Positions 1 to 64,000 of a DNA stretch of 64,000 nt are shown one piece after another. The notes under the pieces were generated by a model that saw nothing but the letters and a program-made list of their open reading frames with translations, ran no database searches and was not told the DNA's origin. The translations under genes and the position numbers were made by a program. The stretch's first letter is position 1. Every line of letters begins with the position of its first letter. This DNA comes from a virus. The stretch covers positions 87,142-151,141 of the IMG/VR virus record IMGVR_UViG_3300033153_009458. The stretch is one strand, 5' to 3'.

Positions 1-18
1 ATAAAGACAAGGAAAAAG

Positions 19-324
19 ATGAAAAATAATTTTGAAAAAGTATTAAGCGAATTGACCGAAGGCAAAAAGGATTACGAAATTCATCACAAAGCATACTACA
101 AAGCGGTTGATGAAATTTTAGCTTTCATCAAGAAAAATGGATACGAAGTTTCAGACGATGAAGTATTCAACCAAATTTCCACTGGTGGAAAGCCCGGACG
201 TGAAAAAACAAAACGAATACGACTCGAATTAACCAAAAACGATAAGGTCCAGCGGAAAGCGATGAATGCACAAGTTTATCAGTTACCACACGGAACTTTT
301 GAACTCAACATGTACATACAATAA
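19..324 (+). CDS. Putative internal head protein with capsid-targeting-like leader
   Basis: N-terminus MKNNFEKVLSELTE ends in LxE like the gp21 cleavage consensus; SD AAGGA upstream; first of a tandem array. Confidence 0.55.
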   Translation: MKNNFEKVLSELTEGKKDYEIHHKAYYKAVDEILAFIKKNGYEVSDDEVFNQISTGGKPGREKTKRIRLELTKNDKVQRKAMNAQVYQLPHGTFELNMYIQ

Positions 325-331
325 GGATAAT

Positions 332-622
332 ATGAAACAAACAGAAGAAGAAATTTTAGCATTACTTGAAGATAAAGACATCCTGAATGAAGGTGAAGAT
401 GTTATCCAGAAAGTAGCCGATATTGCAAAAGGAAAAACCCTTATGAATTTAAGGACACCACTTCAATCAATATTCAAGAAAAAAGATATCGATTTTGTAA
501 TGAATCCAATTGCACATTTTAGGATTAAAGTCGGTGGAAAAACGCTCGTAATTGTAAACAAAAAATACGCTGATGGTGCTGAACAGGTAGTCGGTGACAT
601 AGCAATAGGATATGACAGGTAA
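332..622 (+). CDS. Putative internal head protein (start moved to MKQTEEE)
   Basis: SD TAAGGA before ATG 332, in frame with ORF 266..622; acidic leader ending ILNE. Confidence 0.5.
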   Translation: MKQTEEEILALLEDKDILNEGEDVIQKVADIAKGKTLMNLRTPLQSIFKKKDIDFVMNPIAHFRIKVGGKTLVIVNKKYADGAEQVVGDIAIGYDR

Positions 623-625
623 AAT

Positions 626-880
626 ATGAAAACATTTAAAGAACAACTAGAAAAAAATCTTGAAGAAATATCAATGGGTGATAGTCTTAGTGTTTTTAAT
701 GAAAATGGAAAAGAATTAGGTGATATACTTTTAAAAGCCATTAGATTTACTAAAAGTGGGGGTAATTTTGAAAATCAAGCTAGAGATGTCACTGGTTCAA
801 CTTCTCAAATAAAAAATATCAATAAAAAATTGATTGAATGTTCAAGTGAATTAAAAAAAATAATTAAAAAAGCTAAATAA
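626..880 (+). CDS. Putative internal head protein
   Basis: MKTFKEQLEKNLEE resembles the T4 internal-protein capsid-targeting sequence MKTYQEFIAE. Confidence 0.6.
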   Translation: MKTFKEQLEKNLEEISMGDSLSVFNENGKELGDILLKAIRFTKSGGNFENQARDVTGSTSQIKNINKKLIECSSELKKIIKKAK

Positions 881-1120
881 ATGTCCTTTAAACAATTTTT
901 AGCGGGTGGTTACAAACAAGGAATTTTAACCCGTGATATGACTTTTTTTAGTGGTGGTGTTGGGAAGCTAAAAGTCGAAACAAACTCTATTGTCAATTTC
1001 AAAATTACAGACAACCGAGAAGTCAAAGGTTATAATTTGTACATGGAATTCCGGGATCACAATTTACAAATAAATCTGAAAAGAGAAGAAGATTACAAAA
1101 AATACATAACAGAGATATAA
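881..1120 (+). CDS. Small protein with CTS-like start
   Basis: MSFKQFL start; abuts neighbouring genes. Confidence 0.45.
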   Translation: MSFKQFLAGGYKQGILTRDMTFFSGGVGKLKVETNSIVNFKITDNREVKGYNLYMEFRDHNLQINLKREEDYKKYITEI

Positions 1121-1121
1121 T

Positions 1122-1421
1122 ATGGAAATATTCGAAAAAATATTAAAAAACCAGTTAACCGAAGCTGGTATGTTGCAAAATTCTTTACCAGATTTACAAA
1201 AAATCGTTGCAAAAAGATTTATGTTAAATTTCAATGATTCTTTAGATATAGCAAATGCTCTTGTGAATATTCATAGAATTTCAAAACAAAAATCACTTAA
1301 AATTGCCGCTATACCCAATTGGATAAGTAAACAAAAAATGGATACTAGTTCTTCACCACAATTAAAAGGAGCACCGGCAAACATGCAAGTCTATGACACA
1401 AAAAATGGAAAAAGGAGATAA
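1122..1421 (+). CDS. Putative internal head protein
   Basis: MEIFEKILKNQLTE leader. Confidence 0.5.
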   Translation: MEIFEKILKNQLTEAGMLQNSLPDLQKIVAKRFMLNFNDSLDIANALVNIHRISKQKSLKIAAIPNWISKQKMDTSSSPQLKGAPANMQVYDTKNGKRR

Positions 1422-1422
1422 T

Positions 1423-1677
1423 ATGAAAACATTTGAAGAATTAGTAAATAAGAATTTGAATGAAGTGTTTGATGATAAAACATACAAAATGTTAATACAA
1501 ACTCTGTCTATTCAATTCAAAAAAAACGGGTATGATTGGTTATCACAAAAGGCCGAATATATATCCAAAAATCACAAAGATGCTATAAAATATTTGAAAA
1601 AATTTAGAAAAGAAACTGAATCAATAGCATATAAAATTATTCAAGACGTAAAACACGGTATCAATAACCAACATTAA
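1423..1677 (+). CDS. Putative internal head protein (start moved to MKTFEE)
   Basis: SD AAAGGAG before ATG 1423; leader MKTFEELVNKNLNE. Confidence 0.6.
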   Translation: MKTFEELVNKNLNEVFDDKTYKMLIQTLSIQFKKNGYDWLSQKAEYISKNHKDAIKYLKKFRKETESIAYKIIQDVKHGINNQH

Positions 1678-1687
1678 AAGGAAAAAT

Positions 1688-1909
1688 ATGAACAACTTTG
1701 AAAGATTACACGAAGAATTAACAGAAAAAAGCTTATCAGATGGAGAAGTTACGAACATGCTGAATCAATTAGTATCAAAAACCAAAGACGCTAAAAGCGG
1801 ATCGGGTGTTGATATTAACAAAATGGCAAAGTCTATGTTGTCTAAAGATGGAGATCTTTCACCTGATCAGGTGAAATGGGCTATGCAAACATCAAAATCA
1901 TTATCGTAA
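1688..1909 (+). CDS. Putative internal head protein
   Basis: Leader MNNFERLHEELTE, identical to that of the next gene. Confidence 0.6.
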   Translation: MNNFERLHEELTEKSLSDGEVTNMLNQLVSKTKDAKSGSGVDINKMAKSMLSKDGDLSPDQVKWAMQTSKSLS

Positions 1910-1918
1910 AAGGGTATC

Positions 1919-2143
1919 ATGAATAACTTTGAAAGACTTCATGAAGAATTGACAGAAAATGCACGAGAAGATAAAGCCAAGGCTAAAAAACTTGCTAAAT
2001 GGTATTACGATGAATACAAAGGCAATTATAAAAAGGCGCACAAAGCTATTTTAAGTAATGTTGTGAATAGTGGCAATCCGAATAATTCTAATCAATTTGT
2101 CGCATTTCTTTGGGATGAAGTCAAGAAACTTTGGCCCTCTTAA
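1919..2143 (+). CDS. Putative internal head protein
   Basis: Leader MNNFERLHEELTE, identical to that of the previous gene, with an unrelated body. Confidence 0.6.
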   Translation: MNNFERLHEELTENAREDKAKAKKLAKWYYDEYKGNYKKAHKAILSNVVNSGNPNNSNQFVAFLWDEVKKLWPS

Positions 2144-2173
2144 TGTAATTGCAAAAAGTAGGCCATAAAGCTC

Positions 2174-2181
2174 TATAAATA
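2174..2181 (+). promoter_or_regulatory. T4-type late promoter
   Basis: Intergenic TATAAATA upstream of ORF 2203. Confidence 0.65.
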
Positions 2182-2202
2182 GTCATTGTACTTTTCAAAG
2201 GA

Positions 2203-2514
2203 ATGATTATGCAAGAGCTAATAGAGCTATTTTTTAAGAAAGCAAGGAGATTTCGAACAACCGAGTCGATCATCCTTGATATTAAAGCAATTAAGAAAGT
2301 GAATAATTTAATCACTAAATTTTTGCGATCAGACAACGAAAGAAAATATTACGAAGAAGTTATAAATACCTTTATATCGATGAATAACTCTTATAAATTG
2401 ATGGATGTAATAAATCAGATAAAAGAATTATACATCGACGAAGAAAATAAACAATTTTTCGATGAACTCATAGATGAATATAAAAGAAGAAGGGACCGGA
2501 ACAACGACAGGTGA
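2203..2514 (+). CDS. Hypothetical protein
   Basis: ORF behind a late promoter with SD AAGGA. Confidence 0.55.
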   Translation: MIMQELIELFFKKARRFRTTESIILDIKAIKKVNNLITKFLRSDNERKYYEEVINTFISMNNSYKLMDVINQIKELYIDEENKQFFDELIDEYKRRRDRNNDR

Positions 2515-2854
2515 TGTCGCTATTCCAACAGATGCATCAAAACTAGGGAAACCCAAAAAACGGAAAAAAGATAAGGAAAATGACATGGAAAAAGTAACAA
2601 AAGAGAAATACGAAGTTTACCAGCAAGGTGACTACACAGTATTCGAAATTAAAGAACAATACGATTTTGATCATTACATGGCTGGTTTGAAAAAAAATAA
2701 CCTGAGATATTGGCGTCAAAACGAAACTGTATCTACTATGCTAGAATATTTTCAGCAACACAAACATGCTGGTTTCGTTGTAAAATTTCAAGACCAAGTT
2801 TCAGCTCCACAAAAGTATTTCAGAGAATACGATTCTGGATACTCAAAGATATAA
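2474..2854 (+). CDS. Hypothetical protein, possibly gp21-processed (MNIKEE-GTGTTTGDVA)
   Basis: ORF track; short IxE leader. Confidence 0.45.
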   Translation: MNIKEEGTGTTTGDVAIPTDASKLGKPKKRKKDKENDMEKVTKEKYEVYQQGDYTVFEIKEQYDFDHYMAGLKKNNLRYWRQNETVSTMLEYFQQHKHAGFVVKFQDQVSAPQKYFREYDSGYSKI

Positions 2855-2882
2855 CCACTAAATTTGTCAGGGGATTTTTCCC

Positions 2883-2912
2883 TTGACAACATTTCAAACG
2901 TTCTGATAATAT
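2883..2912 (+). promoter_or_regulatory. sigma70-type promoter upstream of the tRNA
   Basis: TTGACA at 2883, TAATAT 18 bp later. Confidence 0.5.
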
Positions 2913-2942
2913 AATAATGTAGTGCCATACTATGTCCAAAAC

Positions 2943-3017
2943 AGGGGTGTAGCTCAGTGGTAGAGCATCTGATTCCAAACCAGAGTGTCGAGCGTCCGAT
3001 TCGTTCCATCCCTGCCA
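2943..3017 (+). tRNA. tRNA-Trp (CCA)
   Basis: Acceptor stem AGGGGTG/CATCCCT, G73, encoded CCA end, D-arm GCTC/GAGC, anticodon loop TTCCAAA, T-stem GAGCG/CGTTC. Confidence 0.9.
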
Positions 3018-3037
3018 ACCTAAAAATTCCTTTTTAC

Positions 3038-3066
3038 TTGCAATTATCATCATTTTATTGTATAAT
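3038..3066 (+). promoter_or_regulatory. sigma70-type promoter of the restriction endonuclease
   Basis: TTGCAA-N17-TATAAT. Confidence 0.65.
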
Positions 3067-3102
3067 ATACGTAATATGGCTAACTTTATTATATAATATA
3101 TT

Positions 3103-4065
3103 ATGAGCGAAATGACAGAAAACCAAAAACATATTGATAGAAGATTAAACCAAGCAAAATTCATCCTTAAAAAATTAGGATTAGCACCAGCACAATGTAA
3201 TAATCGTTCCGGTTATGTATTTTTAGCTCTTGCAAATGTAACACCAGACAATATATGGAATAAAGCTGAATCACGTTTATTACCTATACATCTTATAAAT
3301 AAATTTCTAAAAAATTATTATAAAAAAGAATATGATCGAGAAAGTATAAGAAAAGACACGTTACATCAATTTGAACAAGTACAAATAGTACAACGAAACC
3401 GAGACGATCCATTAAGATCTACAAGCAGCGCAAAAAATAATTATTCACTAAATCAGATTATTATTGATATTTTACATCAATATCCGGGTGGTAATTGGCA
3501 AACAAAACTTGAGAAATATCATATATTAGCCCCGGTACTTGACGCTAAGTACGAAAAAGACGTGGATAGTAAAAGAATACCAATAAAATTTCCAGATGAT
3601 ACAGAAATATTTTTATCACCCGGTATGCACAATCAACTTCACGCTGATATTATTCATGAATTTTGTACTAGATTTATTGAAGAGGGTGGACATATTTTGT
3701 ATATTGGTGATACAGCAAGCAGTAGAAATGAAGGTGGGAGATCTCTAATTTTAAAAACTGAATACTTAAAAAAATTGGGAATTGTTTTGTCATCTCATAG
3801 TAAACTTCCAGATGTTGTTATTCACGATGAATTAAAAAACCGGTTATTTATTATAGAAGCTGTAACTAGTTCTGGACCAGTATCACAAAAAAGACTTTTT
3901 GAATTAAAAAAATTATTTTCAAATTGTACAACAAAAATTGAATATATAACAGCATTTCCAGATTATAAAGAATTCAAAAAGCATATCGCTGATATTGCGT
4001 GGGAAACAAAAGTTTGGTTAGCTAGTCAACCTAATCACATAATTCATTTCAAAAATTCCCTTTAG
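3103..4065 (+). CDS. BsuBI/PstI-family type II restriction endonuclease
   Basis: Family motifs LSPGxHNQL..I..EF..RF, YIGDT, KLPDVV, IEAVTSSGPV, IAWETKVW. Confidence 0.8.
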   Translation: MSEMTENQKHIDRRLNQAKFILKKLGLAPAQCNNRSGYVFLALANVTPDNIWNKAESRLLPIHLINKFLKNYYKKEYDRESIRKDTLHQFEQVQIVQRNRDDPLRSTSSAKNNYSLNQIIIDILHQYPGGNWQTKLEKYHILAPVLDAKYEKDVDSKRIPIKFPDDTEIFLSPGMHNQLHADIIHEFCTRFIEEGGHILYIGDTASSRNEGGRSLILKTEYLKKLGIVLSSHSKLPDVVIHDELKNRLFIIEAVTSSGPVSQKRLFELKKLFSNCTTKIEYITAFPDYKEFKKHIADIAWETKVWLASQPNHIIHFKNSL

Positions 4066-4094
4066 TTGCAATTTTCATAAAAACTTGGTACAAT
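4066..4094 (+). promoter_or_regulatory. sigma70-type promoter of the replication operon
   Basis: TTGCAA-N17-TACAAT with extended -10 TG. Confidence 0.65.
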
Positions 4095-4118
4095 AAGATA
4101 TAACTTAAAGGAGTTTTT

Positions 4119-4856
4119 ATGACAGAGATCAATAGATTTTCATTTAGTAGTCAAGAGATTGATATCTTGACCAATTTTCAAGTAATTAATCCGTCTTTAG
4201 TATTCAAAGGAACAAAACTAGAAACTGAAAATGAATCAGGATCAGTAAGTGGTTTTTACAATTTTGATAAAGATAAAGAATTTGGTGAGTTTGGAATATA
4301 CTTACTTCAACAGTTCATTACGATTTTAAAAGAAATGAACGATCACGCTTTAGAAGTAAAACCAAGCGAACGAGAAGTAATTATTCACGATCAACTTAAT
4401 AAATCAAAAACATCTTACAGAACAACACCGGTTGCTGATAGTGGAATGTTCAAAGATATCAAATATCCAAAAAGCTTCAGTTCACAGCCAGAAGTAATCG
4501 ATATTATTTTCCGGGCTGATAAGATCGCTCAGTTAAGAAAAATTGGTGATATTATTGGATTTGATTGTGTGTACATCAATACAGAAATAAACGATATTGT
4601 TAGGTTCATCGGGGCTGATGAAGACCGACAGAACACCGAGAATGCGTACGAAGTAGAGATCAACGAGATTGATGTCAAAACAAACGCACTCGATGAAACT
4701 CTTGTTATTAAACGACCAGAGTTTAACATGTTGCTTCCGGGGTACGATTACAGACTGATAGTTGCGAAGTCCGCTAAGGGTAATTACATGACCAATTGGA
4801 GTAACGTAGGAATAAATTCTTTAGAATATTTTATAGGTATAGGAAAAGAAGACTAA
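4119..4856 (+). CDS. 45: Sliding clamp (gp45-like)
   Basis: ILTNFQVINPSLVF and EFGIY motifs, 245 aa, directly upstream of the clamp loader. Confidence 0.8.
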   Translation: MTEINRFSFSSQEIDILTNFQVINPSLVFKGTKLETENESGSVSGFYNFDKDKEFGEFGIYLLQQFITILKEMNDHALEVKPSEREVIIHDQLNKSKTSYRTTPVADSGMFKDIKYPKSFSSQPEVIDIIFRADKIAQLRKIGDIIGFDCVYINTEINDIVRFIGADEDRQNTENAYEVEINEIDVKTNALDETLVIKRPEFNMLLPGYDYRLIVAKSAKGNYMTNWSNVGINSLEYFIGIGKED

Positions 4857-5797
4857 TGAAAGAATTCTCAATTTGGACGGAAAAATACAGACCACAAAGA
4901 ATAGAGGATTTGATAGCTTCGGATGCGTTAACGAGTTTTTTACAACAATTAAAAATAGATCAAAATTTGCCAAATTTATTATTTAGTGGATCGGCTGGTA
5001 CAGGTAAAACAACAACAGCCAAGGTCATTATTAATGAACTGAATTTGACAAGAGCGTTTCGATTTTTAAATTGTTCAATGGACACATCAATTAATGATAT
5101 CAGAAATAAAGTTAAAGGATTCGCTTCAACGTATTCTTTAGATGACAGTAACATTAAAGTATGTGTCCTTGATGAAGTTGACAGACTATCTCCACAGGCT
5201 ATGGACTCTCTAAAGGGTTTTATTGAGGATACTTACAAGATATGTAGATTCATTTTTATCACAAATCATCTATCCAAAATAATACCACCGTTGCTATCGA
5301 GATTGCAACATTTTTCTTTTGGTGATTCTATCGAAGACGCCCAAAAAATAAAAAAGAAAATGCTTGCTCGATCATTTGATATACTGAAAGAAGAAGAAAT
5401 AGAATTTGATTTAGAAGTAACATGGGATATTGTACAAGAACTTTATCCAGATTACAGAGCTGTTATTAACTCTTTACAAAAAGCATCAAAGGCTTTTGGT
5501 GAGATTGATGAACGTGCTATAAATATACTCGACAGCTCGAAAATAAATGAAGTAATAAAAGTTTTAAAAGATAGAAAATATTCTCATATGCGTGACCTTG
5601 CATCTCGACTAGATCCGAGTGGATTTTACGGTGCATTTTATGAACACATGGAATCGATTTTACAAGATTCATGTAAACCTGATATAATATATATACTAGC
5701 TAAAGGTTCTACGGATATGGGTGTAGCTGTCTATAAGGAAGTTGTACTATTCGAATCTTTATTAAGTTTAGCTAAAGCGGCAACATGGAAAACATAG
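4856..5797 (+). CDS. 44: Clamp loader AAA+ subunit (gp44-like)
   Basis: WTEKYRP, Walker A GSAGTGKTT, LDEVD, PLLSR, YPDYR. Confidence 0.95.
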   Translation: MKEFSIWTEKYRPQRIEDLIASDALTSFLQQLKIDQNLPNLLFSGSAGTGKTTTAKVIINELNLTRAFRFLNCSMDTSINDIRNKVKGFASTYSLDDSNIKVCVLDEVDRLSPQAMDSLKGFIEDTYKICRFIFITNHLSKIIPPLLSRLQHFSFGDSIEDAQKIKKKMLARSFDILKEEEIEFDLEVTWDIVQELYPDYRAVINSLQKASKAFGEIDERAINILDSSKINEVIKVLKDRKYSHMRDLASRLDPSGFYGAFYEHMESILQDSCKPDIIYILAKGSTDMGVAVYKEVVLFESLLSLAKAATWKT

Positions 5798-6147
5798 AAG
5801 AAGATGCAAGGGATTTAACGCTTGTTGATGATATAACAGTTTGTACAGGTGAAAGAACAGATAAGCAATACTGCAATAAAAGCGGGTTGTTACTATCGAT
5901 TTACAACAAAAAAATATTCGTGATGAAATTAGGTGATAATAAAATATCTATTTCTTTTTCGGTTTTGTTGAATCATCAAGAATGCTCAAAAATATTATTA
6001 AATTTAGTTAAAAAATATGACATAGAACCCGAAGAAGATTTTATGTATCACAATGAAGCGGGTCATGTTTTTGGATTAGAAAATATTATGTCTTACGCAA
6101 GAACGGTCAATAAAATGCATACATTAAAAAAATATGACATCAATTAA
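5785..6147 (+). CDS. Hypothetical protein between gp44 and gp62
   Basis: ORF overlapping both neighbours by a few codons. Confidence 0.5.
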   Translation: MENIEEDARDLTLVDDITVCTGERTDKQYCNKSGLLLSIYNKKIFVMKLGDNKISISFSVLLNHQECSKILLNLVKKYDIEPEEDFMYHNEAGHVFGLENIMSYARTVNKMHTLKKYDIN

Positions 6148-6520
6148 AAAGTCACCGTTTGATTTTGTTAAGTCGATCAATAATAAAGAATACATCGAAG
6201 ATATAAAAGGTTTTTCCCCTTATATTGTGACTAATGCTTTGAGTGCTAATAAATTGAATGTCTTAGCAATCAACGCAATTAACAACATTGGTGCTGGTAA
6301 ACTATCAGATCGGGCTATCTATGATTATTATTATCATTTAGTCCGTCAAACAGATAAGTATTACCCGTATCCGAAATCTGTAAAAGATTCAAAAAATTTA
6401 GAATACATAATGAAGTATTTTCAACTGAACGAGCAAACCGCAAAGAGTTATCTAGAACTACTGGAGACAGAAGAAATTGAAGAAATTCGATCTTTTTATG
6501 AAGACCACGGCGTAAAATGA
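6134..6520 (+). CDS. 62: Clamp loader small subunit (gp62-like)
   Basis: SPFDFVKSIN, FSPYIVTNALS, YDYYY, AKSYLELL motifs. Confidence 0.8.
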   Translation: MTSIKKSPFDFVKSINNKEYIEDIKGFSPYIVTNALSANKLNVLAINAINNIGAGKLSDRAIYDYYYHLVRQTDKYYPYPKSVKDSKNLEYIMKYFQLNEQTAKSYLELLETEEIEEIRSFYEDHGVK

Positions 6521-7559
6521 AAAGACTAAGAACAAAGAAAATGCACAAAAATACAAACAAGAATGAATACAGAGGTACAATTCTCAAAGCACTTTTTAAA
6601 AAACATAATACAGAATTTGATATGAAAAATAATCCTTTGTATTTTAGTGAATATTCAAAACCACTCGGTGTTATCCGGGTACAGCCGCTCGAAGATCGGG
6701 CATGAACAAATACAAAAGAACTAAAAAATTAGTTAAAAAATTATCAAAAACAATTAAACCAGATTGGATGAAGGAAATGATAGAGATGAGTAACAGAAAT
6801 TGGAAATTGCATCGTGATGGTATAAAAGAAACAGTCGATGAAATGCTCAAAGATAACGAGTTTTTTTTTAATTCTGAAGATGATAATAAATTAAAGGAAA
6901 AAAATGAAACTAGCAACGATTAGAGTACAATGGGATAATAATGATCTTGGACCATATTGGTTCAATGAAGATACTTTAAAAACGTGTTTATTCAGTACAA
7001 CATATACTGATCCAGATTTATTACATATCGTCGAATACAAAGAAGAAGAAAGTGAAATAAACGAATTTGAAGGAATCAAAACAGGTGAAAAATATATTCT
7101 TGGAATTTCTCAAACAGGATTAAGATTTCAACAAATTGATTTATTGTACCGGTTGAAGGAATACAATGGAGAAATAGGTTATGTAGTAGAATACTCAGGT
7201 AAACAATGGTTATCTTTTGGTAATAGTGCTTTTGAATTATCAGAAATACCAAGTATTTGGTTATTCGCAACGGATTTAAAATAATGAAATTCAGAAATTA
7301 TTTGTTTTTCAAAAATTGGACTATCTTTAAACACGAATGGAACACCGTTGTTACGGATATTGATATTTACAGTGATGAAGATGGAGAACAAAAAACTTAT
7401 TCAGCCGAACACGATTATTTTGCTTTGTATTTTCATATGTGGCCAAGGATTAATTGGAAAAGATTAAAATATGATGGATGTTATTACAGAATAATTTCTT
7501 TTTTATTTTTTAGCATTTCTTTTGGTCAGCAAGGTAGTTGGTACGCAGTAGAAAATTAA
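6517..7559 (+). other. Run of four small hypothetical genes (6517-6705, 6702-6923, 6904-7284, about 7284-7559)
   Basis: Overlapping start/stop packing; no recognised motifs. Confidence 0.5.
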
Positions 7560-7570
7560 TTTCATTCGTT

Positions 7571-7578
7571 CATAAATA
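7571..7578 (+). promoter_or_regulatory. Late promoter variant
   Basis: Intergenic CATAAATA upstream of the Hfq-like and endo VII genes. Confidence 0.5.
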
Positions 7579-7620
7579 AAATAGAATTAAACTAACTATT
7601 AATATGAACCAAGGAATTAT

Positions 7621-7875
7621 ATGAAATCAGTATGGACTGAATTTTTACAACAAAAGAAGGATTCTGGAGAACGTTGTAAAATTTACTTAAATGAAAAGTC
7701 TACAATCTTCCAATACGACAATTCTGGAAACGTAGAACAAGTGAAATTAAACAATATTATGCTATCAGGTGTAATAGACAATTTCGACGAAAGTACGGTT
7801 CGACTCAAGAACCGAGAATGCCTTATTGAAAGACCAAACATCATGACAATAAAAAGTGACAATGGTGGTGGATGA
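7621..7875 (+). CDS. Hfq/LSm-like RNA-binding protein
   Basis: EFLQ..K....CKIYL...IMLSGVIDNFDESTVRLKN...LIERPNIMTI aligns by eye with Hfq Sm1/Sm2, plus an insert of about 20 aa. Confidence 0.6.
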   Translation: MKSVWTEFLQQKKDSGERCKIYLNEKSTIFQYDNSGNVEQVKLNNIMLSGVIDNFDESTVRLKNRECLIERPNIMTIKSDNGGG

Positions 7876-8369
7876 AAGAGTTAAGGCAGATCGAAAGCAA
7901 AGAACTCACCAAAATTCGTGGAGCAATTTTAGACGCACAGGGCTATAAATGTGCTATTTGCGGTCGTCCATTAAATATAGAAATTGCTAACGTTGATCAT
8001 CAACACAAAACAAAAGCTGAAAAATTAGGTGTCAATGGTGCCGGGTTAATACGCGGTGTTTTGTGCCGAGCTTGTAATGTTTTCGAAGGGAAAATTTGGA
8101 ATAATTCAAAGAGGTACAGCGCATACGATAATTTGGTTCAGTGGTTACACGCACTTGCTAATTATCTAAATGATGAGCCGTACCCGTGGATTCATCCAAA
8201 TGAAAAACCAAGACCGCCGGACGTTTCAAAGAGAAATTACAATAAATTAGCTAAACTTTACGCTGAAACTAAAAGAAGAAAAAAGTTTCCCGGATACCCG
8301 AAGTACAAAAAACTGACTAAGGATCTCGAAAAACTTTTTTATGAATTTGAAATTGAACCGTATAATTAA
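7872..8369 (+). CDS. 49: Recombination endonuclease VII (gp49-like)
   Basis: CAIC...VDHQH...IRGVLCRACN..EG, YL, IHP. Confidence 0.9.
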   Translation: MKELRQIESKELTKIRGAILDAQGYKCAICGRPLNIEIANVDHQHKTKAEKLGVNGAGLIRGVLCRACNVFEGKIWNNSKRYSAYDNLVQWLHALANYLNDEPYPWIHPNEKPRPPDVSKRNYNKLAKLYAETKRRKKFPGYPKYKKLTKDLEKLFYEFEIEPYN

Positions 8370-9148
8370 TGAATTTTGTTGTTATGGTCGTTCTTCACCG
8401 ATTGCTTCATATAAATCGTCTAGCACCATTTCATAGGTTTCGGCCATAGCCATATAATGACCGGCTATATTATTTACAGCATTTTTAGCCGATTCATTCG
8501 CCCATGCAAGTTCTTTTTCCCATTTTTCAATGAGTTCTATGATTTTAGCTTCCATGTTGTTTCCTCTTTTAGCCAGTTTTACTTTTTCAGCCGAATCGTC
8601 ATTAAACACTGGATCATCATTGAGCATTTCTGAAACTTTTGCCCAATCTTTTGGCGTTTTGTATGTATCGGTCATTTAGTCTCCTTTTGGATCACAGATT
8701 GCTTTAACAAAATCGGCTTTTTCACCATTGATGTAAAAAAACGTGTCTACGTACGGCCAGCAATTCGGATTATCGTCAAGTGCTTTTTTGAAAACACCAG
8801 AGATGCCTTTGCGAGTGTTTGTACCTTCAATCGTTTTACCTTTCAAAACAATTTTGTATTTGCACAAACCGGTGGGGCGTGGAGTTTCAACATTCGGGCA
8901 AAAACTGAATTTTCCGAGAGTAGCCATTTGTCTCCTTATGTAGTTGTGAAAAAATGCAAGTAATAACCTTCTGTCACACTACACAAATGAAATGTCATTC
9001 TATCAACAAACTCTTCAAAGTCCACATCACGTGGAATCAAAATTTCAGAAATGAAATGACCACTTTTGCAAGGTTTTAAATACACATCAGAACCTTCTTC
9101 AAAAAGTCTTTTTGCCTTTCTTTTGTTAATTTTTAGCATTTCGTGTCC

Positions 9149-9215
9149 TTTGAAGGAGTTTTTTAACTCATTACAATTATAATATGCTCCTTCAAAACAA
9201 CTATGTCAAGGAAAA
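9149..9215 (-). promoter_or_regulatory. Early promoter repeat, copy A
   Basis: TTGACA-tagttgttttgaaggag-CATATT (17-bp spacer). Confidence 0.8.
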
Positions 9216-10237
9216 AACGTAATTATTTTTCACTTGTCCATCTTTTTTCATTTTCGGCGTATTCTTCAAACAGCCGGGTTACATCGTAGAAAGTTTGTTT
9301 TTCAACGACTAATAGAATTTGACCTTTTTCCAGTCCATCTAATTCTACATCAGGTTCAAAATGATGCGTATTTTTGAAGTCCAGCCAAGCATCATAATCG
9401 AATGTATATGGTATCGCTTCGGACCAAGGTAAGTCTTGAAGATCATCTTCGGCAATCAATTTATCAGTTTCAGAAATTTGTACGTACACAACATCTTCAG
9501 AACATTCAAAACCAGTGTCATCAACTGTAATTAAATAAGCTTTTGCCATTTTGTTTCCTACGTGTAATAACCAGTTAACAAATTTCTGAATGTAAACATG
9601 TTATCATTCAGTTCACGAACAACGTCTGAAAGTTCATCTTCAACAGATTCATAGCCGTTTGTTTTACCGAGTTTTAGTTGAACTAATAAACTATTAGCCA
9701 ATTTTTCCATCATATCGGCACGTAAAATAACGTCCGGGTGTCCGTTCAGTTCAGAAACTCTTTTTCCTTTTTCTTCCGGGGTTACTAAACAACCATGCAT
9801 TCGCATCAATGATTTTAACTCATCAACGATTTCCTGTTCAGTTACATCGTCTTTAAGGTCATCATAATTACTGCAAAAACTAGCATCGAATATATCACAA
9901 ATTGTTCCAAACGACAGTGCATCAAGTTCTTCTTCTGTGTATAAATCTACTGGCATTTTGTCTCCTTTGGGGACCATAGACCTTCGTTAAAACGTTTACG
10001 TGATGGTACAAACACCGGGAACCAAACAGGCCCGGTCTTACTGTAATGAACTTCGCATTTATTCCAATGGGTTTCGAACGTTCCATCTTCGTGAATTGTA
10101 TACGCCATTTTAAATTCGTAGTACGTGTCGTGATTCAATGCGATGTGCTGTGCTAACCGAGTTTCACCGGGATGTGGATTCATGATATACAAATTATGTT
10201 CTTTTTTCATAAATCGAATGAACTTACCGGGTGTCAT

Positions 10238-10387
10238 TTATCCTCTTAACTCGTGTTTGCATTTAGGACAAAAAATGTATTTTCCAAGTCTACTATCATA
10301 ATATTCTATTGGTGTGTTTATAGCTGTCAATTCAATATGATCACCGGGTTTTTCATCTACTTCTTTTCCGCATTTGTCACAGGTCAT
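10238..10387 (-). CDS. 49-aa zinc-finger protein (not in ORF track)
   Basis: MTCDKCGK...FCPKCKHELRG; SD AAGGA; fills the gap between neighbours. Confidence 0.6.
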   Translation of the reverse strand: MTCDKCGKEVDEKPGDHIELTAINTPIEYYDSRLGKYIFCPKCKHELRG

Positions 10388-10679
10388 TTTTTTCCTTAAT
10401 GAGAGATTCCGGCAACGTAATCACCGTCATTGTGATATTTCATGTGATTCACATAGCCTTTCGAGTTTTTTCCTTTGATAAGAACATCAGGATTTTTACG
10501 ACCAATTAACTTCTTAATGCGTTTACCTCTAGCTAAGAATTCTTTTGTTGCTTTTTCGATGTCTATTTCATCTACTGTGGCCATTCTTGTTCTAAGAACT
10601 TCTGGAAGTTCTTTTACACCAGCACCGTCTTCCGGTTTATTTTCAGAGAAAAGTTTAGTCATTGTGTCTCCTTAAAGGG

Positions 10680-10745
10680 TTTGAAGAAATTTCTGACTCA
10701 TTACAATTTAATACTACGGGTATAAAATCACTCTGTCAAGAAGAA
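10680..10745 (-). promoter_or_regulatory. Early promoter repeat, copy B
   Basis: TTGACA-gagtgattttatacccg-TAGTAT; downstream aattgtaatgagt shared with copy A. Confidence 0.75.
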
Positions 10746-11493
10746 TCTTTTTAGTCTCTTTAAATTTTTGAATATATTTTGATTTTATCATTTGGTAGCA
10801 TCCAATGAAAAACACTTTCATTGTGTGTTACACCCCACAATTTTGCATCTTTACAATGTTCAGTAATATCACTTTTGTCTTTTGTGATGATCAGCCACCA
10901 ATCACGACCGTCATCAAAACAATCTTTGTATTCTATGACATCCAGAGCTTTGACAATTTTTGTGTATTCTATTTCAACGTAACAATCAAAAATGTTTTTA
11001 CTCATTGAGTCTCCTAGAGTTTAGCCGCTTTACTCATTAATCGGTAAAGCCCGATTGAAGTAAGATCAGGATCAGGATCATACAATAGTTCTTCAATGAC
11101 ATTCAACAAACCAGCTTCTACACATTCACTATGCCTAGAACCGTGTTTGATTAAATGTTTTATCGCTTCGAGAAGTTCTTTTTCTTTACGAGATCTGGAC
11201 ATTTTGTGTCTCCTAGTTCAAATTTGAAAGAGTGCTGTGCTCAACCAGTTCGTTAATTCTGTCACTTTCTATCATATGTCTTATGTGCCGCCTAGCATCA
11301 GCGGACCAAGCGAAGTTTGAAGTATCGTAATCGTAATACTTACCACCCCACTTAAATGAAAAATTTCCGTGGCATTTAACACCACAATCATAAAAAGAAC
11401 CATAATATCTGACAAACTCGATTTCACCGATTTCAACTTCATTCAGAAAAACTTTTTTGCCTTTTATCTTTACTTTGTTTTCCATTTGTTTCC

Positions 11494-11575
11494 TTTCGAA
11501 GGGGTTTTTTCTTATCAATTACACTTTTAATATGCGCCTTCAAAACAACTATGTCAAGAAAAAAACGTAATTATT
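11494..11575 (-). promoter_or_regulatory. Early promoter repeat, copy C
   Basis: TTGACA-tagttgttttgaaggcg-CATATT. Confidence 0.8.
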
Positions 11576-11577
11576 TT

Positions 11578-11949
11578 TTAATCTAAATATGCTGGATTTT
11601 TAATTGTTTGCCATTTAGGTTTCTTTTTAAAGTATCGGTGTTGTTTTATTTTATTTTTTGATTTAGTTTTGATGTAAACAGGATACTTACGTGTTTTGGG
11701 ATATGGATTACCAAGCAATACAAAATTTTTAGAATTACTAATTAAAATAAAATCAGTGCAAATTGTTCTACATAATCCTTCTAAACTTTTCCAAGCTGAG
11801 TAATCAAATTTTTGATTATATTTTTCAAATAATAATTTATGAGCATTAGCGTGATCTTTGATTGATAAAAATTTTAGGTTTGACTTATCATCAGTTCCAC
11901 CCATATGTTTAGGGACTATATGATGTACGTGATAAGTAGTGTTATGCAT
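11578..11949 (-). CDS. HNH homing endonuclease-like protein
   Basis: HHIVPKHMGGTDDKSNL...DHANAH. Confidence 0.8.
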   Translation of the reverse strand: MHNTTYHVHHIVPKHMGGTDDKSNLKFLSIKDHANAHKLLFEKYNQKFDYSAWKSLEGLCRTICTDFILISNSKNFVLLGNPYPKTRKYPVYIKTKSKNKIKQHRYFKKKPKWQTIKNPAYLD

Positions 11950-12013
11950 GACTGTTCTCCTTAATAGAATAGTTGTGTTCGAAGACAGCGTTTTACATGA
12001 ACGTTGTCTTTTT

Positions 12014-12021
12014 TATTTATA
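12014..12021 (-). promoter_or_regulatory. T4-type late promoter
   Basis: TATAAATA upstream of the HNH gene. Confidence 0.6.
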
Positions 12022-12150
12022 GTTTTGGTATAAAAATTGAATGTATTAATATAAACAGCTTTGAATAATGAAAAATGCTGTTTTATGGTACATGTTTGGC
12101 CTATTTTGGTTATAAAAATTGATTTAAATTAATTCAGTGTGCCATATTTG

Positions 12151-12202
12151 CACTCGCCTAATTTAGGGAGTGAACTAATCTTGCTTAATATAAGGAGAAG
12201 CA
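12151..12202 (+). promoter_or_regulatory. ROSE-like RNA thermometer in the hsp20 leader
   Basis: Hairpin 1 CACTC-G-CCTA/TAGG-GAGTG; hairpin 2 CUU-G-CUUA-AUA-UAAGGAG pairs the UUGCU motif with the SD, leaving G bulged. Confidence 0.65.
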
Positions 12203-12625
12203 ATGAAACGTAATATTTTATACCCGTACGTAATCGACAACGCTTTGAGTAGATTTTTCAAAGAGTTTGAACCTTTCATTAATACAGTTGACAGGATGAC
12301 AAAATACCCACCGTACAACATCGTGCGAGTAGATGACGATAATTATACTCTTGAAATGGCTGTAGCCGGATTCGAGAAGGATGAAATTGACATCACTTGG
12401 AAGAAAGATACCCACGAACTTTGGGTTGAAGGTAAGAAGAAAGACGATGAAAAAGAACCTGAGTATATACACCGTGGGATCGCTGGAAGGGGGTTTAAAA
12501 CGAAACTTCCAATCGCTAAAGACATCGAGCCTAGAGAAACCAAATTCGAAAATGGGATGCTTACAATGCGTTTTAAGCGTGTAATTCCAGAAGATAAACA
12601 GTCCGTAAAGATCAAAATTGACTAA
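12203..12625 (+). CDS. Small heat-shock protein, Hsp20/IbpA family
   Basis: YPPYNI, LEMAVAGF, YIHRGIAGRGF, FENGML. Confidence 0.95.
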   Translation: MKRNILYPYVIDNALSRFFKEFEPFINTVDRMTKYPPYNIVRVDDDNYTLEMAVAGFEKDEIDITWKKDTHELWVEGKKKDDEKEPEYIHRGIAGRGFKTKLPIAKDIEPRETKFENGMLTMRFKRVIPEDKQSVKIKID

Positions 12626-12629
12626 CCAT

Positions 12630-12682
12630 TTTGACCTGTGTATAAAGCACGAATACGTCAAATGGCTTATACACAGGCCAAA
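12630..12682 (+). terminator. Long hairpin downstream of hsp20
   Basis: TTTGACCTGTGTATAA..GC / GCTTATACACAGGCCAAA inverted repeat followed by a T-run. Confidence 0.5.
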
Positions 12683-12692
12683 CGATTTTTTC

Positions 12693-12721
12693 TTGACAGA
12701 GTTATTCAATAAGTTCATATT
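12693..12721 (+). promoter_or_regulatory. Early promoter repeat, copy D
   Basis: TTGACA-gagttattcaataagtt-CATATT. Confidence 0.7.
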
Positions 12722-12727
12722 GTAAAT

Positions 12728-13021
12728 ATGGAAAAATATTATTATTTTTTTTATGGAATTGATTCTGGTCCGAGTGCTGGTGTATGGATGAATAAATTTG
12801 AAAACACTGATAAAGGATCTTCATACTACCTTTGGCAAAAACCCGCTGAAGATTGTTCTGATGATGATTTAATTGATTGTTTTAGGTATATTAAAAATCA
12901 AAGTAATTATAATGCCCAATGGAAACAAATACACGGAAAAACTCATTTCGAACACTGCAAAGAAATCCTACCTGAAAGTAAAAAATACATTATACATATT
13001 CTTGAATTTATAGACTTATAA
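12728..13021 (+). CDS. Hypothetical early protein
   Basis: ORF directly behind promoter D. Confidence 0.55.
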   Translation: MEKYYYFFYGIDSGPSAGVWMNKFENTDKGSSYYLWQKPAEDCSDDDLIDCFRYIKNQSNYNAQWKQIHGKTHFEHCKEILPESKKYIIHILEFIDL

Positions 13022-13037
13022 TAATTACATTTTTTCC

Positions 13038-13100
13038 TTGACAGAGTGATTTTAAAGGCACATATTAAAGGTGTACTCAGTTGATAAAACCTTTCAAAAG
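13038..13100 (+). promoter_or_regulatory. Early promoter repeat, copy E
   Basis: TTGACA-gagtgattttaaaggca-CATATT-aaaggtgta. Confidence 0.8.
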
Positions 13101-13108
13101 GAAACAAA

Positions 13109-13560
13109 ATGATCAAATACAAAGGATATGGCATTTACCGGAATTCAAAAACAGTGTGGAAACACAATAAAATATCCGGGCATAGTTGGCCTGAAAGTAT
13201 TCCTTTGAAATCTTTTTATATTTCTGGATCTGGTGCCAGTGTAAATGATAGATTCATGAAAGTCGAAAAAGCCAAAGAGCACATTGATTATATTATTAAA
13301 TTTAAACTTTTTAATAAGGAATCAGTATGAACAACATGACAACTAAAAACGGATACATCGTACGAAAAAATCACCTAGAAGGTGATGCAATTTGTCTGAA
13401 TTGTAAATCCTGTTATGTTGTCAATGGCCTTTTTCTTTGTGGTCGAAACTCTGGTTCAGTGTCATTAATTGGATGTTGTAGTAAATTTGAACCTATTGAC
13501 GTAAGCACAATGATTGATCGTATCAATAGTCTTGATGGAAAATGGAACGAAGATAACTAA
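13109..13560 (+). other. Two small hypothetical genes (13109-13330; 13327-13560, Cys-rich)
   Basis: ORFs with SD sites behind promoter E. Confidence 0.55.
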
Positions 13561-13570
13561 AAGGATAAAA

Positions 13571-13846
13571 ATGGCAACAGATATAGTTACGATGCAGATG
13601 TGTTCTGATTTAGAACATTACAAAAATTTCGAAATCAACGGTCATTCAATTTTTTACGATGGTCATGAAAATCACTTCAAATGTGATTGTACAGGATTTA
13701 AATTCAGAAAACATTGTAAACATATAATCGAAGTTATGAATACTATGTGTTCTTGGCACGAGCAGTATTCAGATGCGCCGATTGTAACAGACGGTGTTTG
13801 TCCGAAATGCGGTAAAGAAACTATTTATGTCCGAGTTGCTGTTTAA
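13571..13846 (+). CDS. SWIM zinc-finger protein (start likely MATDIV)
   Basis: CDCTGFKFRKHCKH plus C-terminal CPKC; SD AAAGGA before ATG 13571. Confidence 0.7.
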   Translation: MATDIVTMQMCSDLEHYKNFEINGHSIFYDGHENHFKCDCTGFKFRKHCKHIIEVMNTMCSWHEQYSDAPIVTDGVCPKCGKETIYVRVAV

Positions 13847-13869
13847 CCAAAAGGGGCTGGCTTTTTTTC

Positions 13870-13932
13870 TTGACAGAATGATCTTAAAGGAACATATTAA
13901 AGGTGTAGTCAATTGATAAAACCCTTCCAACT
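13870..13932 (+). promoter_or_regulatory. Early promoter repeat, copy F
   Basis: TTGACA-gaatgatcttaaaggaa-CATATT-aaaggtgta. Confidence 0.8.
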
Positions 13933-13941
13933 GGAGACAAA

Positions 13942-14762
13942 ATGGTAAATTTTTTATATTTGTTTAGAGAAGAACACACTTATTCTGATGATGATCCGAG
14001 ATATTATGTTCGATCAGAAAAAAGATTTCGTGAAATTACACCAGAAATTTATGATGGTTTTTTAGATCGAATTTCTGAAAATGAATCTAAAATGGTTATC
14101 AGAGACGATGATGCTGGTTATAATACAGTAACAACGTTTTTTGAAGATTTTCATTTTTTACCATTAGAGTGTTTAATTGACATCATGAAAATATATCATG
14201 AAGATTACCATAATTCTTTTTCTCTTATTAAAAAAACCTTATTTAAATAAAAGGAAAAATGTGGATTAAAATCTGTGATCATTGTCAGAAACCATTCATT
14301 GATGGTGGATGGTTTCTGAATCTCAATAATGACAAAAAAAATCCGCTTAAATACGACATGCATTTTCACAATGATTGTTTTTTGCTTTCTGATAAGGTGC
14401 CGAACGATCAGAAAATTGCAGCTGTTAAAGAGCATCCAGAAAGATACACAAATTTAAATAAACTCACAGCCCCGTACGAATTAATGGATTTATAGGAGAA
14501 AAAAATGCCATCTAACAACGAAATAGATTATACAGATAAACACGCTTTTATGGATATTTTGGATTATGAATTTAATAGTTTTTTAGAAAGATATAAAAAT
14601 TATGGTGGCGAATTTATATCCAAAGAAGAAATGAGAGGTATTTGTCATGGTTTATATTTAGCAAAAAAAGATTTCAAGAGTTTCTTTTATGAAATCAAAG
14701 ATAAAAAACCGTACAAGAAAAGGCATCCGAGATCCTTTCATATCCCGTGGATAAAAAATTAA
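13942..14762 (+). other. Three small hypothetical genes (13942-14250, 14259-14495, 14505-14762)
   Basis: ORFs with SD sites; the middle one has CxxC...HxxC. Confidence 0.55.
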
Positions 14763-14780
14763 AATAATTTCATTTTTTTG

Positions 14781-14842
14781 TTGACATAGTTGTTTTGAAG
14801 GCGCATATTATAGGTGTATTGAGTGAGAAAACTCTTTCAAAA
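14781..14842 (+). promoter_or_regulatory. Early promoter repeat, copy G
   Basis: TTGACA-tagttgttttgaaggcg-CATATT; spacer identical to copy C. Confidence 0.8.
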
Positions 14843-14862
14843 ACCCTTGATTAGGAGACATC

Positions 14863-15390
14863 ATGGATGACATGTATAAAAGATACTACGGCGACAAATA
14901 CGACACTTCATTAGGAATCAAAGATATTGCCAAATTGGTTCGTGCTGACATCAAAACCGCTGTTAAAGAAAAGCGGATCGTCGATGGTAAATACTCTGTC
15001 AGGATTGAGCGGTATTCTGGTGGTTGCGCCTTACATGTGTATCTCAAAAATTGTAAAGTCAACATGCTGAATGTTTGGGCTGTAAAATTCAGCGAAGAAA
15101 GTCCTTATGTGAATTCAGGTCGAATGCCGAAAGAACACCCGGCTTACGGACGTTATACCCCTTTTGTTACTAAGACTTTTGAAGAACTGAAAGACATCTG
15201 TGATGCGTACAATCACGATGGTAGTAACTCCATGATTGATTATTTCGACGTTAACTTTTATGCACACATCGGTATCTGGTGGGAAGACGAATCCGCCGAA
15301 AGAGATATGCTGATAGAAAAATCCAAGACTTTAGAATGGCCGAAAGCTTGGAAAAATTACTTCGAAATTGAAGATTTCAGAAACCTGTAA
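14863..15390 (+). CDS. LPD29-like domain protein
   Basis: IAKLVRADIK..KYSVR..YSGG ... YNHDGSNSMIDYFDVNFY pattern. Confidence 0.55.
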   Translation: MDDMYKRYYGDKYDTSLGIKDIAKLVRADIKTAVKEKRIVDGKYSVRIERYSGGCALHVYLKNCKVNMLNVWAVKFSEESPYVNSGRMPKEHPAYGRYTPFVTKTFEELKDICDAYNHDGSNSMIDYFDVNFYAHIGIWWEDESAERDMLIEKSKTLEWPKAWKNYFEIEDFRNL

Positions 15391-15402
15391 TCGGTTAAAA
15401 CT

Positions 15403-15663
15403 ATGTGGGTTGATATTGATAGTCACAAATCTTTGGCTTCGCTAAAAAAAGGTGACAAAATTAGATACGCTATGCACAACGATGACGATTTCAGCAAATT
15501 TATAATTTCTGAAGTTGAGGATTTAGGAAATAATGCGTATCGACTGTACTTGAAAAAAAGCATAATCTCAATAGACGTTGAATATCTCTTGATTAATAAA
15601 CCAACAGGTTACAGTATACCGAAAGATGGTTCGTACAGATTATTTTTGCACAAAAAAATATAA
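15403..15663 (+). CDS. Hypothetical protein
   Basis: ORF track. Confidence 0.5.
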   Translation: MWVDIDSHKSLASLKKGDKIRYAMHNDDDFSKFIISEVEDLGNNAYRLYLKKSIISIDVEYLLINKPTGYSIPKDGSYRLFLHKKI

Positions 15664-15674
15664 CGGTTAAAACC

Positions 15675-16115
15675 ATGACCACTACTTTCATTGGCGAAAA
15701 TTTCAATCACGAATACGATGCGGTTGAAATAGCCGCAAAAATTCGAAAAGAGATCTGGAGAAAGGTTGGTATATCGGAATTGCCGGATTACAAATACACC
15801 GTCCGCACGAAACGAAAAACGGATATGTACGAAAACGGCTTAAGAAAAGGTGATGAATATTTTAACTACGAATGGTCGGATCATATCTTTGTTTATATCC
15901 GTGATTCCGGCGATCTCGATCTGTACAAATACCGTGATGAAGATGTTGACGGTGATTACACCGATCACGCAAAAAATGTTTTAAAAGAAATTATGAAAAT
16001 CATGAAGAGTTACAATTACCGAGCTGTTAAAGGTACAAAAGTGTTCACCCGGTTTGAAATGGTTACAGGTATTTCAGCTGTATGGATCAGAAATTTCGCA
16101 AAGCATACGAGTTAA
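15675..16115 (+). CDS. Divergent paralogue of 14863..15390
   Basis: Shares IAAKIRKEI..KYTVR, YT..AK.VL.EI..I...YN. Confidence 0.5.
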   Translation: MTTTFIGENFNHEYDAVEIAAKIRKEIWRKVGISELPDYKYTVRTKRKTDMYENGLRKGDEYFNYEWSDHIFVYIRDSGDLDLYKYRDEDVDGDYTDHAKNVLKEIMKIMKSYNYRAVKGTKVFTRFEMVTGISAVWIRNFAKHTS

Positions 16116-16327
16116 AAATGCCACCACCCGGAAAACTTGAAGGTTATGTTAATGTAAATTGTAAACAATACGATAGCCGTGTTGGTTTGTGCAATAAGAA
16201 AGACAAAAAATTTGGTGTTTTTAGAAGAGGATGTGAAGAATTAAAACCTACTAAGACTTGTGATATAGCTGAACGATATCCAAGACCTAAGATTTATTCG
16301 TCAAATCACGTACTGAAGAGTTTTTAA
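16082..16327 (+). CDS. Small Cys-containing hypothetical protein
   Basis: ORF track. Confidence 0.4.
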   Translation: MDQKFRKAYELKMPPPGKLEGYVNVNCKQYDSRVGLCNKKDKKFGVFRRGCEELKPTKTCDIAERYPRPKIYSSNHVLKSF

Positions 16328-16430
16328 ATCATAATATAAAACCCTGCCAAACCGAAGAGGTACAGAAATGTAAAATTGGAAGCTGAAGAGCTAATAATAC
16401 CTATAAAAAATATAATCTAAGAAAAGAATA

Positions 16431-16461
16431 AAAAAAAGCCGCTAAGTGTTAGCGGCTTTTT
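16431..16461. terminator. Bidirectional rho-independent terminator
   Basis: AAAAAAAGCCGCTAA-GTG-TTAGCGGCTTTTT between convergent genes. Confidence 0.9.
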
Positions 16462-16481
16462 CTGTTAGGTATTACTTAACC

Positions 16482-18071
16482 TTATGCAAGCTGAGAATTA
16501 CTGAAATCCAGTGTCATAAGTGTATAGTAATTAGAAGTTCCCCACAAGTTATGCATAATTGCACTTCTTGTCATAGCACCGATTACCGGTTGGAAGTTCT
16601 TTTCATGTACTGTTTTTTGCAACATAACAGGTACGTATGGGCAATAAACCAGACCTGTATCGAATGCGCTCGGTCCTTTATACCCGATTAAGGCATAATC
16701 TTTGTTAGGAGCACTAGCCGGTGCAAGTGATTCAAACAGTGTATCAACATAAACTTTAAAACGTCCGTCGAGTGTTCCAACGAAAGTAAAAGTTCCTAAT
16801 TGTCCGATATCATTTCCTACATTACTGTAAGTAAAGTTATTCAGACATTCCAGAGCTGTCAAGGCATTAGTAGTAACAACGATAAAGTTACCAGCACCTT
16901 TTCTAGTTCTACGTGCAATTTGATTAGCTTCTTTTACAAGCCGTGTATACATACTTCTAAATTTCATAATCTCATCACGTCCATCAGCGGCACCAGTAAC
17001 ATTTAATTGTTCTAAAGCAGCACTAGGTTTCAGACCAGCGGCACCTTGATTACCAAATACCCATGCTCCACCATTGTAAGCATTTGCTCGCATAGTATCG
17101 ATCAACTCACGGTCGATTTCAGCTGCAATTTCTGTTTGGATTGTGTTCATAAGTTCCGCTTCAGCGTCTAAATTATGAACGGCTTTTAAATCTTGAGCCA
17201 TTTCGATTGAATATTCTGCTTTCAATTTTCGAGTCCTTGCAGTAACAGTTGCCTGTTCCAAGGTACCTTTGATTGTCGGAATATCGTCATCAGTATAACC
17301 TAATGCTTCACCTTGAGCTGTACTGTAACCATTAGCGTTTCCACCACCAGCAAAGCGTGTCAGAACCATGTTGTACAGTTGCTCGTTGTTTATAATACTG
17401 TCGTATTGAGCGGCTGTAGAAGAACCAGCTGGCCAGAAGTCAGTTGAAGCGGCGAAAGGCCGTACAGGTGTTCCATCAGAATCTTGAATGTACTCAATTA
17501 ATACTTTTGAGAATCCATTTGATTGCTCAATATAACGAACATAACCGTGATCCGCACCAGATACTTGAAGTGAACCAGCACCAGTTACATCATAAATTAC
17601 TGAACCTTTAGTTGAAGCTTCATTTGCTGCTACTTCAGTATGAAAACTCGAATAAGTTGTATCATTTACTAAAATAATAACTGAAGTAAATTCAACAACG
17701 TTTGCACTATCGCCACGATCAAGCGGTTTAGTCAAAGCATTTGTAACTTCGTTATCATTAGCACCAGCGTATCCAACTCTCCAAGCAAAAGCTTGTCCAG
17801 TAGGTCCAAGCAAAGGCTGAACACCTACTAATTGGTTAGCTAGTAAATTTGGTGCAATCCGTCTGGATACAGGCATGATGATTGGTCGGAAAATCCCCAA
17901 ATCAGCTGTTCCAGTTCCATTATCCTCAGTCAACCAATTTTTAGTATTTTCGAGAATCATGGCCATATTTTTTCTTGAACTTTTGTCAACAATCGGCTTA
18001 ACAAATGGCCCTTCGGCATCTAATGTTTTTCCCCAATTTTCAACTAAAAGTTTTTCTTCTTGTTTATCCAT
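16482..18071 (-). CDS. 23: Major capsid protein (gp23-like)
   Basis: GVQPLLGPTG, RKLKAEYSIEMAQDLKAVH, YCPYVP, FQPVIG; likely gp21 cleavage at WLTE. Confidence 0.97.
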   Translation of the reverse strand: MDKQEEKLLVENWGKTLDAEGPFVKPIVDKSSRKNMAMILENTKNWLTEDNGTGTADLGIFRPIIMPVSRRIAPNLLANQLVGVQPLLGPTGQAFAWRVGYAGANDNEVTNALTKPLDRGDSANVVEFTSVIILVNDTTYSSFHTEVAANEASTKGSVIYDVTGAGSLQVSGADHGYVRYIEQSNGFSKVLIEYIQDSDGTPVRPFAASTDFWPAGSSTAAQYDSIINNEQLYNMVLTRFAGGGNANGYSTAQGEALGYTDDDIPTIKGTLEQATVTARTRKLKAEYSIEMAQDLKAVHNLDAEAELMNTIQTEIAAEIDRELIDTMRANAYNGGAWVFGNQGAAGLKPSAALEQLNVTGAADGRDEIMKFRSMYTRLVKEANQIARRTRKGAGNFIVVTTNALTALECLNNFTYSNVGNDIGQLGTFTFVGTLDGRFKVYVDTLFESLAPASAPNKDYALIGYKGPSAFDTGLVYCPYVPVMLQKTVHEKNFQPVIGAMTRSAIMHNLWGTSNYYTLMTLDFSNSQLA

Positions 18072-18085
18072 AATCTATAACTCCT

Positions 18086-18808
18086 TTAGTTTTGTAGATA
18101 ACTTAAAATTTCGTCTTGGTCATCTTTAGATGCACTTGCAGACTCTTCTAAATTTTTGTCTTGTTGTTCTTCAAGCTCTTTATCTTTTAGATCGTCGGCA
18201 TTATCGTCATCGTCACCAGAACTATTAATAGTTTCTTTAAGTGTTTGTAATTTTGCTTCGAAAGTCTCTTCACCTTCGAATGACAATCCCTCTGCTAAAT
18301 CTTCAAACTTTTTACGTTGAGAATCAATTTGAATCGACTCACCTTTTTTCTCAATCAGTTTTGTGATTTGCATTTCCTTAAGTTTTTCTTCCAATTCAAT
18401 TTTTGCATTAACAGCATCGTTTAATTGTTCTTTTAAAGTATCAGATTGTAGTTCATCACCTACGGCATCCTCAGAAAGGACCATATTGAACTCTGAAACC
18501 AAAGATTTAAAATGTTCTAAAACTTTTTCAGCTGTTTTAACTTTCACAGATTCGTTGATCTGTTCAGTATTTTTTTCAACAAATTCGGAAGTAAACTCAT
18601 TCAGGTAATTGTCTAATTGTGTTTCTAAGAATTGTTTGTATTCTTTCAATTCTTGTGCGTTCTCATCGGCTAATTCCTCTTTGAGTTTGTCTCTTTCATC
18701 AGAAAGTTTAGTCTCCATAATAACTGCCATTTTTTCGACTACTTCTTCTGTGAAAACCTTCTCATCGAGTTTTAAGCTTTTAATGAGATCTTTAAACTCT
18801 TTATCCAT
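18086..18808 (-). CDS. 22: Prohead core scaffold protein (gp22-like)
   Basis: Acidic coiled coil, LDNYL motif, located between gp21 and gp23. Confidence 0.85.
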   Translation of the reverse strand: MDKEFKDLIKSLKLDEKVFTEEVVEKMAVIMETKLSDERDKLKEELADENAQELKEYKQFLETQLDNYLNEFTSEFVEKNTEQINESVKVKTAEKVLEHFKSLVSEFNMVLSEDAVGDELQSDTLKEQLNDAVNAKIELEEKLKEMQITKLIEKKGESIQIDSQRKKFEDLAEGLSFEGEETFEAKLQTLKETINSSGDDDDNADDLKDKELEEQQDKNLEESASASKDDQDEILSYLQN

Positions 18809-18854
18809 ATCTTAACTCCTAAAATGAATTTAGTATCTTTAATTTAATTTTTGT

Positions 18855-19529
18855 TTACTCATTATCACGTCGATTTTTCCACGTAGTATTCAAAATCTTT
18901 TCGAATACATCCAGTAAAACCTCGTCTTTTGTCCGGCCTTTAAAATTGGCCAAATCGTCTTGTAGTTCTTCTAGTTGTTTTTCAACTAGTAATCCGTTTT
19001 CTAGAACCCATTCTGTTTTTGTTTCCATGATGTTATCAACCATACATCCTGTGGCTGAAGGTTCCCAAACAACATCATTGCATACGTATCGGTAATCGTT
19101 TTGTACAACACCTTCTTTGAGTGTACCAGTACCCCTTGTGGATACTCCAAAAGTGAAACCGTCATCGATCAATCCTCTTAAAACTAGTCCTTTTCCCATT
19201 GATGTTATATTTGCTTCACCTATCACTGTGTGTTTATCCTTCCAGAAAAGTTTTTCAATTTTTATGGCTATATTTTCCATATTAATTTCCATACTTTGTG
19301 GATGATTTAATTCACCAGCGGCTCGATTAGCTTTAATTAAAGCTTGATATTTTTCTACCTGTGGTTCAACCACTTGCCTAGGGTAAACTCTGTTATTTCT
19401 GTTTTTGATATCACACTCGATAAATGGACCTTTAATTTTATACTGTTTGTCTTTACCTTCACCAATAACGGGATTCTCGACAAGTCCGAAATCTATCTCT
19501 TCAATCAACAATTGAGGATCTGATTGCAT
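18855..19529 (-). CDS. 21: Prohead protease (gp21-like)
   Basis: KNRNNRVYP, GELNHP, GVSTRGTG, DVVWEPS. Confidence 0.95.
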   Translation of the reverse strand: MQSDPQLLIEEIDFGLVENPVIGEGKDKQYKIKGPFIECDIKNRNNRVYPRQVVEPQVEKYQALIKANRAAGELNHPQSMEINMENIAIKIEKLFWKDKHTVIGEANITSMGKGLVLRGLIDDGFTFGVSTRGTGTLKEGVVQNDYRYVCNDVVWEPSATGCMVDNIMETKTEWVLENGLLVEKQLEELQDDLANFKGRTKDEVLLDVFEKILNTTWKNRRDNE

Positions 19530-19562
19530 TTTTTACCTATTTAAATTACTTTAAGATTTTCG

Positions 19563-19889
19563 TTATTCTTTATCTTTCTTATCTTTACCGAACAAAGGCT
19601 TTTTATTGTCTTTACCTTTATCTTCATCGTCTTTATCATCACCCGAATCATCACCATCGGCGTCTTTTTCTTCTGGTTTAGCATCACCATCGGCGTCTTT
19701 TTTGTCATCGTCGCCTTCATCGTCTTCTTCCTTGACTTTCTTTTCGGCAAAAAGTTCATCTTCGTAATGCTTAATTTTATCGCCTATTGCATCTTCAAAC
19801 TTTTCTTCCATAGCATTTGCAATAAATTCTTTAAATGATACGTAGTCTTTTTTTGATGCACCTAAAATCATTTGTTTGATCTCATCCAT
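19563..19889 (-). CDS. Acidic prohead core protein (gp67/68-like)
   Basis: Position between gp20 and gp21; D/K-rich tail with duplicated KDADGD. Confidence 0.55.
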   Translation of the reverse strand: MDEIKQMILGASKKDYVSFKEFIANAMEEKFEDAIGDKIKHYEDELFAEKKVKEEDDEGDDDKKDADGDAKPEEKDADGDDSGDDKDDEDKGKDNKKPLFGKDKKDKE

Positions 19890-19901
19890 AACACACTCTT
19901 A

Positions 19902-20084
19902 TTAAGGTTGTTTACTTTTCTCTGTTTTATTTATGTCTAAACGCTTTTTTATGTCTTTTTCAATTTCCAAATAGTGATTCCAAGCTATTTTTTCAATTAA
20001 TTTCGACTTAGCTGATTCTTCAAAAGCCAAATAATCATTCTCTGACAGGATATCTATCAAAGATTTCTTTGATTTTTCATTCAT
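19902..20084 (-). CDS. Small prohead core-like protein
   Basis: Behind a late promoter; N-terminus resembles the next gene (DY.xF.E). Confidence 0.45.
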   Translation of the reverse strand: MNEKSKKSLIDILSENDYLAFEESAKSKLIEKIAWNHYLEIEKDIKKRLDINKTEKSKQP

Positions 20085-20109
20085 AAAAGCGTTTGAATAG
20101 TATTAGTAT

Positions 20110-20117
20110 TATTTATA
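20110..20117 (-). promoter_or_regulatory. T4-type late promoter
   Basis: Intergenic TATAAATA. Confidence 0.7.
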
Positions 20118-20142
20118 AAGGTAGTTCATTTTTTGGTTTTTA

Positions 20143-21687
20143 TTAAAATCCACCTTCTTCTTTCGGTTCAGCGTCTTTTTCTGCTTGAATCTGTACAGAC
20201 ATTTTATTCATTTCTTCTTCGGTGAATCCTAAAATTTCAGATGCAATATATTGTTTACTGATCAGTCCACCCTCTTGATACAGTCGGAATGCAGAATCAG
20301 CAATATTAAATATCCCTTCTAAATTTTGAAGTTTCTTTAATCGTGCATAATCGTTATTATTTTTGAATTTGTATTTGATTAAATCTTCAATATCATTCCA
20401 ATCATTTAGAGCAAATACTTTAGTAATAATCAGTTCTTTTTTAAGTAAATCAGTAAAAAGAACCATGAATCTTTTTCTTAAATTCAAAATAAATTTAAAA
20501 AATTTAATTTCTTCGTTTTCAATTTCTATATTCTGAATATTAAGTGAATTTCCACGAGATTCAGGATCACGTCTTGATACCGGAACGTTTAATGCTCGCC
20601 AAAGTTTTCGCCACATATAATCTAAATCAGCAATTTCTCCAACATCCATACCAGATCCTTCTAATCGTTCAACTTTAGTACCCCGGCCTTCAGAGTTTAC
20701 AGCAAACCACATATCCTCTTGCATAGGAATTGATTTTTTACGATTTTCAACTTCACCGGTTGCTGTATTGTACGTTATCTTATTTCTAAAACGAGTCATT
20801 AGTTGTTTAATGTACTGTTCCGCTTTAGTTTTAGTCATCCGACCAGTGTCAACGTATATTGCGTTTCTTGATGGTGAACGGGTCCACCTATAAATGATTA
20901 AAGATTCTTCAATCATATTTAAATCATTGACAACTTTAGCCGCTTTCTGTAAATTACTAATAGAGAATAATCTGTCTTTTGAATAGATACCTGAATCAAT
21001 ATAAGCGATTTGTTCTGGTATATATTTGACTTTTGCCTTTTGGTAAAGACTAGTGAACGTACTTTGTGTAAAAGCCTGTCCATCCTGTTGGACTAATTGA
21101 GTATCCAGAAAATATCTTTTTTGCTTTGTTTCTGGATCAATTACACCGTAAAATCCTTTTGGTGGTAAGACTTCTAGATTTCTGATTCCTAATTTTGGTT
21201 GTGCGTTGTTGTATATAACTTCGAATGCTAGTGAACCGTCCACATACCAACGTTTGAAAAGATCTTCACCTTTAATTTTGAACTTCATCAGATTGTAAAC
21301 TTTTTCAAAAGCTTCTTCTAATGATTTTTTCAATGTTTCGTTCATTTCGATATCTTCAATATCTAATTCGAACGGTCTATCACCTGTTTCATCAAAAACA
21401 AATACTTCGTTGATAATTTCACCTAATGCATCGTCAACTTCGGGTGAGTACGTTAAATGCCGCCACTGATCAATCAATCGACTTTTTTCGGATACAATAA
21501 GAGCTATATCGAATCCGTACGAAAAGCTTTGATTGAGATTGGATGTTACAATTCCATCTTCGGTTGTAATTTCAGCCGGTGTGCTCGTTGAAAGCTTTTT
21601 ATCATCGTTTGCAAGAATCTTGGCTTCACGCTCAGAGTAAAAAGATTTTTTTAACTCTTCTTTGAGTACATCTACTAATTTAGTCAT
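20143..21687 (-). CDS. 20: Portal protein (gp20-like)
   Basis: PEVDDA..EIINE, FKRWYVDG, IYRWTRSP, MQEDMW, ALNVPVSR. Confidence 0.95.
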   Translation of the reverse strand: MTKLVDVLKEELKKSFYSEREAKILANDDKKLSTSTPAEITTEDGIVTSNLNQSFSYGFDIALIVSEKSRLIDQWRHLTYSPEVDDALGEIINEVFVFDETGDRPFELDIEDIEMNETLKKSLEEAFEKVYNLMKFKIKGEDLFKRWYVDGSLAFEVIYNNAQPKLGIRNLEVLPPKGFYGVIDPETKQKRYFLDTQLVQQDGQAFTQSTFTSLYQKAKVKYIPEQIAYIDSGIYSKDRLFSISNLQKAAKVVNDLNMIEESLIIYRWTRSPSRNAIYVDTGRMTKTKAEQYIKQLMTRFRNKITYNTATGEVENRKKSIPMQEDMWFAVNSEGRGTKVERLEGSGMDVGEIADLDYMWRKLWRALNVPVSRRDPESRGNSLNIQNIEIENEEIKFFKFILNLRKRFMVLFTDLLKKELIITKVFALNDWNDIEDLIKYKFKNNNDYARLKKLQNLEGIFNIADSAFRLYQEGGLISKQYIASEILGFTEEEMNKMSVQIQAEKDAEPKEEGGF

Positions 21688-21704
21688 AAGTTGCCATTTT
21701 TAAT

Positions 21705-21712
21705 TATTTATA
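21705..21712 (-). promoter_or_regulatory. T4-type late promoter
   Basis: Intergenic TATAAATA upstream of portal. Confidence 0.7.
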
Positions 21713-21723
21713 CTTTCGTTTAA

Positions 21724-22134
21724 TTACGTACCCGGTCCACCCTTAACTTTCGCAGCTCGCCACTTGATTGCAAGTGTGTATGAACTTATATCTTGTCTTG
21801 ATATTAGTTTGGCTGATGAAAATCTTTTCTTGATATATTGTCGAATCATGCGGTCAGCCAATTTTTTCGCATGTCCCATTTGTTGAATGAGTTTCCAAGT
21901 CCACCGAACAAAGATTCTTGGATTTTTTATTCGTTTTGATGCTCGGTCTAGATACCCAACAAATCGAACTCTATCTTTTAGTGGTATCCAGTGTAAATTT
22001 AGAGCGAAAAGATGGCGGTTAGTCACACTTAAAACATATATTAAAGGTTTTTTATCCCAAATTGGAAGAATTTCTTTATATTTAGCTGAATATCGTCCAT
22101 AATATACATAACCTCTTTCAAAATTAATTGTCAT
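21724..22134 (-). CDS. 2: DNA end protector (gp2-like)
   Basis: Y.AKYKEILP.WD..PL, LNLHWIP..R motifs. Confidence 0.75.
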   Translation of the reverse strand: MTINFERGYVYYGRYSAKYKEILPIWDKKPLIYVLSVTNRHLFALNLHWIPLKDRVRFVGYLDRASKRIKNPRIFVRWTWKLIQQMGHAKKLADRMIRQYIKKRFSSAKLISRQDISSYTLAIKWRAAKVKGGPGT

Positions 22135-22606
22135 TTAGTCTCTTAAATTTATATTTTTTTCTAACATAGTAATTTCGTTGTATCGATTCTGGTATTGTTG
22201 AATACCTTACTCCAATATATTTAGAAGCATCAAACATTGTATCAAATTTCATTAAAAGAATTCCTTTTCGATCATACATAGCAACTGGTGTACATAAATT
22301 TCTTTTTTTTCTTGTTTCTTTAATTTTTTGTTTTGATTCTATTGTATGATTCTTATTATACATTGGATGATTTTCTTTATTTCTAAATCTTTTTTTAGCT
22401 GATAATTGGGCATTAAGCCTTACAATTTCTTCTTTACCTATTAATCCAGTTAATCCTTGCCAAGCAAATTTATCTTGATATCTTCCATATTCTTCGTACA
22501 TAAATTTATGAACAGCTGCATGGCCGGGTATTGTAAGTTTAACTAAATTAGATTCATCATCAGACCCGCCTAATGATTTTGGAATAATGTGATGTTTGTG
22601 TTTCAT
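22124..22606 (-). CDS. HNH homing endonuclease with NUMOD-type C-terminus
   Basis: HHIIPKSLGGSDDESNL..LT..GHAAVH; HPMY.KNHT.ESK.KI; C-terminal HTH-like FDTMFDASKYIG. Confidence 0.85.
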   Translation of the reverse strand: MKHKHHIIPKSLGGSDDESNLVKLTIPGHAAVHKFMYEEYGRYQDKFAWQGLTGLIGKEEIVRLNAQLSAKKRFRNKENHPMYNKNHTIESKQKIKETRKKRNLCTPVAMYDRKGILLMKFDTMFDASKYIGVRYSTIPESIQRNYYVRKKYKFKRLNDN

Positions 22607-22614
22607 AATTTATA

Positions 22615-25600
22615 TTAACCTACGTATTTTTGAATCAACATTTGTAATTGACTTAATTTTCCTTCTGGATCTGTATGTAAAAATTCGTATAGATTAGTGA
22701 TATCGATCACATCATTCAAGTCTGAATCGTTGTGAAACATCAGAACTGGTCCCTTTTGTGAATATTCGATATGCACGTTTGGTACGTTCTCTAATTTTTT
22801 GTTGAACTCTTCAAATTCGATTAACTCTCCTTTGTACGGTATTTGACCCGCCCGGAATACAAACGATATACAATCTATATTTTCTTCTTTTCTTTTTTCC
22901 ATTAGATAATCACTGAATGAAGCTAATCGATTATGGTATTCTTGTTGCGCTACATTAACACCATGCTTTTTAGCTAATTTTAACATTTCTGTCTTTTTGG
23001 TTAATCTAACTTTATGTACTTTTTTAATATCTAGTTGTGCTCTAGGATCAAATACAACCCATTCAGGTGAACGAATGCTATCTTTACCAGTTCCAGCCTC
23101 TTTAGAATCTCTACCTTTCTCACCAAGATAAGCTTCCATCTCAAAAATGTATCCTATATTTCCTTGTCTTCTAGTGCCAGCACTCGCAAATGATCCAGTT
23201 CCTCTTAGATATTGTGCGCACTTGTCAAGTATATTTGAAAAATAAATACCATTTCCCATCATTCGACCATTAACATTCATAATAGCACGATCTACAATAG
23301 CGAATCCGAACCTCAAAATGAATGAAGCGGCTACTGGATCTGTACCATGAAAAGCTGGTACAATTGTCGGTGTTGGATACTGAGCTTTAAATATTTCGTG
23401 CTCTTTGTGTTTAAAAGTCACATTAAAAGAATCTATAATTTCAACACCTACGTTTCCATGTGTAAATTTAGGTGAATAGTGAACAGAAAGATTGGCAGTA
23501 GCTTGTTCTTTTTCGAGATCTGTCATGACAATTTCTTCAGCTTGCAAAGGTGGAATAGTATCGTCTCCATGAACTTCTTTTAATTTGGCAACAAATCTTT
23601 TTACAAATTCTTTTGTTGTTTCATCTTTCTTTAATCGCATTCGTGTTTCTTTAGTATTCGATACCTGAAAATTATTAATTGATAAAATTTGTTTCAATTT
23701 TTCAGGTTTCATTCTCTCTAACGGTGCAATTTTCGAATCATATAAACTTGTTTTTGATAACACTTCAGTAAAAAAAGCTTCATCGATCATCTTCTTTCTT
23801 TTTTCGTAGTAGTAATTCGCATTCATCGGTCGAATTGTATCTAATTGATCTGAAAATGCATCTTCATCATCTAAGTACAATTTATCCAGATATTTACTAT
23901 AATATATACTTTCTTTGAAAAAATACGTATCTAATTTAGATATATGTTTTGCTATCTCTTTGTGTATTTCTTTAAAAAATTCAGAATAATCTCTTGTTTT
24001 TTTCTTTTTTTCATCTCGGCGTTTTTTCTGATCATTAATTTGTAAGAATAATTTTGTTAATGTGTTTACTTGTGCCGAATCAAATCGTTCTGTTTTGATT
24101 TCTGATATCCAATCTGCTTGAAATAATTTAAATTCGTGATCGCTTAATTTTTCTAAAAAAGCAAGTGTAGTATCTTTTATTCCATTTACTCTCATACTGT
24201 TAATAAATAATTCTCTTCCTTTATATAAAGTATAATTTTTTACTTGGATGAAATTTTTCTCATCAATTTGACCTTTATCTAAAAAATCTGTTACGGTTGA
24301 ACTTTCATCTTGAGTTAACCATATAGAAGCATTGTGTATGTTTTCAGGCTTGTCAGTGAGAAGATCACTAATTTGATCATTAAAATGTTCTGAAAAATAT
24401 CCACTTAATATTGCAACTTCATCTCTTGATAAATTTTGAAATGTATCACTTTTATCAAAATCAACTGATTCTTGATTTGCTCGTATACTGTATAAATCTG
24501 CCCATGCATAAAAACTATCTTTGTCAATATCAAGATACCAATATTTCATTCCACCACCATATCGACTTGGTTTTGATTTTAGTAAGCGGCTCATTCTTTC
24601 AACAATAGGAATTATACCCCTTAATATATTTAGAAAGTCGCTAAATCTCCATGACGGTGTTCTCGAAGTTGCTTCATAATTTAAAATTCTTTGAAAATAC
24701 GATTCTGGGTATTGGCGCATTTGTTCAGCTATTAAATTTTTTAAAGCTGTTTTTCCTTCTGGTTCAAATGGAGAATAGAAAAAATCATCTAGAAAATTAT
24801 TACCAGATAATTGTAAATACAGATTTAAAAATTTTAGTCCGTAGACTTCATATAACCACTTAATAATTGGTATTTCTTTATTATAAAGCCGACTTACATT
24901 TAGTCTTTTTTCGTCTTCTTCGCTGATATCTTCTAGGTGATTCGTTATATTGAAAAAATTAAGTACATTTATATTTCCATTACCGTCTTTATCAACCCCG
25001 TACATAGTAAAAGGTATTCCTTGACCTTTTAGAATATCTAATTGACCAGCTTTTTTATAAAAATGGTATACATCACCACCGTTATCAATTATTGTTTGGT
25101 ATCCTTTAATAGTTGTAACATCAAGCAAATTGATATTTGCAAAATACGCCTGATCTTGCATAACTTCTCTTAAATATCTGAAGTATAATTGGTCTGGTTT
25201 GACATCATCATCAGTGATTCCCATGTGCAATAATTTTAGGGTTTCTTCTACTCTTACACGATGTACGGCATAAGCATTACTGGCACCCATTTTAACAACT
25301 TTATCAATAAAACTCGGCATTGCCTTTTTTACAGCATTTACTTCATCAGGAAAATTTATTGAACTTGATTCGCTCATATAATTGAAAATGAACCACGATA
25401 ATAATTCTCTATCACTTAAACCCCATACTCGGTTAAGATCAACTAAATTTAATACTTGACCTATTTTAACGTATTGATGATGGTCATCAATAAAGACTTT
25501 CATCATCATTGGTTTATCTGCTCTTAAAATACGTTGAATAGCTTCAAGATTTTGCATATAATATAAATTGTCCATTATTTCCGATAACATGACAGTAGTA

Positions 25601-26769
25601 TTATTTTTTTTAGCGGCTGTCATATTGTACGTTGAATTTTTAGACCAAAACTCCATAAAAGTATTTTTGTTCCATTTGAAATATTCTATTAAAAAATTAT
25701 CAAACAATGGAGACGGTTTGAAAAATTTCATAATATTATCCATTACGTACGGTGTAAAAACATCTGTTTCCTGAATAGCTTTCATGAATACACTTGTTCT
25801 TGTTACCGTTGTATTTCCTTTATCATCTTTATTTCTTGTTTTTACATCAACATTTTGGTGCTTCATGATATCACGTCGAATTAAAGTATAATTCGATTCT
25901 TTTTTAATATCTGTTACACTATGATATTTTATATTACTAACAAAATCTTTAATTTCTTGGTACGGTTTATCTTTGAATTTTCTAAAAAATACAGCATACC
26001 ATGTATCACCTAACCAATTATCCGAAAAATCGTAATCTTCGATCATTTGTTGTTCATCGGACTTTGAGTCTTGTTTTGGTGGTACATTAGCCGGATCATC
26101 TTGTACCTGAACTGTCGGTGATATTATGATTACTGGATCAACTATGGTATCGGGTACTAAAGGGGCATTAGGGGCATCAACTATAGTTGGTGATTGATGA
26201 GCTTTGTCAACTTCGTCTTTATCATCAATATCAAGCCCCGGAAAACCGAGTCTTCGAACCATCTTGATAAAATCGTTGTTAATTTTGTGCTTCCTAGAAT
26301 ACGCAAAAAAGAACTTCATCAATTCATTCAGAGTAAGATCCGCCCGCATAAAACTGAACAAATGCACTCGAAGAATACCGTCTATTTGAATCATCCTGTA
26401 CTTGATTTGATCTAGCATCTTTCTAATCTGGATTTCATCTATTGATATAATTTTATCCTTTTTAATCAGTGCTAAAAATCTAGTAATCTTATTAATCCCG
26501 GCTATCGGTGCAAGCTTATTATCTACAAGAAATTTGATAGTCCACATCAAATCATTGCTTGTATCTGTTATAGCTTTTGGAACGAGTTTTTCACGTTTAA
26601 TGTATTGCTTAACGTAATTATTGTCTGGATGTTCTTTGAACATAGCAATGTATCCAAGAAAATTAATGAAAAAAGAAGTCGCAATAACTGTATCTTTTTT
26701 CAGTTTGTCCTTGATAGGATCGATAAAATTTTCTCTTCCTTCAGCAATATACGTCTTAAACGATTCCAT
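22615..26769 (-). CDS. 1384-aa virion-cargo candidate with C-terminal PARP-like (H-Y-E) ADP-ribosyltransferase domain
   Basis: Leader MESFKTYIAE; AFHGT, GRMMGNGIYFS, KCAQY, SPEWVVFD. Confidence 0.75.
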   Translation of the reverse strand: MESFKTYIAEGRENFIDPIKDKLKKDTVIATSFFINFLGYIAMFKEHPDNNYVKQYIKREKLVPKAITDTSNDLMWTIKFLVDNKLAPIAGINKITRFLALIKKDKIISIDEIQIRKMLDQIKYRMIQIDGILRVHLFSFMRADLTLNELMKFFFAYSRKHKINNDFIKMVRRLGFPGLDIDDKDEVDKAHQSPTIVDAPNAPLVPDTIVDPVIIISPTVQVQDDPANVPPKQDSKSDEQQMIEDYDFSDNWLGDTWYAVFFRKFKDKPYQEIKDFVSNIKYHSVTDIKKESNYTLIRRDIMKHQNVDVKTRNKDDKGNTTVTRTSVFMKAIQETDVFTPYVMDNIMKFFKPSPLFDNFLIEYFKWNKNTFMEFWSKNSTYNMTAAKKNNTTVMLSEIMDNLYYMQNLEAIQRILRADKPMMMKVFIDDHHQYVKIGQVLNLVDLNRVWGLSDRELLSWFIFNYMSESSSINFPDEVNAVKKAMPSFIDKVVKMGASNAYAVHRVRVEETLKLLHMGITDDDVKPDQLYFRYLREVMQDQAYFANINLLDVTTIKGYQTIIDNGGDVYHFYKKAGQLDILKGQGIPFTMYGVDKDGNGNINVLNFFNITNHLEDISEEDEKRLNVSRLYNKEIPIIKWLYEVYGLKFLNLYLQLSGNNFLDDFFYSPFEPEGKTALKNLIAEQMRQYPESYFQRILNYEATSRTPSWRFSDFLNILRGIIPIVERMSRLLKSKPSRYGGGMKYWYLDIDKDSFYAWADLYSIRANQESVDFDKSDTFQNLSRDEVAILSGYFSEHFNDQISDLLTDKPENIHNASIWLTQDESSTVTDFLDKGQIDEKNFIQVKNYTLYKGRELFINSMRVNGIKDTTLAFLEKLSDHEFKLFQADWISEIKTERFDSAQVNTLTKLFLQINDQKKRRDEKKKKTRDYSEFFKEIHKEIAKHISKLDTYFFKESIYYSKYLDKLYLDDEDAFSDQLDTIRPMNANYYYEKRKKMIDEAFFTEVLSKTSLYDSKIAPLERMKPEKLKQILSINNFQVSNTKETRMRLKKDETTKEFVKRFVAKLKEVHGDDTIPPLQAEEIVMTDLEKEQATANLSVHYSPKFTHGNVGVEIIDSFNVTFKHKEHEIFKAQYPTPTIVPAFHGTDPVAASFILRFGFAIVDRAIMNVNGRMMGNGIYFSNILDKCAQYLRGTGSFASAGTRRQGNIGYIFEMEAYLGEKGRDSKEAGTGKDSIRSPEWVVFDPRAQLDIKKVHKVRLTKKTEMLKLAKKHGVNVAQQEYHNRLASFSDYLMEKRKEENIDCISFVFRAGQIPYKGELIEFEEFNKKLENVPNVHIEYSQKGPVLMFHNDSDLNDVIDITNLYEFLHTDPEGKLSQLQMLIQKYVG

Positions 26770-27313
26770 GTACTTTTTTACCTAGCTCTATTTTTTTGTG
26801 AATTTCTTTTATTATTTTTTTGTGTATTGGATTTAACGATCTTTTCATTAATCTAAAAATTTCAAGTGTTTCATCTGTGTATTTTTGAACCCATTTTTTA
26901 GGCGCACGAGCAAAATCACTTACATTGTCAAGTCGATCAGCCAATTTGATGAGTAATTCTTCATCGGACATTTTATTCATTTTGTGCGCGTAGTATTCCG
27001 GCTTGCCGTATTTCTTTTCCGCTTTAGTATTCTTAGTTAAAGTTTGAACCAAGTCGGCTACACGTTTACCGAAAGTTGCTTCTATCTCTTCGTAAGTTGC
27101 CGGTGTATCTTCAATTGTATCGTGTAACTGAGCGGCTGATATTATATCTTTGTCGGCTGTGAATTTCGCAACCATTTTGGCTACTCGATTCGGGTGTGAT
27201 ATAAACGGCTCAAAAGTAAATCTTCGATTCTGTCCACTATGCCTGAATTGAGCAACACTAGCTGCGTGATCTGGTGTCGTCATTTCTTTTACTATTTGTT
27301 TAAATGTTCTCAT
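26756..27313 (-). CDS. Stand-alone RelA/SpoT HD-domain hydrolase (SAH/Mesh1-like) with CTS-like leader
   Basis: PFISHP..VA, AAQLHDTIEDT, FG..VA.LV..LT, IKLADRLDN; leader MRTFKQIVKE. Confidence 0.85.
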   Translation of the reverse strand: MRTFKQIVKEMTTPDHAASVAQFRHSGQNRRFTFEPFISHPNRVAKMVAKFTADKDIISAAQLHDTIEDTPATYEEIEATFGKRVADLVQTLTKNTKAEKKYGKPEYYAHKMNKMSDEELLIKLADRLDNVSDFARAPKKWVQKYTDETLEIFRLMKRSLNPIHKKIIKEIHKKIELGKKVHGIV

Positions 27314-27642
27314 GTTGCATTTATAGCTGTTTTTACCATGTCCTTAAAGCTGAAATTCGTTAGATTTTTTGCTTTGGTTTTATTCCTATTTACTATATCT
27401 TGATATTCTGGTGACTTAACGATCTTGATTATATCTTTGTAATCCCTTGATCCTTTTTGTACTTCTTGCTTTTTGTTTTTCATCCATTGGTAAAACTTCA
27501 CAACTATATCGTCGAGTCCTTTTTTATGAAGACACGCAATAAACTTACTTGAGTCACCTTTTGCGTTTACTTTACACGCTTGCATATCTGTTTTTGCGTC
27601 TTCTTCGAGCAAGCTATTTTCAAACTCTTCTATAAAATTCAT
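27310..27642 (-). CDS. Putative internal head protein
   Basis: Leader MNFIEEFENSLLEE. Confidence 0.5.
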   Translation of the reverse strand: MNFIEEFENSLLEEDAKTDMQACKVNAKGDSSKFIACLHKKGLDDIVVKFYQWMKNKKQEVQKGSRDYKDIIKIVKSPEYQDIVNRNKTKAKNLTNFSFKDMVKTAINAT

Positions 27643-27644
27643 AT

Positions 27645-27845
27645 TTAACCTTTTGGTAAATCTGTTTTCATTTTCTTTAGAAGTTTTATTAAATCATCTA
27701 TTTGTTTTTGTACTACAAACTCTATTGTATTATTACCTTGTTTAATAAATAATTCATCAGCTTCACCTATTCCAATTTTTGTTAATGGTGAAACTCCTGA
27801 TAAAACGACATTTTTGGTTTCTAACATATCTTTAAAAGTTTTCAT
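27645..27845 (-). CDS. Putative internal head protein
   Basis: Leader MKTFKDMLE. Confidence 0.55.
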   Translation of the reverse strand: MKTFKDMLETKNVVLSGVSPLTKIGIGEADELFIKQGNNTIEFVVQKQIDDLIKLLKKMKTDLPKG

Positions 27846-28234
27846 ATTGTAAATTTCCTGTCAGCTGTTTTAAAATTTTTCTTTCGCATAACCGTCTTAC
27901 CTACTAAATCGAACATCTTTGATCGCCTGTTGTATTCAAAAACAAACGGCATGTTTAAATCAGTCATCATATCATTAATAACCGCTTGTGTTTTGTGTGA
28001 TAATTTAGCTATTTCTTTACCATATTTTCTGTACGATTCCTTAAATAATCGCATCAATTCAGCAACGGTAATAAGTTGTCTTTCATTTCGTTTATCATTA
28101 ACCCGCTTTAAAAAATGACCAGTAAAAGCAACATCAATTCCTAAAGTTTGAAAGAGCTTATCAGCGTATTTTTCAATACCTTTTAACTCTTGTTGCGATA
28201 CTTCTTCATTTAAAAATTGCTTGAAAGTTTTCAT
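27842..28234 (-). CDS. Putative internal head protein
   Basis: Leader MKTFKQFLNEE; body FTGHFLKRVND...KTVMRK. Confidence 0.6.
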   Translation of the reverse strand: MKTFKQFLNEEVSQQELKGIEKYADKLFQTLGIDVAFTGHFLKRVNDKRNERQLITVAELMRLFKESYRKYGKEIAKLSHKTQAVINDMMTDLNMPFVFEYNRRSKMFDLVGKTVMRKKNFKTADRKFTI

Positions 28235-28470
28235 ATATTTTTCAAATTTACTGATAAAATTTTTGACTGAGTTAAAAAACCTGTATCGATTGCAAAACGG
28301 ATCATATCTTCATCATTGTCTTCAAAAATATCTAAACAAATACGATGTGCAAAATAATGTCCATCTAAATTACCAAGATTATTAGTATTCCAACCAAAAT
28401 ATGCTTGATGGGTATCTGTAAATTTTTTACCACACCAACGGCACCTTGATTCTTTTCCTTCGTCTATCAT
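28231..28470 (-). CDS. Small zinc-binding hypothetical protein
   Basis: CRWC...HRIC. Confidence 0.5.
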   Translation of the reverse strand: MIDEGKESRCRWCGKKFTDTHQAYFGWNTNNLGNLDGHYFAHRICLDIFEDNDEDMIRFAIDTGFLTQSKILSVNLKNI

Positions 28471-28859
28471 TCTTTAAGAAACCGTATTTGACTTTTAAGA
28501 TCTTTTACTGAATTATTAACGTACCGCTTACTCGCCTTTTTTTCTTGTAATTCTTTTATTTTTAGGTTTATACGCTTTTCCATAGCTTCTATATTTCTAT
28601 CAAATTCTTCAATATCTTTTTCAAGATCACTTACATCTATTTTTCCTGAATTTTGTATATCTGTGATATCTTTAGAATTACCTTGAATCTGAAGTTGATA
28701 AAATACGGCTGTCGAAACAAAAAAAGCTACTACAATAATAATTTTAAGTACTGTAGGCATATCGAATTCTAATTCAGTAACATCTACTCGACCATCGCCT
28801 TTACGTTTGTCTTCTCCTTCGAACTTTTCTTTTTTTATCCGTTTTTCTTTTTTTACCAT
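28467..28859 (-). CDS. Single-pass membrane protein with coiled coil
   Basis: Hydrophobic VLKIIIVVAFFVSTAVFY followed by a heptad-like tail. Confidence 0.6.
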   Translation of the reverse strand: MVKKEKRIKKEKFEGEDKRKGDGRVDVTELEFDMPTVLKIIIVVAFFVSTAVFYQLQIQGNSKDITDIQNSGKIDVSDLEKDIEEFDRNIEAMEKRINLKIKELQEKKASKRYVNNSVKDLKSQIRFLKE

Positions 28860-28870
28860 TTGATTTCCCC

Positions 28871-29038
28871 CTACTTAAATCTATTGTGCATCCAATATTC
28901 GTATTCAATGTATTCGTTCAGTTCTTTGGGTGTCCATCCGTTTTTAATCATTAAATACAATATATGTCCTAACGATAGTGATATATACAAACAATACAAA
29001 CCGCCGATATAAAGAAGCGCACTTATAATAAAACTCAT
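28871..29038 (-). CDS. 55-aa membrane protein (not in ORF track)
   Basis: MSFIISALLYIGGLYCLYISLSLGHILYLMIKNG...; ATGA overlap with the upstream gene. Confidence 0.55.
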   Translation of the reverse strand: MSFIISALLYIGGLYCLYISLSLGHILYLMIKNGWTPKELNEYIEYEYWMHNRFK

Positions 29039-29397
29039 CTGACAATTTTTCCTGTATTTGGAATAATTTGTATAGCTCTATCATCCCAAAATTCACGCAT
29101 CCCGTTATCTTTTATATTCGTTACTTCAAGCCCGCCTATACCATGAAGCTCTAACCATTTTTCAATATATGGTATTGCTTTTGGATCTGTTGCCCTAGCA
29201 GTAAAAATTTTTATTGTTTTTCCTTCTTGTATCCATTTACGCACTCGTGCAAGCATAGCTGGTATCGGTTCACCGATATGGCCTTCACCTTTCCAACCAT
29301 CGTAATACGCCAACGTCCTGTCTAAATCAACTGCGATTGATTCGGTGTACGTCTTTAATGTGTCACTTTCCATAATATATTCTTTAAAAGTTTTCAT
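29035..29397 (-). CDS. HAD-superfamily phosphatase with CTS-like leader
   Basis: AVDLDRTL (DxDxT), IFTAR, K...WDDRA; leader MKTFKEYIME. Confidence 0.8.
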   Translation of the reverse strand: MKTFKEYIMESDTLKTYTESIAVDLDRTLAYYDGWKGEGHIGEPIPAMLARVRKWIQEGKTIKIFTARATDPKAIPYIEKWLELHGIGGLEVTNIKDNGMREFWDDRAIQIIPNTGKIVR

Positions 29398-29621
29398 AGA
29401 ACACTTTTTTCCTGTTTTTCACAATACGGACAAGGATGCCCACTCGGTAATTTTTTATTTAAATCAATAGTTGTTTCTTTAGTCCATTTAGAACAAATTA
29501 AACGCATTTTGTTATCGTCTAGTAATTCGAATGGATGATTACGTTTCCAATTCGGGCTGTATTTTTTATCGAACATGTCCGATACTTCTTGAATATTTAA
29601 ATATTCTCTAAATGTTTTCAT
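29394..29621 (-). CDS. Putative internal head protein
   Basis: Leader MKTFREYLNIQE. Confidence 0.5.
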   Translation of the reverse strand: MKTFREYLNIQEVSDMFDKKYSPNWKRNHPFELLDDNKMRLICSKWTKETTIDLNKKLPSGHPCPYCEKQEKSVL

Positions 29622-30622
29622 TTAAATTTTACTCTCCATTTATTTAAATCAAACCAACCTTCATAATCATAATCATCGTACATAATTCCTTTTGTTAAAA
29701 TATTACCACTTACGGCTCTTTGCATTTTTTTAACAAAACCATTACAATCTAGGACCGAAAATTTGTATTTTTTATCTAATACTTCTTCAATTATATCGTA
29801 AACTAAACCACCATCGTTTAAATGCCATTCTAAGAATTCGGTGTACTCACCTTCTGGATAACTATCTGATAAAGCCTTCATATTGCTGTGTCTAAGTTCT
29901 ACTTGTCCTAAGTTCAAATGTCGAACTCCAATTTTATCAATAATTGGCAACATTTCAAATAATTCTTTTCGATGGTTAGGCCAAGAAGGTGTTTCTATAC
30001 TCACCGTGTTGAGTATTCCAACTGCTTCTTCTATTGTACGGTATATCTTTTCTGAAAAATTTGATGCACCGATATGAATTCGAATTTCATCAAAACCTAT
30101 TTCTTTTAAAAAAAGAAGTTTTTCATTGGTTAAGCTCATTCCATTTGTGTATACATAATACCAAATTGGACTTTTCAATTCGGGTTCAATAAAATTTTTA
30201 AAATATTTTGTACCGTGTGCAATCATATCTAAATGTAAAATTGGATCACCACCACCAGAAAATGATAATGAATGAACTTTACTTTTTTCATTTATAACTC
30301 TACTTAAAGCCCACTCAACCTCTTGTTTAAAAATATCGGGGATAGTGTGAATCTTTGTTTTTTTTTCGTTATTGTGTGATTCACGATTATCAGTACAATA
30401 ATCACAATTTGCTTGGCATAAATTTGGCTGCCCAAATAAAGATGGACCAACATTCATTTTTAATTGGCCGTACGCAAAGCATCCAACACATCCCGGTGAT
30501 AATTTACCTGTGTGAGCGCAATGTCCATTAGCGTGTATTCGTAAACCTTTAAGTTTTAATTTATTTTGTCGATCAAATATTTTTTGGTATGCTTCTTGTA
30601 TTGGTAATAATTTCATATTCAT
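29618..30622 (-). CDS. Radical SAM protein
   Basis: LSPGCVGC, CQANCDYC, SGGGDP, YTNG, DEIRIH. Confidence 0.85.
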   Translation of the reverse strand: MNMKLLPIQEAYQKIFDRQNKLKLKGLRIHANGHCAHTGKLSPGCVGCFAYGQLKMNVGPSLFGQPNLCQANCDYCTDNRESHNNEKKTKIHTIPDIFKQEVEWALSRVINEKSKVHSLSFSGGGDPILHLDMIAHGTKYFKNFIEPELKSPIWYYVYTNGMSLTNEKLLFLKEIGFDEIRIHIGASNFSEKIYRTIEEAVGILNTVSIETPSWPNHRKELFEMLPIIDKIGVRHLNLGQVELRHSNMKALSDSYPEGEYTEFLEWHLNDGGLVYDIIEEVLDKKYKFSVLDCNGFVKKMQRAVSGNILTKGIMYDDYDYEGWFDLNKWRVKFK

Positions 30623-30639
30623 TTTATTAAGTTAGTTAG

Positions 30640-31152
30640 TTAATGTATTTTTGCTCTTTGTTTTATATATTCATTGAATTGACTTTTTCCTGTGTGGTTT
30701 TTTGTTAATTCTATTAAAAAATCTTGTGTAACTAATAAATGCCAAAAAATACCTTTTTTATTTTTTGGATTCAATAGTTTTGAATTGTTTAATACTTTTT
30801 GGTGATCTTTTTCAACTATTGCTGCTAATTTATTATGCCCGATGAATATACTATTTTCATTTTTTGGATTAAATAAATCTTCTAAAAAATCGATTCTTTC
30901 AATAGCACCTTTTCGAGTTTTCATTAATTTTGATGGAGCATTTCTTAATAAATCCCATTGTGTTGTATCTCGTGTTTCTAAAAGACTTACTCTTTGGCTT
31001 AATACATCAATTTGTTTATTGTTGTTTGATATCACCACTGTTACTGAAGTAACAGCCGTTGCAGTGACGAATACAACAAATAAAATAATTGCAATTAATT
31101 GTCGTACTGTTATTGTGGCCTTATCAGCGGCTATTGTTTTATCTGTTGTCAT
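30640..31152 (-). CDS. Single-pass membrane protein with coiled coil
   Basis: N-terminal TM segment LIAIILFVVFVTATAVTSVTVVI. Confidence 0.6.
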   Translation of the reverse strand: MTTDKTIAADKATITVRQLIAIILFVVFVTATAVTSVTVVISNNNKQIDVLSQRVSLLETRDTTQWDLLRNAPSKLMKTRKGAIERIDFLEDLFNPKNENSIFIGHNKLAAIVEKDHQKVLNNSKLLNPKNKKGIFWHLLVTQDFLIELTKNHTGKSQFNEYIKQRAKIH

Positions 31153-31949
31153 TATGCGTACTTGAATTCGTATTCTTTGATTTCAATTTTAATTCTTTTC
31201 ATTAGATGATCCCAAAAGCCGGTTAGTCTTTTAATCCATTTTTTCTTGTATTTTTCATCGTATCGATCTATATCAGCGTATTTTCTAATCAAATCAAGAA
31301 ACCATATATAATCTTTTTCTCTAAGTTTTACTAAATTCATACGTTGCTCTAAAGACATTTCATTATAAACAACTTTTTCAAAATAACTTACAGCCGCTTG
31401 ATAAAATGCGTTGAATTCTTTAGGATTACTCATATAATCACTAGTAGATTGATAAACTTTATCTATCTTATCAAAATAATTATCTGGATTTTTCCAACGT
31501 TTTTTGTCCATCAAATGTATAACTTCATGAATAAAAGTTTCACGTTGTTTTTTAAATTTACCTGCTACTTTTCCATCATTAGATCTTTTGTTAAAATCCC
31601 ATGCCGGTGGTAATGCGTATATAATTATTAAGTCTTTATTTTCAATAGTAGTGCTGAACGAACCATGTGTAAATTTTTTTTCACCTGATGGTCTAATTGT
31701 ACTACCTTCTTTCATTTCAATTGTTAAATTTAATTTGTTAAATCGCTCACTAGCTCCTTGTACTTTAATTAATTCAAGACAATAAAATAACGGTCCTTCG
31801 TCTGAACGTTTACCAAGAAAAACATATTTAAATCTTTGTGATGGGTTTTTAAGCAAATTGTAAACACGTATGTATAACTTGTCCGCTATTACACGAAAAG
31901 CCGTATCCCGTTTTGCATCTTCTTCTAAGTATTGTCTAAATCGCTTCAT
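31152..31949 (-). CDS. Zincin-like metallopeptidase with CTS-like leader
   Basis: FIHEVIHLMD (HExxH) and downstream Y...P.EFNA; leader MKRFRQYLEE. Confidence 0.7.
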   Translation of the reverse strand: MKRFRQYLEEDAKRDTAFRVIADKLYIRVYNLLKNPSQRFKYVFLGKRSDEGPLFYCLELIKVQGASERFNKLNLTIEMKEGSTIRPSGEKKFTHGSFSTTIENKDLIIIYALPPAWDFNKRSNDGKVAGKFKKQRETFIHEVIHLMDKKRWKNPDNYFDKIDKVYQSTSDYMSNPKEFNAFYQAAVSYFEKVVYNEMSLEQRMNLVKLREKDYIWFLDLIRKYADIDRYDEKYKKKWIKRLTGFWDHLMKRIKIEIKEYEFKYA

Positions 31950-32422
31950 AATTTAATTCCTAAATCACTCTCAGTAAAAATTTGAAAATATAATTTTCTA
32001 CCAGTTTCTCGCCTCACCTTTGCACAAAAAAGTTTAGCGGCATCGAATTTGTTCTCATTCTTTACCCATTCAGCTAGTCTTTTATTATATGCTTTCGTTA
32101 CTCTTTTAGGTTTTTTTGGCTTTTGTAATTTAGCTTTTGGTTTAACTTCAACAAGATATTCTTTTATATCTCCATCGTTATCATTTACCTTCACCCAAAA
32201 ATCAATAAAATATCTGTGTATTTTTTTATCAATATCGTATTTGTATTTTATGTGATCTTCAGAACTCCATTCCATAACTGAAGGATTTGAGTCTAAAAAT
32301 CCCTTAACAAATTTTATCTCGTACGAACTCCTTAACGTAATTGGTCTTCTTCCGGTGTATTTTTCCGGGTGTTTCAAATACGGGTAATACTCTGCTATTT
32401 GTTTATATTTGGACCTGTTCAC
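31946..32422 (-). CDS. 4: Head completion nuclease (gp4-like)
   Basis: HPEKY.G, RSSYE, WSSE, HRYFIDF, LVEVKP, N..KF.AA. Confidence 0.9.
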   Translation of the reverse strand: MNRSKYKQIAEYYPYLKHPEKYTGRRPITLRSSYEIKFVKGFLDSNPSVMEWSSEDHIKYKYDIDKKIHRYFIDFWVKVNDNDGDIKEYLVEVKPKAKLQKPKKPKRVTKAYNKRLAEWVKNENKFDAAKLFCAKVRRETGRKLYFQIFTESDLGIKL

Positions 32423-32901
32423 TAAGCAATCCTAGAATAAGTGTAATAATCACAATTCATAGCTACGTCAACCGTGATATTCGTATTATCTGAGTCCGAA
32501 GAATTAAAATTGATATCACTTATACTTTCAAACCACGAACTATGAAACTGAAACTCCATAATTGGATGATTCATATTATCCATTAACTGCAAGATCCCTA
32601 GAAATGTGTGTTCAGGATCTTGCATGTTAGTTTCCATATTTTTTATCTGACTCATATGATCTAAGATTTGTTCTAAAGCAAGCAATCTATCGTCGAGTAT
32701 AACAGTCAAATTAATCGGATTTACAGTGATAGAATCACCAGGATACTTCCTAGGTATACCCATATCATTGTGTTCAGTTAATCCTAGTGTAATACCTAAT
32801 CCACTGATTTGTTGACACTGAAAATCTATATTTTCGTGACCCGGTTCAGCGATAGTAAAACTGAAATTTGTTGAACTAAATTGTGCCGCTGTAAATCCCA
32901 T
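32422..32901 (-). CDS. 3: Tail completion / tube-like protein (gp3-like)
   Basis: NFSFTI, FQCQ...G, PGD.I...I.LTVILD; adjacent to gp4. Confidence 0.65.
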   Translation of the reverse strand: MGFTAAQFSSTNFSFTIAEPGHENIDFQCQQISGLGITLGLTEHNDMGIPRKYPGDSITVNPINLTVILDDRLLALEQILDHMSQIKNMETNMQDPEHTFLGILQLMDNMNHPIMEFQFHSSWFESISDINFNSSDSDNTNITVDVAMNCDYYTYSRIA

Positions 32902-32909
32902 TTATATCC

Positions 32910-33308
32910 TTATGTTATTTCTGCTTTGACTTCTTCTAGATTCAAAAACGGTCTTAAAGCATTTATTTGACGCCCGGATAATTGAAAATTTTCCTTGTAT
33001 ACTAAAGGTTCAACTTCAAATTTTATTTTGATAGCGTGTAAAGCTTTTAATTCTTTTAAGAATGTTTCAGCTTTTTCTTTTGCTACTCTCCAGCGTCTTT
33101 GCTCTTTATCTTCTGGATCAATTTCACCGTATTGTTGAAGAAGTTTAGCCTTCGCTTGAAAAAAAGCAAAACTCTTATCACCTACTTTTTGAAAAACTTC
33201 AGCGATCAAATACGTTGTTACTGCATCCAAATCGTCTTTATCGTAAATCTTTTTTAACGCTTCGCCAAAAACATCGTTATCGAAAATTTCATTCGTAACT
33301 TCTATCAT
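32910..33308 (-). CDS. Hypothetical protein
   Basis: ORF with SD in the late operon. Confidence 0.55.
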   Translation of the reverse strand: MIEVTNEIFDNDVFGEALKKIYDKDDLDAVTTYLIAEVFQKVGDKSFAFFQAKAKLLQQYGEIDPEDKEQRRWRVAKEKAETFLKELKALHAIKIKFEVEPLVYKENFQLSGRQINALRPFLNLEEVKAEIT

Positions 33309-33317
33309 TATTTTCCT

Positions 33318-33554
33318 TTATTTTTTTGGTTGGTATACTGAAAACTTTGAAACAACTGCTTTAATTATTTTGAACAGAATATTTCCTTCAATTGCGGCCC
33401 AAATTTTATTATCTCTTTCACCGGGTATAATTTTAACGATTGTAGGCATAACAATCGTTGCAATAACGACGATAGTACCTATAAGTGTTAATATCATAAC
33501 TCCGTAAGGACTTGCGGCAACTATACCAGCAAACCATAATGCTAATGCTTCCAT
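33318..33554 (-). CDS. Holin-like small membrane protein
   Basis: Hydrophobic segments, basic C-terminus, immediately downstream of the endolysin. Confidence 0.55.
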   Translation of the reverse strand: MEALALWFAGIVAASPYGVMILTLIGTIVVIATIVMPTIVKIIPGERDNKIWAAIEGNILFKIIKAVVSKFSVYQPKK

Positions 33555-34112
33555 TTATTCTCCTTTAGCTATATTAATTATTTTACTTAATTTTTCTCTG
33601 AGATCTTCATTTTCTTTTTCGAGCAACATAGCTCTTTCTTTAAAAATCACGAGAGATTTTACATCAAACGGATTAGATAAACCTGACAATCTTTCGGTCG
33701 ATACTAATTCAAAATGTGGAAAATCTACAAATTTGGTTTCTTTAAGATCCCAATCTTGATCCCAATCTGTACCGTTTTTTACTTGAATACCCATTGCTTG
33801 TGCTAAACCTAAAACAAACCCGGCAAAAATAGCAAATTCTACTTCTTCTTCCCAATCAATATGTGGTGTTCGATGCCCGTAATACGGTACCGCATCAACA
33901 GCCATTGATGGTGTTGAATTATGCTTAGAGTCCGGCCATTTAACTTTTGTTATTTGTGGTACTGCGTTAAAAAATCTATTTTGAGTTTCTTCATTTCTGT
34001 GACCACAAATAACCGAACAATCAAACCATTTAACTACTTCTTCAAACAATTCTTGTAATAGTGGATGAGCTTCACTTAAATTTCTTGCTGATGTACTTCC
34101 GAAACTTGGCAT
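33555..34112 (-). CDS. Endolysin, M15-family (L-Ala-D-Glu) peptidase; start likely MPSF
   Basis: GHR...Q, SKHN..PS.AVD, DFPHFE; SD AAAGGAG before ATG 34112; TATAAATA at 34193-34200. Confidence 0.85.
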   Translation of the reverse strand: MPSFGSTSARNLSEAHPLLQELFEEVVKWFDCSVICGHRNEETQNRFFNAVPQITKVKWPDSKHNSTPSMAVDAVPYYGHRTPHIDWEEEVEFAIFAGFVLGLAQAMGIQVKNGTDWDQDWDLKETKFVDFPHFELVSTERLSGLSNPFDVKSLVIFKERAMLLEKENEDLREKLSKIINIAKGE

Positions 34113-34195
34113 AACTTTCTCCTTTGAATTTGTTCGTTTCGAGAACACTTGGAGTATTTTAAATAATATTTCAAGTATTTTTCTCATGTTTTTAT

Positions 34196-34774
34196 TTATA
34201 GTTTATTTTTTAGCTTCTCTATATCAAGTTTAATTTTATTATGATTTTCAGTATTTTTTTCTTTATATTGCTTCAAATCTTTTTCTGATTCGTCAATATC
34301 TTCTTTTATATCTTCAACTTGAATATTTACTGATTTTCTAAATTGTGCGCAGCCTTGAATATGTGCCTTGAAATCCCCTTGTAAATCAAAATAAGAAAAT
34401 AAACCCCCGGCTGTAAAGATAACAAACATAATAATAACAATAAGCCAAGGTGCCCATTTACGCTCTGATCGTTGGTTCATTTGATTCTCGACATCGGTGG
34501 CTGTTACGTAGTGACCTTTTTCAAAAGTTTCGAGTTGTTTTCTGAGGCTTTTAAATTCTTCACCAGCTAGTAATTTTTTAGTATCTTGAAGTTCTTGATT
34601 ATGCGAGAATTCGGTTAAAACTTCTTGTTTTAAGTGTTCGAAAGCTTGTGAGATTTGTTCAAATTTTGAATCTGTGTAATCTTTTTGATTAGATTCAACT
34701 AATTTTTGAATTTTTGTGATGGTTTCGTTAATTTGTTGTAAAGAACCATTTCCGTTATTGTCATTAGGTGGCAT
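34196..34774 (-). CDS. Membrane protein with coiled coils on both sides of one TM segment
   Basis: Central TM WLIVIIMFVIFTAGGLFSYF. Confidence 0.6.
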   Translation of the reverse strand: MPPNDNNGNGSLQQINETITKIQKLVESNQKDYTDSKFEQISQAFEHLKQEVLTEFSHNQELQDTKKLLAGEEFKSLRKQLETFEKGHYVTATDVENQMNQRSERKWAPWLIVIIMFVIFTAGGLFSYFDLQGDFKAHIQGCAQFRKSVNIQVEDIKEDIDESEKDLKQYKEKNTENHNKIKLDIEKLKNKL

Positions 34775-35222
34775 AATTTTGTATTGTTATATTCTGTAGT
34801 CGTGACTCAAAATTAATCTTACTTTCTTCAAGATCTTTATAATAAGTCAACCAGCGTTTCATAGAATCGATTAATAGTTCTTCCCACGGGTCGTTTTTAT
34901 GTATAAATGACAACGCACCTTTTTCGACAGAATTAAATGCATCTCCTATTTTATCTGTTTTCGATAATACAATGAATTGTAATTTTTCACAGTGTGTTCT
35001 GACTTCTTGAATAAAATCAAGACCGGTCATCGCATTCAAATAAAATTCAGTAATAATTAAATATGGCTTATCTTGACTATTACAATAAGTAATTGCTTTT
35101 TTGCACGTACTCGCTATTTTAACGTTCTTAAATCCGTTTTTTTCTAGTAAAGAACTAACACGTTTGAGAAAATTTATATCGTTATCAATCAATAGGATTA
35201 GAGTGTCATATAATGTAAACAT
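34764..35222 (-). CDS. Atypical response-regulator receiver-domain protein
   Basis: ILLIDND, PYLIITE(FYL), MTGLDF, IVLS, GALSFIHK. Confidence 0.8.
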   Translation of the reverse strand: MFTLYDTLILLIDNDINFLKRVSSLLEKNGFKNVKIASTCKKAITYCNSQDKPYLIITEFYLNAMTGLDFIQEVRTHCEKLQFIVLSKTDKIGDAFNSVEKGALSFIHKNDPWEELLIDSMKRWLTYYKDLEESKINFESRLQNITIQNYAT

Positions 35223-35309
35223 TTTTATTTATTCAATTTCATCTGTTTATTAAGACGAAGAAATTTCGAACTTAATTTAAAGGATTGTAGAGAGAAAAGT
35301 GTTACTACT

Positions 35310-35317
35310 TATTTATA
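35310..35317 (-). promoter_or_regulatory. T4-type late promoter
   Basis: Intergenic TATAAATA upstream of the receiver/lysis genes. Confidence 0.65.
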
Positions 35318-35333
35318 AGAGTTGTTGTTAATG

Positions 35334-35361
35334 TAAGAGAGTAAGCTATTAACTTACTCTT
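35334..35361 (-). terminator. Hairpin after the phospholipase gene
   Basis: AGAGTAAGTT-AAT-AGCTTACTCT followed by CTT. Confidence 0.5.
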
Positions 35362-35370
35362 AAAGGATGG

Positions 35371-36138
35371 TTATCTTCGGTGGAACATTAAGCCTACACC
35401 AATTCGTTCAATGTCTTGATCCCATTGAAGTTGGTTATCTCCTTTCCCACGTTGGTAAGAATAAACTGTTTTTAAACTATTTGGAAAGATCCAATTCGGG
35501 TGTGAAAAACTTATATATCCACGATTAGAACCGCCATTCAGAGTCCACCAATTATCACCAAACTTGATAATTACAGTTCCATCGAAGTTACCCAAATCTC
35601 TAGCCATTTGTTCATGTTCATATAGAAGCACATTCCAAAACTTTCCACGCAAAACAAACGTTTCATTTTCCCATGTAGATTCAAAAAAAAATCGATCCCA
35701 CGATCTACTGAACAGCTCTGTTTGTCCGTTTGATTCGTGCCAATACCCGACATCGAACTGAAATCCGTTCCATTTGGGAGTCCGTATAAACACTTGTGGG
35801 TTGTAGTTTGTTTCCCTGAATGGTCTGGAGTTTTCTTTATTGTAAACATCCCACCAAGATTCCTGAGTAAATGCAACTACTAATTGCCAATCTTTATAAT
35901 TTAGTAATTCTGTTTTTACTGATATCTGAAATTTAGCTTCTGTGAATTCATCTATTACTTCACCTTGTTCATCGTAAATTATGTACTTACTGGCCGGTAC
36001 GAAATAATTATCGTAATGTGGAACTAACGAAATTGTAGGTTCTTCACCTTTGGCTTCATTAATCCACATAATACTTACCAAAATAGCTAATAACCCAAAA
36101 AATAGTATAATTAATCTAATTTTTATTTTTTCAGACAT
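35371..36138 (-). CDS. pldA: Outer-membrane phospholipase A (OMPLA)
   Basis: Signal peptide; EAKFQISVK, TQ.SWW..YN...SRPFRETNYNP, HESNG, SRSWDR; C-terminal IGVGLMF. Confidence 0.88.
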   Translation of the reverse strand: MSEKIKIRLIILFFGLLAILVSIMWINEAKGEEPTISLVPHYDNYFVPASKYIIYDEQGEVIDEFTEAKFQISVKTELLNYKDWQLVVAFTQESWWDVYNKENSRPFRETNYNPQVFIRTPKWNGFQFDVGYWHESNGQTELFSRSWDRFFFESTWENETFVLRGKFWNVLLYEHEQMARDLGNFDGTVIIKFGDNWWTLNGGSNRGYISFSHPNWIFPNSLKTVYSYQRGKGDNQLQWDQDIERIGVGLMFHRR

Positions 36139-37144
36139 TTATTTTCTCCCAATTAATTGACGTACTGTATAGATATTTTTCTGATCTTGAATCACTACCA
36201 ATATGATTTGTTGGTGTCTCATGTGTACAACAAAATTCTAAATTGCAATCCATAATCATTTCTATTTCACTAAAAAAAGTTAAAATCATTCTATCAAATG
36301 ATAAAAATTGTTTTATGTATTCTTTTGTTAAAGGATGCAGCAACATTTTAAAATTGATATCCTTAATTATGTCTTCTATTGTGTCAAAAGAATTATCAAA
36401 TGGTAATATTTCATGTAACAGCCCGCTTAAGCACGAAACATAATGATTATTATTTAAAACTATAGGTATACAACCACAAGCTAATCCTTCTCTTATAGTC
36501 ATGGATAAACATTCATCCAAAGAAAACAACCACAAAAATTTATGTTCATTATATACTTGCAAAAGATCTTTACGGCTTACCATTCCTTGATAGTCTATAA
36601 CATCTTTATGCTTTTCATAATACGATTCATCTACCATAGGCCCGTAAAATTTTATCTTTTTGTTTTGTTTTCTGATGAATGAAATGAAATTTGGTAAAAT
36701 TTTTCTTTCATTTAATCTTCCAATATATAAAATATCATCACTTCTATCTTCCCACGGTGTAATATTTTCCCAAATATTACTTGAAACAAATTCCATCCGT
36801 TTTCTTTTTTTTAATAATTGGGCGTGATGCGTGGTAAATGATAGATTGAAATCTAGCACCGAAGTTACACACTCAGGATCACCATGTGTAATTCCACCAG
36901 CTGCTAAATTGATCACAGGAAGATTAATACGATTTAAAGTTTCAAAATAATGACCATCATCGAAGTCGTTCAGTAATATCAAATCATACGGTGAAAAATC
37001 TACTGATTTAATTTCCATCCCGCATTGAGATGCATATATATCGATATTATCAATTCCTTTTGTTCGTTTTAATATTTCAATAAAAATTTGTCCGGTATAC
37101 TCAACACCATAACTAGTATCCCGGTTCCAAAAAAATACGTTCAT
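36131..37144 (-). CDS. Glycosyltransferase (GT-B, GT4-like)
   Basis: YIGRL..RK, YQG.VSR.DL..VY, ECLSMTIREGLACGCIP. Confidence 0.8.
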   Translation of the reverse strand: MNVFFWNRDTSYGVEYTGQIFIEILKRTKGIDNIDIYASQCGMEIKSVDFSPYDLILLNDFDDGHYFETLNRINLPVINLAAGGITHGDPECVTSVLDFNLSFTTHHAQLLKKRKRMEFVSSNIWENITPWEDRSDDILYIGRLNERKILPNFISFIRKQNKKIKFYGPMVDESYYEKHKDVIDYQGMVSRKDLLQVYNEHKFLWLFSLDECLSMTIREGLACGCIPIVLNNNHYVSCLSGLLHEILPFDNSFDTIEDIIKDINFKMLLHPLTKEYIKQFLSFDRMILTFFSEIEMIMDCNLEFCCTHETPTNHIGSDSRSEKYLYSTSINWEKINV

Positions 37145-37149
37145 TTATT

Positions 37150-38124
37150 TTAATTGTTAATTGTTTCTAGATACGCAAAAAGTTCTTTTTCTTTTTGTAT
37201 AAATTCATTGCTAATATTTGTTAATGTATTATATCTGGTTTGAGAATCAGGATCATTCATAACATCGGCTAATTTATTCTTCCTTGCCAAATTAACAGCA
37301 TCTTTTAATTCTTGATTAAAATTATTTTCATCAACCATGTCTCTTAAATGCCCATCTTCCATGATAAATGGTTCATCAGGGTATTGCTCTTTAATAAGTA
37401 AATCCGCCGTTAAATAATCACCAAATTCATTTATTTTAAACTTATAATCTTTAGAATCTATTGTGCTTAATTTAATTATAAAAGGCGTATATGTAATAAA
37501 CCCTTTCCAAATAGGCCAAACTTGATGAGTTTCAGAAATATCAATATTTTTACCGTAACGGTATATCGTCGTATCTATATTATAAGATTCTAATATTTCT
37601 TTTTTATCATAATTGCCATCCAGCATAAATTTATAAAAATCATCTGACATTTTCAAAAAATCAAGAATTTGTTCACGATTTAAATAAGACATGAATTTTT
37701 TCATTGAATTGTTAATATAATTAAAATTAAAATCAAAAAATCGTTTATTTGCTGGCTCACCTGGAATCCATGATGTAGGAATCAAACATCTTCCGATAAT
37801 AACATCAATACGTTCTATATTATCAAAATCGGTATTAGTACACATCCAAAAATTTCCCATTTTTTCTATAAATTCTTCATAAAGTTGATACATACCTGTA
37901 TCTAAAAATTTAACTTTTAGAAATCGAGTTTCTTCTTCAAAGCCCATATTTAAAAATTTTTCTTTTTCTTGAAGATATATTGAAGCAAAATTGAAATAAT
38001 ATACATCTTTAGAAGGTACTAAAGTATATATATCAATATTAATATCAAAAATATTTTTTACCTCATAAATAAAATGACTTAATTTTTGAACTTCTATTAT
38101 TTTTTCTATTTTTCCGGCCGCCAT
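37150..38124 (-). CDS. Hypothetical protein of the radical-SAM operon
   Basis: 324-aa ORF, co-oriented and tightly packed. Confidence 0.6.
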   Translation of the reverse strand: MAAGKIEKIIEVQKLSHFIYEVKNIFDINIDIYTLVPSKDVYYFNFASIYLQEKEKFLNMGFEEETRFLKVKFLDTGMYQLYEEFIEKMGNFWMCTNTDFDNIERIDVIIGRCLIPTSWIPGEPANKRFFDFNFNYINNSMKKFMSYLNREQILDFLKMSDDFYKFMLDGNYDKKEILESYNIDTTIYRYGKNIDISETHQVWPIWKGFITYTPFIIKLSTIDSKDYKFKINEFGDYLTADLLIKEQYPDEPFIMEDGHLRDMVDENNFNQELKDAVNLARKNKLADVMNDPDSQTRYNTLTNISNEFIQKEKELFAYLETINN

Positions 38125-38531
38125 CTTTGGATCTCTCTTAAATCTAATTCTTCATTTTTAAAATAAGAAATAATTCTATCAAAAATAAGTAAAAATCTAT
38201 CTGTAAAACTTCGACGCCTAGTTTTACTATCGTATCCTACATATTGTATATTCCAAATTTTTGTTTTTAAACCTTCTCCAAATATTTCATTTTCTTCAAG
38301 ATTATTAATCGCATCTTCATAAAAAGGAAAAGTAATAATATTACTGTTTGGATCACCATTAAACCAATTTAATAATGTATATGCTTGTATAACTTGTCTA
38401 GTATTATATTCGTCTTTAATTGAAGTATTTATAAAAGTTAAATCAGGTGGTATGGTAAATGACCAAGCAAATATTTCGGAGTCTAAATCAAAATTTTTAA
38501 TTTTTTGTAATATTTCATCCGCTGTTTGCAT
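38106..38531 (-). CDS. Hypothetical protein of the radical-SAM operon
   Basis: ORF track. Confidence 0.6.
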   Translation of the reverse strand: MQTADEILQKIKNFDLDSEIFAWSFTIPPDLTFINTSIKDEYNTRQVIQAYTLLNWFNGDPNSNIITFPFYEDAINNLEENEIFGEGLKTKIWNIQYVGYDSKTRRRSFTDRFLLIFDRIISYFKNEELDLREIQRWRPEK

Positions 38532-38532
38532 T

Positions 38533-39075
38533 TTATTTACCTGTTTTTATTTTTGTCAATACATGGTCTGGATTATCAACATCTTTCATAATTTCATCAT
38601 CATCTTCAAGATACTGTAGATAATGTTTTGCAATATCTATACTTGGCGGATTCCAATGTCTGAATTCTCTTAAACGTTTTGATAAATTTTTAAGAATGTC
38701 TATAGCATCTTTTGTAGCCAAATATCCTTGAAGTAATCTTGTTATTAACGCTACATTGTGTTTAATTTTAGAATCTTTAAATGTATTCAAATTCCAATTA
38801 TGCACTAAATAAATCCACGCATTTGAAAAATCACAAAATACTTGATCAATTTCTTCATACAGAATTAAATTTAATAAATTTTCTAAAGTACCTCTTACTT
38901 TATCTATATCTATTTCACTTAATTCTTCATCTTTTCCCAATAATTCAATATGGTTTCTTATAGCTTCATATGAATATATAAATCTATCAAAAGTATCGTG
39001 CCCTAATATGATTTCAGTTTCAACCCTATTGCAAAATAATCCATTAATTGTATCATAACATAATTTTTCATCCAT
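38533..39075 (-). CDS. Hypothetical helical protein of the radical-SAM operon
   Basis: ORF with SD AGGAG. Confidence 0.6.
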   Translation of the reverse strand: MDEKLCYDTINGLFCNRVETEIILGHDTFDRFIYSYEAIRNHIELLGKDEELSEIDIDKVRGTLENLLNLILYEEIDQVFCDFSNAWIYLVHNWNLNTFKDSKIKHNVALITRLLQGYLATKDAIDILKNLSKRLREFRHWNPPSIDIAKHYLQYLEDDDEIMKDVDNPDHVLTKIKTGK

Positions 39076-39081
39076 AATTCT

Positions 39082-40467
39082 TTATTCTCCTAATGTTTTT
39101 TTAATTTTTTTATATGAAACTGCTTGCTCTAAACTTAGAAAATTTACAAAAAATTCAAACAATCCGTGTTCAGATAAAAATTCTATTTGAGCTTTAACTT
39201 TTCCGAATTCAAGTAAACAGACTGAAGGATCGGGTAAAAAAGGATCACCTGTTGCTTCATATTGTGCACCCATACAACCACCTAAACATATTTCTTTAAT
39301 TCCACAACTGACACAATACGGCCAATTTGTGTGATCTGTTGTCATTGTTCCTATATAATATTCAACGTTTTTTGGTTCTATATCAATGATGTTTTCACCA
39401 TCATGTATAAATTTAAATCCATTGAAAGAATCATAAGATTGTCTATGACAAGGTGTAGCTGCTAAATCACTAAGCCGAAGTTGCATTGTTGTCTGTAAAC
39501 TACACCCAATTCCTCTACCAATTTTTCCTATGTTATTAAACATATTCATACGGCTAACATTACACGATGCTTTATCACCGTATCCACCAAATACGAAACC
39601 AAGGATAAAAGTTTCAGGATTTCTATTTAATTTATTGTACGCAAATTCTAATACTTTTTTATAAAAATCTATATATAAATTTACAGTTTTTTTTGTCCAT
39701 CCTTTATTTCTAACTTCTAATAGATATATATTATTCCAATTAATACCAAATTCTTCAAATTTTTCTTGAAACCACATAAAATTTTTGAAAGCATTTTCAA
39801 TATTATCGTAATGAATCATAGGATGAAAACCACATCCATATTGTTTTGAATATTCAAATATTTTATCGTAAAATTCATCTGTATAATAATCGTGCTGATC
39901 TAGTGTATTAATATAAGGTCGATTAACATGATCCATATATTTACCATCAAAAGATGCACTAAGTCCAAAATGTATACCAGCTTCTTTAGCTCTTTTACCA
40001 ATATTTACTACTTTTTCTGTTATAGTATTACTACGTATCCACCCAAAATTTGTTGGTACTACAATGTCTGGTTTTTTATCTGTATTTTTATAGAAATCAA
40101 ATACCATATCAAAAATTTTAAATGTTGATGGTTGTAAAAATATTTCACCCCCAAAAAGTTCAAATACAGCTGGATAATAATTATTCTTACTTAAAAAATT
40201 AAACATAATTTCTGCATTTTTTAGAAGAGTTTTGGTATCAGCCAATTCTGATGGGTGTAATTCTTTTCCATGCCCACTGCGATCATTATAATAACAGTAA
40301 GTACAATTTAGATTGCACCTAGGTTTTAATTGAAATTCTAAATTATCGTATAATTTATGACTGTGGTCTAAGTCACCTTCGAATCTAGGAGTTTTCCAAT
40401 CTTTAAAATGAGTATTCTCTAAATACGTCCACAATAATTCTTTTTGTTCATCTTGGTGTGTTTTCAT
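39082..40467 (-). CDS. Radical SAM/SPASM-domain protein (peptide-maturase-like)
   Basis: CNLNCTYC, FGGE, PTN, SFDG; GCS...TPCHR and CVSC...ICLGGCMG...VC. Confidence 0.9.
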   Translation of the reverse strand: MKTHQDEQKELLWTYLENTHFKDWKTPRFEGDLDHSHKLYDNLEFQLKPRCNLNCTYCYYNDRSGHGKELHPSELADTKTLLKNAEIMFNFLSKNNYYPAVFELFGGEIFLQPSTFKIFDMVFDFYKNTDKKPDIVVPTNFGWIRSNTITEKVVNIGKRAKEAGIHFGLSASFDGKYMDHVNRPYINTLDQHDYYTDEFYDKIFEYSKQYGCGFHPMIHYDNIENAFKNFMWFQEKFEEFGINWNNIYLLEVRNKGWTKKTVNLYIDFYKKVLEFAYNKLNRNPETFILGFVFGGYGDKASCNVSRMNMFNNIGKIGRGIGCSLQTTMQLRLSDLAATPCHRQSYDSFNGFKFIHDGENIIDIEPKNVEYYIGTMTTDHTNWPYCVSCGIKEICLGGCMGAQYEATGDPFLPDPSVCLLEFGKVKAQIEFLSEHGLFEFFVNFLSLEQAVSYKKIKKTLGE

Positions 40468-41871
40468 TTAATTTATTTTCCTTTCTGTTATATATCGTTT
40501 CAAAAATGACTCTACCATTCCATTTCCAAATAATTTGAAATACGAATTAAAATTTAATTGCATAGAACCTAAAAACATTTGTGCATCAACATTACAAGAA
40601 TGCCTAGAATTACAAAAAAAGGCCAATACTTCTGCCATTTCAGTTTCTTTATAACATTTTGAAACTTGACCAGCTTTTGCTAATAATTTTATCATTGCAA
40701 CAGAAAGTGATAAACGATTTTTTGGAAAATCATGAAAACTTCGCATAAAATAAAGATATTCTGTCAATTTTTTATCTGTCAATTCATCAAATTTAATTGT
40801 AAGATTTTTTTCTGCCATTTTACTTCTTCCACTAACAATACTATCCACATTTTTTATGCTTTGTGTTCTATTGTTTTTACCTTGTTGAAGAGTTTCTTCT
40901 TGTAATTTTTCATTGTTTAAAAAAAATGTTGCATGGCAAGGATGCAAATAATCACTAAATCCAAATTGTGAATCACCAGCCGAGCATGTAAACATAGAAG
41001 GTTTTGAAAAATATTGTGGAGAAAGTAACAACAATCCATAAAAAGCTTGATAATAATTACTACCCGGTGATATATACTTAAATCTAGTATTTTGTTGAAA
41101 TTCGAGCGTTTTTTCATATAATTCGTGAAAACAAATTCCATCTAGTTGTGTATATTCATCAGGGCAAACAATAGTTGGATCAACATTTCTTGAAAAAAAC
41201 ATTGCGTGTTTTGTATTTACAGATTCTATTCGTTCAAAAACTTCATCAAAAAATTCATAATATTTTAATATTTCACCATCTTCAAGCATTTTAGGAAATT
41301 GTGTTCTACTCATTGTAGGTTTAAAATGACAGTGTACAACTGTGAAAGGTACATTTTCTATATTGTTAACACCTTCAACAAATTTAACCATATTTTTTAT
41401 AATTGTTTCAGTAGCACCAATTTTTCTATTTTCATCTGTTACCCACTTTGGACCATCAAGAGAAAATTGTACGTGTAATTCAATTTTTCTATCGTCAATT
41501 TTTGGAAAATGTTCTACAAAATTTATTAACGCATTTGTGTGTGATAAAAAATTTGAAGAAAATCCTATTTGTTTTAACTTAGGAAATTTAGACAAAGCTT
41601 TTCTGTAAAATGGTTTAAAATATTTAATTGTTAAACTAGGTTCAGTTCCCCAATGTGTAAAATATTCTAAATCTTCACCGTATAAATCATATAATCTGTC
41701 TATGATTGGATCAACTTCTTGAATTTTTTTAATAACATCTTCATGCATTTGATCTATTGCCGGACTATTTTTTAAAATATGACAATATGTACAATCTAAA
41801 TTACATTTGGCTGAAGAAAATAGTTCAGCGGCAGCCGGTTTATAAAATTTAGAAACGCTAGATAGAAGCAT
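40468..41871 (-). CDS. Radical SAM protein with SPASM/twitch-like C-terminus
   Basis: CNLDCTYC, WGTEP, SSN, SLDG..DENR; TCSAG...PCH and further C-terminal Cys. Confidence 0.85.
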   Translation of the reverse strand: MLLSSVSKFYKPAAAELFSSAKCNLDCTYCHILKNSPAIDQMHEDVIKKIQEVDPIIDRLYDLYGEDLEYFTHWGTEPSLTIKYFKPFYRKALSKFPKLKQIGFSSNFLSHTNALINFVEHFPKIDDRKIELHVQFSLDGPKWVTDENRKIGATETIIKNMVKFVEGVNNIENVPFTVVHCHFKPTMSRTQFPKMLEDGEILKYYEFFDEVFERIESVNTKHAMFFSRNVDPTIVCPDEYTQLDGICFHELYEKTLEFQQNTRFKYISPGSNYYQAFYGLLLLSPQYFSKPSMFTCSAGDSQFGFSDYLHPCHATFFLNNEKLQEETLQQGKNNRTQSIKNVDSIVSGRSKMAEKNLTIKFDELTDKKLTEYLYFMRSFHDFPKNRLSLSVAMIKLLAKAGQVSKCYKETEMAEVLAFFCNSRHSCNVDAQMFLGSMQLNFNSYFKLFGNGMVESFLKRYITERKIN

Positions 41872-41895
41872 TTTTTAGTTCCTTTGTTAAAATTT

Positions 41896-42300
41896 TTATG
41901 TTGGTGGTATATTCCATATTGGATTTACAGTTACATATGCACCCGGTGTTTGCGGCGTATAATCAACACCTTTATGACCTGAGTAATAAGATCCTTCGTC
42001 TGAATAATCAGAACTTGGATAATTGATACTGTATTTAGTGTTATCATCTGATCCATAATGAGTACCTAATATGCCATCTTTATGACTTGGATAATAAGTG
42101 CCTTCGTGTCCATCATAATGGGTTTTATGTTCATTATCATCGTGGCCCGGATAATGTGTATCATATTGAGTTACTTGATCAGCTAAATTAGCTAAATTTT
42201 CATCTACATAACTTACATTATCTTGTATTTCGGTTATTTGTGCTGTTTTTATTGATGTACTTGTTGTGATTGTAGGATCTTCTACCCATGTAAATGACAT
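41896..42300 (-). CDS. Tetrad-repeat His/Tyr-rich protein B (putative radical-SAM substrate)
   Basis: Leader FTW..ITEIQDNV; 4-residue-phased DTHY PGHD ... repeats; SD AGGAG. Confidence 0.7.
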   Translation of the reverse strand: MSFTWVEDPTITTSTSIKTAQITEIQDNVSYVDENLANLADQVTQYDTHYPGHDDNEHKTHYDGHEGTYYPSHKDGILGTHYGSDDNTKYSINYPSSDYSDEGSYYSGHKGVDYTPQTPGAYVTVNPIWNIPPT

Positions 42301-42312
42301 TTATTTCTCCTA

Positions 42313-42837
42313 TTAGGCTTTGAGATACGGATTGTGATTGCCACCTTTAATAGTCACATCATGACCATCTAACGCACCTGGATAATTTCCCGGATAATCA
42401 CCTGGATAATGTGTACTTTTGTGTAAACTCCACTGACTACCATCATGAGTAGGACAATGAGCAGCTTTTTGAACAGATAGCACATTACTCACATAACTTC
42501 CTTTATGCGTTGTTTCTAACGCCGGATTATGGCTTCCATAATGTGTTATATAATGAAATTCATCCCATCCAGTATCAAGAGCAGCTTTATGGGTAATTTC
42601 ATTACCACTTAAATGTGCTCGGCAATAATTTTGATCATCTAAATAATCTGTAGCTAACCTAAGTTCTTCAACATCTAATTCTTCTACGTTTTCACCTTCA
42701 CCGCTAATATCCGTCCAAGACCAATCAGTAGTATCCAATTTTGCAGGATTTGTTGCAACGTCACTTATGTTGACTCGTATTTCCGCGTGTTCTTCATTTT
42801 CAATATCACCTGTTACAGGTAGCCATTCAAAACTCAT
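42313..42837 (-). CDS. Tetrad-repeat His-rich protein A (putative radical-SAM substrate)
   Basis: Duplicated leader motif; 11 of 12 core His residues in one mod-4 register; SD AAGGA. Confidence 0.7.
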   Translation of the reverse strand: MSFEWLPVTGDIENEEHAEIRVNISDVATNPAKLDTTDWSWTDISGEGENVEELDVEELRLATDYLDDQNYCRAHLSGNEITHKAALDTGWDEFHYITHYGSHNPALETTHKGSYVSNVLSVQKAAHCPTHDGSQWSLHKSTHYPGDYPGNYPGALDGHDVTIKGGNHNPYLKA

Positions 42838-42864
42838 TTTTTTTCCTTTTTTGAATTATACGTT

Positions 42865-42872
42865 TATTTATA
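42865..42872 (-). promoter_or_regulatory. Possible late promoter of the repeat-protein/radical-SAM operon
   Basis: TATAAATA about 28 bp upstream of ATG 42837; overlaps the upstream stop codon. Confidence 0.5.
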
Positions 42873-43494
42873 ATCTTAAAACATTACTAAAACACTCAAC
42901 TTTCTTAATATCCCGTTTAGAATTACTTTCTAATGCTTCACCTATGACAAGTTTTTGATCATCTGTTTTTTTAATTTTTCGTGCAAAACCTTCACCAGCC
43001 GGAACAAGTTTATCCCATTTTTTAACAGAACCTTTTACTAATACTGGTACTCGGCCAATCATCGTAATTCCTGGTCCATCGCATCCACGGTTCATTAAAT
43101 GTGCTGGTTTAGTGGTAATAATACCAAAAACATCTGGATCAAGTTCTTTATCAGAAATTTTCAATTCAGAACCTTCTTCTTTGTTTCGACTAGCTAACAT
43201 TCCGGGTTCCCATATTCCTGTTAATGTGTATCGTTCCGCTAAATCTGAATATAGAGCCGCTGTTGCTGTTCCTGTCATTTCATTACAAGCAAAATCACCA
43301 GACGCATCACGTTTAATAATTTGATCTACTGTATTGATAGATGTAGCACCGTGTACATCTTTTGTTCCCATTGTTGCATCCAAATTCTCATGATCTAATA
43401 AATTAGTTTCAATACTAGCAATATTCGGTGTTGTATTATCTGTTTTATGCTTTTTTTTACGTAAAGTAAAACCACTTCTAATTATTGTTGCCAT
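42868..43494 (-). CDS. Tail-fibre-associated protein with peptidase-G2-like intramolecular chaperone domain
   Basis: YSDLAERY, PAHLMN, GRVPVLVKG.VKK.D.LV, VIGEALE. Confidence 0.7.
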   Translation of the reverse strand: MATIIRSGFTLRKKKHKTDNTTPNIASIETNLLDHENLDATMGTKDVHGATSINTVDQIIKRDASGDFACNEMTGTATAALYSDLAERYTLTGIWEPGMLASRNKEEGSELKISDKELDPDVFGIITTKPAHLMNRGCDGPGITMIGRVPVLVKGSVKKWDKLVPAGEGFARKIKKTDDQKLVIGEALESNSKRDIKKVECFSNVLRL

Positions 43495-43501
43495 TTTTAT
43501 C

Positions 43502-46500
43502 CTATACTATTCTTATCCATCCAGTTAATGCAGCATATAAAACCGCAACATCCCACTGAGTTGTTAATGCTAATGATGAAGCCGACCCATTAATAGTTTC
43601 AGAACTATCAGGATCAAGTGTAAATGTTCCAGATGCTCCTATATTTACAAATATAAAAGTTCGTTCTACAACAGACGCCACTGGTAATAAAGTTAATGTT
43701 AATCCACTACCATTATCACCTGTAACAAAATGATCATCAATATCGAGAGTATCAGCTGATACATAATTAGTTTCTTTCGCTGTATGGTATCCAGTAACGG
43801 CTTGATGTTGTGCTAAAATAAGTTGATTATTTTCAAGTGAATTATCTACAGCACCATAATATTCTTCAAAAATTAAACTTTCACTAACACCCAAACCGTA
43901 TAACATTTTTACTGAATAGTGATCATTTTCTTCAAAATCAGTACCAATAAATAATCTTCCGTTAGTATCAGAAGTAAGTTGTAAACTAACACCGTCTTTT
44001 GTATACGATCCATTATTCGGAATAGTGATAATATCATTAGGTGATCCACCACTTCCACTGTCTGTATATATTTCGAACATTTTCTTAATGGACGCAATAA
44101 CCTTATTATCGTAACCGTACATAACACCAAAGCTGTTTATTGTACCTGTTGCACCCCACGTAAAACGAAGATGCAAATCTACAAACCCACCCGTTACAAG
44201 AACAGGTTCATCGTATTTTGGAATTTTTATCCACGTAGAAGGTGATTCATCTATTGAATATTCAACAACCATTCTTGGTTCTTCAACATATTCAGCGTGT
44301 ACTTGAAATCTATAATCGGTTGTTGGTCTTCTTGCTTCCCAAACAACACCGCCAGCATCTTCGATAACAACATCTTCTTCAAGACTATTACTGATCTCAC
44401 GATGTAGATTTCTTATTTCGTACGGTGATAATGTTACACTATAAACTCTGACTTGATCGACATGACCATTTAGAGCTGATGAAGTATTTTTATAAGATCC
44501 GATAATCATTTGATTTACAGTTGAATTACTTAAATCTAATGAGGCTGGTACTGATATTGTTTCAGACGTAACTTCTACACCATCTAAATACATTTTTGCT
44601 GTTGGTCCAGATCCATCGTACGTTGCAACTAAACTATGAAATTTATCAGATATATCTGTAAAAGCATGTACATCAGAAAAACCTGTTAAGCCAAATGTCA
44701 AGTTTCCACTTACTAAAGCTAAATAAAAATCACCGGCTGTTCCAACATAAGGACCAATATCAAATAATCCATCATCCCCTGAAGTTACATTTGCTTGAAA
44801 TGCTAAAGAAACAGAAAAATTTGTCACCGCCGCACCTAAAGCTGTTGGGAATGTAGTTCCGGTATTAATTTCACCGGTTCCCGGTAAAAACATTGATTTT
44901 CCAACATGACCTATATTTACTTGTATTAATTCTGATGATGCTGTTCCATCATAACTATTTGATGTTTCGTCTACGACCGTTGTTCCTGTTACATCATCCA
45001 TTGTATAATGAGCTTCTAAACTCGATGTTGATACTTTATCTGTCCAACTTGGTTCTGATCCTGATGAAGTACCCGCTTCTATACATTCCCAAATCCATGA
45101 ATCTGCAAGAATTTCATCTTCTAATGCCCATGCTTGTATTCCCCACGTATCATCAGTTTCAGATATAATTTGTTTTTGTATGTACTCTGTTGCGATACCG
45201 TTATAAACACTATCATTAAATGATGCATCACCAGTAACAGTTCCCGGTTGAGAAAAAGTATCATAATGCATTCTTAAAAAAGACGATGATTCTAACAAAC
45301 CACTATATTGCATATCTTCTTGCGAAGCCATAACAGGACCATCTTCACCACCTGTTGAAGCAGTAATAACCATATAATAATTTGATCCGATCAATCCAAT
45401 GTATCGACCAACTTCTACACCTGATGGTAAATTAGTTACTTTACCCGGATAAGAAGCTTCTAAAGATAAGTAAACTTTATCACCAATTGCTAACGAAGTA
45501 TTCGTAACCACGTAACCTAAAGTTCCTGTACTATCGGCACCGGTACCTGTATCAGTTCCCATATCAACATAACCTTGAGACTGTACGATACCATTATCAC
45601 CCACTGTTGGCCCTTCAGTACATACACCAATAAAATATTCTTTTGCTGTATTGTCTACAATAGCTCTATCATATTCAAGCCCAGAATTGTCGTATACATA
45701 AACGACATCATATGCATCAACATTACTGTTAAAATGAGCAAATTGATCAATGGCTGTATCGACGTATCGATCACCTAAAATATTAATTAAAATTGTTCCA
45801 CCAGCTGCAACGGTACCTATTGTGACAACTGTTGCCACTTCTATATTATTGGTGTTGCGTTTTGTAGTAGTTAATAAACCACTTGTTGTATACGATAGAT
45901 AAGCTTTGTCACCTACTACCGCTGTTGTGCCTTCTATACTCGTTGTATCGTACGCAACTAAACCGTGTGAAATCATCACACCAGCTGTTGACGTAATACC
46001 AAAAGCTATACCTACAACGGCACTAGCTGGATTATCATCAAAATCTAATTTTGCTTTTGTGTAAGTTGAGTCTGATTTTCTGTATACAAATTCATAATCG
46101 GCTACTGTTCCTTCGAATGTTGCGTTTTCATCTACTGCAAAATTTTCTAAAGAAAGATTTTGACCGATTCTTAAGAATATATAACCAGTTCCAACCGCAC
46201 CTTTAGCGATTACATAACCAACTTCGACGTTATCAGCCGTGTCTTTTGTATTAGATATTGCACCAGCTGAATCTTTTGATAGGTAAAGTTTTTCACCTAC
46301 AGTTACAGTTGAGGCAGCCGCTTGAGTTACGTCATCCCAAATTTTTGTTGCATCTTGTGTGTCGTATGTAACGAAACCACCACTTAAAACACCACCATAA
46401 TCCGTATCAGAAACGTCATACGCTATACCAACAACATCAGCTGTTAGTGGTGTACTATTTAAATTTTGTGCTTGTTTATAGTCACCATCAGATGCGTGAT

Positions 46501-48340
46501 AAACTAAATCGTAATCAGAAACACCAGAATAACTCGGATCTTCATCAAACATTTGTCCACGGTACGTGAACGTGTGATCAGTATTTCCCCTTACGTAAAT
46601 ACCAGCTTTCATCATTTCATTTTGAATGTTATCATGAGAAAAAGCACCCTCATCATGATCATCTAAAGCCGCCGCTGAACCACCAACAAAAGAAATTAAA
46701 ATAGTTCCGGTTACTGAATCACCAGTAGCAATAACCATACCAACACGAGTATTATCTGTTGTCTGTGGAACATTCGCAAATTGTCCTTCATTGTATTTTG
46801 ACAAATACAGAATATCGCCTGGATTCACTGTGGTTGGTGCTGTACCCGCACCATCTTCGATTAGAGTAGTATCATAATGAACGTATCCACTCGATAAAAC
46901 GTAACCCGTTTTTCCAGATCCATTTGTTCTGTGTGAAACACCAATAGCTCTTTCAAGTATAGTATCAACTGCTTCATTCAATGCTTTACCATAAGTACCG
47001 TCTGTCTTCATGTAGATTAACGATATTTCATTATCACTCCATGATTCAGCGGCATTAAAAACAGCATTTTCGTCAAAGTATTGCCCACGATATTCGAAAT
47101 CTGTTACACCTTGCGATTGATTATAAGTCCAAAGACCAGCTTTTTGCATTGCTGTAATTATATCAGGATGCGCTAATGCAAAATCGTTATGATCATCTAT
47201 ATTACCCGCACCTGTTGCAAGCCCTAATAAAAATTTACCACTTCCAAGTGAAATACCAATTCGAACTTTCATATCACCTTCAAACACACCTTCGTAATCA
47301 GCGTGATATCCCCAATCAATACCACTTCCACCTGAACCACCGTTATCAGCTACACCGTTTGTTCCATCAACAAAAGCATCACCTGTTTTATAATAAACTG
47401 ATGGGTTATCCCATGTTGTTGGTTTAGTCGAGCCGTGTGTATCACCACCATTAATAGCCCGCCAAATACGGTCATTAGTTACCATGTAAATATCAGCTAC
47501 ATGAGTTGTATTAGCAATCCATTTGATAAAATCTCTTTCAATTTTACCAGCTGTGGTATCTGACAAATAAAGATACGTTCCTTCAGCGTATAATTCAGCA
47601 TCAGTAGATAAATCGTTTTGCCCCCCTGATCCGGTTGTATCTACTACACCAGAAGTTATAACAATATTATTACCAAATACACCGTCCCTTGATACATCAA
47701 CAATACCGATAACTGCTTCTTGTTCTTTGTCGGCATCATCGGCTAAAGCTGGATCAAAAAATGTAGTCTTGTAATAAACAAGGTCCATATTTTGAACAGT
47801 TGTTGGATAGTCTAATGCTGCATCTTTAATAACATTTTGACCACGGTAAATAAAATCATTATCATCAAATCCTAAAACACCGTAATCTTTTAATACTTGA
47901 GTAGCGTCTAAAACGCCTTGTGAAATGACTGTTCTTACTGAAGTTGGATCGATGTGATTATAAGAATCTGTTTCATCCAGAATAACTCTGAATGTACATA
48001 TAACTCTTCTTCCAGTATCGTCACCATCCCAAATTGTATCACCAGCACCAATATATGTACCGACTGAAACAGGTTGTTGAATGATTGCTTTACCAGCTGT
48101 ATCCGATCCTGTTGGTGCTGAAGCGTATAAAACATAATTTCCGGGTGATAATGATGGTACAATAATCACTTCTTCTTCTGCTATGTAATAACCCCTTCCA
48201 TTACCGCCAATATTAACTAGTCCTTCATAAACTGTAAGTCTGTGATCAGCGGCACCCGAATAGGTAGAGGTATCCGCAATCGCCTGTTTAAATGAAATAA
48301 ACCCGGCTGATTGCGAAGCAAGATAAAATTTTTCGGCCAT
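43502..48340 (-). CDS. Large tail-fibre/adhesin-like virion protein with repeated beta-domains and a LamG-like lectin domain
   Basis: About five repeats of the form D.VY..Y..A..VG(I/V)..SG.V..GD..YLS..G; AHYTMDD..GTT..D and GHVDQVRVY...LS..EI. Confidence 0.75.
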   Translation of the reverse strand: MAEKFYLASQSAGFISFKQAIADTSTYSGAADHRLTVYEGLVNIGGNGRGYYIAEEEVIIVPSLSPGNYVLYASAPTGSDTAGKAIIQQPVSVGTYIGAGDTIWDGDDTGRRVICTFRVILDETDSYNHIDPTSVRTVISQGVLDATQVLKDYGVLGFDDNDFIYRGQNVIKDAALDYPTTVQNMDLVYYKTTFFDPALADDADKEQEAVIGIVDVSRDGVFGNNIVITSGVVDTTGSGGQNDLSTDAELYAEGTYLYLSDTTAGKIERDFIKWIANTTHVADIYMVTNDRIWRAINGGDTHGSTKPTTWDNPSVYYKTGDAFVDGTNGVADNGGSGGSGIDWGYHADYEGVFEGDMKVRIGISLGSGKFLLGLATGAGNIDDHNDFALAHPDIITAMQKAGLWTYNQSQGVTDFEYRGQYFDENAVFNAAESWSDNEISLIYMKTDGTYGKALNEAVDTILERAIGVSHRTNGSGKTGYVLSSGYVHYDTTLIEDGAGTAPTTVNPGDILYLSKYNEGQFANVPQTTDNTRVGMVIATGDSVTGTILISFVGGSAAALDDHDEGAFSHDNIQNEMMKAGIYVRGNTDHTFTYRGQMFDEDPSYSGVSDYDLVYHASDGDYKQAQNLNSTPLTADVVGIAYDVSDTDYGGVLSGGFVTYDTQDATKIWDDVTQAAASTVTVGEKLYLSKDSAGAISNTKDTADNVEVGYVIAKGAVGTGYIFLRIGQNLSLENFAVDENATFEGTVADYEFVYRKSDSTYTKAKLDFDDNPASAVVGIAFGITSTAGVMISHGLVAYDTTSIEGTTAVVGDKAYLSYTTSGLLTTTKRNTNNIEVATVVTIGTVAAGGTILINILGDRYVDTAIDQFAHFNSNVDAYDVVYVYDNSGLEYDRAIVDNTAKEYFIGVCTEGPTVGDNGIVQSQGYVDMGTDTGTGADSTGTLGYVVTNTSLAIGDKVYLSLEASYPGKVTNLPSGVEVGRYIGLIGSNYYMVITASTGGEDGPVMASQEDMQYSGLLESSSFLRMHYDTFSQPGTVTGDASFNDSVYNGIATEYIQKQIISETDDTWGIQAWALEDEILADSWIWECIEAGTSSGSEPSWTDKVSTSSLEAHYTMDDVTGTTVVDETSNSYDGTASSELIQVNIGHVGKSMFLPGTGEINTGTTFPTALGAAVTNFSVSLAFQANVTSGDDGLFDIGPYVGTAGDFYLALVSGNLTFGLTGFSDVHAFTDISDKFHSLVATYDGSGPTAKMYLDGVEVTSETISVPASLDLSNSTVNQMIIGSYKNTSSALNGHVDQVRVYSVTLSPYEIRNLHREISNSLEEDVVIEDAGGVVWEARRPTTDYRFQVHAEYVEEPRMVVEYSIDESPSTWIKIPKYDEPVLVTGGFVDLHLRFTWGATGTINSFGVMYGYDNKVIASIKKMFEIYTDSGSGGSPNDIITIPNNGSYTKDGVSLQLTSDTNGRLFIGTDFEENDHYSVKMLYGLGVSESLIFEEYYGAVDNSLENNQLILAQHQAVTGYHTAKETNYVSADTLDIDDHFVTGDNGSGLTLTLLPVASVVERTFIFVNIGASGTFTLDPDSSETINGSASSLALTTQWDVAVLYAALTGWIRIV

Positions 48341-48354
48341 TTAATTTTCTATTT

Positions 48355-48939
48355 TTATAGTGTTACACCTGTTGGAATATCTGTTCCACTAGCTACTACA
48401 CCAGCATCAGTTCCATTTGAAAAATAATCTAAGTTAAAAGTTACATCAAATTCTAAAATCGCACTGTTTGTGTCATGGTTAAGATCCATAGTTGAAACAG
48501 TTGTTGGGTAGACACCTTCACAAACATAAGAAGCTGAGACTGTATTCGCATCATCTAATTGTGAAAGAACGACACTAGTCTTATATAGTGCGGGATCACC
48601 CCTAGTATTATCTTTTGTGTGTGCTATTTTATCCATCCATTTTTCAAAAACTGATCTCAGATCGTAAGAATGATTAGCTAAAAATTTTAGTGTGATTGCT
48701 TCAAAAGTTGGATCACCACCAAATTTATAGTTCAAACCAAACCAATAAAGATTAGCAATATCTGGAATAGTTTTCGCTGGCAAACTGGCACTTCTTACAT
48801 AATATTGATAATTAGCAGGTAAAGCAGCACCGTGATTTGCTTCTGTCATATTCCCAAAAGTCACTAAAAACCTATTCGGTCTAGCTAAATTCTTGACATT
48901 AGCTGAAAAAGTTTTTAAGTCTACTGAGGCAGTAGTCAT
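48355..48939 (-). CDS. 19: Tail tube protein (gp19-like)
   Basis: LARPNRFLV, SASLP, GGDPTF, FEKW, GVYPT.V...L, EFDVTF..DY. Confidence 0.9.
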   Translation of the reverse strand: MTTASVDLKTFSANVKNLARPNRFLVTFGNMTEANHGAALPANYQYYVRSASLPAKTIPDIANLYWFGLNYKFGGDPTFEAITLKFLANHSYDLRSVFEKWMDKIAHTKDNTRGDPALYKTSVVLSQLDDANTVSASYVCEGVYPTTVSTMDLNHDTNSAILEFDVTFNLDYFSNGTDAGVVASGTDIPTGVTL

Positions 48940-48992
48940 AATTTGTACCTATTTTAATTGTTGTTATTTTTAAGTATTTATTCATGTAAAAA

Positions 48993-49457
48993 TCATGCAC
49001 ATTTTCGAGGTTTTTTAATACCTTTACACGATTCACTTATTTTTATTTTTGTTTCATTAGAATGTGTTTTACCTAGCATACCACGGGGATGTTTAGATCT
49101 TTTTCTCGATTCCCGAATTTTTTCTTTGGCTTTTTCAGTATGGGTTTTTCCAAACATACCATTATTTTTTCCAATGCATTTACCTTTCCTATTTTCTTTC
49201 ATTTTTTTTATTGATTCCGCTGTATGCTTTATACCCTTTCTAGGATGAATACTAGGATTTTTCAATTCGTTATCAGACTTCCCGATAATTTGACCGTTTA
49301 AAACTCTATAAGCAAGCCAGTCTTCCCATCTTCCGTATTCTTCGTACATCCATTTATGCACAGCTGCATGGCCAGAAATTGTCAATAATACAATATTTAA
49401 TTCGTTATTTGAACCACCTAATGATTTAGGTATTATATGATGTTTATGTTTTTGCAC
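48993..49457 (-). CDS. HNH homing endonuclease with NUMOD3 repeats
   Basis: HHIIPKSLGGS...GHAAVH; three G..HT/S.E.K.KI/M repeats. Confidence 0.85.
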   Translation of the reverse strand: MQKHKHHIIPKSLGGSNNELNIVLLTISGHAAVHKWMYEEYGRWEDWLAYRVLNGQIIGKSDNELKNPSIHPRKGIKHTAESIKKMKENRKGKCIGKNNGMFGKTHTEKAKEKIRESRKRSKHPRGMLGKTHSNETKIKISESCKGIKKPRKCA

Positions 49458-49558
49458 GATTTCTTCTCTTTATATATAGTTGTGTAGGAAACAGTTAACC
49501 GATCTTCTCTGGTTGATTGCTTACGTTACTATGAATAACGTAAGCTTATCCTACGAAA

Positions 49559-51829
49559 TTAAATTAATTCCTCAAAACTAACACCTGATTTTGTAACATT
49601 AAAATTCAATTGAATGAACTCAGCTACTTGTTGTGGTTTTACGAAAATATCTACGACTATTTTATTTTGATTGATTACTTCAGCTGTGTTATTGCTTGAA
49701 TCACACACAACTAAGAAATCTTCAAGACCACGATTTGCTTGTACATTTCCAAGATAAGGATTAATTACACCTAAAATCTGGTTCCAAGTTGTTTCATCTG
49801 CGAATTCCATTACGAAAGGTCGCATTGATTTTGAAATTTCTTTTTCTAATGTAATCATCAGTCTTCGAATATTAATTCGACTGAAAATTGAAGCAACACT
49901 TGTCGCTGTTTTTTGACCCCAAACTACACCTTGACCCTCACCGGCTATTGCATAAACAATATTAATGCCGTTTACATAAAGGCTATCACGTCCGGCTTGA
50001 TTTGGATTGAATGCAAGTTTTATTGCATTTCGAATTTTACCCCGGTTTAATCCAGCTGGTGCATACCAAGGAAAAAATAATCGGTCTGTTTCTGCCATAA
50101 TTCCAGCCATGTCACCGTGAATAGGTACCCATCGATTCATGTCATTGTACCGATCAAACATATATTTCATATTGCCGAACATACCAGTGTACGTATTGTG
50201 ATTATTAAAATCATCTACTTCACCAGTAGAATAATTAACAGTTCCCATTGCAGTTGTTAAATAAGTCACTGCATCATCACTCGATTTTCCAACTAAATCA
50301 CTAGAAGAATATGGAGAGACAATTGCAAAAGCGTCTTTTCTAAGAGCGGCTACTGTCGAAGCGTATTCTTGATCTAAGAAATGATTCATAATTAAACCGA
50401 TATCTGTTGTATCAGGATCATCTATAAGATCGTAACATTCTTGAATATCACCAGATGTATAAGCAGTTGCATCATATTCCGCCGCTGGCCATGTGTCATA
50501 AGTTCTTGGATAAATTGTATCGTACCAAGTGTGTCTTAACACTGGTAATGGACTTGATTCTGTATTAGGCATTACACCATTTGCACCAACTTTACAGAAA
50601 ATTCTTGAATCAGCTGCAAGTAAAATATCATCGACAAAGTTTGACCGTCCGTAAACGTCCTTTCCTGTAGAAACAGCACTTACTGTATAAGATTCAACTT
50701 GTGTCCACGTTGAGTCTGTTTCTTGTTCGTAAACTAATAACGCAAATTCATCATTAGAAAAATCTGGTGCGTACTCAAAATACGAACTGAATGTATTAGT
50801 GTCACCTGATGTTGCAACTTGTCCTGTCCAAGATGCTAAAGCCGAACAAACGCCAATTGCTATGTCTTGAGTCGGTGCAACGTATCTGTTGTAAAAAGTT
50901 AATTTAGAACTTGCTACTGTTCCGGCTACTGTTACAGTTCCAGTTACATCTGTTGCTGTAAATGAAGCTAGTTCTAATGGTCCACATGCTGATCCTGTTC
51001 CTGAAGCACTTCCTGTAATAGCTTCTGTTGTTCCATCACCAAATACTTGTGAAGCTGTTCCACCATTTGCAACACTCGAAACAACTAATAAATTAGTGTC
51101 TATTGAAACTACCGTTGCAGTTGCACCAGAACTCGTTCCAGTTACAGTTTCACCCACTACAAATGCAACACCGTCTGTAAAATTCAGTGTTCCAGTTGTT
51201 ATGCCCCATCCTTGAAGAGCAGCATCATTAAGCAATTCGACAGTCCAGTTAGGGTCTGAACCACCTATTCCAAGTGTATCAATCGAATTGACAACTAAGA
51301 TTGCTGAATCCGCACCAGTTAAACCTTTTGCTGAAAGTGCATAATCATCAACACCGACTTGACCTAAAGATGTCCATGCCCAATCTGTTGATTCTTCGGT
51401 ACCAACCGCTAACAATTTTGTTTGTGTATCAGTTACTAAAGATGAAAGTGTTCCTTCAGCTGTAGTTTGATTGTATAAATTTGCTTGACTAATCCCTTCG
51501 TTTACCGTCAATGGATCTGAATCATCACCACCACTCAAAACCAATCCGACATTTTTCGTTGTTTTTAATGCATCAATCGGACGTGAAACGTACATAGATG
51601 ATGCATAGTCATAAAAATTATTAATATTAAACCAATCGAGAAAATTATTATTAGTCGGTCTTCCAAAATTTGAAACTAATTCAGCTTCACTTGATGTTAA
51701 AACGACTGTAAATGCTTCACCTTTTTCGGCTCTTAATACACCAAATGTATTAGAACTTGGTAATGCACCAACCGAGTAACCAAAATTCTTTTCGGTTACT
51801 GTTATTCCCGGTGATAAAAGAGATGCCAT
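49559..51829 (-). CDS. 18: Tail sheath protein (gp18-like)
   Basis: LLSPGITVTE, FGRP, WYAPAGLNRG, WGQKT, RINIRRL, VVCDSSNNT, FIQLNF. Confidence 0.97.
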   Translation of the reverse strand: MASLLSPGITVTEKNFGYSVGALPSSNTFGVLRAEKGEAFTVVLTSSEAELVSNFGRPTNNNFLDWFNINNFYDYASSMYVSRPIDALKTTKNVGLVLSGGDDSDPLTVNEGISQANLYNQTTAEGTLSSLVTDTQTKLLAVGTEESTDWAWTSLGQVGVDDYALSAKGLTGADSAILVVNSIDTLGIGGSDPNWTVELLNDAALQGWGITTGTLNFTDGVAFVVGETVTGTSSGATATVVSIDTNLLVVSSVANGGTASQVFGDGTTEAITGSASGTGSACGPLELASFTATDVTGTVTVAGTVASSKLTFYNRYVAPTQDIAIGVCSALASWTGQVATSGDTNTFSSYFEYAPDFSNDEFALLVYEQETDSTWTQVESYTVSAVSTGKDVYGRSNFVDDILLAADSRIFCKVGANGVMPNTESSPLPVLRHTWYDTIYPRTYDTWPAAEYDATAYTSGDIQECYDLIDDPDTTDIGLIMNHFLDQEYASTVAALRKDAFAIVSPYSSSDLVGKSSDDAVTYLTTAMGTVNYSTGEVDDFNNHNTYTGMFGNMKYMFDRYNDMNRWVPIHGDMAGIMAETDRLFFPWYAPAGLNRGKIRNAIKLAFNPNQAGRDSLYVNGINIVYAIAGEGQGVVWGQKTATSVASIFSRINIRRLMITLEKEISKSMRPFVMEFADETTWNQILGVINPYLGNVQANRGLEDFLVVCDSSNNTAEVINQNKIVVDIFVKPQQVAEFIQLNFNVTKSGVSFEELI

Positions 51830-51932
51830 TTATTACTCCTTGTTAAAATGTAAACGTAGTTGTGCGTTTTAAGTGAGTGCTACGAATCCCTCACTCGTTC
51901 AAAAATAAAAAATGTATATTCCTGTGTTCTAT

Positions 51933-51940
51933 TATTTATG
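51933..51940 (-). promoter_or_regulatory. Late promoter variant upstream of the sheath gene
   Basis: Intergenic CATAAATA. Confidence 0.55.
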
Positions 51941-51956
51941 TGTGACGCCAAAAAAT

Positions 51957-51985
51957 TTGACACGGGACGCTAATATTGATATAAT
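51957..51985 (+). promoter_or_regulatory. Consensus sigma70 promoter of the plus-strand island
   Basis: TTGACA-N17-TATAAT, perfect match. Confidence 0.85.
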
Positions 51986-52036
51986 TAAAATTATGATTGA
52001 TAAAATATCATATAGATAAAAATGGAGAGAGATTAG

Positions 52037-52345
52037 ATGACATTGATAGTAGATAGAGAAAAAATAGCCGATTTGTGCCATAAACAATGGACCGGTTGGA
52101 TGGAGTATTTGTTCAGTCGATGTAAAGAAGATACAGAAATTACAAGTCCAGCTGGATATGCATATAAGACAACAAAAAATGGTGATCTAATAATACCAAA
52201 GGAATGGGTGGAACGCTGGAAACGACAAATGGAAACAGACTACAAAAACTTAAGCGAAGATGAAAAAAACATCGATAGAAAAGAAGCTGACAAATACATC
52301 GATGCGTTTGTTCCTAAATATCACAATTTAGAGGATTCATATTGA
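52037..52345 (+). CDS. Hypothetical phage protein
   Basis: H.QW..W ... Y..LSE.EK..DR..A pattern. Confidence 0.6.
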   Translation: MTLIVDREKIADLCHKQWTGWMEYLFSRCKEDTEITSPAGYAYKTTKNGDLIIPKEWVERWKRQMETDYKNLSEDEKNIDRKEADKYIDAFVPKYHNLEDSY

Positions 52346-52971
52346 AATTACCAAAAAAACCCGATCATAAATTCGTAAGGAAAACTGATTATTACAGAGA
52401 CGTTGTGTACGAATGGAATTTACCGGCTGGTTGGTCGTGTCCATTTGCTCAAGATTGTTTAATAAAAGTGGATCGTAAAACAGGTAAATTCGATAACCAA
52501 AGTAATCCTGATTATGGATTTAGGTGTTATGCTGCAAGTGCTGAAAGGTTTCCAGGTGTTCGTGAACACAGATGGAAAAATTTTGAATACGTCATGAATG
52601 GTGGAATTCCGGTCTTGCCAAAAAAAGCAAAAGCTGTTAGAATACATTCAAGTGGTGATTTTTTTAAACAAGCGTATTTCGATATGTGGCTTGAAATTTG
52701 CAGGAATCACCCAGACGTTGAATTTTGGGCGTTTACAAAGAGCGTTTTGTATTGGGTAAATAGAATGGATGTAATACCTGACAATTTGGTATTGACTGCT
52801 AGTTTCGGTGGAAAAACTGATCGTGACATATCAAAGTACAGTTTAAAATGGTGCAAAGTTATTAAAAAGAAATATCTCTATATGCACCAACCTGAACAAT
52901 TTGACACGAACGACGATCTAGCAAGAGAAAAATTTGTAAATTTTTATTTACTCAATAACTACGAAAGGTAG
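52342..52971 (+). CDS. GP88-like (radical-SAM-related) protein
   Basis: LPAGWSCPFA..C...CYA, RIHSSGDF, FWAFTKS, P.NL.L..S. Confidence 0.7.
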   Translation: MKLPKKPDHKFVRKTDYYRDVVYEWNLPAGWSCPFAQDCLIKVDRKTGKFDNQSNPDYGFRCYAASAERFPGVREHRWKNFEYVMNGGIPVLPKKAKAVRIHSSGDFFKQAYFDMWLEICRNHPDVEFWAFTKSVLYWVNRMDVIPDNLVLTASFGGKTDRDISKYSLKWCKVIKKKYLYMHQPEQFDTNDDLAREKFVNFYLLNNYER

Positions 52972-52972
52972 A

Positions 52973-53704
52973 ATGAAAAAAATTGAAGAAAATAAGATAG
53001 ATGAATTAGCTATTAAAGGTTCTAAACTGATATTTGGCAAAGCAGTTGATGAAGTAATAGAAAGAGCAAAAAAAATGGGAATGGTAGAAGATAGAGAAGA
53101 TGGTTTTTTTATTGATCTACCAACAGACGAAAGCGAGCATCCATTCTTTGAAGATATAAAACCGGCTCATTATGATGAAGAAGAAATTGATATCAAAGAA
53201 GTTACACCATTACATGAGCTTGGAATTATTTTAGATAGTGATGAAGATGAGTTATTACCTAACAGGTGGGCTGTTCTAAGTCCAGAAGAAATTGATGCGC
53301 TGTTGCCGCACGATAACACAAATTCGACTTTCGTTGAAGAAATTGAAGATATGATAGAAAATACTGAAGATATTATATCGCGTGATGATAAACTACAACA
53401 CGAAAAAATGGTATTTAAGCCTCAACATTATCAGATTTTATTCGATGATGGTGTTGCAAAAGAAGTTCTAGATGTCATCAAAGCAATATCTACGAAAGAA
53501 GAATATACAGGTGCCATGAAATTCCAGGTTTTGAAATATTCAATGCGAGCTGACAAAAAAGGTGCCATTATTCAAGATCTAAAAAAAGCGAGATTTTATC
53601 TCGATGAATGGATTAAAATAATTGGAACGAATGAGCGAAGTTGGAAAGATCTCAAAGATCACGTCGAAGAATTAGCTCACCAAGCAATCAAAGGAGAAAG
53701 ATGA
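52973..53704 (+). CDS. DUF3310 (T7 gp1.7-like nucleotide kinase family) domain with acidic N-terminus
   Basis: PQHY, EVLDVI, LKY..RA.KKG...DLKKARFYL. Confidence 0.7.
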   Translation: MKKIEENKIDELAIKGSKLIFGKAVDEVIERAKKMGMVEDREDGFFIDLPTDESEHPFFEDIKPAHYDEEEIDIKEVTPLHELGIILDSDEDELLPNRWAVLSPEEIDALLPHDNTNSTFVEEIEDMIENTEDIISRDDKLQHEKMVFKPQHYQILFDDGVAKEVLDVIKAISTKEEYTGAMKFQVLKYSMRADKKGAIIQDLKKARFYLDEWIKIIGTNERSWKDLKDHVEELAHQAIKGER

Positions 53705-53955
53705 CCAACGAAATAACATGCCCGTGTGGATGCTCAATGCCAAACGGACATTGTATTGAAAAATCAGAAATAGGTGTTGTTGTAATTCCAATCGAAAGAT
53801 ACAGGCAACTAGAAGAATGTGAATCTAAATATTATTCTCTTCAAGGTCATGGTGTTGATAATTGGGAAGGTTGGGATGACGCCATGACAGATTTTCACAA
53901 TGCATTTGAACCTGAAGATATAGAGATAATTGATGAATACATTAAAAAAGATTAA
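53701..53955 (+). CDS. Hypothetical phage protein (start MTNEI)
   Basis: SD AAGGAG; L...GVDNWEGW motif. Confidence 0.6.
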   Translation: MTNEITCPCGCSMPNGHCIEKSEIGVVVIPIERYRQLEECESKYYSLQGHGVDNWEGWDDAMTDFHNAFEPEDIEIIDEYIKKD

Positions 53956-54289
53956 AGAATTTTTTTGGCCGAATCTGTGTGCTATTAATTTTGCTAGACC
54001 CCGAAATTTTGCTATTTGGATGATATATATTTCCGTTGCAATAATTACAGAAATTACTATATTTTCATTAGGTTTTTGGACTCTAAATGCATTCATTATA
54101 TTCACATTGATTATGCTGGCATCTTTATTATATTACGTTTATTGTATAATACGATGCAATCCATTTGTAAGTTTAATGAAAGCAAGTTTAATAAAAGTAC
54201 CAGAAAACAATCCTCAAATCATAATCGGGCATTGCTGGAAATGTGGGTCCGCTATATACAAAGACAACTTAGATGAACATACAAGATAA
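53930..54289 (+). CDS. Membrane protein with C-terminal CxxC
   Basis: Two hydrophobic segments. Confidence 0.5.
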   Translation: MMNTLKKIKEFFWPNLCAINFARPRNFAIWMIYISVAIITEITIFSLGFWTLNAFIIFTLIMLASLLYYVYCIIRCNPFVSLMKASLIKVPENNPQIIIGHCWKCGSAIYKDNLDEHTR

Positions 54290-55397
54290 AACAATTTCAA
54301 GATACATGTACGAACAACTTTCAGCAAACGGTTTAAATATTTTACCTATAATGTCGGCTTGTTCGTCGAAGTGTTTCTTTTGCTCGAATAAGCTTAATCC
54401 TTTTCCTGTTTACACCGATCCGCCACGGCCACTCGACGAAATAAAAAAAGCAGTGTTAATGATTGGTCAAAATCCAAACAGCATGATTGATTTGTCGTAC
54501 GCTAGAAAAATGACTGAAGGTGAAGCAATTCAACATCCGAATTTTTTTGAAATTTTAGATATAATTCGAAAAAAACATCCGCAAAATAAAATTTTCTTTT
54601 ATACGAATGGTGTGCATTTTACAGAAGAGAACATCAAAGAATTATCTAAATATTCACCTATCAATGTTTCTTTGTCAATACATAGTATTAATTCAGATTA
54701 TTGGTGTGAAATTTCAGGTAAAAATATAGACGATTACACAAGGGTAATGTCTTCTCTTAGTTTATTATCTGAGTACAAAATTAAAATAACACCAACAGTT
54801 GTTCCTATGCCAGAATTAGTTGGTTGGGATGATATAGATCAAACTATCGAAAAACTTTCAAATTATTCAAACAGAATCCAAATATATACACCCGGTTTCA
54901 CAGATAATTCTAATGAAAAAACTAAAAAATTTATGAATATTGACTTAGAAGAATTATCCACTGTATTAAATATATTAAGTAAAAAATATAGTGTCGATTT
55001 GTCATTTTTTGGCGATCCGAACAAACCAATTAATTTTTATCCTGAAGGTATGCTTAATATGACTATGGATATGCGCTATATGAACGTTTTATGGATGTTT
55101 TCTGAATTTGCTTATACACAAGCGAATTCCATTTTAAATGCGTACGCCAGAACAACAGGTAATAATCATTATACTTGTTCAGTAAAAAATTATACGTACG
55201 GTGGAAATATTAAATGTGCTGGTTTGTTAACAGTTGACGATTTTAAAACTTCATTAAAAGAAGTATTACCAAAATTACCTAAAATAGATTGTATTATGTT
55301 ACCCGGAGTAGCATTTGATTCATTTGGTGAAGATTTAAAAAGTACACCTTATTCTGAAATTATAGATGAATTCGATATACAAACTAAACTAGGATAA
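54273..55397 (+). CDS. Radical SAM protein with DUF512-like C-terminus
   Basis: CSSKCFFCS, EGEA..HP, TNG, PGFT, VKN..YGGNI.CAGLLTVDD, FD..G.DL. Confidence 0.8.
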   Translation: MNIQDKTISRYMYEQLSANGLNILPIMSACSSKCFFCSNKLNPFPVYTDPPRPLDEIKKAVLMIGQNPNSMIDLSYARKMTEGEAIQHPNFFEILDIIRKKHPQNKIFFYTNGVHFTEENIKELSKYSPINVSLSIHSINSDYWCEISGKNIDDYTRVMSSLSLLSEYKIKITPTVVPMPELVGWDDIDQTIEKLSNYSNRIQIYTPGFTDNSNEKTKKFMNIDLEELSTVLNILSKKYSVDLSFFGDPNKPINFYPEGMLNMTMDMRYMNVLWMFSEFAYTQANSILNAYARTTGNNHYTCSVKNYTYGGNIKCAGLLTVDDFKTSLKEVLPKLPKIDCIMLPGVAFDSFGEDLKSTPYSEIIDEFDIQTKLG

Positions 55398-55398
55398 A

Positions 55399-56052
55399 AT
55401 GAAAAAATTTAAATTATTAGTTTGGTCAGGTGGTTACGACAGCACTGCTTTACTGATGCATTTAGTTGAAGAACGTGAACTATTTGATTTATTGAGTATT
55501 CGTCTATACAACAACGAAAAAAAACATCGATGCGAATTGAAAGCCCGGAAAAAAATATTAAAAATAATTAATCCCGGTCGTTTATTACGAAACTATTATA
55601 ATTATAGTATCGATGATCTTCCATCATCAGCTGTTCGATTACATCAAGCACCGCTTTGGATTTCAGCTATTGTCCATCATATTCAAACAGATACAGATGA
55701 AGTACAAACCGGTTATATCAAAGGTGATGATCCGTTAAATTATAACCGTATGGAAAAGGCGTATCAAAGTATGTGTAAATTAGCAAGTATTTCACACATT
55801 CCAGATTTGACGTATCCATTAAGAGCTGAAACAAAAGTTGACGTTCTTACAAATTGGTATTATAATAAACATTATGATTTAGGCCAAAAAGTACGCGAAC
55901 ATATTTGGACGTGCGAAAATCCACAAGGTACAGGTAAAAACATTGAAAAGTGTGGTCAATGTACACCATGTAAAGTTGAAGGTCGAGCAATTATGCAAAT
56001 CGAAAAACAACGTGTACAGAAATTTTTAAACCCTGAAAGGAGCAAGCAATGA
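55399..56052 (+). CDS. QueC-like PP-loop ATPase
   Basis: WSGGYDST; WTCE.P...CGQCTPC zinc site. Confidence 0.75.
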   Translation: MKKFKLLVWSGGYDSTALLMHLVEERELFDLLSIRLYNNEKKHRCELKARKKILKIINPGRLLRNYYNYSIDDLPSSAVRLHQAPLWISAIVHHIQTDTDEVQTGYIKGDDPLNYNRMEKAYQSMCKLASISHIPDLTYPLRAETKVDVLTNWYYNKHYDLGQKVREHIWTCENPQGTGKNIEKCGQCTPCKVEGRAIMQIEKQRVQKFLNPERSKQ

Positions 56053-56276
56053 AAATGAAGTGGTTAGTTACTGTTTTAAAAACAGCTGATGTAAAAAACT
56101 TAAAAAACAGCATAGAAAAAGAAGGTGGAGAAATTGACCAGGAAAATGAGTCTATTCCCCTCGAAGAATCAGAAATTGTTTTAAAGGTATCCGGTCCTAG
56201 TGATCTTCCTGATAAATTAAAATCAATTTCAGACATTATAGAAGTTTATCCAGATTCAGAAATGCAGTCTTATTGA
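56049..56276 (+). CDS. Small hypothetical protein
   Basis: SD AAGGAG. Confidence 0.5.
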   Translation: MKMKWLVTVLKTADVKNLKNSIEKEGGEIDQENESIPLEESEIVLKVSGPSDLPDKLKSISDIIEVYPDSEMQSY

Positions 56277-56331
56277 ATAGAATCTGATTGTTTGATTTAT
56301 GTTTCGTAAAAATACAAGATAAGGAAACAAC

Positions 56332-56550
56332 ATGAAATACAAGGTTAGTAATGGATCAATAGTTTTTTATGCACTTGTACAATTTTCTATAATAATATTC
56401 GCATTATATGCTGGATATGCAACTGGAGCAGCTGTTGCATTTATAACAATCCTTTGTTTTTTCTCTGATATTTTTGACATCATAGAAAACTCATTCAAAA
56501 AATTTACAAAAGAAGTAATAATATATAGGATACATAATGAAAATAATTAG
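56332..56550 (+). CDS. Small membrane protein
   Basis: Hydrophobic stretch. Confidence 0.5.
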   Translation: MKYKVSNGSIVFYALVQFSIIIFALYAGYATGAAVAFITILCFFSDIFDIIENSFKKFTKEVIIYRIHNENN

Positions 56551-57532
56551 ACCAAGTTATAAAATCAAGAATCATTCGCCTTATGCTATTATGGTTCGAG
56601 ACATTGAAGAAGTTGCAAGTGTTTCTTACAAATCCGAGCACACCATTGGAAGTTTTGATAAAGCTGAAAAGTTTTTAAAAAATTTAATCCAAAACAAAAA
56701 AGACGAATCAATAATTGAACATCAAACTATCAGTATTAAGTTTGTTGTTGATAGACTTATGAATCAGTATTTAACCCGGAATCTGATAGCCGCGATTAGT
56801 CAAGAACCGAGTCGATGTAATAATTTTACTAATTCAAATGATGGATTAGATAATTATATTACATTCATCAAACCACCGTGGGTTGAAGATTGTGTTTTAC
56901 ATATCAGTGAAACATGCGAACTAGATATAGATTCAACAAAAAAGAGTCGGTGGGATTTTGGTCTGTTAGATGCAGATGAAGATACCGGTTTTCTGTTTGA
57001 TGATATAAGTAAAAAATCATTTGACTTAGATTATTCGACAGGTGTTTGGTTATCAGCATTGAGTGTTGCTGAACATGATTATTTTGATGCTATACAAGGT
57101 GGTTGGTCGCCTGAACAAGCTGAATCTATTTTACCGTTTAATACCAAAAGTGAATTTCGAATGACTTGTAATCTCAGAGAGTGGCGTAATATACTCAGGT
57201 TAAAAACTGATGATTCAGCTCATCCTCAAATACGAGAAATAATGCGACCGCTTTTGGATGAGATGAAAAAGGAATTTCCAGTTTTCTTTGAAGATATTAG
57301 TTACGCGAGTATAACAGAATCAATTTTGTTAGACGATGATTTGATTGTGAAGCTTGCTCAGATGTCAATGGATCAGGATATCACAATCAATGAATTGATT
57401 AATGATATAATGAAAGCAAAAATCCAAGAAGAAAAAGAAAAAGAAGTTGATCCAGGCTTAATCAAAAAAGGTCTGGATGCTCTTAGCAATATTGGATCAC
57501 TTGCAGATATAGCTAGAAGTAAATTAAAATAA
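56537..57532 (+). CDS. ThyX-fold protein with altered catalytic motifs
   Basis: MKII.PS, YKSE, ESIIEH, NLREWR, AHPQIRE are ThyX-like; the RHR motif is changed. Confidence 0.8.
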   Translation: MKIIRPSYKIKNHSPYAIMVRDIEEVASVSYKSEHTIGSFDKAEKFLKNLIQNKKDESIIEHQTISIKFVVDRLMNQYLTRNLIAAISQEPSRCNNFTNSNDGLDNYITFIKPPWVEDCVLHISETCELDIDSTKKSRWDFGLLDADEDTGFLFDDISKKSFDLDYSTGVWLSALSVAEHDYFDAIQGGWSPEQAESILPFNTKSEFRMTCNLREWRNILRLKTDDSAHPQIREIMRPLLDEMKKEFPVFFEDISYASITESILLDDDLIVKLAQMSMDQDITINELINDIMKAKIQEEKEKEVDPGLIKKGLDALSNIGSLADIARSKLK

Positions 57533-58072
57533 ATCTTTGTTTCGATTGATAAAAAACGATCCGGTATCTTGAAAGAATTCTCTCTTCATTGTAGAGATTT
57601 CTTTCAAGAGAAGTGACATTTCTTTATCGTACGAAAATCCGAATCCATCAAATACATTCTTCCAGTAATCGTGATTTTGAAGATTAAAATGTCGGTCGGC
57701 TGGTTTTTTACTGAACGTCAACGCAACATACCTAGCTGATTTGAACGTCTCCATAAAATTTTGTATATATTTTTCTTCGACGTGCTCAAGGAATTCTACT
57801 GACCAGCATAAATCATATGTAGCTTTTAGATATAACGGACCTTGTGTGTAATCATGTATATAACAATTACAATTTCTTTCTATTGTGAAATCACCATCAA
57901 CACCTACAGCATTCAATCCCCTATTTTGTGCCATTTCAACCATTTTACCGGTACCACATCCAATATCAAGAAAAGATGTAATGTTGTATGTCTCGATAAA
58001 ATAATTTAAAATTCCTTGGTCTATATGACAGATATTTCCGTGTCCGCCTAAATGTCGTGGTAAATTATTCAT
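57524..58072 (-). CDS. Class I SAM-dependent methyltransferase
   Basis: LDIGCGTG, GVDG, WSVEFLEHV. Confidence 0.85.
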   Translation of the reverse strand: MNNLPRHLGGHGNICHIDQGILNYFIETYNITSFLDIGCGTGKMVEMAQNRGLNAVGVDGDFTIERNCNCYIHDYTQGPLYLKATYDLCWSVEFLEHVEEKYIQNFMETFKSARYVALTFSKKPADRHFNLQNHDYWKNVFDGFGFSYDKEMSLLLKEISTMKREFFQDTGSFFINRNKDLF

Positions 58073-58075
58073 GTT

Positions 58076-58675
58076 TTAGTTATTTTGTTTTAACCACACG
58101 TTTGGACTTGCTAATTCCCAACCGGGTAGTAGTTCGTCAACTGCTTTTCGTACTCCTAGACATCTTTCGATATCGTCACCGATTAACCATCCACCTTTTT
58201 TTACTTTAGGTTTCCATTGAACTATATCTTGTTTGCAATTGTTATAACTATGATCTGCATCAATAAAAATAAAGTCTAAAGAATCGTTGTGTATTAAGTG
58301 GTGTACTCGATTCGTATATCCCTTGATAATTGTAACTCTATTACCATAATTTTTTGCTTTATTTCTGACATTTAATTCGTATGCTTCATGATCAAATTTA
58401 AATCCATCGTCTGCTTTATTATCTTCCCACGAATCGATTGCAAAAATATGTGTTAAATCAGGACAATTATCTAAAAGCTTAAATAACAATCCACCCACTC
58501 TAACTCCTAATTCAGCACCCTTTACTAATTTATTTTTTTTAATAAAATTTGTAACATAATTTCTGAAATTATGCATCCTTTTATAATACTCTTGATCAAA
58601 ATCTTCATTGTACAACAAAAGTTGATCGTCATCAGGATTTTGCATTTTCTGCTTTAACGTTTTATATTCTCCCAT
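58076..58675 (-). CDS. Methyltransferase (Methyltransf_24-like)
   Basis: ELGV..G, IDSW, DFIFIDADHSY, W..KVK.GG...GDD. Confidence 0.85.
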   Translation of the reverse strand: MGEYKTLKQKMQNPDDDQLLLYNEDFDQEYYKRMHNFRNYVTNFIKKNKLVKGAELGVRVGGLLFKLLDNCPDLTHIFAIDSWEDNKADDGFKFDHEAYELNVRNKAKNYGNRVTIIKGYTNRVHHLIHNDSLDFIFIDADHSYNNCKQDIVQWKPKVKKGGWLIGDDIERCLGVRKAVDELLPGWELASPNVWLKQNN

Positions 58676-59463
58676 ACGGTTCCATTTTTAAATTCTTTTT
58701 CTGTCCATTGACAGTAAGATAAATTATTTAACCATTGATCACGATTAATCTCTTCTGATCTATTCCAATCCTTTAGATCGTGGTACGCAATTGGATAAGC
58801 CATAGACCCTTCATCTAACGCAATAGTTGGTTTTCCTTCTAATAATGATATCACCCCGGCTGTACTGTTAATGGTTACTACACAAACAGCATCTTTAATT
58901 TCTTTTAGAAGTGTATCTTTCTTTTTAAAGTGTTCAGCGTATATTACTGGACCGGGATGCTTACGAAATTTATAAAAAATATTTTGGTATTCGAACCAAT
59001 TAGAAATATTTTGGATTATTACAGCGTGATTCAAATGCGCTAAAGAAGCATCTGTTGAAATCTGTCCGATAACCAATACATATTTACCTTTCGGATTCCA
59101 CGGTTTTTTTAAACCTGACCAATATTTTTTGTATCTGTCGTTTGGTGTGTTTGGTTTGATGTTAAAATCACCCCGATTATTCAAGCCGTTGTACGCAACT
59201 GAAGCCCAATTCAACCGATCACCTAGATAACCTCTTTCAAGAACTATGTGGTTTTGCGCTTTAGTAAATGCCCGTTTGGGTGTTCCGTCTTCTTCAATTT
59301 GACTCCATCCAATAGCTAAATCACTTTCAATAGAGTCACCGTCTAAACGGATTTCATGTGGTACGTTATGCTTTTTTAATCCTTCAGCAAACCAAAAAGG
59401 CCAACTACATGATGCATAACTTCGTATTTCTTTCATTCGTGGAACAGTTATTATTATTTTCAT
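58654..59463 (-). CDS. Capsule-synthesis-like (KpsC/KpsS-related) glycosyltransferase
   Basis: LERGYL, GQ..DAS, RKHP, VVTINSTAG..SL..GKP, QWT..E. Confidence 0.65.
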   Translation of the reverse strand: MKIIITVPRMKEIRSYASCSWPFWFAEGLKKHNVPHEIRLDGDSIESDLAIGWSQIEEDGTPKRAFTKAQNHIVLERGYLGDRLNWASVAYNGLNNRGDFNIKPNTPNDRYKKYWSGLKKPWNPKGKYVLVIGQISTDASLAHLNHAVIIQNISNWFEYQNIFYKFRKHPGPVIYAEHFKKKDTLLKEIKDAVCVVTINSTAGVISLLEGKPTIALDEGSMAYPIAYHDLKDWNRSEEINRDQWLNNLSYCQWTEKEFKNGTVWENIKR

Positions 59464-61409
59464 TGGTGTCTTGCAAGTTCTCTCATAAAGTCTCTCGACA
59501 TTTGTGCGATTTCATCTTCTGGATCTAAATCGAACGGCATAGGTGCAAAATCTGTATCTTCATCATAATCAATATCTGGTAATTTCTCTTCCAAAGGATT
59601 ATCTTTTTTCTCTCTGAGAGATTTGTAATAATCGATTTGTTCTATGTAATCACCGAACATTGTGTGATCAGTCATACTAAAAAGGCATCCGAGCATTGCC
59701 ATTACTAAATCATCTTTATATCCTGTTTCAGCTTTGTAAGAATCTTTCGCTTTGATAAATGTACTTAGTTGTGAAATAGTCTTCTGATCGTGCAAAATTA
59801 ATTTTTTCTTTTCGAATAGTTCTTTTAACCGTAAAGCACCCGCTTTTTTTGTTGACTTGGTTGTTCTGTATCCAAAAGTTCCAGGTTTTTCACTGTATAT
59901 ATTTTCGTATTCGACATCTCTATGCAATTTATCGGCAACGAGTAACCCAACTTGATCATTATTTTCAATAAAAATCCAAGCATAATTATAGTACGATCCG
60001 AGTAATGCGGCTATATCGTGTACATCTGTATAGTGAATTCCAGTTGGAATTTCAACAGATGCAACTTGAACAAACGGCTGAACAGATATATCTATAATTT
60101 GCATAGCCAATGAATCACCGGCTGATTTAATTGTAATTTTTGCTGGATCTAACCCTAAGATATATTCGTGTTTCTCTTGTGGTTCGTGATAAATTTTTAT
60201 GTATTTATCTAATAAACCACTGATCCGCATCAATGGTTTGTACAGTAAAGTCTTTTCTAAACCAATCGGTGTCTTGTAATCTACGTTCTTTAAAAATTCA
60301 GGTGAGATTAACGAATCAGCACTGGCTAGAAATTCACCACCAAATTCTTGAGTAAATTTTCTAAAGCTTGTATTCGCTATTGTTTCTTTTCTCCAGTATC
60401 CCTGAATCGGAGTATAAAAAGTCGATCCATCGTGTTTTGTTTTTTTGTCGATTCCATAGATGTCTTTGATTCCGCTTTGGTCAAAACCAAGCTCGTATCT
60501 GTCATCGTCGTTTGTACAAATATTTCCGTTGTCTACTAAAAGACTTCGAGCTTGTTCTATTGACATGTCCTTTCCGATATTTGTAGTCCTATCGATTAAA
60601 TGGATTTTATCTTTGGCTTGATATTCATCAAATTGTAATCCCGGACATCCGTAAATCGGAACATCCCACCATTCAATCGCTAACGGTTTAAAGAAACTTT
60701 CACCATTAATCGCATCAAACCACATCTCGGAATAATGATTCATACCATTCGGCGTACTAACCAATATAACTTTAGATGTATTCGAAGATGAAATAGTTGG
60801 ATAAGTTGAATTCCAAAATGCGTCAAAAATATTCACAGGAACGAAAGCCACTTCGTCAAGGATCAGTAAACTTACGGCCTTACCCCTGATTGCTGTACTT
60901 GATGTTGAGTAGGCCATTACTCGACTTCCATTTTCGAGCTTGATTTGACCTTCGTTCCATTTAGTGACACCTTGCTGCATCCAGACAGGTAAATTTACGT
61001 AAGCAAGTTTGATCCTTGCGAGTAATTCTTCGGCCTGTTCCGCTTTATCTGCCAGCAAAGCAACTGTTTTTAAATCATTAAAGAGTACATACCAACATAC
61101 AAAAATTTCGAATATTGTTGATTTTCCTGATTGTCTCGGAAACTTCAGAATGTTAAACCGACCCTCTTGAAAATTAATTAATGCTTGTTTTTGGTAATCC
61201 CTTAGCTGAATCTGAATCATACCGTGATCTTGATGGACTATCTTATAGTAGTTCTCAGCAAAATAAAATACATCTTTTTGACACCTGATTAGTTCTTCGA
61301 CTTGATGCTTTGTATACGGGATGGGCTGTCCAGACGATTTTAGATCAGTATTCTTTAAATACGCTAATAAATTGCCGTTTAGATCGTGCGTTAGGGTTGC
61401 ATCTTGCAT
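59460..61409 (-). CDS. 17: Terminase large subunit (gp17-like)
   Basis: PRQSGKS, LDEVAF, STPNGMNH, GLDPA, IENN, DDLVM. Confidence 0.97.
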   Translation of the reverse strand: MQDATLTHDLNGNLLAYLKNTDLKSSGQPIPYTKHQVEELIRCQKDVFYFAENYYKIVHQDHGMIQIQLRDYQKQALINFQEGRFNILKFPRQSGKSTIFEIFVCWYVLFNDLKTVALLADKAEQAEELLARIKLAYVNLPVWMQQGVTKWNEGQIKLENGSRVMAYSTSSTAIRGKAVSLLILDEVAFVPVNIFDAFWNSTYPTISSSNTSKVILVSTPNGMNHYSEMWFDAINGESFFKPLAIEWWDVPIYGCPGLQFDEYQAKDKIHLIDRTTNIGKDMSIEQARSLLVDNGNICTNDDDRYELGFDQSGIKDIYGIDKKTKHDGSTFYTPIQGYWRKETIANTSFRKFTQEFGGEFLASADSLISPEFLKNVDYKTPIGLEKTLLYKPLMRISGLLDKYIKIYHEPQEKHEYILGLDPAKITIKSAGDSLAMQIIDISVQPFVQVASVEIPTGIHYTDVHDIAALLGSYYNYAWIFIENNDQVGLLVADKLHRDVEYENIYSEKPGTFGYRTTKSTKKAGALRLKELFEKKKLILHDQKTISQLSTFIKAKDSYKAETGYKDDLVMAMLGCLFSMTDHTMFGDYIEQIDYYKSLREKKDNPLEEKLPDIDYDEDTDFAPMPFDLDPEDEIAQMSRDFMRELARHQ

Positions 61410-61413
61410 TGTT

Positions 61414-61935
61414 TTAGAGATTAGTATCTTCTTTTATTTGTTTGATTATATCGCTAGTGGTTCCCTGGATGACCGTTGTATTATGTTGAGTAAAAGAGGT
61501 ACCTGATGGTAATTTACCCATGCCTTGTTGAACACTATTTAACTCTTTTACGTTCAACTCGATTTCAGTAATATCCTTAAGCATATTGACCATACCACGT
61601 AACTGTGTGTATATTGTTTGTGATAGTTGAGCAATAGCAGATATTTCACTAGCTTTCATATCGTTCAATTCTAATGTAACAGTTTGTGACATCAAGTTTT
61701 GACCGAAATTAATTATTTGTTGTAACGATTGTTGTGCTAAATCGTACTTTTTCTTTAGTTCAGTAAGTTGAAAAACACTATCCGTCCTTTCAGCTAAAGG
61801 ATATTCTTCGGCTTCTACGATTTCGACATCTAGTATTTCTTCTTTTTCTTGTATTTCATCTAAAGTAGCTTGAGACACATTTAAAATTTCTTCAACTTTT
61901 TTTATACGACCAGCAATTTGCGCTTGTCGATCCAT
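61414..61935 (-). CDS. 16: Terminase small subunit (gp16-like)
   Basis: Helical protein directly upstream of gp17; C-terminal N..VIQGTTSDII. Confidence 0.7.
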   Translation of the reverse strand: MDRQAQIAGRIKKVEEILNVSQATLDEIQEKEEILDVEIVEAEEYPLAERTDSVFQLTELKKKYDLAQQSLQQIINFGQNLMSQTVTLELNDMKASEISAIAQLSQTIYTQLRGMVNMLKDITEIELNVKELNSVQQGMGKLPSGTSFTQHNTTVIQGTTSDIIKQIKEDTNL

Positions 61936-62337
61936 TTATTCTCCTAGGATTTCATACATTGCATCTAACATGATGCTATAAAATTCATCAGGTTCTTCTT
62001 CTAAAATACCAGCTAAATCGAAATCTTCTTCGCCTTCTCCTTCGTGTGAAATCGTTCCTATTTCTTTAATGGATACTCTATCAGCACTATCAAAATATTC
62101 GGGCGTTTCGGGATCTTCTGGTATGTCTGGATTCAATGGTTGAGAATAGTCTTCTATATCCATCACTTCAACGATTGAAATTTCATTTGCTCTTAAAGTC
62201 GAAAAAACGGCATCATTGGCTTCTTCAGGAAACATTACTACACTTTCTATTTCGTATGCTTCTTGATCTAGTACGCCTAAATATAATAGCTCACTTATCG
62301 AGTCTTTAATTACAAATCCTAAATTTAAAAATTCCAT
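61936..62337 (-). CDS. Acidic hypothetical protein
   Basis: ORF with SD AAGGAG. Confidence 0.55.
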   Translation of the reverse strand: MEFLNLGFVIKDSISELLYLGVLDQEAYEIESVVMFPEEANDAVFSTLRANEISIVEVMDIEDYSQPLNPDIPEDPETPEYFDSADRVSIKEIGTISHEGEGEEDFDLAGILEEEPDEFYSIMLDAMYEILGE

Positions 62338-62345
62338 GTTACTCC

Positions 62346-63143
62346 TTAGTAATCAGTAATTGTTGTTTCTATGTCCAAATCTTCAATAGCCGTTTCGACT
62401 GTTGTGGACAATGAGTTTTCTGTTAGTTCGTACGATTGAAATTTAATCGCTGAACCATCAGGTTCTTTGTTATAAAAATTCAGTATAATATCTCGGATTA
62501 GTTTTCCGTCTCTTTTAATATAATAATAATTAATATCTACTGAGAATGATAAAATTGTTTCAAAAATTCGTGGGTCCATTGCGCCGTATTCGTCTTCACC
62601 AGATGGAGTAACACTATTGAGTGTATACACAACCGGTTCAGCATCGAAATTATCTATAAGACGTAATTCGAATGGAAATTGCGGTGTAAAGAAAGGTACT
62701 ATTTGTTCAATGATTTGAAACATATCATCTATCGATTTAGTAAGTACACTGACTTCAACATCTAATTTGTACGGTACAGGTGTGATTGTTCTTGGTAATG
62801 TATCATCAGTTGCTTCTACACCACGAACTTTTTTATATTTGTTTAATTTTCTTTCACCAGCATAAGCCATTGAAGTAACAAAAATAGAAACTCTCGGAAG
62901 AATATTATTGACTGTAACATTTGCATTCGAAAATTTGTTATCATTAACAGCTCTGTAAATATCGAATACACGACTACGATTAGAGTATTGAATAGGTGGT
63001 TGAACCACCGCTTGAATAGCTCCATTCTCATCGTAACGCTCGACAAATATCTTATTCGAAAAGAATTCAATGAATGCTGCAACTGCTTTTCTTGTAATAA
63101 ATCTATGACCGAAGTATTCCAACGGTCTGGATACCATAACCAT
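62346..63143 (-). CDS. 15: Tail sheath stabiliser/terminator (gp15-like)
   Basis: LPRVS, Y...RKLN, PVPY, FQIIEQIVPFFTP. Confidence 0.9.
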   Translation of the reverse strand: MVMVSRPLEYFGHRFITRKAVAAFIEFFSNKIFVERYDENGAIQAVVQPPIQYSNRSRVFDIYRAVNDNKFSNANVTVNNILPRVSIFVTSMAYAGERKLNKYKKVRGVEATDDTLPRTITPVPYKLDVEVSVLTKSIDDMFQIIEQIVPFFTPQFPFELRLIDNFDAEPVVYTLNSVTPSGEDEYGAMDPRIFETILSFSVDINYYYIKRDGKLIRDIILNFYNKEPDGSAIKFQSYELTENSLSTTVETAIEDLDIETTITDY

Positions 63144-63388
63144 TACTTAGTATCTCCTGGTGTTCGTATGCTTTTCTTGATGCACTCTTTACACACAATA
63201 TTTTTACCAGAATAAAGAGCACCCCCTGATTTCTCAGCGGCGGTTTTTCTCCATTTCCCTTTTGCTACTTCTACTTTGACCATTTTTCCGCACGATGAAC
63301 ACGCCACTTCTTTGACGAAAACAGCTGTTGGTTTATCATCATATGTGCCAGCGATACCGGCTTCGAGTATATTTTTAAATGTCTTCAT
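63143..63388 (-). CDS. CTS-leader zinc-ribbon protein
   Basis: MKTFKNILE; CSSC...CKEC. Confidence 0.55.
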   Translation of the reverse strand: MKTFKNILEAGIAGTYDDKPTAVFVKEVACSSCGKMVKVEVAKGKWRKTAAEKSGGALYSGKNIVCKECIKKSIRTPGDTK

Positions 63389-63391
63389 ATT

Positions 63392-63637
63392 TTACCTTAA
63401 TCCTAAATATTCTTGTTCTCTGGTTGCCCATCTCATAACTTCGTCGTTTGAAAGTTTTTTGAAATTATCAAATACCTGATCAGCTTTTTTAGCGGTTTCT
63501 GAATCATCTGATAAACTATCACGTTCAATAGCTGATAATGCATAACTTATACGAAGTTTTTTATTTTTTTTCAATTGTTGTACAGTAGCTATTTTATTTT
63601 CAACTAAATCACATATAATTTTTCTAAATGTCTTCAT
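63392..63637 (-). CDS. Putative internal head protein
   Basis: MKTFRKIICDLVE. Confidence 0.5.
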   Translation of the reverse strand: MKTFRKIICDLVENKIATVQQLKKNKKLRISYALSAIERDSLSDDSETAKKADQVFDNFKKLSNDEVMRWATREQEYLGLR

Positions 63638-64000
63638 CTTCTTCCTGTGATATAAGTCTGTATTTCATCATCGGCTTGCCGTTAATCAGTATATCGCCTT
63701 TTTCGTTTGTATCAATCGACTTGACTGTAATGCGTTTGTTTTTCCATTTACCACCGAGTACGACGTCACCGATTTCAATAGGGACTGTTATAGCTTCTTT
63801 TAAATAAGGTAATTCTGCAAACAGAAATCTTTTATCGATGAATTTTACATCGTATATTCTAAATTCTAACTCATATTTTTCTGGTTCTAGTACACCAACA
63901 TAATTACCAAATTTTTTAAGATTTTCTTTTGTCCAAACAGGATTTTTTATATTATTTTTCTTTACCCAATTCCAAAAATCGTCTTGTTTTGATTTTGCCA
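63624..64000 (-). CDS. Partial gene (5' end outside window)
   Basis: Open frame ...YLKE-AITVPIEIGDVVLGGKWKNK...INGKPMMKYRL..stop at 63624. Confidence 0.6.
   Translation of the reverse strand, partial: AKSKQDDFWNWVKKNNIKNPVWTKENLKKFGNYVGVLEPEKYELEFRIYDVKFIDKRFLFAELPYLKEAITVPIEIGDVVLGGKWKNKRITVKSIDTNEKGDILINGKPMMKYRLISQEEDEDI

Follow-up and report, generated by a model that had tools for sequence, protein, structure and literature searches.

Gene content of the locus

The stretch of DNA analysed here (64,000 nt; hereafter the window) belongs to an uncultivated T4-like phage, and contains a gene cassette situated behind the tail-fibre genes. All eight minus strand ORFs assigned to this block by the initial annotation were present, with positions and motifs as it described. 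The first two encode repeat proteins: A (42313-42837, 174 aa), a putative type I precursor, and B (41896-42300, 134 aa), a putative type II precursor. These are followed by rSAM1 (40468-41871), a radical-SAM enzyme with the motif CNLDCTYC, and rSAM2 (39082-40467), a radical-SAM/SPASM protein having both a CNLNCTYC motif and the sequence CxxCx5Cx3C. On the 3' side of rSAM2 lies the gene for a 180 aa all-alpha protein (38533-39075), here termed the helper, followed by ORFs of 141 aa (38106-38531) and 324 aa (37150-38124), and then by a gene for a probable GT-B (GT1/GT4-type) glycosyltransferase (36131-37144).

The tail-fibre setting was likewise as annotated. Ahead of the block are a sheath gene, a tail tube gene (48355-48939), a 1612 aa fibre-like structural ORF (43502-48340, minus strand) and, directly upstream of A, a 208 aa protein with a tail-fibre C-terminal domain (42868-43494, minus strand). 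In a PHROG search the latter matched phrog_22593 at 3e-14 and phrog_19602, a 'tail fiber protein', at 2e-5; no PHROG matched A or B.

Distribution and organisation of the cassette

The same cassette was found in around 50 other phage contigs and a few bacterial contigs. Across 55 examined loci that encode an rSAM2 homologue, rSAM1 was present in 49, repeat proteins in 47 and a helper homologue in 41, whilst the glycosyltransferase was found in 13, being fused to rSAM1 in one of these (L006). There are mostly exactly two repeat proteins, usually one of a long-leader and one of a short-leader type. The initial annotation had held that its reading would fail if such radical-SAM enzymes mostly occurred without repeat proteins, which the 47 loci contradict. 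Those without a repeat protein are mostly truncated or recoded contigs, or ones in which it was overlooked by the search; a distant locus (L082, 30% identity) has a seemingly intact context yet no repeat protein.

The association of these genes survives rearrangement, the order being rSAM1-rSAM2-helper-REP-REP-GT in one locus (L002; REP, repeat protein; GT, glycosyltransferase) and rSAM1-helper-REP-REP-rSAM2-helper in five others. The core of the cassette is five genes, encoding two paralogous precursors, a pair of very divergent radical-SAM enzymes and a partner that is all-helical, with the GT-B glycosyltransferase as an optional member. Three proteins without assigned function had been included in the block, of which the helper alone belongs to this conserved set: the 141 aa ORF had no homologue in any fetched locus and no Pfam, NCBIfam, PHROG or usable Atlas match, and the 324 aa ORF had neither a homologue in the fetched loci nor a Pfam, NCBIfam or PHROG match.

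Unrelated phage backbones carry the cassette, among them a T4-like contig with gp2 and a portal gene (L099), a contig encoding a GpJ-type fibre (L004), and a locus resembling a Clostridia prophage (L053), in which the cassette lies between the fibres and the holin/endolysin genes. Upstream neighbours with named PHROG matches are mostly tail-fibre proteins, and a domain homologous to the 208 aa protein was found in 17 of the 55 loci, mostly immediately upstream of the repeat proteins. Phage cassettes adjoin tail-fibre genes, and homologous cassettes run directly into lysis or tail genes. Three contigs of the candidate phyla radiation (Patescibacteria) carry the cassette beside Tat export genes, with TatC, TatA and a small protein having an RRxFLK signal directly upstream of the repeat proteins.

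Phage cargo genes are often located between the tail-fibre and lysis genes. This placement would fit a system in which the enzymes act on the repeat proteins to make a released effector, either bacteriocin-like or used in signalling, freed at lysis or, in Patescibacteria, exported by the adjacent Tat system; a conserved leader joined to a hypervariable core is also the classic RiPP layout. However, neither a leader peptidase nor a dedicated transporter is encoded in the phage cassettes, the products, at 75-500 aa across the 55 loci, are long, and the adjacency to tail-fibre genes extends over unrelated phage types. Furthermore, one locus encodes a lectin-like protein that has four F5/8-type-C-like repeats and ends in a fused type I leader and core; this gene is followed by a 78 aa ORF, ORFs of 431 and 435 aa (the size of rSAM1 and rSAM2) and a 166 aa ORF (the size of the helper). 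We therefore regard a released product as unlikely.

Sequence structure of the repeat proteins

The period-4 register reported for A and B proved to be well beyond chance, with 11 of the 13 His residues of A and seven of the eight in B falling in a single mod-4 register, a concentration attained by none of 5000 core shuffles in either case. Two homologues from another phage gave the same result (0/5000), making four proteins in total; a period of 3 was not significant in the shuffle test. The proposal that His or Tyr at every fourth residue is the substrate pattern was too narrow, this being the version of the present phage: the family-wide form of the tetrad is x-[D/N/H/Y]-x-[S/T/G/A], with D or N at position 2 in 51% of tetrads, and Gly and Ala constituting 22% and 10% of position 4 respectively. 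Tetrad runs of at least 32 aa occur in 67 of 79 repeat proteins, compared with 8 of 2930 other ORFs.

Family alignments also bore out the division into leader and core. A has a double leader motif, covering approximately residues 1-72 and closing with the invariant Cys72, followed by the His/Tyr tetrad core, whilst B has a single leader motif at approximately residues 1-40 ahead of its own such core. Both W5 and C72 of the type I leader are invariant in 74 homologues, and in type I proteins the invariant Cys is found three residues ahead of the first H, D, Y or N. The leader family comprises 1756 representative clusters, nearly all of 100-250 aa with the leader starting from residue 1. Leaders are conserved and cores hypervariable: one pair of proteins has 92% identity in the leader and 30% in the core, with enzymes that are 36-42% identical. 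In an AF2 model of A, block-mean pLDDT is 67-83 in the leader and below 50 at residues 103-174, the modelled core having no confident monomer fold.

Such regularity, with every second residue constrained, might also be that of a beta-fibre repeat with a purely structural role. Were the repeat proteins ordinary unmodified fibres or adhesins, for instance of beta-structure with a metal ladder of His, Asp, Tyr and Asn, the enzymes, helper and glycosyltransferase would act on another target, such as a glycan or cofactor for fibre assembly. The alternation of large polar and small residues would suit the face of a beta-sheet, and all four of D, N, H and Y bind metals well; adjacency to tail-fibre genes accords with this explanation, and the fusion of rSAM1 to a glycosyltransferase would fit sugar chemistry too. 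Nevertheless, it appears very improbable given that leaders are conserved more than the enzymes whilst the junction Cys is invariant and the cores hypervariable, that repeat proteins can sit between two enzyme-helper pairs, that AF2 gives the core no fold, and that rSAM2 is most closely related to maturases of peptides or proteins. In addition, 42 of the 55 loci lack the glycosyltransferase, which rules out a sugar pathway as the core function.

The radical-SAM enzymes and the helper

Both enzymes have the CxxxCxxC motif of the radical SAM superfamily, formed by C23, C27 and C30 in rSAM1 and by C51, C55 and C58 in rSAM2, with the cluster-motif Cys residues being invariant in 38 rSAM1 and 42 rSAM2 homologues. 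The three further invariant Cys of rSAM1 (C296, C312 and C426) are enough for one auxiliary cluster, in a twitch-like arrangement. In rSAM2 there are seven (322, 340, 385, 388, 394, 398 and 417), which make up the C-terminal seven-Cys motif of SPASM proteins, including CxxCx5Cx3C. Judged from sequence, these complements fit one auxiliary cluster in rSAM1 and two, of the 4Fe-4S type, in rSAM2. Homologues of rSAM2 form at least 144 clusters. Among isolate-phage records there was no match to the 6.7 kb block or to rSAM2.

Against Pfam and NCBIfam, the repeat proteins, the helper and both radical-SAM enzymes all stayed below the model cut-offs. Matches of the two enzymes to PF04055 were weak (17.9 and 22.8 bits; cut-off 29.5), as was that of rSAM2 to TIGR04085 (22.5 bits; cut-off 27). 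The top NCBIfam match of rSAM2 was PapB, at 50.9 bits over residues 43-409 (cut-off 340), then QhpD, at 36.6 bits in the SPASM region (cut-off 453), and its best solved relative was chain 5wgg_A (E 9e-11), which we take to be CteB. Along with YhhB and DynA, these make peptide or protein maturases the nearest HMM and PDB relatives of rSAM2, and the weak NCBIfam matches of rSAM1 are mostly to such maturases as well. As all scores against the characterised maturase models are 7- to 40-fold under the cut-off, the chemistry of those enzymes cannot be transferred to the cassette.

These relationships bear on whether the enzymes are instead epimerases that place D residues at the constrained alternate positions, with Gly at position 4 standing in for a D residue, the product being a beta-helix-like fibre of alternating D and L residues comparable to proteusins of the polytheonamide type. 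Proteusins (polytheonamide, PoyD) have long precursors, periodic core modification and a modified fibre- or helix-like product, and Ser, Thr, Ala and Asn are known targets of radical-SAM epimerases (PoyD, OspD, YydG). The constraint on every second residue, and the 22% of position 4 that is Gly, would be consistent with such a product, and two enzymes could serve two residue classes. However, by profile and by structure the closest relatives are SPASM enzymes that form crosslinks (PapB, QhpD, chain 5wgg_A and cyclophane synthases), a full seven-Cys SPASM domain, as found in rSAM2, is typical of crosslinkers, and the cassette differs from proteusins in having no NHLP or Nif11-type leader, and enzymes not detectably related beyond the radical-SAM core. 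An epimerase role is hence distinctly unlikely.

Helper proteins are 150-200 aa long, and some loci have one copy after each radical-SAM gene. The AF2 model of the window's helper (pLDDT 91.8) is an all-helical bundle of eight helices. It had been suggested that an RRE or PqqD-like domain might be found among the block's uncharacterised proteins, but no PqqD-like chain was matched by this model using Foldseek or VIA-align; Foldseek found no match in the PDB, VIA-align gave generic helical matches only (Z ≤8.8), and no Pfam family was assigned. The cluster motifs start at residue 23 of rSAM1 and residue 51 of rSAM2, leaving no room for an N-terminal RRE, and no RRE or PqqD-like domain was found in the window's cassette.

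Comparison with known systems

Radical-SAM enzymes form His-C2-to-C-beta cyclophanes on HAA, HTK and HNR motifs (PMC11499958). In these triceptide systems (HaaB on HAA, HtkB on HTK and YhhB on HNR; PMC11499958, NF041707), as in the cassette, the enzyme is encoded beside precursors in which aromatic motifs recur. Known crosslink donors include His and Tyr, and A and B are rich in H-x-x and Y-x-x units (HKA, HKG, HKT, HYG, YYP); a distant relative (L003) has period-3 units, FGN and FGD. However, the cassette enzymes score just 13-29 bits against YhhB, XyeB, GrrM, FxsB and AmcB, for which cut-offs are 310-450; the best matches to these triceptide synthases (3-CyFE), YhhB (29.1 bits; cut-off 445) and GrrM/OscB (27 bits; cut-off 310), cover the N-terminal radical-SAM core only. 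The cassette also has a period of 4, not 3, Asp or Asn rather than an aromatic residue at half of the register positions family-wide, two enzymes with a helical partner, precursors of 75-500 aa and mainly phage carriage.

The ranthipeptide/SCIFF maturases PapB (NF047865) and CteB (5WGG) are closest to rSAM2 with its seven-Cys SPASM domain. They target C-beta or C-gamma of Asp or Glu at a fixed spacing from Cys, and type I repeat proteins do have an invariant junction Cys. Against this, PapB matched at 50.9 bits where 340 are needed, and the cores lack repeated Cys; with just one that is conserved, repeated thioethers are impossible. The His-Xaa-Ser system (HxsA-D, TIGR03978) also combines two radical-SAM enzymes, HxsB and HxsC, with a His-rich repeat protein, and many cassette units read H-x-S or H-x-A, but the leader and partner protein differ, the period is 4 not 3, and HxsB gave 27.5 and 17.9 bits where 370 are required. 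In QhpD/QhpC (TIGR03906) a SPASM enzyme crosslinks a structural subunit, a precedent for maturing a protein that stays whole; QhpC, however, is Cys-rich and lacks the tetrads, QhpD does not come from phages, and the rSAM2 score is under the cut-off. The view that the substrate pattern is unlike that of any described system stands, in that neither a family in the databases searched nor a paper was found to describe the cassette.

As in RiPP systems, a conserved leader and variable core are encoded beside modifying enzymes. No peptidase or transporter family was detected among the eight ORFs of the block with Pfam, NCBIfam or PHROG, and the products are not small peptides but proteins of 75-500 aa. 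The RiPP-like label first applied therefore holds as an analogy, not a class assignment.

Proposed maturation of putative fibre components

The cassette is best read as a new system for protein maturation by radical-SAM enzymes, with the repeat cores as its substrate, in which the two enzymes and the helper probably modify the repeat proteins. As a whole, we consider it a phage-centred mobile cassette maturing repeat proteins likely to serve as fibre or adhesin parts, with a probability of about 0.62. This retains the association between radical-SAM enzymes and repeat proteins and the leader/core logic of the original interpretation, whilst departing from it in the substrate pattern, the make-up of the conserved gene set and the RiPP class.

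Each step of the proposed mechanism draws on gene neighbourhood and distant homology. The conserved leaders would dock the precursors to a complex of enzymes and helper, after which the enzymes may travel along the core, abstracting hydrogen at periodically placed residues and installing repeated side-chain crosslinks, with epimerisation as the alternative. Candidate crosslinks are aromatic-to-C-beta cyclophanes on the His/Tyr units, and thioether or ether links to C-beta of D, N, H or Y, starting at the invariant junction Cys. With Gly (22%) or Ala (10%) at position 4 and D or N at 51% of position 2, none of the known crosslink types by itself fits all units. The lack of a peptidase or exporter suggests that the products probably stay whole proteins, and they would most likely act as stiff, protease-resistant, variable parts of fibres or adhesins.

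Where present, the glycosyltransferase would then add sugar to the Ser/Thr-rich core. Its inclusion in the system, as originally proposed, was borne out as part of an extended version of the cassette. As to its description as GT4-like, 11 of 12 members of its family match PF00534 (Glycos_transf_1; best E 7.7e-14), although the window protein itself falls under the cut-off (24 bits against 26.4).

In phages, the products are expected to be made late, together with the tail fibres. The T4-late-promoter-like word TATAAATA that had been marked ahead of A is indeed present in the intergenic sequence 27 nt before its ATG (42865-42872, minus strand), but is not enriched, 11 copies being found where 11.9 are expected within the AT-rich window. 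Of the seven minus strand copies in the window, six closely precede a gene start.

Organisation of the locus

The source virus is a distant T4-like myovirus with a 151-kb IMG/VR record (CheckV completeness 88%), whose final 64 kb make up the window. The major head protein, portal, sheath, tube and large terminase each match their own PHROG; the major head protein has only around 30% identity to any isolate phage. The G+C content of the window is 27-38%. ORF calling recovered all eight of the genes proposed in the initial annotation, tightly packed on the minus strand: repeat protein A (42313-42837), repeat protein B (41896-42300), the radical-SAM enzymes rSAM1 (40468-41871) and rSAM2 (39082-40467), three ORFs of 180, 141 and 324 aa, and a glycosyltransferase (36131-37144). 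Directly upstream of this cassette is a 208-aa protein whose C-terminal domain is of the tail-fibre type, next to a 1612-aa fibre-like ORF. The word TATAAATA is positioned 27 nt 5' of the A start codon; since it is not over-represented in the AT-rich window (11 found, 11.9 expected), it constitutes weak evidence taken alone.

Directly downstream of the glycosyltransferase is a gene for an outer-membrane phospholipase A (35371-36138, minus strand; Pfam PLA1, E 1.8e-38), which implies a diderm host, and an M15-type endolysin is found about 1.2 kb from it. The phospholipase is absent from all other loci with the cassette, hence it lies outside the conserved cassette. A stand-alone receiver-domain protein (34764-35222, minus strand) is also encoded beside the lysis genes; this pairing recurs in a T4-like relative, L099, where a PAS protein and a Response_reg protein (5857-7656) are found right behind the endolysin. 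Two further ORFs in the window with weak radical-SAM PHROG matches (29618-30622, minus strand, 2.4e-5; 54273-55397, plus strand, 5.8e-10) are unrelated to the cassette.

Structure of the repeat proteins

The period of four originally noted in the His and Tyr residues of the repeat proteins is borne out by counts, with 11 of 13 His in A, and seven of eight in B, falling in one mod-4 register. For A, B and two homologues from another phage, the register was reached by none of 5000 core shuffles. Family-wide, the cores follow the tetrad x-[D/N/H/Y]-x-[S/T/G/A], with D (30%), Y (23%), N (21%) and H (12%) at position 2 and S (31%), T (27%), G (22%) and A (10%) at position 4, these shares being somewhat inflated because they were counted inside runs chosen for that pattern. 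Not inflated is the contrast with other genes: tetrad runs amount to 32 aa or more in 67 of 79 repeat proteins, but in 8 of 2930 other ORFs. Hence the pattern of His or Tyr at every fourth residue, as first described, holds for the window phage, as its version of a wider rule, but not for the family, where the broader D/N/H/Y rule applies at position 2. These four are residues in which C-beta is bonded to an sp2 carbon. Across all loci they also correspond exactly to the NAY codon box, such that first-base changes suffice for the variation.

Core length varies from some 40 to over 400 residues, and the cores diverge much faster than the leaders or the enzymes; in the type I proteins described below, an invariant Cys is found three residues ahead of the first register residue. 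A diversity-generating retroelement was rejected as the source of this variability, both because the D/N/H/Y variation is confined to the first base of the NAY codon and because no reverse transcriptase is present among the ORF lists of the loci inspected. A peptide-pattern search of viral contigs using B found no match; the cores being too variable for patterns, leader profiles were needed to search for homologues.

The leaders belong to two paralogous types of precursor. In type I, to which A belongs, the N-terminal domain is around 72 aa long and contains two copies of a Trp...Ile/Val....Glu-Leu/Ile-Arg..Asn..Asp motif, with W5 and the junction Cys72 invariant in 74 sequences; type II, to which B belongs, has a single copy. 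In an AF2 model of A, every leader motif is predicted to be a helix (leader block-mean pLDDT 67-83), and core residues 103-174 have a pLDDT below 50. The type I leader profile matched 1756 representative clusters (50% identity) among 1.84 billion representatives, 261 of them at an E value of 1e-10 or better; nearly all of the best 150 matches are 100-250 aa in length, with the leader starting at residue 1. Together with the rSAM2 homologues, which form at least 144 clusters at 90% identity, nearly all of them unnamed metagenomic proteins, this makes the system a large one. Within the window phage's own genome, the leader is found in A and B only. In one pair of loci, L038 and L047, type I leader identity is 92%, compared with 30% for the core and 36-42% for the adjacent enzymes, suggesting either recombination between cassettes or a very strong constraint on the leader.

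Conservation of the cassette

By profile search, 45 loci were gathered from IMG/VR and a few more from genomes, and the ORFs called in every locus were classified by jackhmmer and phmmer. Fifty-five loci with rSAM2 were examined: rSAM1 was present in 49, repeat proteins in 47 (nearly always exactly two) and a homologue of the 180-aa ORF, here termed the helper, in 41, with a fibre-domain protein of the 208-aa type in 17, usually directly upstream, and the glycosyltransferase in 13.

For most of the loci without some part there is an identifiable reason, such as a truncated contig. The repeat protein of a Colwellbacteria genome is located at the end of another contig, and that of L053, which is divergent and Asn/Tyr-rich, was overlooked by the HMM. 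Parts appear to be missing from L008 and L010 since these phages read TGA as Trp: the L008 rSAM2 gene (9001-10341), like that of L010 and perhaps L007, has six in-frame TGA codons. No fewer than five of them correspond to Trp in the window's own rSAM2 or in the family consensus, and translation table 4 reads the gene through. The sole locus that appears to lack a repeat protein is L082, which is distant (30% identity).

Gene order changes among loci, yet the genes remain associated; it is rSAM1-rSAM2-helper-REP-REP-GT in L002, where REP is a repeat protein and GT the glycosyltransferase, and rSAM1-helper-REP-REP-rSAM2-helper in five loci. In L006 (6488-8980), rSAM1 and the glycosyltransferase are naturally fused as a single 830-aa protein. 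The closest relatives of the window (rSAM2 identity 44-54%) have a minimal five genes with endolysin genes right after, so the 141-aa and 324-aa ORFs, which have no usable Atlas match and no homologue in any fetched locus, are local orphans. Chance or miscalled ORFs are ruled out as an explanation by the period-4 shuffles, the locus survey and the tetrad-run contrast. The cassette is a conserved, mobile module of five to six genes, in which two radical-SAM enzymes and a helical partner are tied to two proteins composed of a leader and a tetrad core.

Carriers and genomic context

The main carriers are uncultivated phages, with the cassette beside host-recognition genes. In these phages it closes the tail-fibre module: most upstream neighbours with a named PHROG match are tail-fibre proteins, and lysis genes often lie downstream. 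These carriers are unrelated, and include T4-like contigs, a contig with a lambda-J-like fibre, another with an SU10 adaptor match and a Firmicutes prophage-like locus. In L104 (1130-4012), a leader-profile match, P0235, is 960 aa long and combines four F5/8-type-C-like repeats with a type I leader and short core at its C-terminus, an arrangement that could be a true fusion or the result of a lost stop codon; the ORFs behind it are one of 78 aa, two of 431 and 435 aa (the size of rSAM1 and rSAM2) and one of 166 aa (helper size). Neither the 6.7-kb block (megablast) nor rSAM2 (tblastn) matched any of 50,697 phage records, from which the window's own record was perhaps excluded; in that collection, the system is carried by no sequenced isolate phage.

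Three Patescibacteria contigs have the cassette amid cellular genes. In two of these (L005, 4051-5505; L006, 3614-5306), the genes directly upstream of the repeat proteins encode TatC, TatA, a zinc-ribbon protein and a small protein whose twin-arginine signal reads RRKFLK, a neighbourhood that hints at Tat export of the repeat proteins, perhaps by hitch-hiking, as they have no signal themselves. Amongst 401 Patescibacteria genomes sampled, rSAM2 was found in the seed genome only, hence the cellular copies are sporadic.

Enzymes and accessory proteins

Both enzymes have the CxxxCxxC motif, accompanied by three further invariant Cys in rSAM1 and seven in rSAM2, the latter including CxxCx5Cx3C and making up a full SPASM domain; the two are barely alignable with one another. 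Their NCBIfam matches, mostly to peptide or protein maturases, are all weak and far under the cut-offs of 170-650 bits: for rSAM2, PapB (50.9 bits, full length), QhpD (36.6) and the nif11 maturase (31.3), and for rSAM1, the anaerobic sulfatase maturase (34), twitch (33), PapB (30), YhhB (29) and HxsB (27.5). Among solved structures, rSAM2 is most closely related to chain 5wgg_A (E 9e-11), which we take to be CteB; neither rSAM1 nor the glycosyltransferase has a sequence relative in the PDB. The glycosyltransferase family has a Pfam Glycos_transf_1 match in 11 of 12 members.

The initial annotation proposed looking for an RRE/PqqD-like domain with the three ORFs following rSAM2. The helper is confidently modelled by AF2 as an eight-helix bundle (pLDDT 91.8), and this all-helical prediction does not resemble a PqqD-like RRE. 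It has no Pfam family, no Foldseek match in the PDB at E of 0.001 or below, and only generic helical-repeat matches by VIA-align (Z 8.8 or less). A co-fold of rSAM2, the helper and the type I leader (score 0.01, mark 0.32) speaks neither for nor against binding.

Proposed chemistry and function

The repeat proteins would be the substrates of the radical-SAM enzymes, with the leaders recruiting the enzymes and the periodic D/N/H/Y and S/T/G/A positions being the putative sites of repeated radical chemistry. We favour crosslinking, because the nearest relatives are crosslinkers (PapB, QhpD, the cyclophane synthases and chain 5wgg_A), because of the invariant Cys preceding the register, and because the formation of His-to-C-beta cyclophanes on H-x-x motifs is established chemistry (PMC11499958). 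No known crosslink type suits every tetrad unit, and epimerisation at alternate residues, instead of crosslinking, is a live alternative. Given that no peptidase or exporter is encoded in the cassette, that the products are long and that fibre genes lie alongside, we think that the products probably remain intact as parts of a fibre or adhesin; the main functional rival is that they are released as effectors.

The most far-reaching interpretation, to which we would assign a probability of roughly three in ten, is that in phages of several unrelated lineages a dedicated radical-SAM pair crosslinks hypervariable tetrad-repeat proteins of the tail-fibre apparatus, which are sometimes also glycosylated; this would be new chemistry, forming periodic C-beta or aryl crosslinks on D/N/H/Y, and the same module in a few Patescibacteria would act on Tat-exported proteins. 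On this interpretation, no earlier structural or receptor-binding protein matured by radical-SAM enzymes would be known from a virus. As virion parts, they would mean that dedicated enzymes can chemically crosslink phage fibres, with consequences for host range, for the stability of the particle and for protein-material design.

In its mode of working the cassette resembles radical-SAM RiPP systems that use repeat precursors, namely the triceptide, ranthipeptide and His-Xaa-Ser systems, but by the membership tests of each it falls outside all three. Radical-SAM maturation of repeat peptides is of an already known kind, whereas the precursor, leader, partner and enzyme families here are new: no model in Pfam or NCBIfam covers the precursors, helper or enzymes, and full-text literature searches found no description of the system. 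Asp, Asn, His and Tyr probably undergo a new post-translational chemistry in this system, and there is a real chance of both new chemistry and a new concept, that of enzymatically crosslinked phage fibres.

Distant relatives

Weaker matches to the leader profile include P0223 and P0264, high-GC bacterial proteins with several tandem leader-like motifs (I.A.H..ELR...), one of which has an RHS-like YLPFGEE segment; the leader motif may be a small module of wider occurrence. In L003, a distant rSAM2 relative (30% identity) is split over three ORFs and may be recoded; it has as neighbours two large paralogous genes, YcaO-like by eye (7905-14905). The same locus encodes a 114-aa protein (6107-6451) whose leader motif is similar and whose core, NFGNFGDFGNFGD with a period of 3, is made up of triceptide-like F-G-N/D units.

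Follow-up and report, generated by a model that had tools for sequence, protein, structure and literature searches.

The window, i.e., the whole stretch of viral DNA that was analysed (64,000 nucleotides), contains on its minus strand an operon with two genes of repeat proteins, two genes of radical-SAM enzymes and a gene of a small accessory protein; gaps between consecutive genes of the operon are 12, 24, 0, 6 and 1 nt. Protein A, the 'long' repeat protein of 174 aa, is encoded at 42313..42837 (ORF translation, HMM and alignment), and protein B, the 'short' repeat protein of 134 aa, at 41896..42300 (ORF translation and HMM). Both contain a core of four-residue repeats (tetrads), delimited by a slip-free HMM path and a shuffle test, namely, aa 71–174 of A (42316..42627) and aa 38–127 of B (41920..42189). 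In A, an M-S-F-E-W start with a helix and a second copy of this module, W-S-W with a helix, are followed by Cys72 and the tetrads, 26 of which are in phase and 11 of which have His in the fourth slot. B contains one module, M-S-F-T-W with a helix. There are two Cys residues in A and none in B. Among the 167 ORFs of the window, only A and B were flagged for tetrads.

Radical-SAM enzyme 1 (467 aa, 40468..41871) contains the motif CxxxCxxC at aa 23–30, with C23, C27 and C30 invariant, and three further invariant Cys; this pattern corresponds to a single auxiliary cluster of the twitch-like type. Its best solved relative is anSME 4k36 (E 7e-7), and it stays far below the cut-off of every named NCBIfam maturase family. 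Radical-SAM/SPASM enzyme 2 (461 aa, 39082..40467) contains CxxxCxxC at aa 51–58, with C51, C55 and C58 invariant, and seven invariant Cys of the SPASM pattern (C322, C340, C385, C388, C394, C398 and C417), so that CxxxCxxC in both enzymes and the seven-Cys motif in enzyme 2 place them in this superfamily; the SPASM model itself scored 22.5 bits, just below the cut-off of 27. The best named match of enzyme 2 is PapB, aligned over the whole length, yet with 50.9 bits against a cut-off of 340; the structure of CteB, 5wgg, was matched at E 7e-11. At least 144 relatives of enzyme 2 were found at E ≤ 1e-20, and there was no match among GenBank phage proteins at E ≤ 1e-10.

The accessory protein (180 aa, 38533..39075), encoded directly after enzyme 2, is an all-helical bundle with the conserved motif N-W-N-x-N (pLDDT of the AF2 model 92). 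It showed no fold match in the PDB at E ≤ 0.001 (Foldseek) and no family match, and the model makes it unlikely to be a winged-helix RiPP recognition element. Complex prediction for enzyme 2, the accessory protein and B yielded no support and gives no verdict either way.

Upstream of A, the operon is preceded by fibre-type genes on the same strand. A 208-aa protein with a tail-fibre-type C-terminus (42868..43494; phrog_22593, 3e-14; phrog_19602 'tail fiber', 2e-5) is related to a neighbour of the cassette L034 with a Peptidase_G2-like autoproteolytic chaperone segment, and a 1612-aa fibre protein with a Laminin_G_3 domain (E 7.5e-13) is encoded in the context of the same block at 43502..48340. 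The T4-late-promoter-like motif TATAAATA is located at 42865..42872 on the minus strand, some 28 nt upstream of the start codon (ATG) of gene A; the window contains 11 copies of this motif against 11.9 expected by chance and, since the copy number matches chance, it is weak evidence for late transcription.

The His residues of A are located at positions 75, 83, 95, 99, 103, 111, 127, 131, 139, 143 and 159, every one of which is 3 mod 4; His168 is out of phase, and His17 belongs to the N-terminal part. In B, seven of the eight His occupy positions 1 mod 4, and 10 of the 13 core Tyr occupy positions 2 mod 4, so that all the His and Tyr counts given in an earlier note on this DNA were reproduced. 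His is directly preceded by T, S, G or A in 9 of 11 cases in A and in 7 of 8 in B. Spectral power at period 4 was compared with that of 20,000 composition-matched shuffles, the comparison that the earlier note had proposed. For His, p = 1e-4 (A) and p = 5e-5 (B) were obtained; for T/S/G/A, the value of A was reached by none of the 20,000 shuffles, and p was 5e-5 for B. The same test revealed no signal at periods 3, 5, 6 and 7. BLOSUM autocorrelation shows maxima at lags 4, 8, 12 and so on up to 28, with negative values at lags 2, 6 and 10. Phase calling by a cyclic four-state HMM with a slip state assigned a single unbroken phase, with no slips, to 104 residues of A and 90 residues of B.

As judged from sequence, A and B are members of a large, so far unnamed phage family of tetrad-repeat proteins. 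Homologues were reached first via the enzymes and then via a profile, A3, the first sequence of which is B; this profile detected at least 500 cluster representatives (50% identity) at E ≤ 1e-3, 124 of them at E ≤ 1e-10. A search with A alone among proteins of similar length in a set of 5.8 billion recovered only A itself, a scan of viral contigs with back-translated A gave no match, and GenBank phages showed no DNA match to the block. Neither A nor B nor any of 73 further members could be credibly assigned to a family in Pfam, NCBIfam or PHROGs; only four isolated single-member matches (E 0.002–0.008) were obtained. The family N-terminus comprises an invariant M-x-F-x-W start and an amphipathic helix, I.A....E[IL]R.N[LV]D, a module that appears recognition-like. 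It is present in one copy in the 'short' forms and in two copies in the 'long' forms, sometimes with a LamG lectin domain between the copies; the long-form proteins of L003, L005, L006 and L007 align with A. Usually one Cys per member follows, and then about 10 to 85 tetrads in a single phase, with cores reaching 340 residues. The tetrad consensus is [D/N/Y]-[S/T/G/A]-[T/G/S/A]-[Y/H/V/D]; Cys accounts for 7% of slot 1, and distant members, e.g., L105, are Cys-rich in phase.

The rhythm itself is conserved throughout the family. Similarity peaks whenever the lag is divisible by four: for 150 representatives, mean z was 2.6–3.6 at lags 4, 8, 12 and 16, as opposed to values between about -1.3 and -1.9 for lags 2 and 6. 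In the aligned cores, 94% of columns are in the same phase. Repeat-core indels are mostly 4, 8, 12 or 16 residues long: 605 of 1102 core gaps are multiples of four, including 330 of length 4 and 188 of length 8, against 25 of length 7 and 19 of length 9, whereas gaps outside the core follow an ordinary geometric length distribution. The proteins are rich in a few residue types, and the low complexity of the two could in principle produce such a register by chance or through composition. Shuffle tests with p ≤ 1e-4 in each of four proteins, a phase conserved in hundreds of homologues, and a total of about 14,300 residues assigned to repeats, with 33 phase slips, compared with 297 residues in the shuffled control, leave this explanation with a negligible probability. 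The earlier note had named two outcomes as decisive against the register, loss of the mod-4 phasing in homologues and a periodicity that is not significant against shuffles, and neither was observed. There is good support for the proposed selection on periodic spacing, the phase being preserved across 15 proteins from cassettes and 150 distant representatives.

The earlier note had offered three mechanisms for this selection. For a metal-binding His ladder, His residues in register would line an oligomer axis and hold metal, as in the needle at the tip of the T4 long tail fibre, their spacing being under selection. There are 11 in-phase His in A and seven in B, and other metal ligands, D, N and Y, are common in slots 1 and 4. 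His-coordinated iron is present in T4 gp37 and in spike tips; however, known iron sites of fibres are of the H-x-H rather than the H-x-x-x-H type, which counts against the ladder. Family-wide, His makes up only 18–22% of slot 4, which otherwise holds Y, V, D or N; members almost devoid of His, e.g., L008 and P0249, keep the phase, and the ladder leaves the two enzymes unexplained. With His in only about 20% of the slots, the ladder is specific to a lineage and does not, therefore, account for the rhythm. As an account of the register it is distinctly improbable, being not the conserved feature but at most a trait of this phage lineage.

A spacing read by a processive enzyme, the second mechanism, gained most of the three. 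The five-gene cassette is shared by L003 and L005–L009, and among the 73 viral loci in which enzyme 2 has a relative, enzyme 1 was found in 66, tetrad ORFs in 65 and a helical accessory protein of about 170 aa in 35; two radical-SAM genes are co-located in essentially every locus. All 95 tetrad ORFs of this survey are on the same strand as the enzymes and within 3 kb of them, and the linkage holds down to 27–28% enzyme identity. The tetrad genes occur as a long and short pair in a tight operon with two divergent radical-SAM genes, one twitch-like and one with full SPASM. They are upstream of the enzymes in most loci and downstream in L003 and L005, and adjacency is kept in spite of this change of order. 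Both enzymes resemble solely radical-SAM maturases that modify peptides or proteins, i.e., PapB, anSME, YhhB, GggB, QhpD and CteB. In L005, an intein is inserted in the cluster-binding motif of enzyme 1; intein insertions favour conserved, essential sites.

These data bear on the possibility that the tetrads alone encode a fibre or turn-spiral, with the enzymes acting elsewhere and linked to them only by synteny. Strict short repeats that are not modified are known from other phage fibres, collagen-like G-x-y fibre genes are present in L003 and L005, and fibre modules occur in relatives of A and B. Covariation between tetrad slots likewise revealed weak shifts only, with no partner slot and no clear donor–acceptor pair; [H/Y]-x-[S/T/A] is permitted in many tetrads, and covariation gives no support for it as a cross-link motif. 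Against a purely structural repeat are the co-location in 65 of 73 loci and for 95 of 95 tetrad ORFs at enzyme identities down to 27%, the adjacency surviving changed gene order, and the resemblance of the enzymes to peptide maturases only; we consider it improbable.

Fibre or solenoid geometry, the third mechanism, received indirect support from fusions and neighbours, and fold modelling gave no confident result. P0271, which belongs to the canonical cassette L034, ends in a Peptidase_S74 domain immediately behind its tetrads (41.4 bits against a cut-off of 22), and P0250 and P0264 show weak matches to Hint domains behind theirs; both types of module are C-terminal and self-cleaving. LamG inserts are present in P0158, L049, L054 and L056. 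The operon is usually located directly behind tail-fibre genes, and the upstream neighbours are tail-fibre or tail-spike-like in L038, L040, L065, L100 and the window. Peptidase_S74, Hint and LamG were absent from A and B in the domain search and, therefore, it is relatives and neighbours that carry the fibre argument. For B, the AF2 monomer model shows a long helix of low confidence (pLDDT 66, pTM 0.32), which neither fits nor excludes a fibre, and the Atlas model of A has a pLDDT of 0.42. Peptidase_S74 is the C-terminal intramolecular chaperone of trimeric phage fibres of the endosialidase and T5 L-shaped fibre type; the likeness to these fibres lies in P0271 with its bona fide S74 after the tetrads, while A and B have no chaperone domain.

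Taken together, proteins of the A/B type may well be fibre-like virion proteins, the tetrads of which are processed iteratively by the radical-SAM pair, a reading for which we see about as much promise as doubt. The tetrad region would form the shaft of a fibrous, probably trimeric virion appendage. Both enzymes would dock on the N-terminal module before or during assembly and then walk along the tetrads, introducing one modification per repeat; the aromatic or Asx slot could be cross-linked or undergo a different C–H functionalisation. Both the geometry of the fibre and the spacing set by the enzymes would then constrain the register, and it is proposed that, owing to this double constraint, indels survive mainly as whole tetrads. 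The many His in the copies of this phage would represent a lineage-specific filling of the fourth slot. A more far-reaching version, in which these proteins constitute a new class of phage fibres with a four-residue repeat whose fold or stability depends on repeat-by-repeat cross-links from the dedicated radical-SAM pair, is tentative. In this version, the fibres would follow a 'collagen plus hydroxylase' logic with period 4 and radical chemistry and would represent the first radical-SAM-modified virion structural protein. The system appears to be common among large uncultured phages and to have passed to, or come from, CPR bacteria.

The gene set recalls the HXS antiphage system, which comprises the effector HxsA with His-x-Ser repeats, the radical-SAM enzymes HxsB and HxsC and the small protein HxsD (PMC13128918). 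HXS contains five period-3 repeats, every one of which is needed for function, and HxsA carries a peptidoglycan-binding domain and is exported to the periplasm (PMC13128918). The likeness is one of architecture only: an adjacent radical-SAM pair, a small partner and a repeat protein, both putative substrates being proteins rather than small peptides and containing short His-containing repeats. Unlike HXS, the present system has 20–85 period-4 tetrads, fibre-type fusions and a phage tail-module context; unlike HxsA, A and B contain no Pfam or NCBIfam domains, and their M-S-F-x-W N-terminus has no hydrophobic signal. The HxsB model (TIGR03978, cut-off 370) scored 27.5 bits on enzyme 1 and 17.9 bits on enzyme 2, and the HxsC model (TIGR03977) was reached by distant relatives only, at 18–20 bits; taken together, the two models gave 18–28 bits against cut-offs of 268–370. 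The accessory protein is not HxsD, since it matched no NCBIfam family.

In an HXS-style arrangement, a leader would be cut off and the modified tetrad core would act as a RiPP-like effector, released or periplasmic and not part of the virion. The parallel with HXS in gene content, an adjacent pair of radical-SAM enzymes with a small partner and an effector that contains short His-containing repeats (PMC13128918), and the leader-like N-terminus agree with this. Similarly, a contig of 157 kb from a Parcubacteria-type bin, i.e., of CPR bacteria, carries the cassette, with TatA/TatC and ordinary cellular genes alongside; the cassette is, therefore, not strictly a virion trait. In L004, YcaO-like genes and a protein with period-3 F-G-[N/D] repeats lie close to a related enzyme, a classic RiPP setting. 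However, the conserved cassette includes no signal peptide, protease or exporter; cores reach 340 residues, and members are fused to the S74 chaperone, Hint and LamG; tail-fibre genes surround the cassette, and the window contains a late-promoter-like motif. We regard an effector as rather unlikely. It could, for example, prevent the DNA of competing phages from entering the cell or target other cells. If this reading is correct, the cassette would represent a phage-borne analogue of the HXS defence effector, of interest for phage–phage competition.

The CXXX-repeat system (TIGR04114 peptide, TIGR04115 maturase and TIGR04116 partner) shares a period-4 substrate, a radical-SAM maturase and a small partner with the tetrad cassette but has Cys at every fourth residue, in contrast to two Cys in A and none in B. 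The 7% of Cys in tetrad slot 1 and the in-phase Cys of distant members such as L105 are further points of likeness. No match to TIGR04114 or TIGR04116 was found in this genome at E ≤ 10, and TIGR04115 scored 19.4 bits, and 19–29 bits over all comparisons, against a cut-off of 350. A neighbouring ESM-Atlas cluster, linked with a score of 0.79, is 83% viral, with PF27846 (tSAM_targ_Cxxx_rpt) in 52% of its members; this link is only a lead. No publication on the chemistry of the CXXX-repeat system was found in the literature.

In RiPP systems with repeat substrates, one radical-SAM/SPASM enzyme works many times along a repeated motif. PapB forms six Cys-x3-Asp thioethers, and His and Tyr are known cyclophane donors. 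TvgB acts on TVGG repeats (PMC9062424), and three-residue cyclophanes are formed by XyeB, GrrM, FxsB, YhhB and HaaB/HtkB (PMC11499958). Unlike these systems, the tetrad cassette has modular substrate proteins of 130–470 aa, two enzymes and no recognisable RiPP recognition element, and the tetrad lacks the Cys or fixed acceptor residue that such maturases need. The XyeB, GrrM, FxsB and YhhB families of triceptide maturases scored 13–29 bits against cut-offs of 310–450, and an assignment to ranthipeptides of the PapB type, with their Cys-x3-Asp/Glu motifs, is contradicted by the lack of Cys in B and the PapB score below the cut-off.

With respect to collagen, the periodic small-residue slots recall Gly, and a dedicated modifying enzyme would recall its dependence on prolyl hydroxylase; the period here is 4, compared with 3 or 8 in the fibres considered, and trimer and fold are proposals in the present case. 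If the fibre reading is true, the tetrad would be a period-4 fibrous repeat, distinct from collagen with its period of 3 and from known beta-helical fibre repeats. The virus would then apply radical-SAM protein chemistry to its own structural proteins; to our knowledge, modification of a virion fibre by radical-SAM enzymes has no precedent, and no phage radical-SAM fibre or RiPP system was found in the literature. The large family and its easily recognised substrate would make a clean system for finding new radical-SAM cross-linking chemistry, and very stable, programmable protein rods are a possible yield.

In the tetrads, slot 1 is often N and slot 3 often T or S, and some cassettes contain a glycosyltransferase gene, features that prompted the idea of N-x-S/T sequons. 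This was set aside as the main explanation: sequons are few in A and B, and L006 and L007 have no glycosyltransferase. In the window, this optional member of the block is a GT1/GT4-like glycosyltransferase encoded at 36131..37144 on the minus strand (Glycos_transf_1, 24 bits, just below the cut-off of 26.4); it is also present in L003 and L005, and the pairwise comparison with the L003 protein gave E 3e-9.

The two tetrad-repeat proteins, A (42313-42837, minus strand, ORF of 174 aa) and B (41896-42300, minus strand, ORF of 134 aa), keep a strict four-residue phase. In a recount from the translations, 11 His residues of A, from position 75 to 159, all lie at 3 mod 4; in B, seven of the eight His lie at 1 mod 4 and 10 of the 13 core Tyr directly follow that slot. 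The residue before His is T, S, G or A in 16 of 19 cases in A and B together. The ORFs and residue counts of the earlier note were all reproduced, and the periodicity was significant against 20,000 composition-matched shuffles: for His, the p values of period-4 spectral power were 1e-4 (A) and 5e-5 (B), and for small residues in A no shuffle attained the observed power, with no signal at periods 3, 5, 6 and 7 in the same test of both proteins. In A and B, substitution-matrix autocorrelation goes up at lag 4 and each of its multiples through lag 28 and drops at lags 2, 6 and 10, so the phase is coherent over long range. An HMM of four cyclic states plus a slip state assigned a single unbroken phase to 104 residues of A and 90 residues of B. 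Both proteins (at 42313-42330 and 41896-41925) and several relatives end in a short N-P-[aromatic/aliphatic] motif, with the variants N-P-Y-L, N-P-I-W, N-P-M-I and N-P-A-F, which may cap the repeats at their C-terminal side.

With A as the sole query, nothing was found at similar length. Enzyme 2 retrieved at least 144 proteins at E <= 1e-20, almost all metagenomic, and a profile built from seven short-form repeat proteins matched 500 of 1.84 billion cluster representatives at E <= 1e-3, including 124 at E <= 1e-10. The register of A and B is confirmed and generalises to a large family, for which none of the family libraries tested gave a match. Most of the 150 representatives listed start with M-[A/G/S]-F-x-W, and the mean z of their autocorrelation ranges from +2.6 to +3.6 at lags 4, 8, 12 and 16, is near 0 at lags 3 and 5 and drops below 0 at lags 2 and 6; lags 8 and 16 give slightly higher values than 4 and 12, which a structural unit of two tetrads, or eight residues, would fit.

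In the HMM of the family relatives, slot 1 is represented mainly by D (22%), N (21%) and Y (17%), slot 2 by S/T/G/A, slot 3 by T/G/S/A, and slot 4 by Y (21%), H (18%), V (13%) and D (13%). About 14,300 residues were called as repeat, with 33 slips, versus 297 residues in the shuffled control. In whole subfamilies the His slot is filled by Y, V, D or N and the phase still holds; the His ladder proposed earlier is accordingly not the conserved feature of the family and stands as a lineage-specific trait. The indel check suggested in the earlier note was carried out on 427 pairs of relatives, and 94% of aligned core columns had the same phase. Core gaps are mostly of length 4 (n = 330), 8 (n = 188), 12 (n = 33) and 16 (n = 31), with fewer of length 7 (n = 25), 9 (n = 19), 11 (n = 6) and 15 (n = 2), counts that are indicative only, as the aligner prefers in-phase solutions and the pairs are non-independent. 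Gaps outside the core show the usual decay (217 of length 1 versus 14 of length 4), and the contrast between core and non-core gap lengths is clear. The register is family-wide and selected; the earlier note was right to infer, from A and B, selection on spacing. In two loci of distant clades the phase slips regularly, in 11-residue units at L084:3879-4382 and by a 3-residue step about every 24-30 residues at L063:2500-3039; therefore, the spacing rule may differ among subfamilies.

Genes of A and B stand first in a tightly packed, co-oriented block (intergenic gaps, in order, of 12, 24, 0, 6 and 1 nt) of a 151-kb IMG/VR virus record. They are followed by genes of enzyme 1, a radical-SAM protein with CxxxCxxC at the extreme N-terminus (40468-41871), the radical-SAM/SPASM enzyme 2 (39082-40467), an accessory protein of 180 aa (38533-39075), two unknown proteins and a GT1/GT4-like glycosyltransferase (36131-37144). 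A cassette of one long and one short tetrad protein, enzyme 1, enzyme 2 and a protein of 150-200 aa was found in every locus opened (L003, L005, L006, L007, L008, L009, L034 and L035). When IMG/VR was scanned with the enzyme-2 alignment, 73 loci emerged, of which 66 contain enzyme 1, 65 at least one tetrad ORF and 35 a detected accessory protein. All 95 tetrad ORFs lie on the strand of the enzymes and at most 3 kb away (71 are upstream of the enzyme span, 12 are downstream of it and 12 overlap it), and the detector flagged A and B alone among 167 ORFs of the window. The association persists at 27-28% enzyme identity, where the putative substrate is one protein of 410-470 aa with up to 344 tetrad residues, in some cases Cys-rich in phase. 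Co-location with two radical-SAM maturase-like enzymes is near-obligatory.

Enzymes 1 and 2 are similar only to peptide- or protein-modifying radical-SAM maturases, including PapB, anSME, YhhB, GggB, DynA and QhpD and, among solved structures, CteB and anSME, with all scores far under every curated cut-off. Enzyme 2 has the full seven-Cys SPASM pattern; enzyme 1 has three additional invariant Cys. The accessory protein has a confident model (pLDDT 92), a helical bundle to which nothing in the PDB matches, and is therefore unlikely to be a classical winged-helix recognition element. The enzyme-1 homologue at L005:2558-5008 reaches 816 aa because of an intein within its CxxxCxxC cluster-binding motif; the intein begins with C-L-G-K-G-T, finishes with H-N right before a Cys, and gives an Intein_splicing match and a faint LAGLIDADG match. 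At L061:4784-5989, an enzyme-1 relative is split over three ORFs, the frame holding three TAG and one TAA; either the phage has recoded TAG or the gene may have decayed.

More structural genes are found upstream of the block; they encode a protein of 208 aa whose C-terminus is of tail-fibre type, a LamG-containing fibre of 1612 aa, and the tail tube. The gene preceding the cassette was compared in ten diverse loci; it matches tail-fibre or tail-spike PHROGs in four of them and the family of the window's 208-aa protein in a fifth. Fibre-type fusions were also found. The tetrad protein P0271, encoded in the canonical cassette L034, has at its C-terminus an intramolecular chaperone domain of the Peptidase_S74 type (41.4 bits against a cut-off of 22); domains of this type help the shafts of trimeric fibres to fold and afterwards release themselves by self-cleavage. 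Weak Hint-domain matches lie C-terminal to the tetrads in P0250 (locus L008) and P0264, LamG domains lie between the two N-terminal modules in P0158, L049, L054 and L056, and P0249, with x-x-V-G tetrads, shows a weak likeness to the T4 gp5 triple beta-helix (E 0.006, under the cut-off). Several relatives share the modular build of phage fibres. Two large phages (L003 and L005) have collagen-like fibre genes, with period-3 G-Y-S-G-x-S repeats, immediately upstream of the cassette (L003:457-1875, L003:4193-5044 and L005:2-655).

Membership in the HXS, CXXX-repeat and triceptide systems and in the PapB family was rejected, each failing a tested defining feature, and the cassette lies outside every named family tested. 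In bacteria, a pair of radical-SAM enzymes and a small partner mature HxsA, a protein with five His-x-Ser repeats that stops phage DNA entry (2026 paper, PMC13128918). The gene set of the window is strikingly parallel (two radical-SAM enzymes, small partner, repeat protein), and an HXS-like effector is the main rival reading of the tetrad proteins; however, the export signal is missing, relatives are fused to fibre domains and the cassette is set in a tail module, which argues against such a role here.

The constraint on spacing is most likely fibre geometry combined with repeat-by-repeat radical-SAM processing. The tetrad proteins have a conserved N-terminal module, which enzymes 1 and 2 would take as a handle, then modifying the tetrads iteratively; the product would be a fibrous, probably trimeric, virion appendage. 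Covariation between tetrad slots gave no donor-acceptor pair, and monomer structure models of A and B are poor. The cassette is rated as falling among radical-SAM systems acting on repeat proteins, a known kind, with a fair chance that it amounts to a novel type of modified virion fibre. The GT1/GT4-like glycosyltransferase is shared with L003 and L005 and absent from L006 and L007. Many tetrads of those phages have the form N-x-T/S, and the repeat proteins could conceivably be glycosylated.

In cultured phages (GenBank phages, searched with block DNA and enzyme 2 protein), the cassette was not found. Among 185,579 species genomes, true enzyme-2 relatives are present only in a Colwellbacteria MAG and a Peptococcaceae MAG, and some metagenomic relatives come from Parcubacteria-type bins, on long contigs that also carry TatA/TatC and cellular genes. 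One such cassette (L009:2051-8954), on a 157-kb contig with RecG and pyruvate:ferredoxin oxidoreductase, has three genes for tetrad proteins, of 91, 306 and 266 aa, immediately 3' of TatC and TatA. At L004:6107-6451 and L004:8289-9299 (same contig as L088), a 30%-identical relative of enzyme 2, apparently split under table 11, has as neighbours a 114-aa protein with F-G-[N/D] repeats of period 3 and two YcaO-like genes; this viral contig thus carries another RiPP cluster, one of classic appearance.
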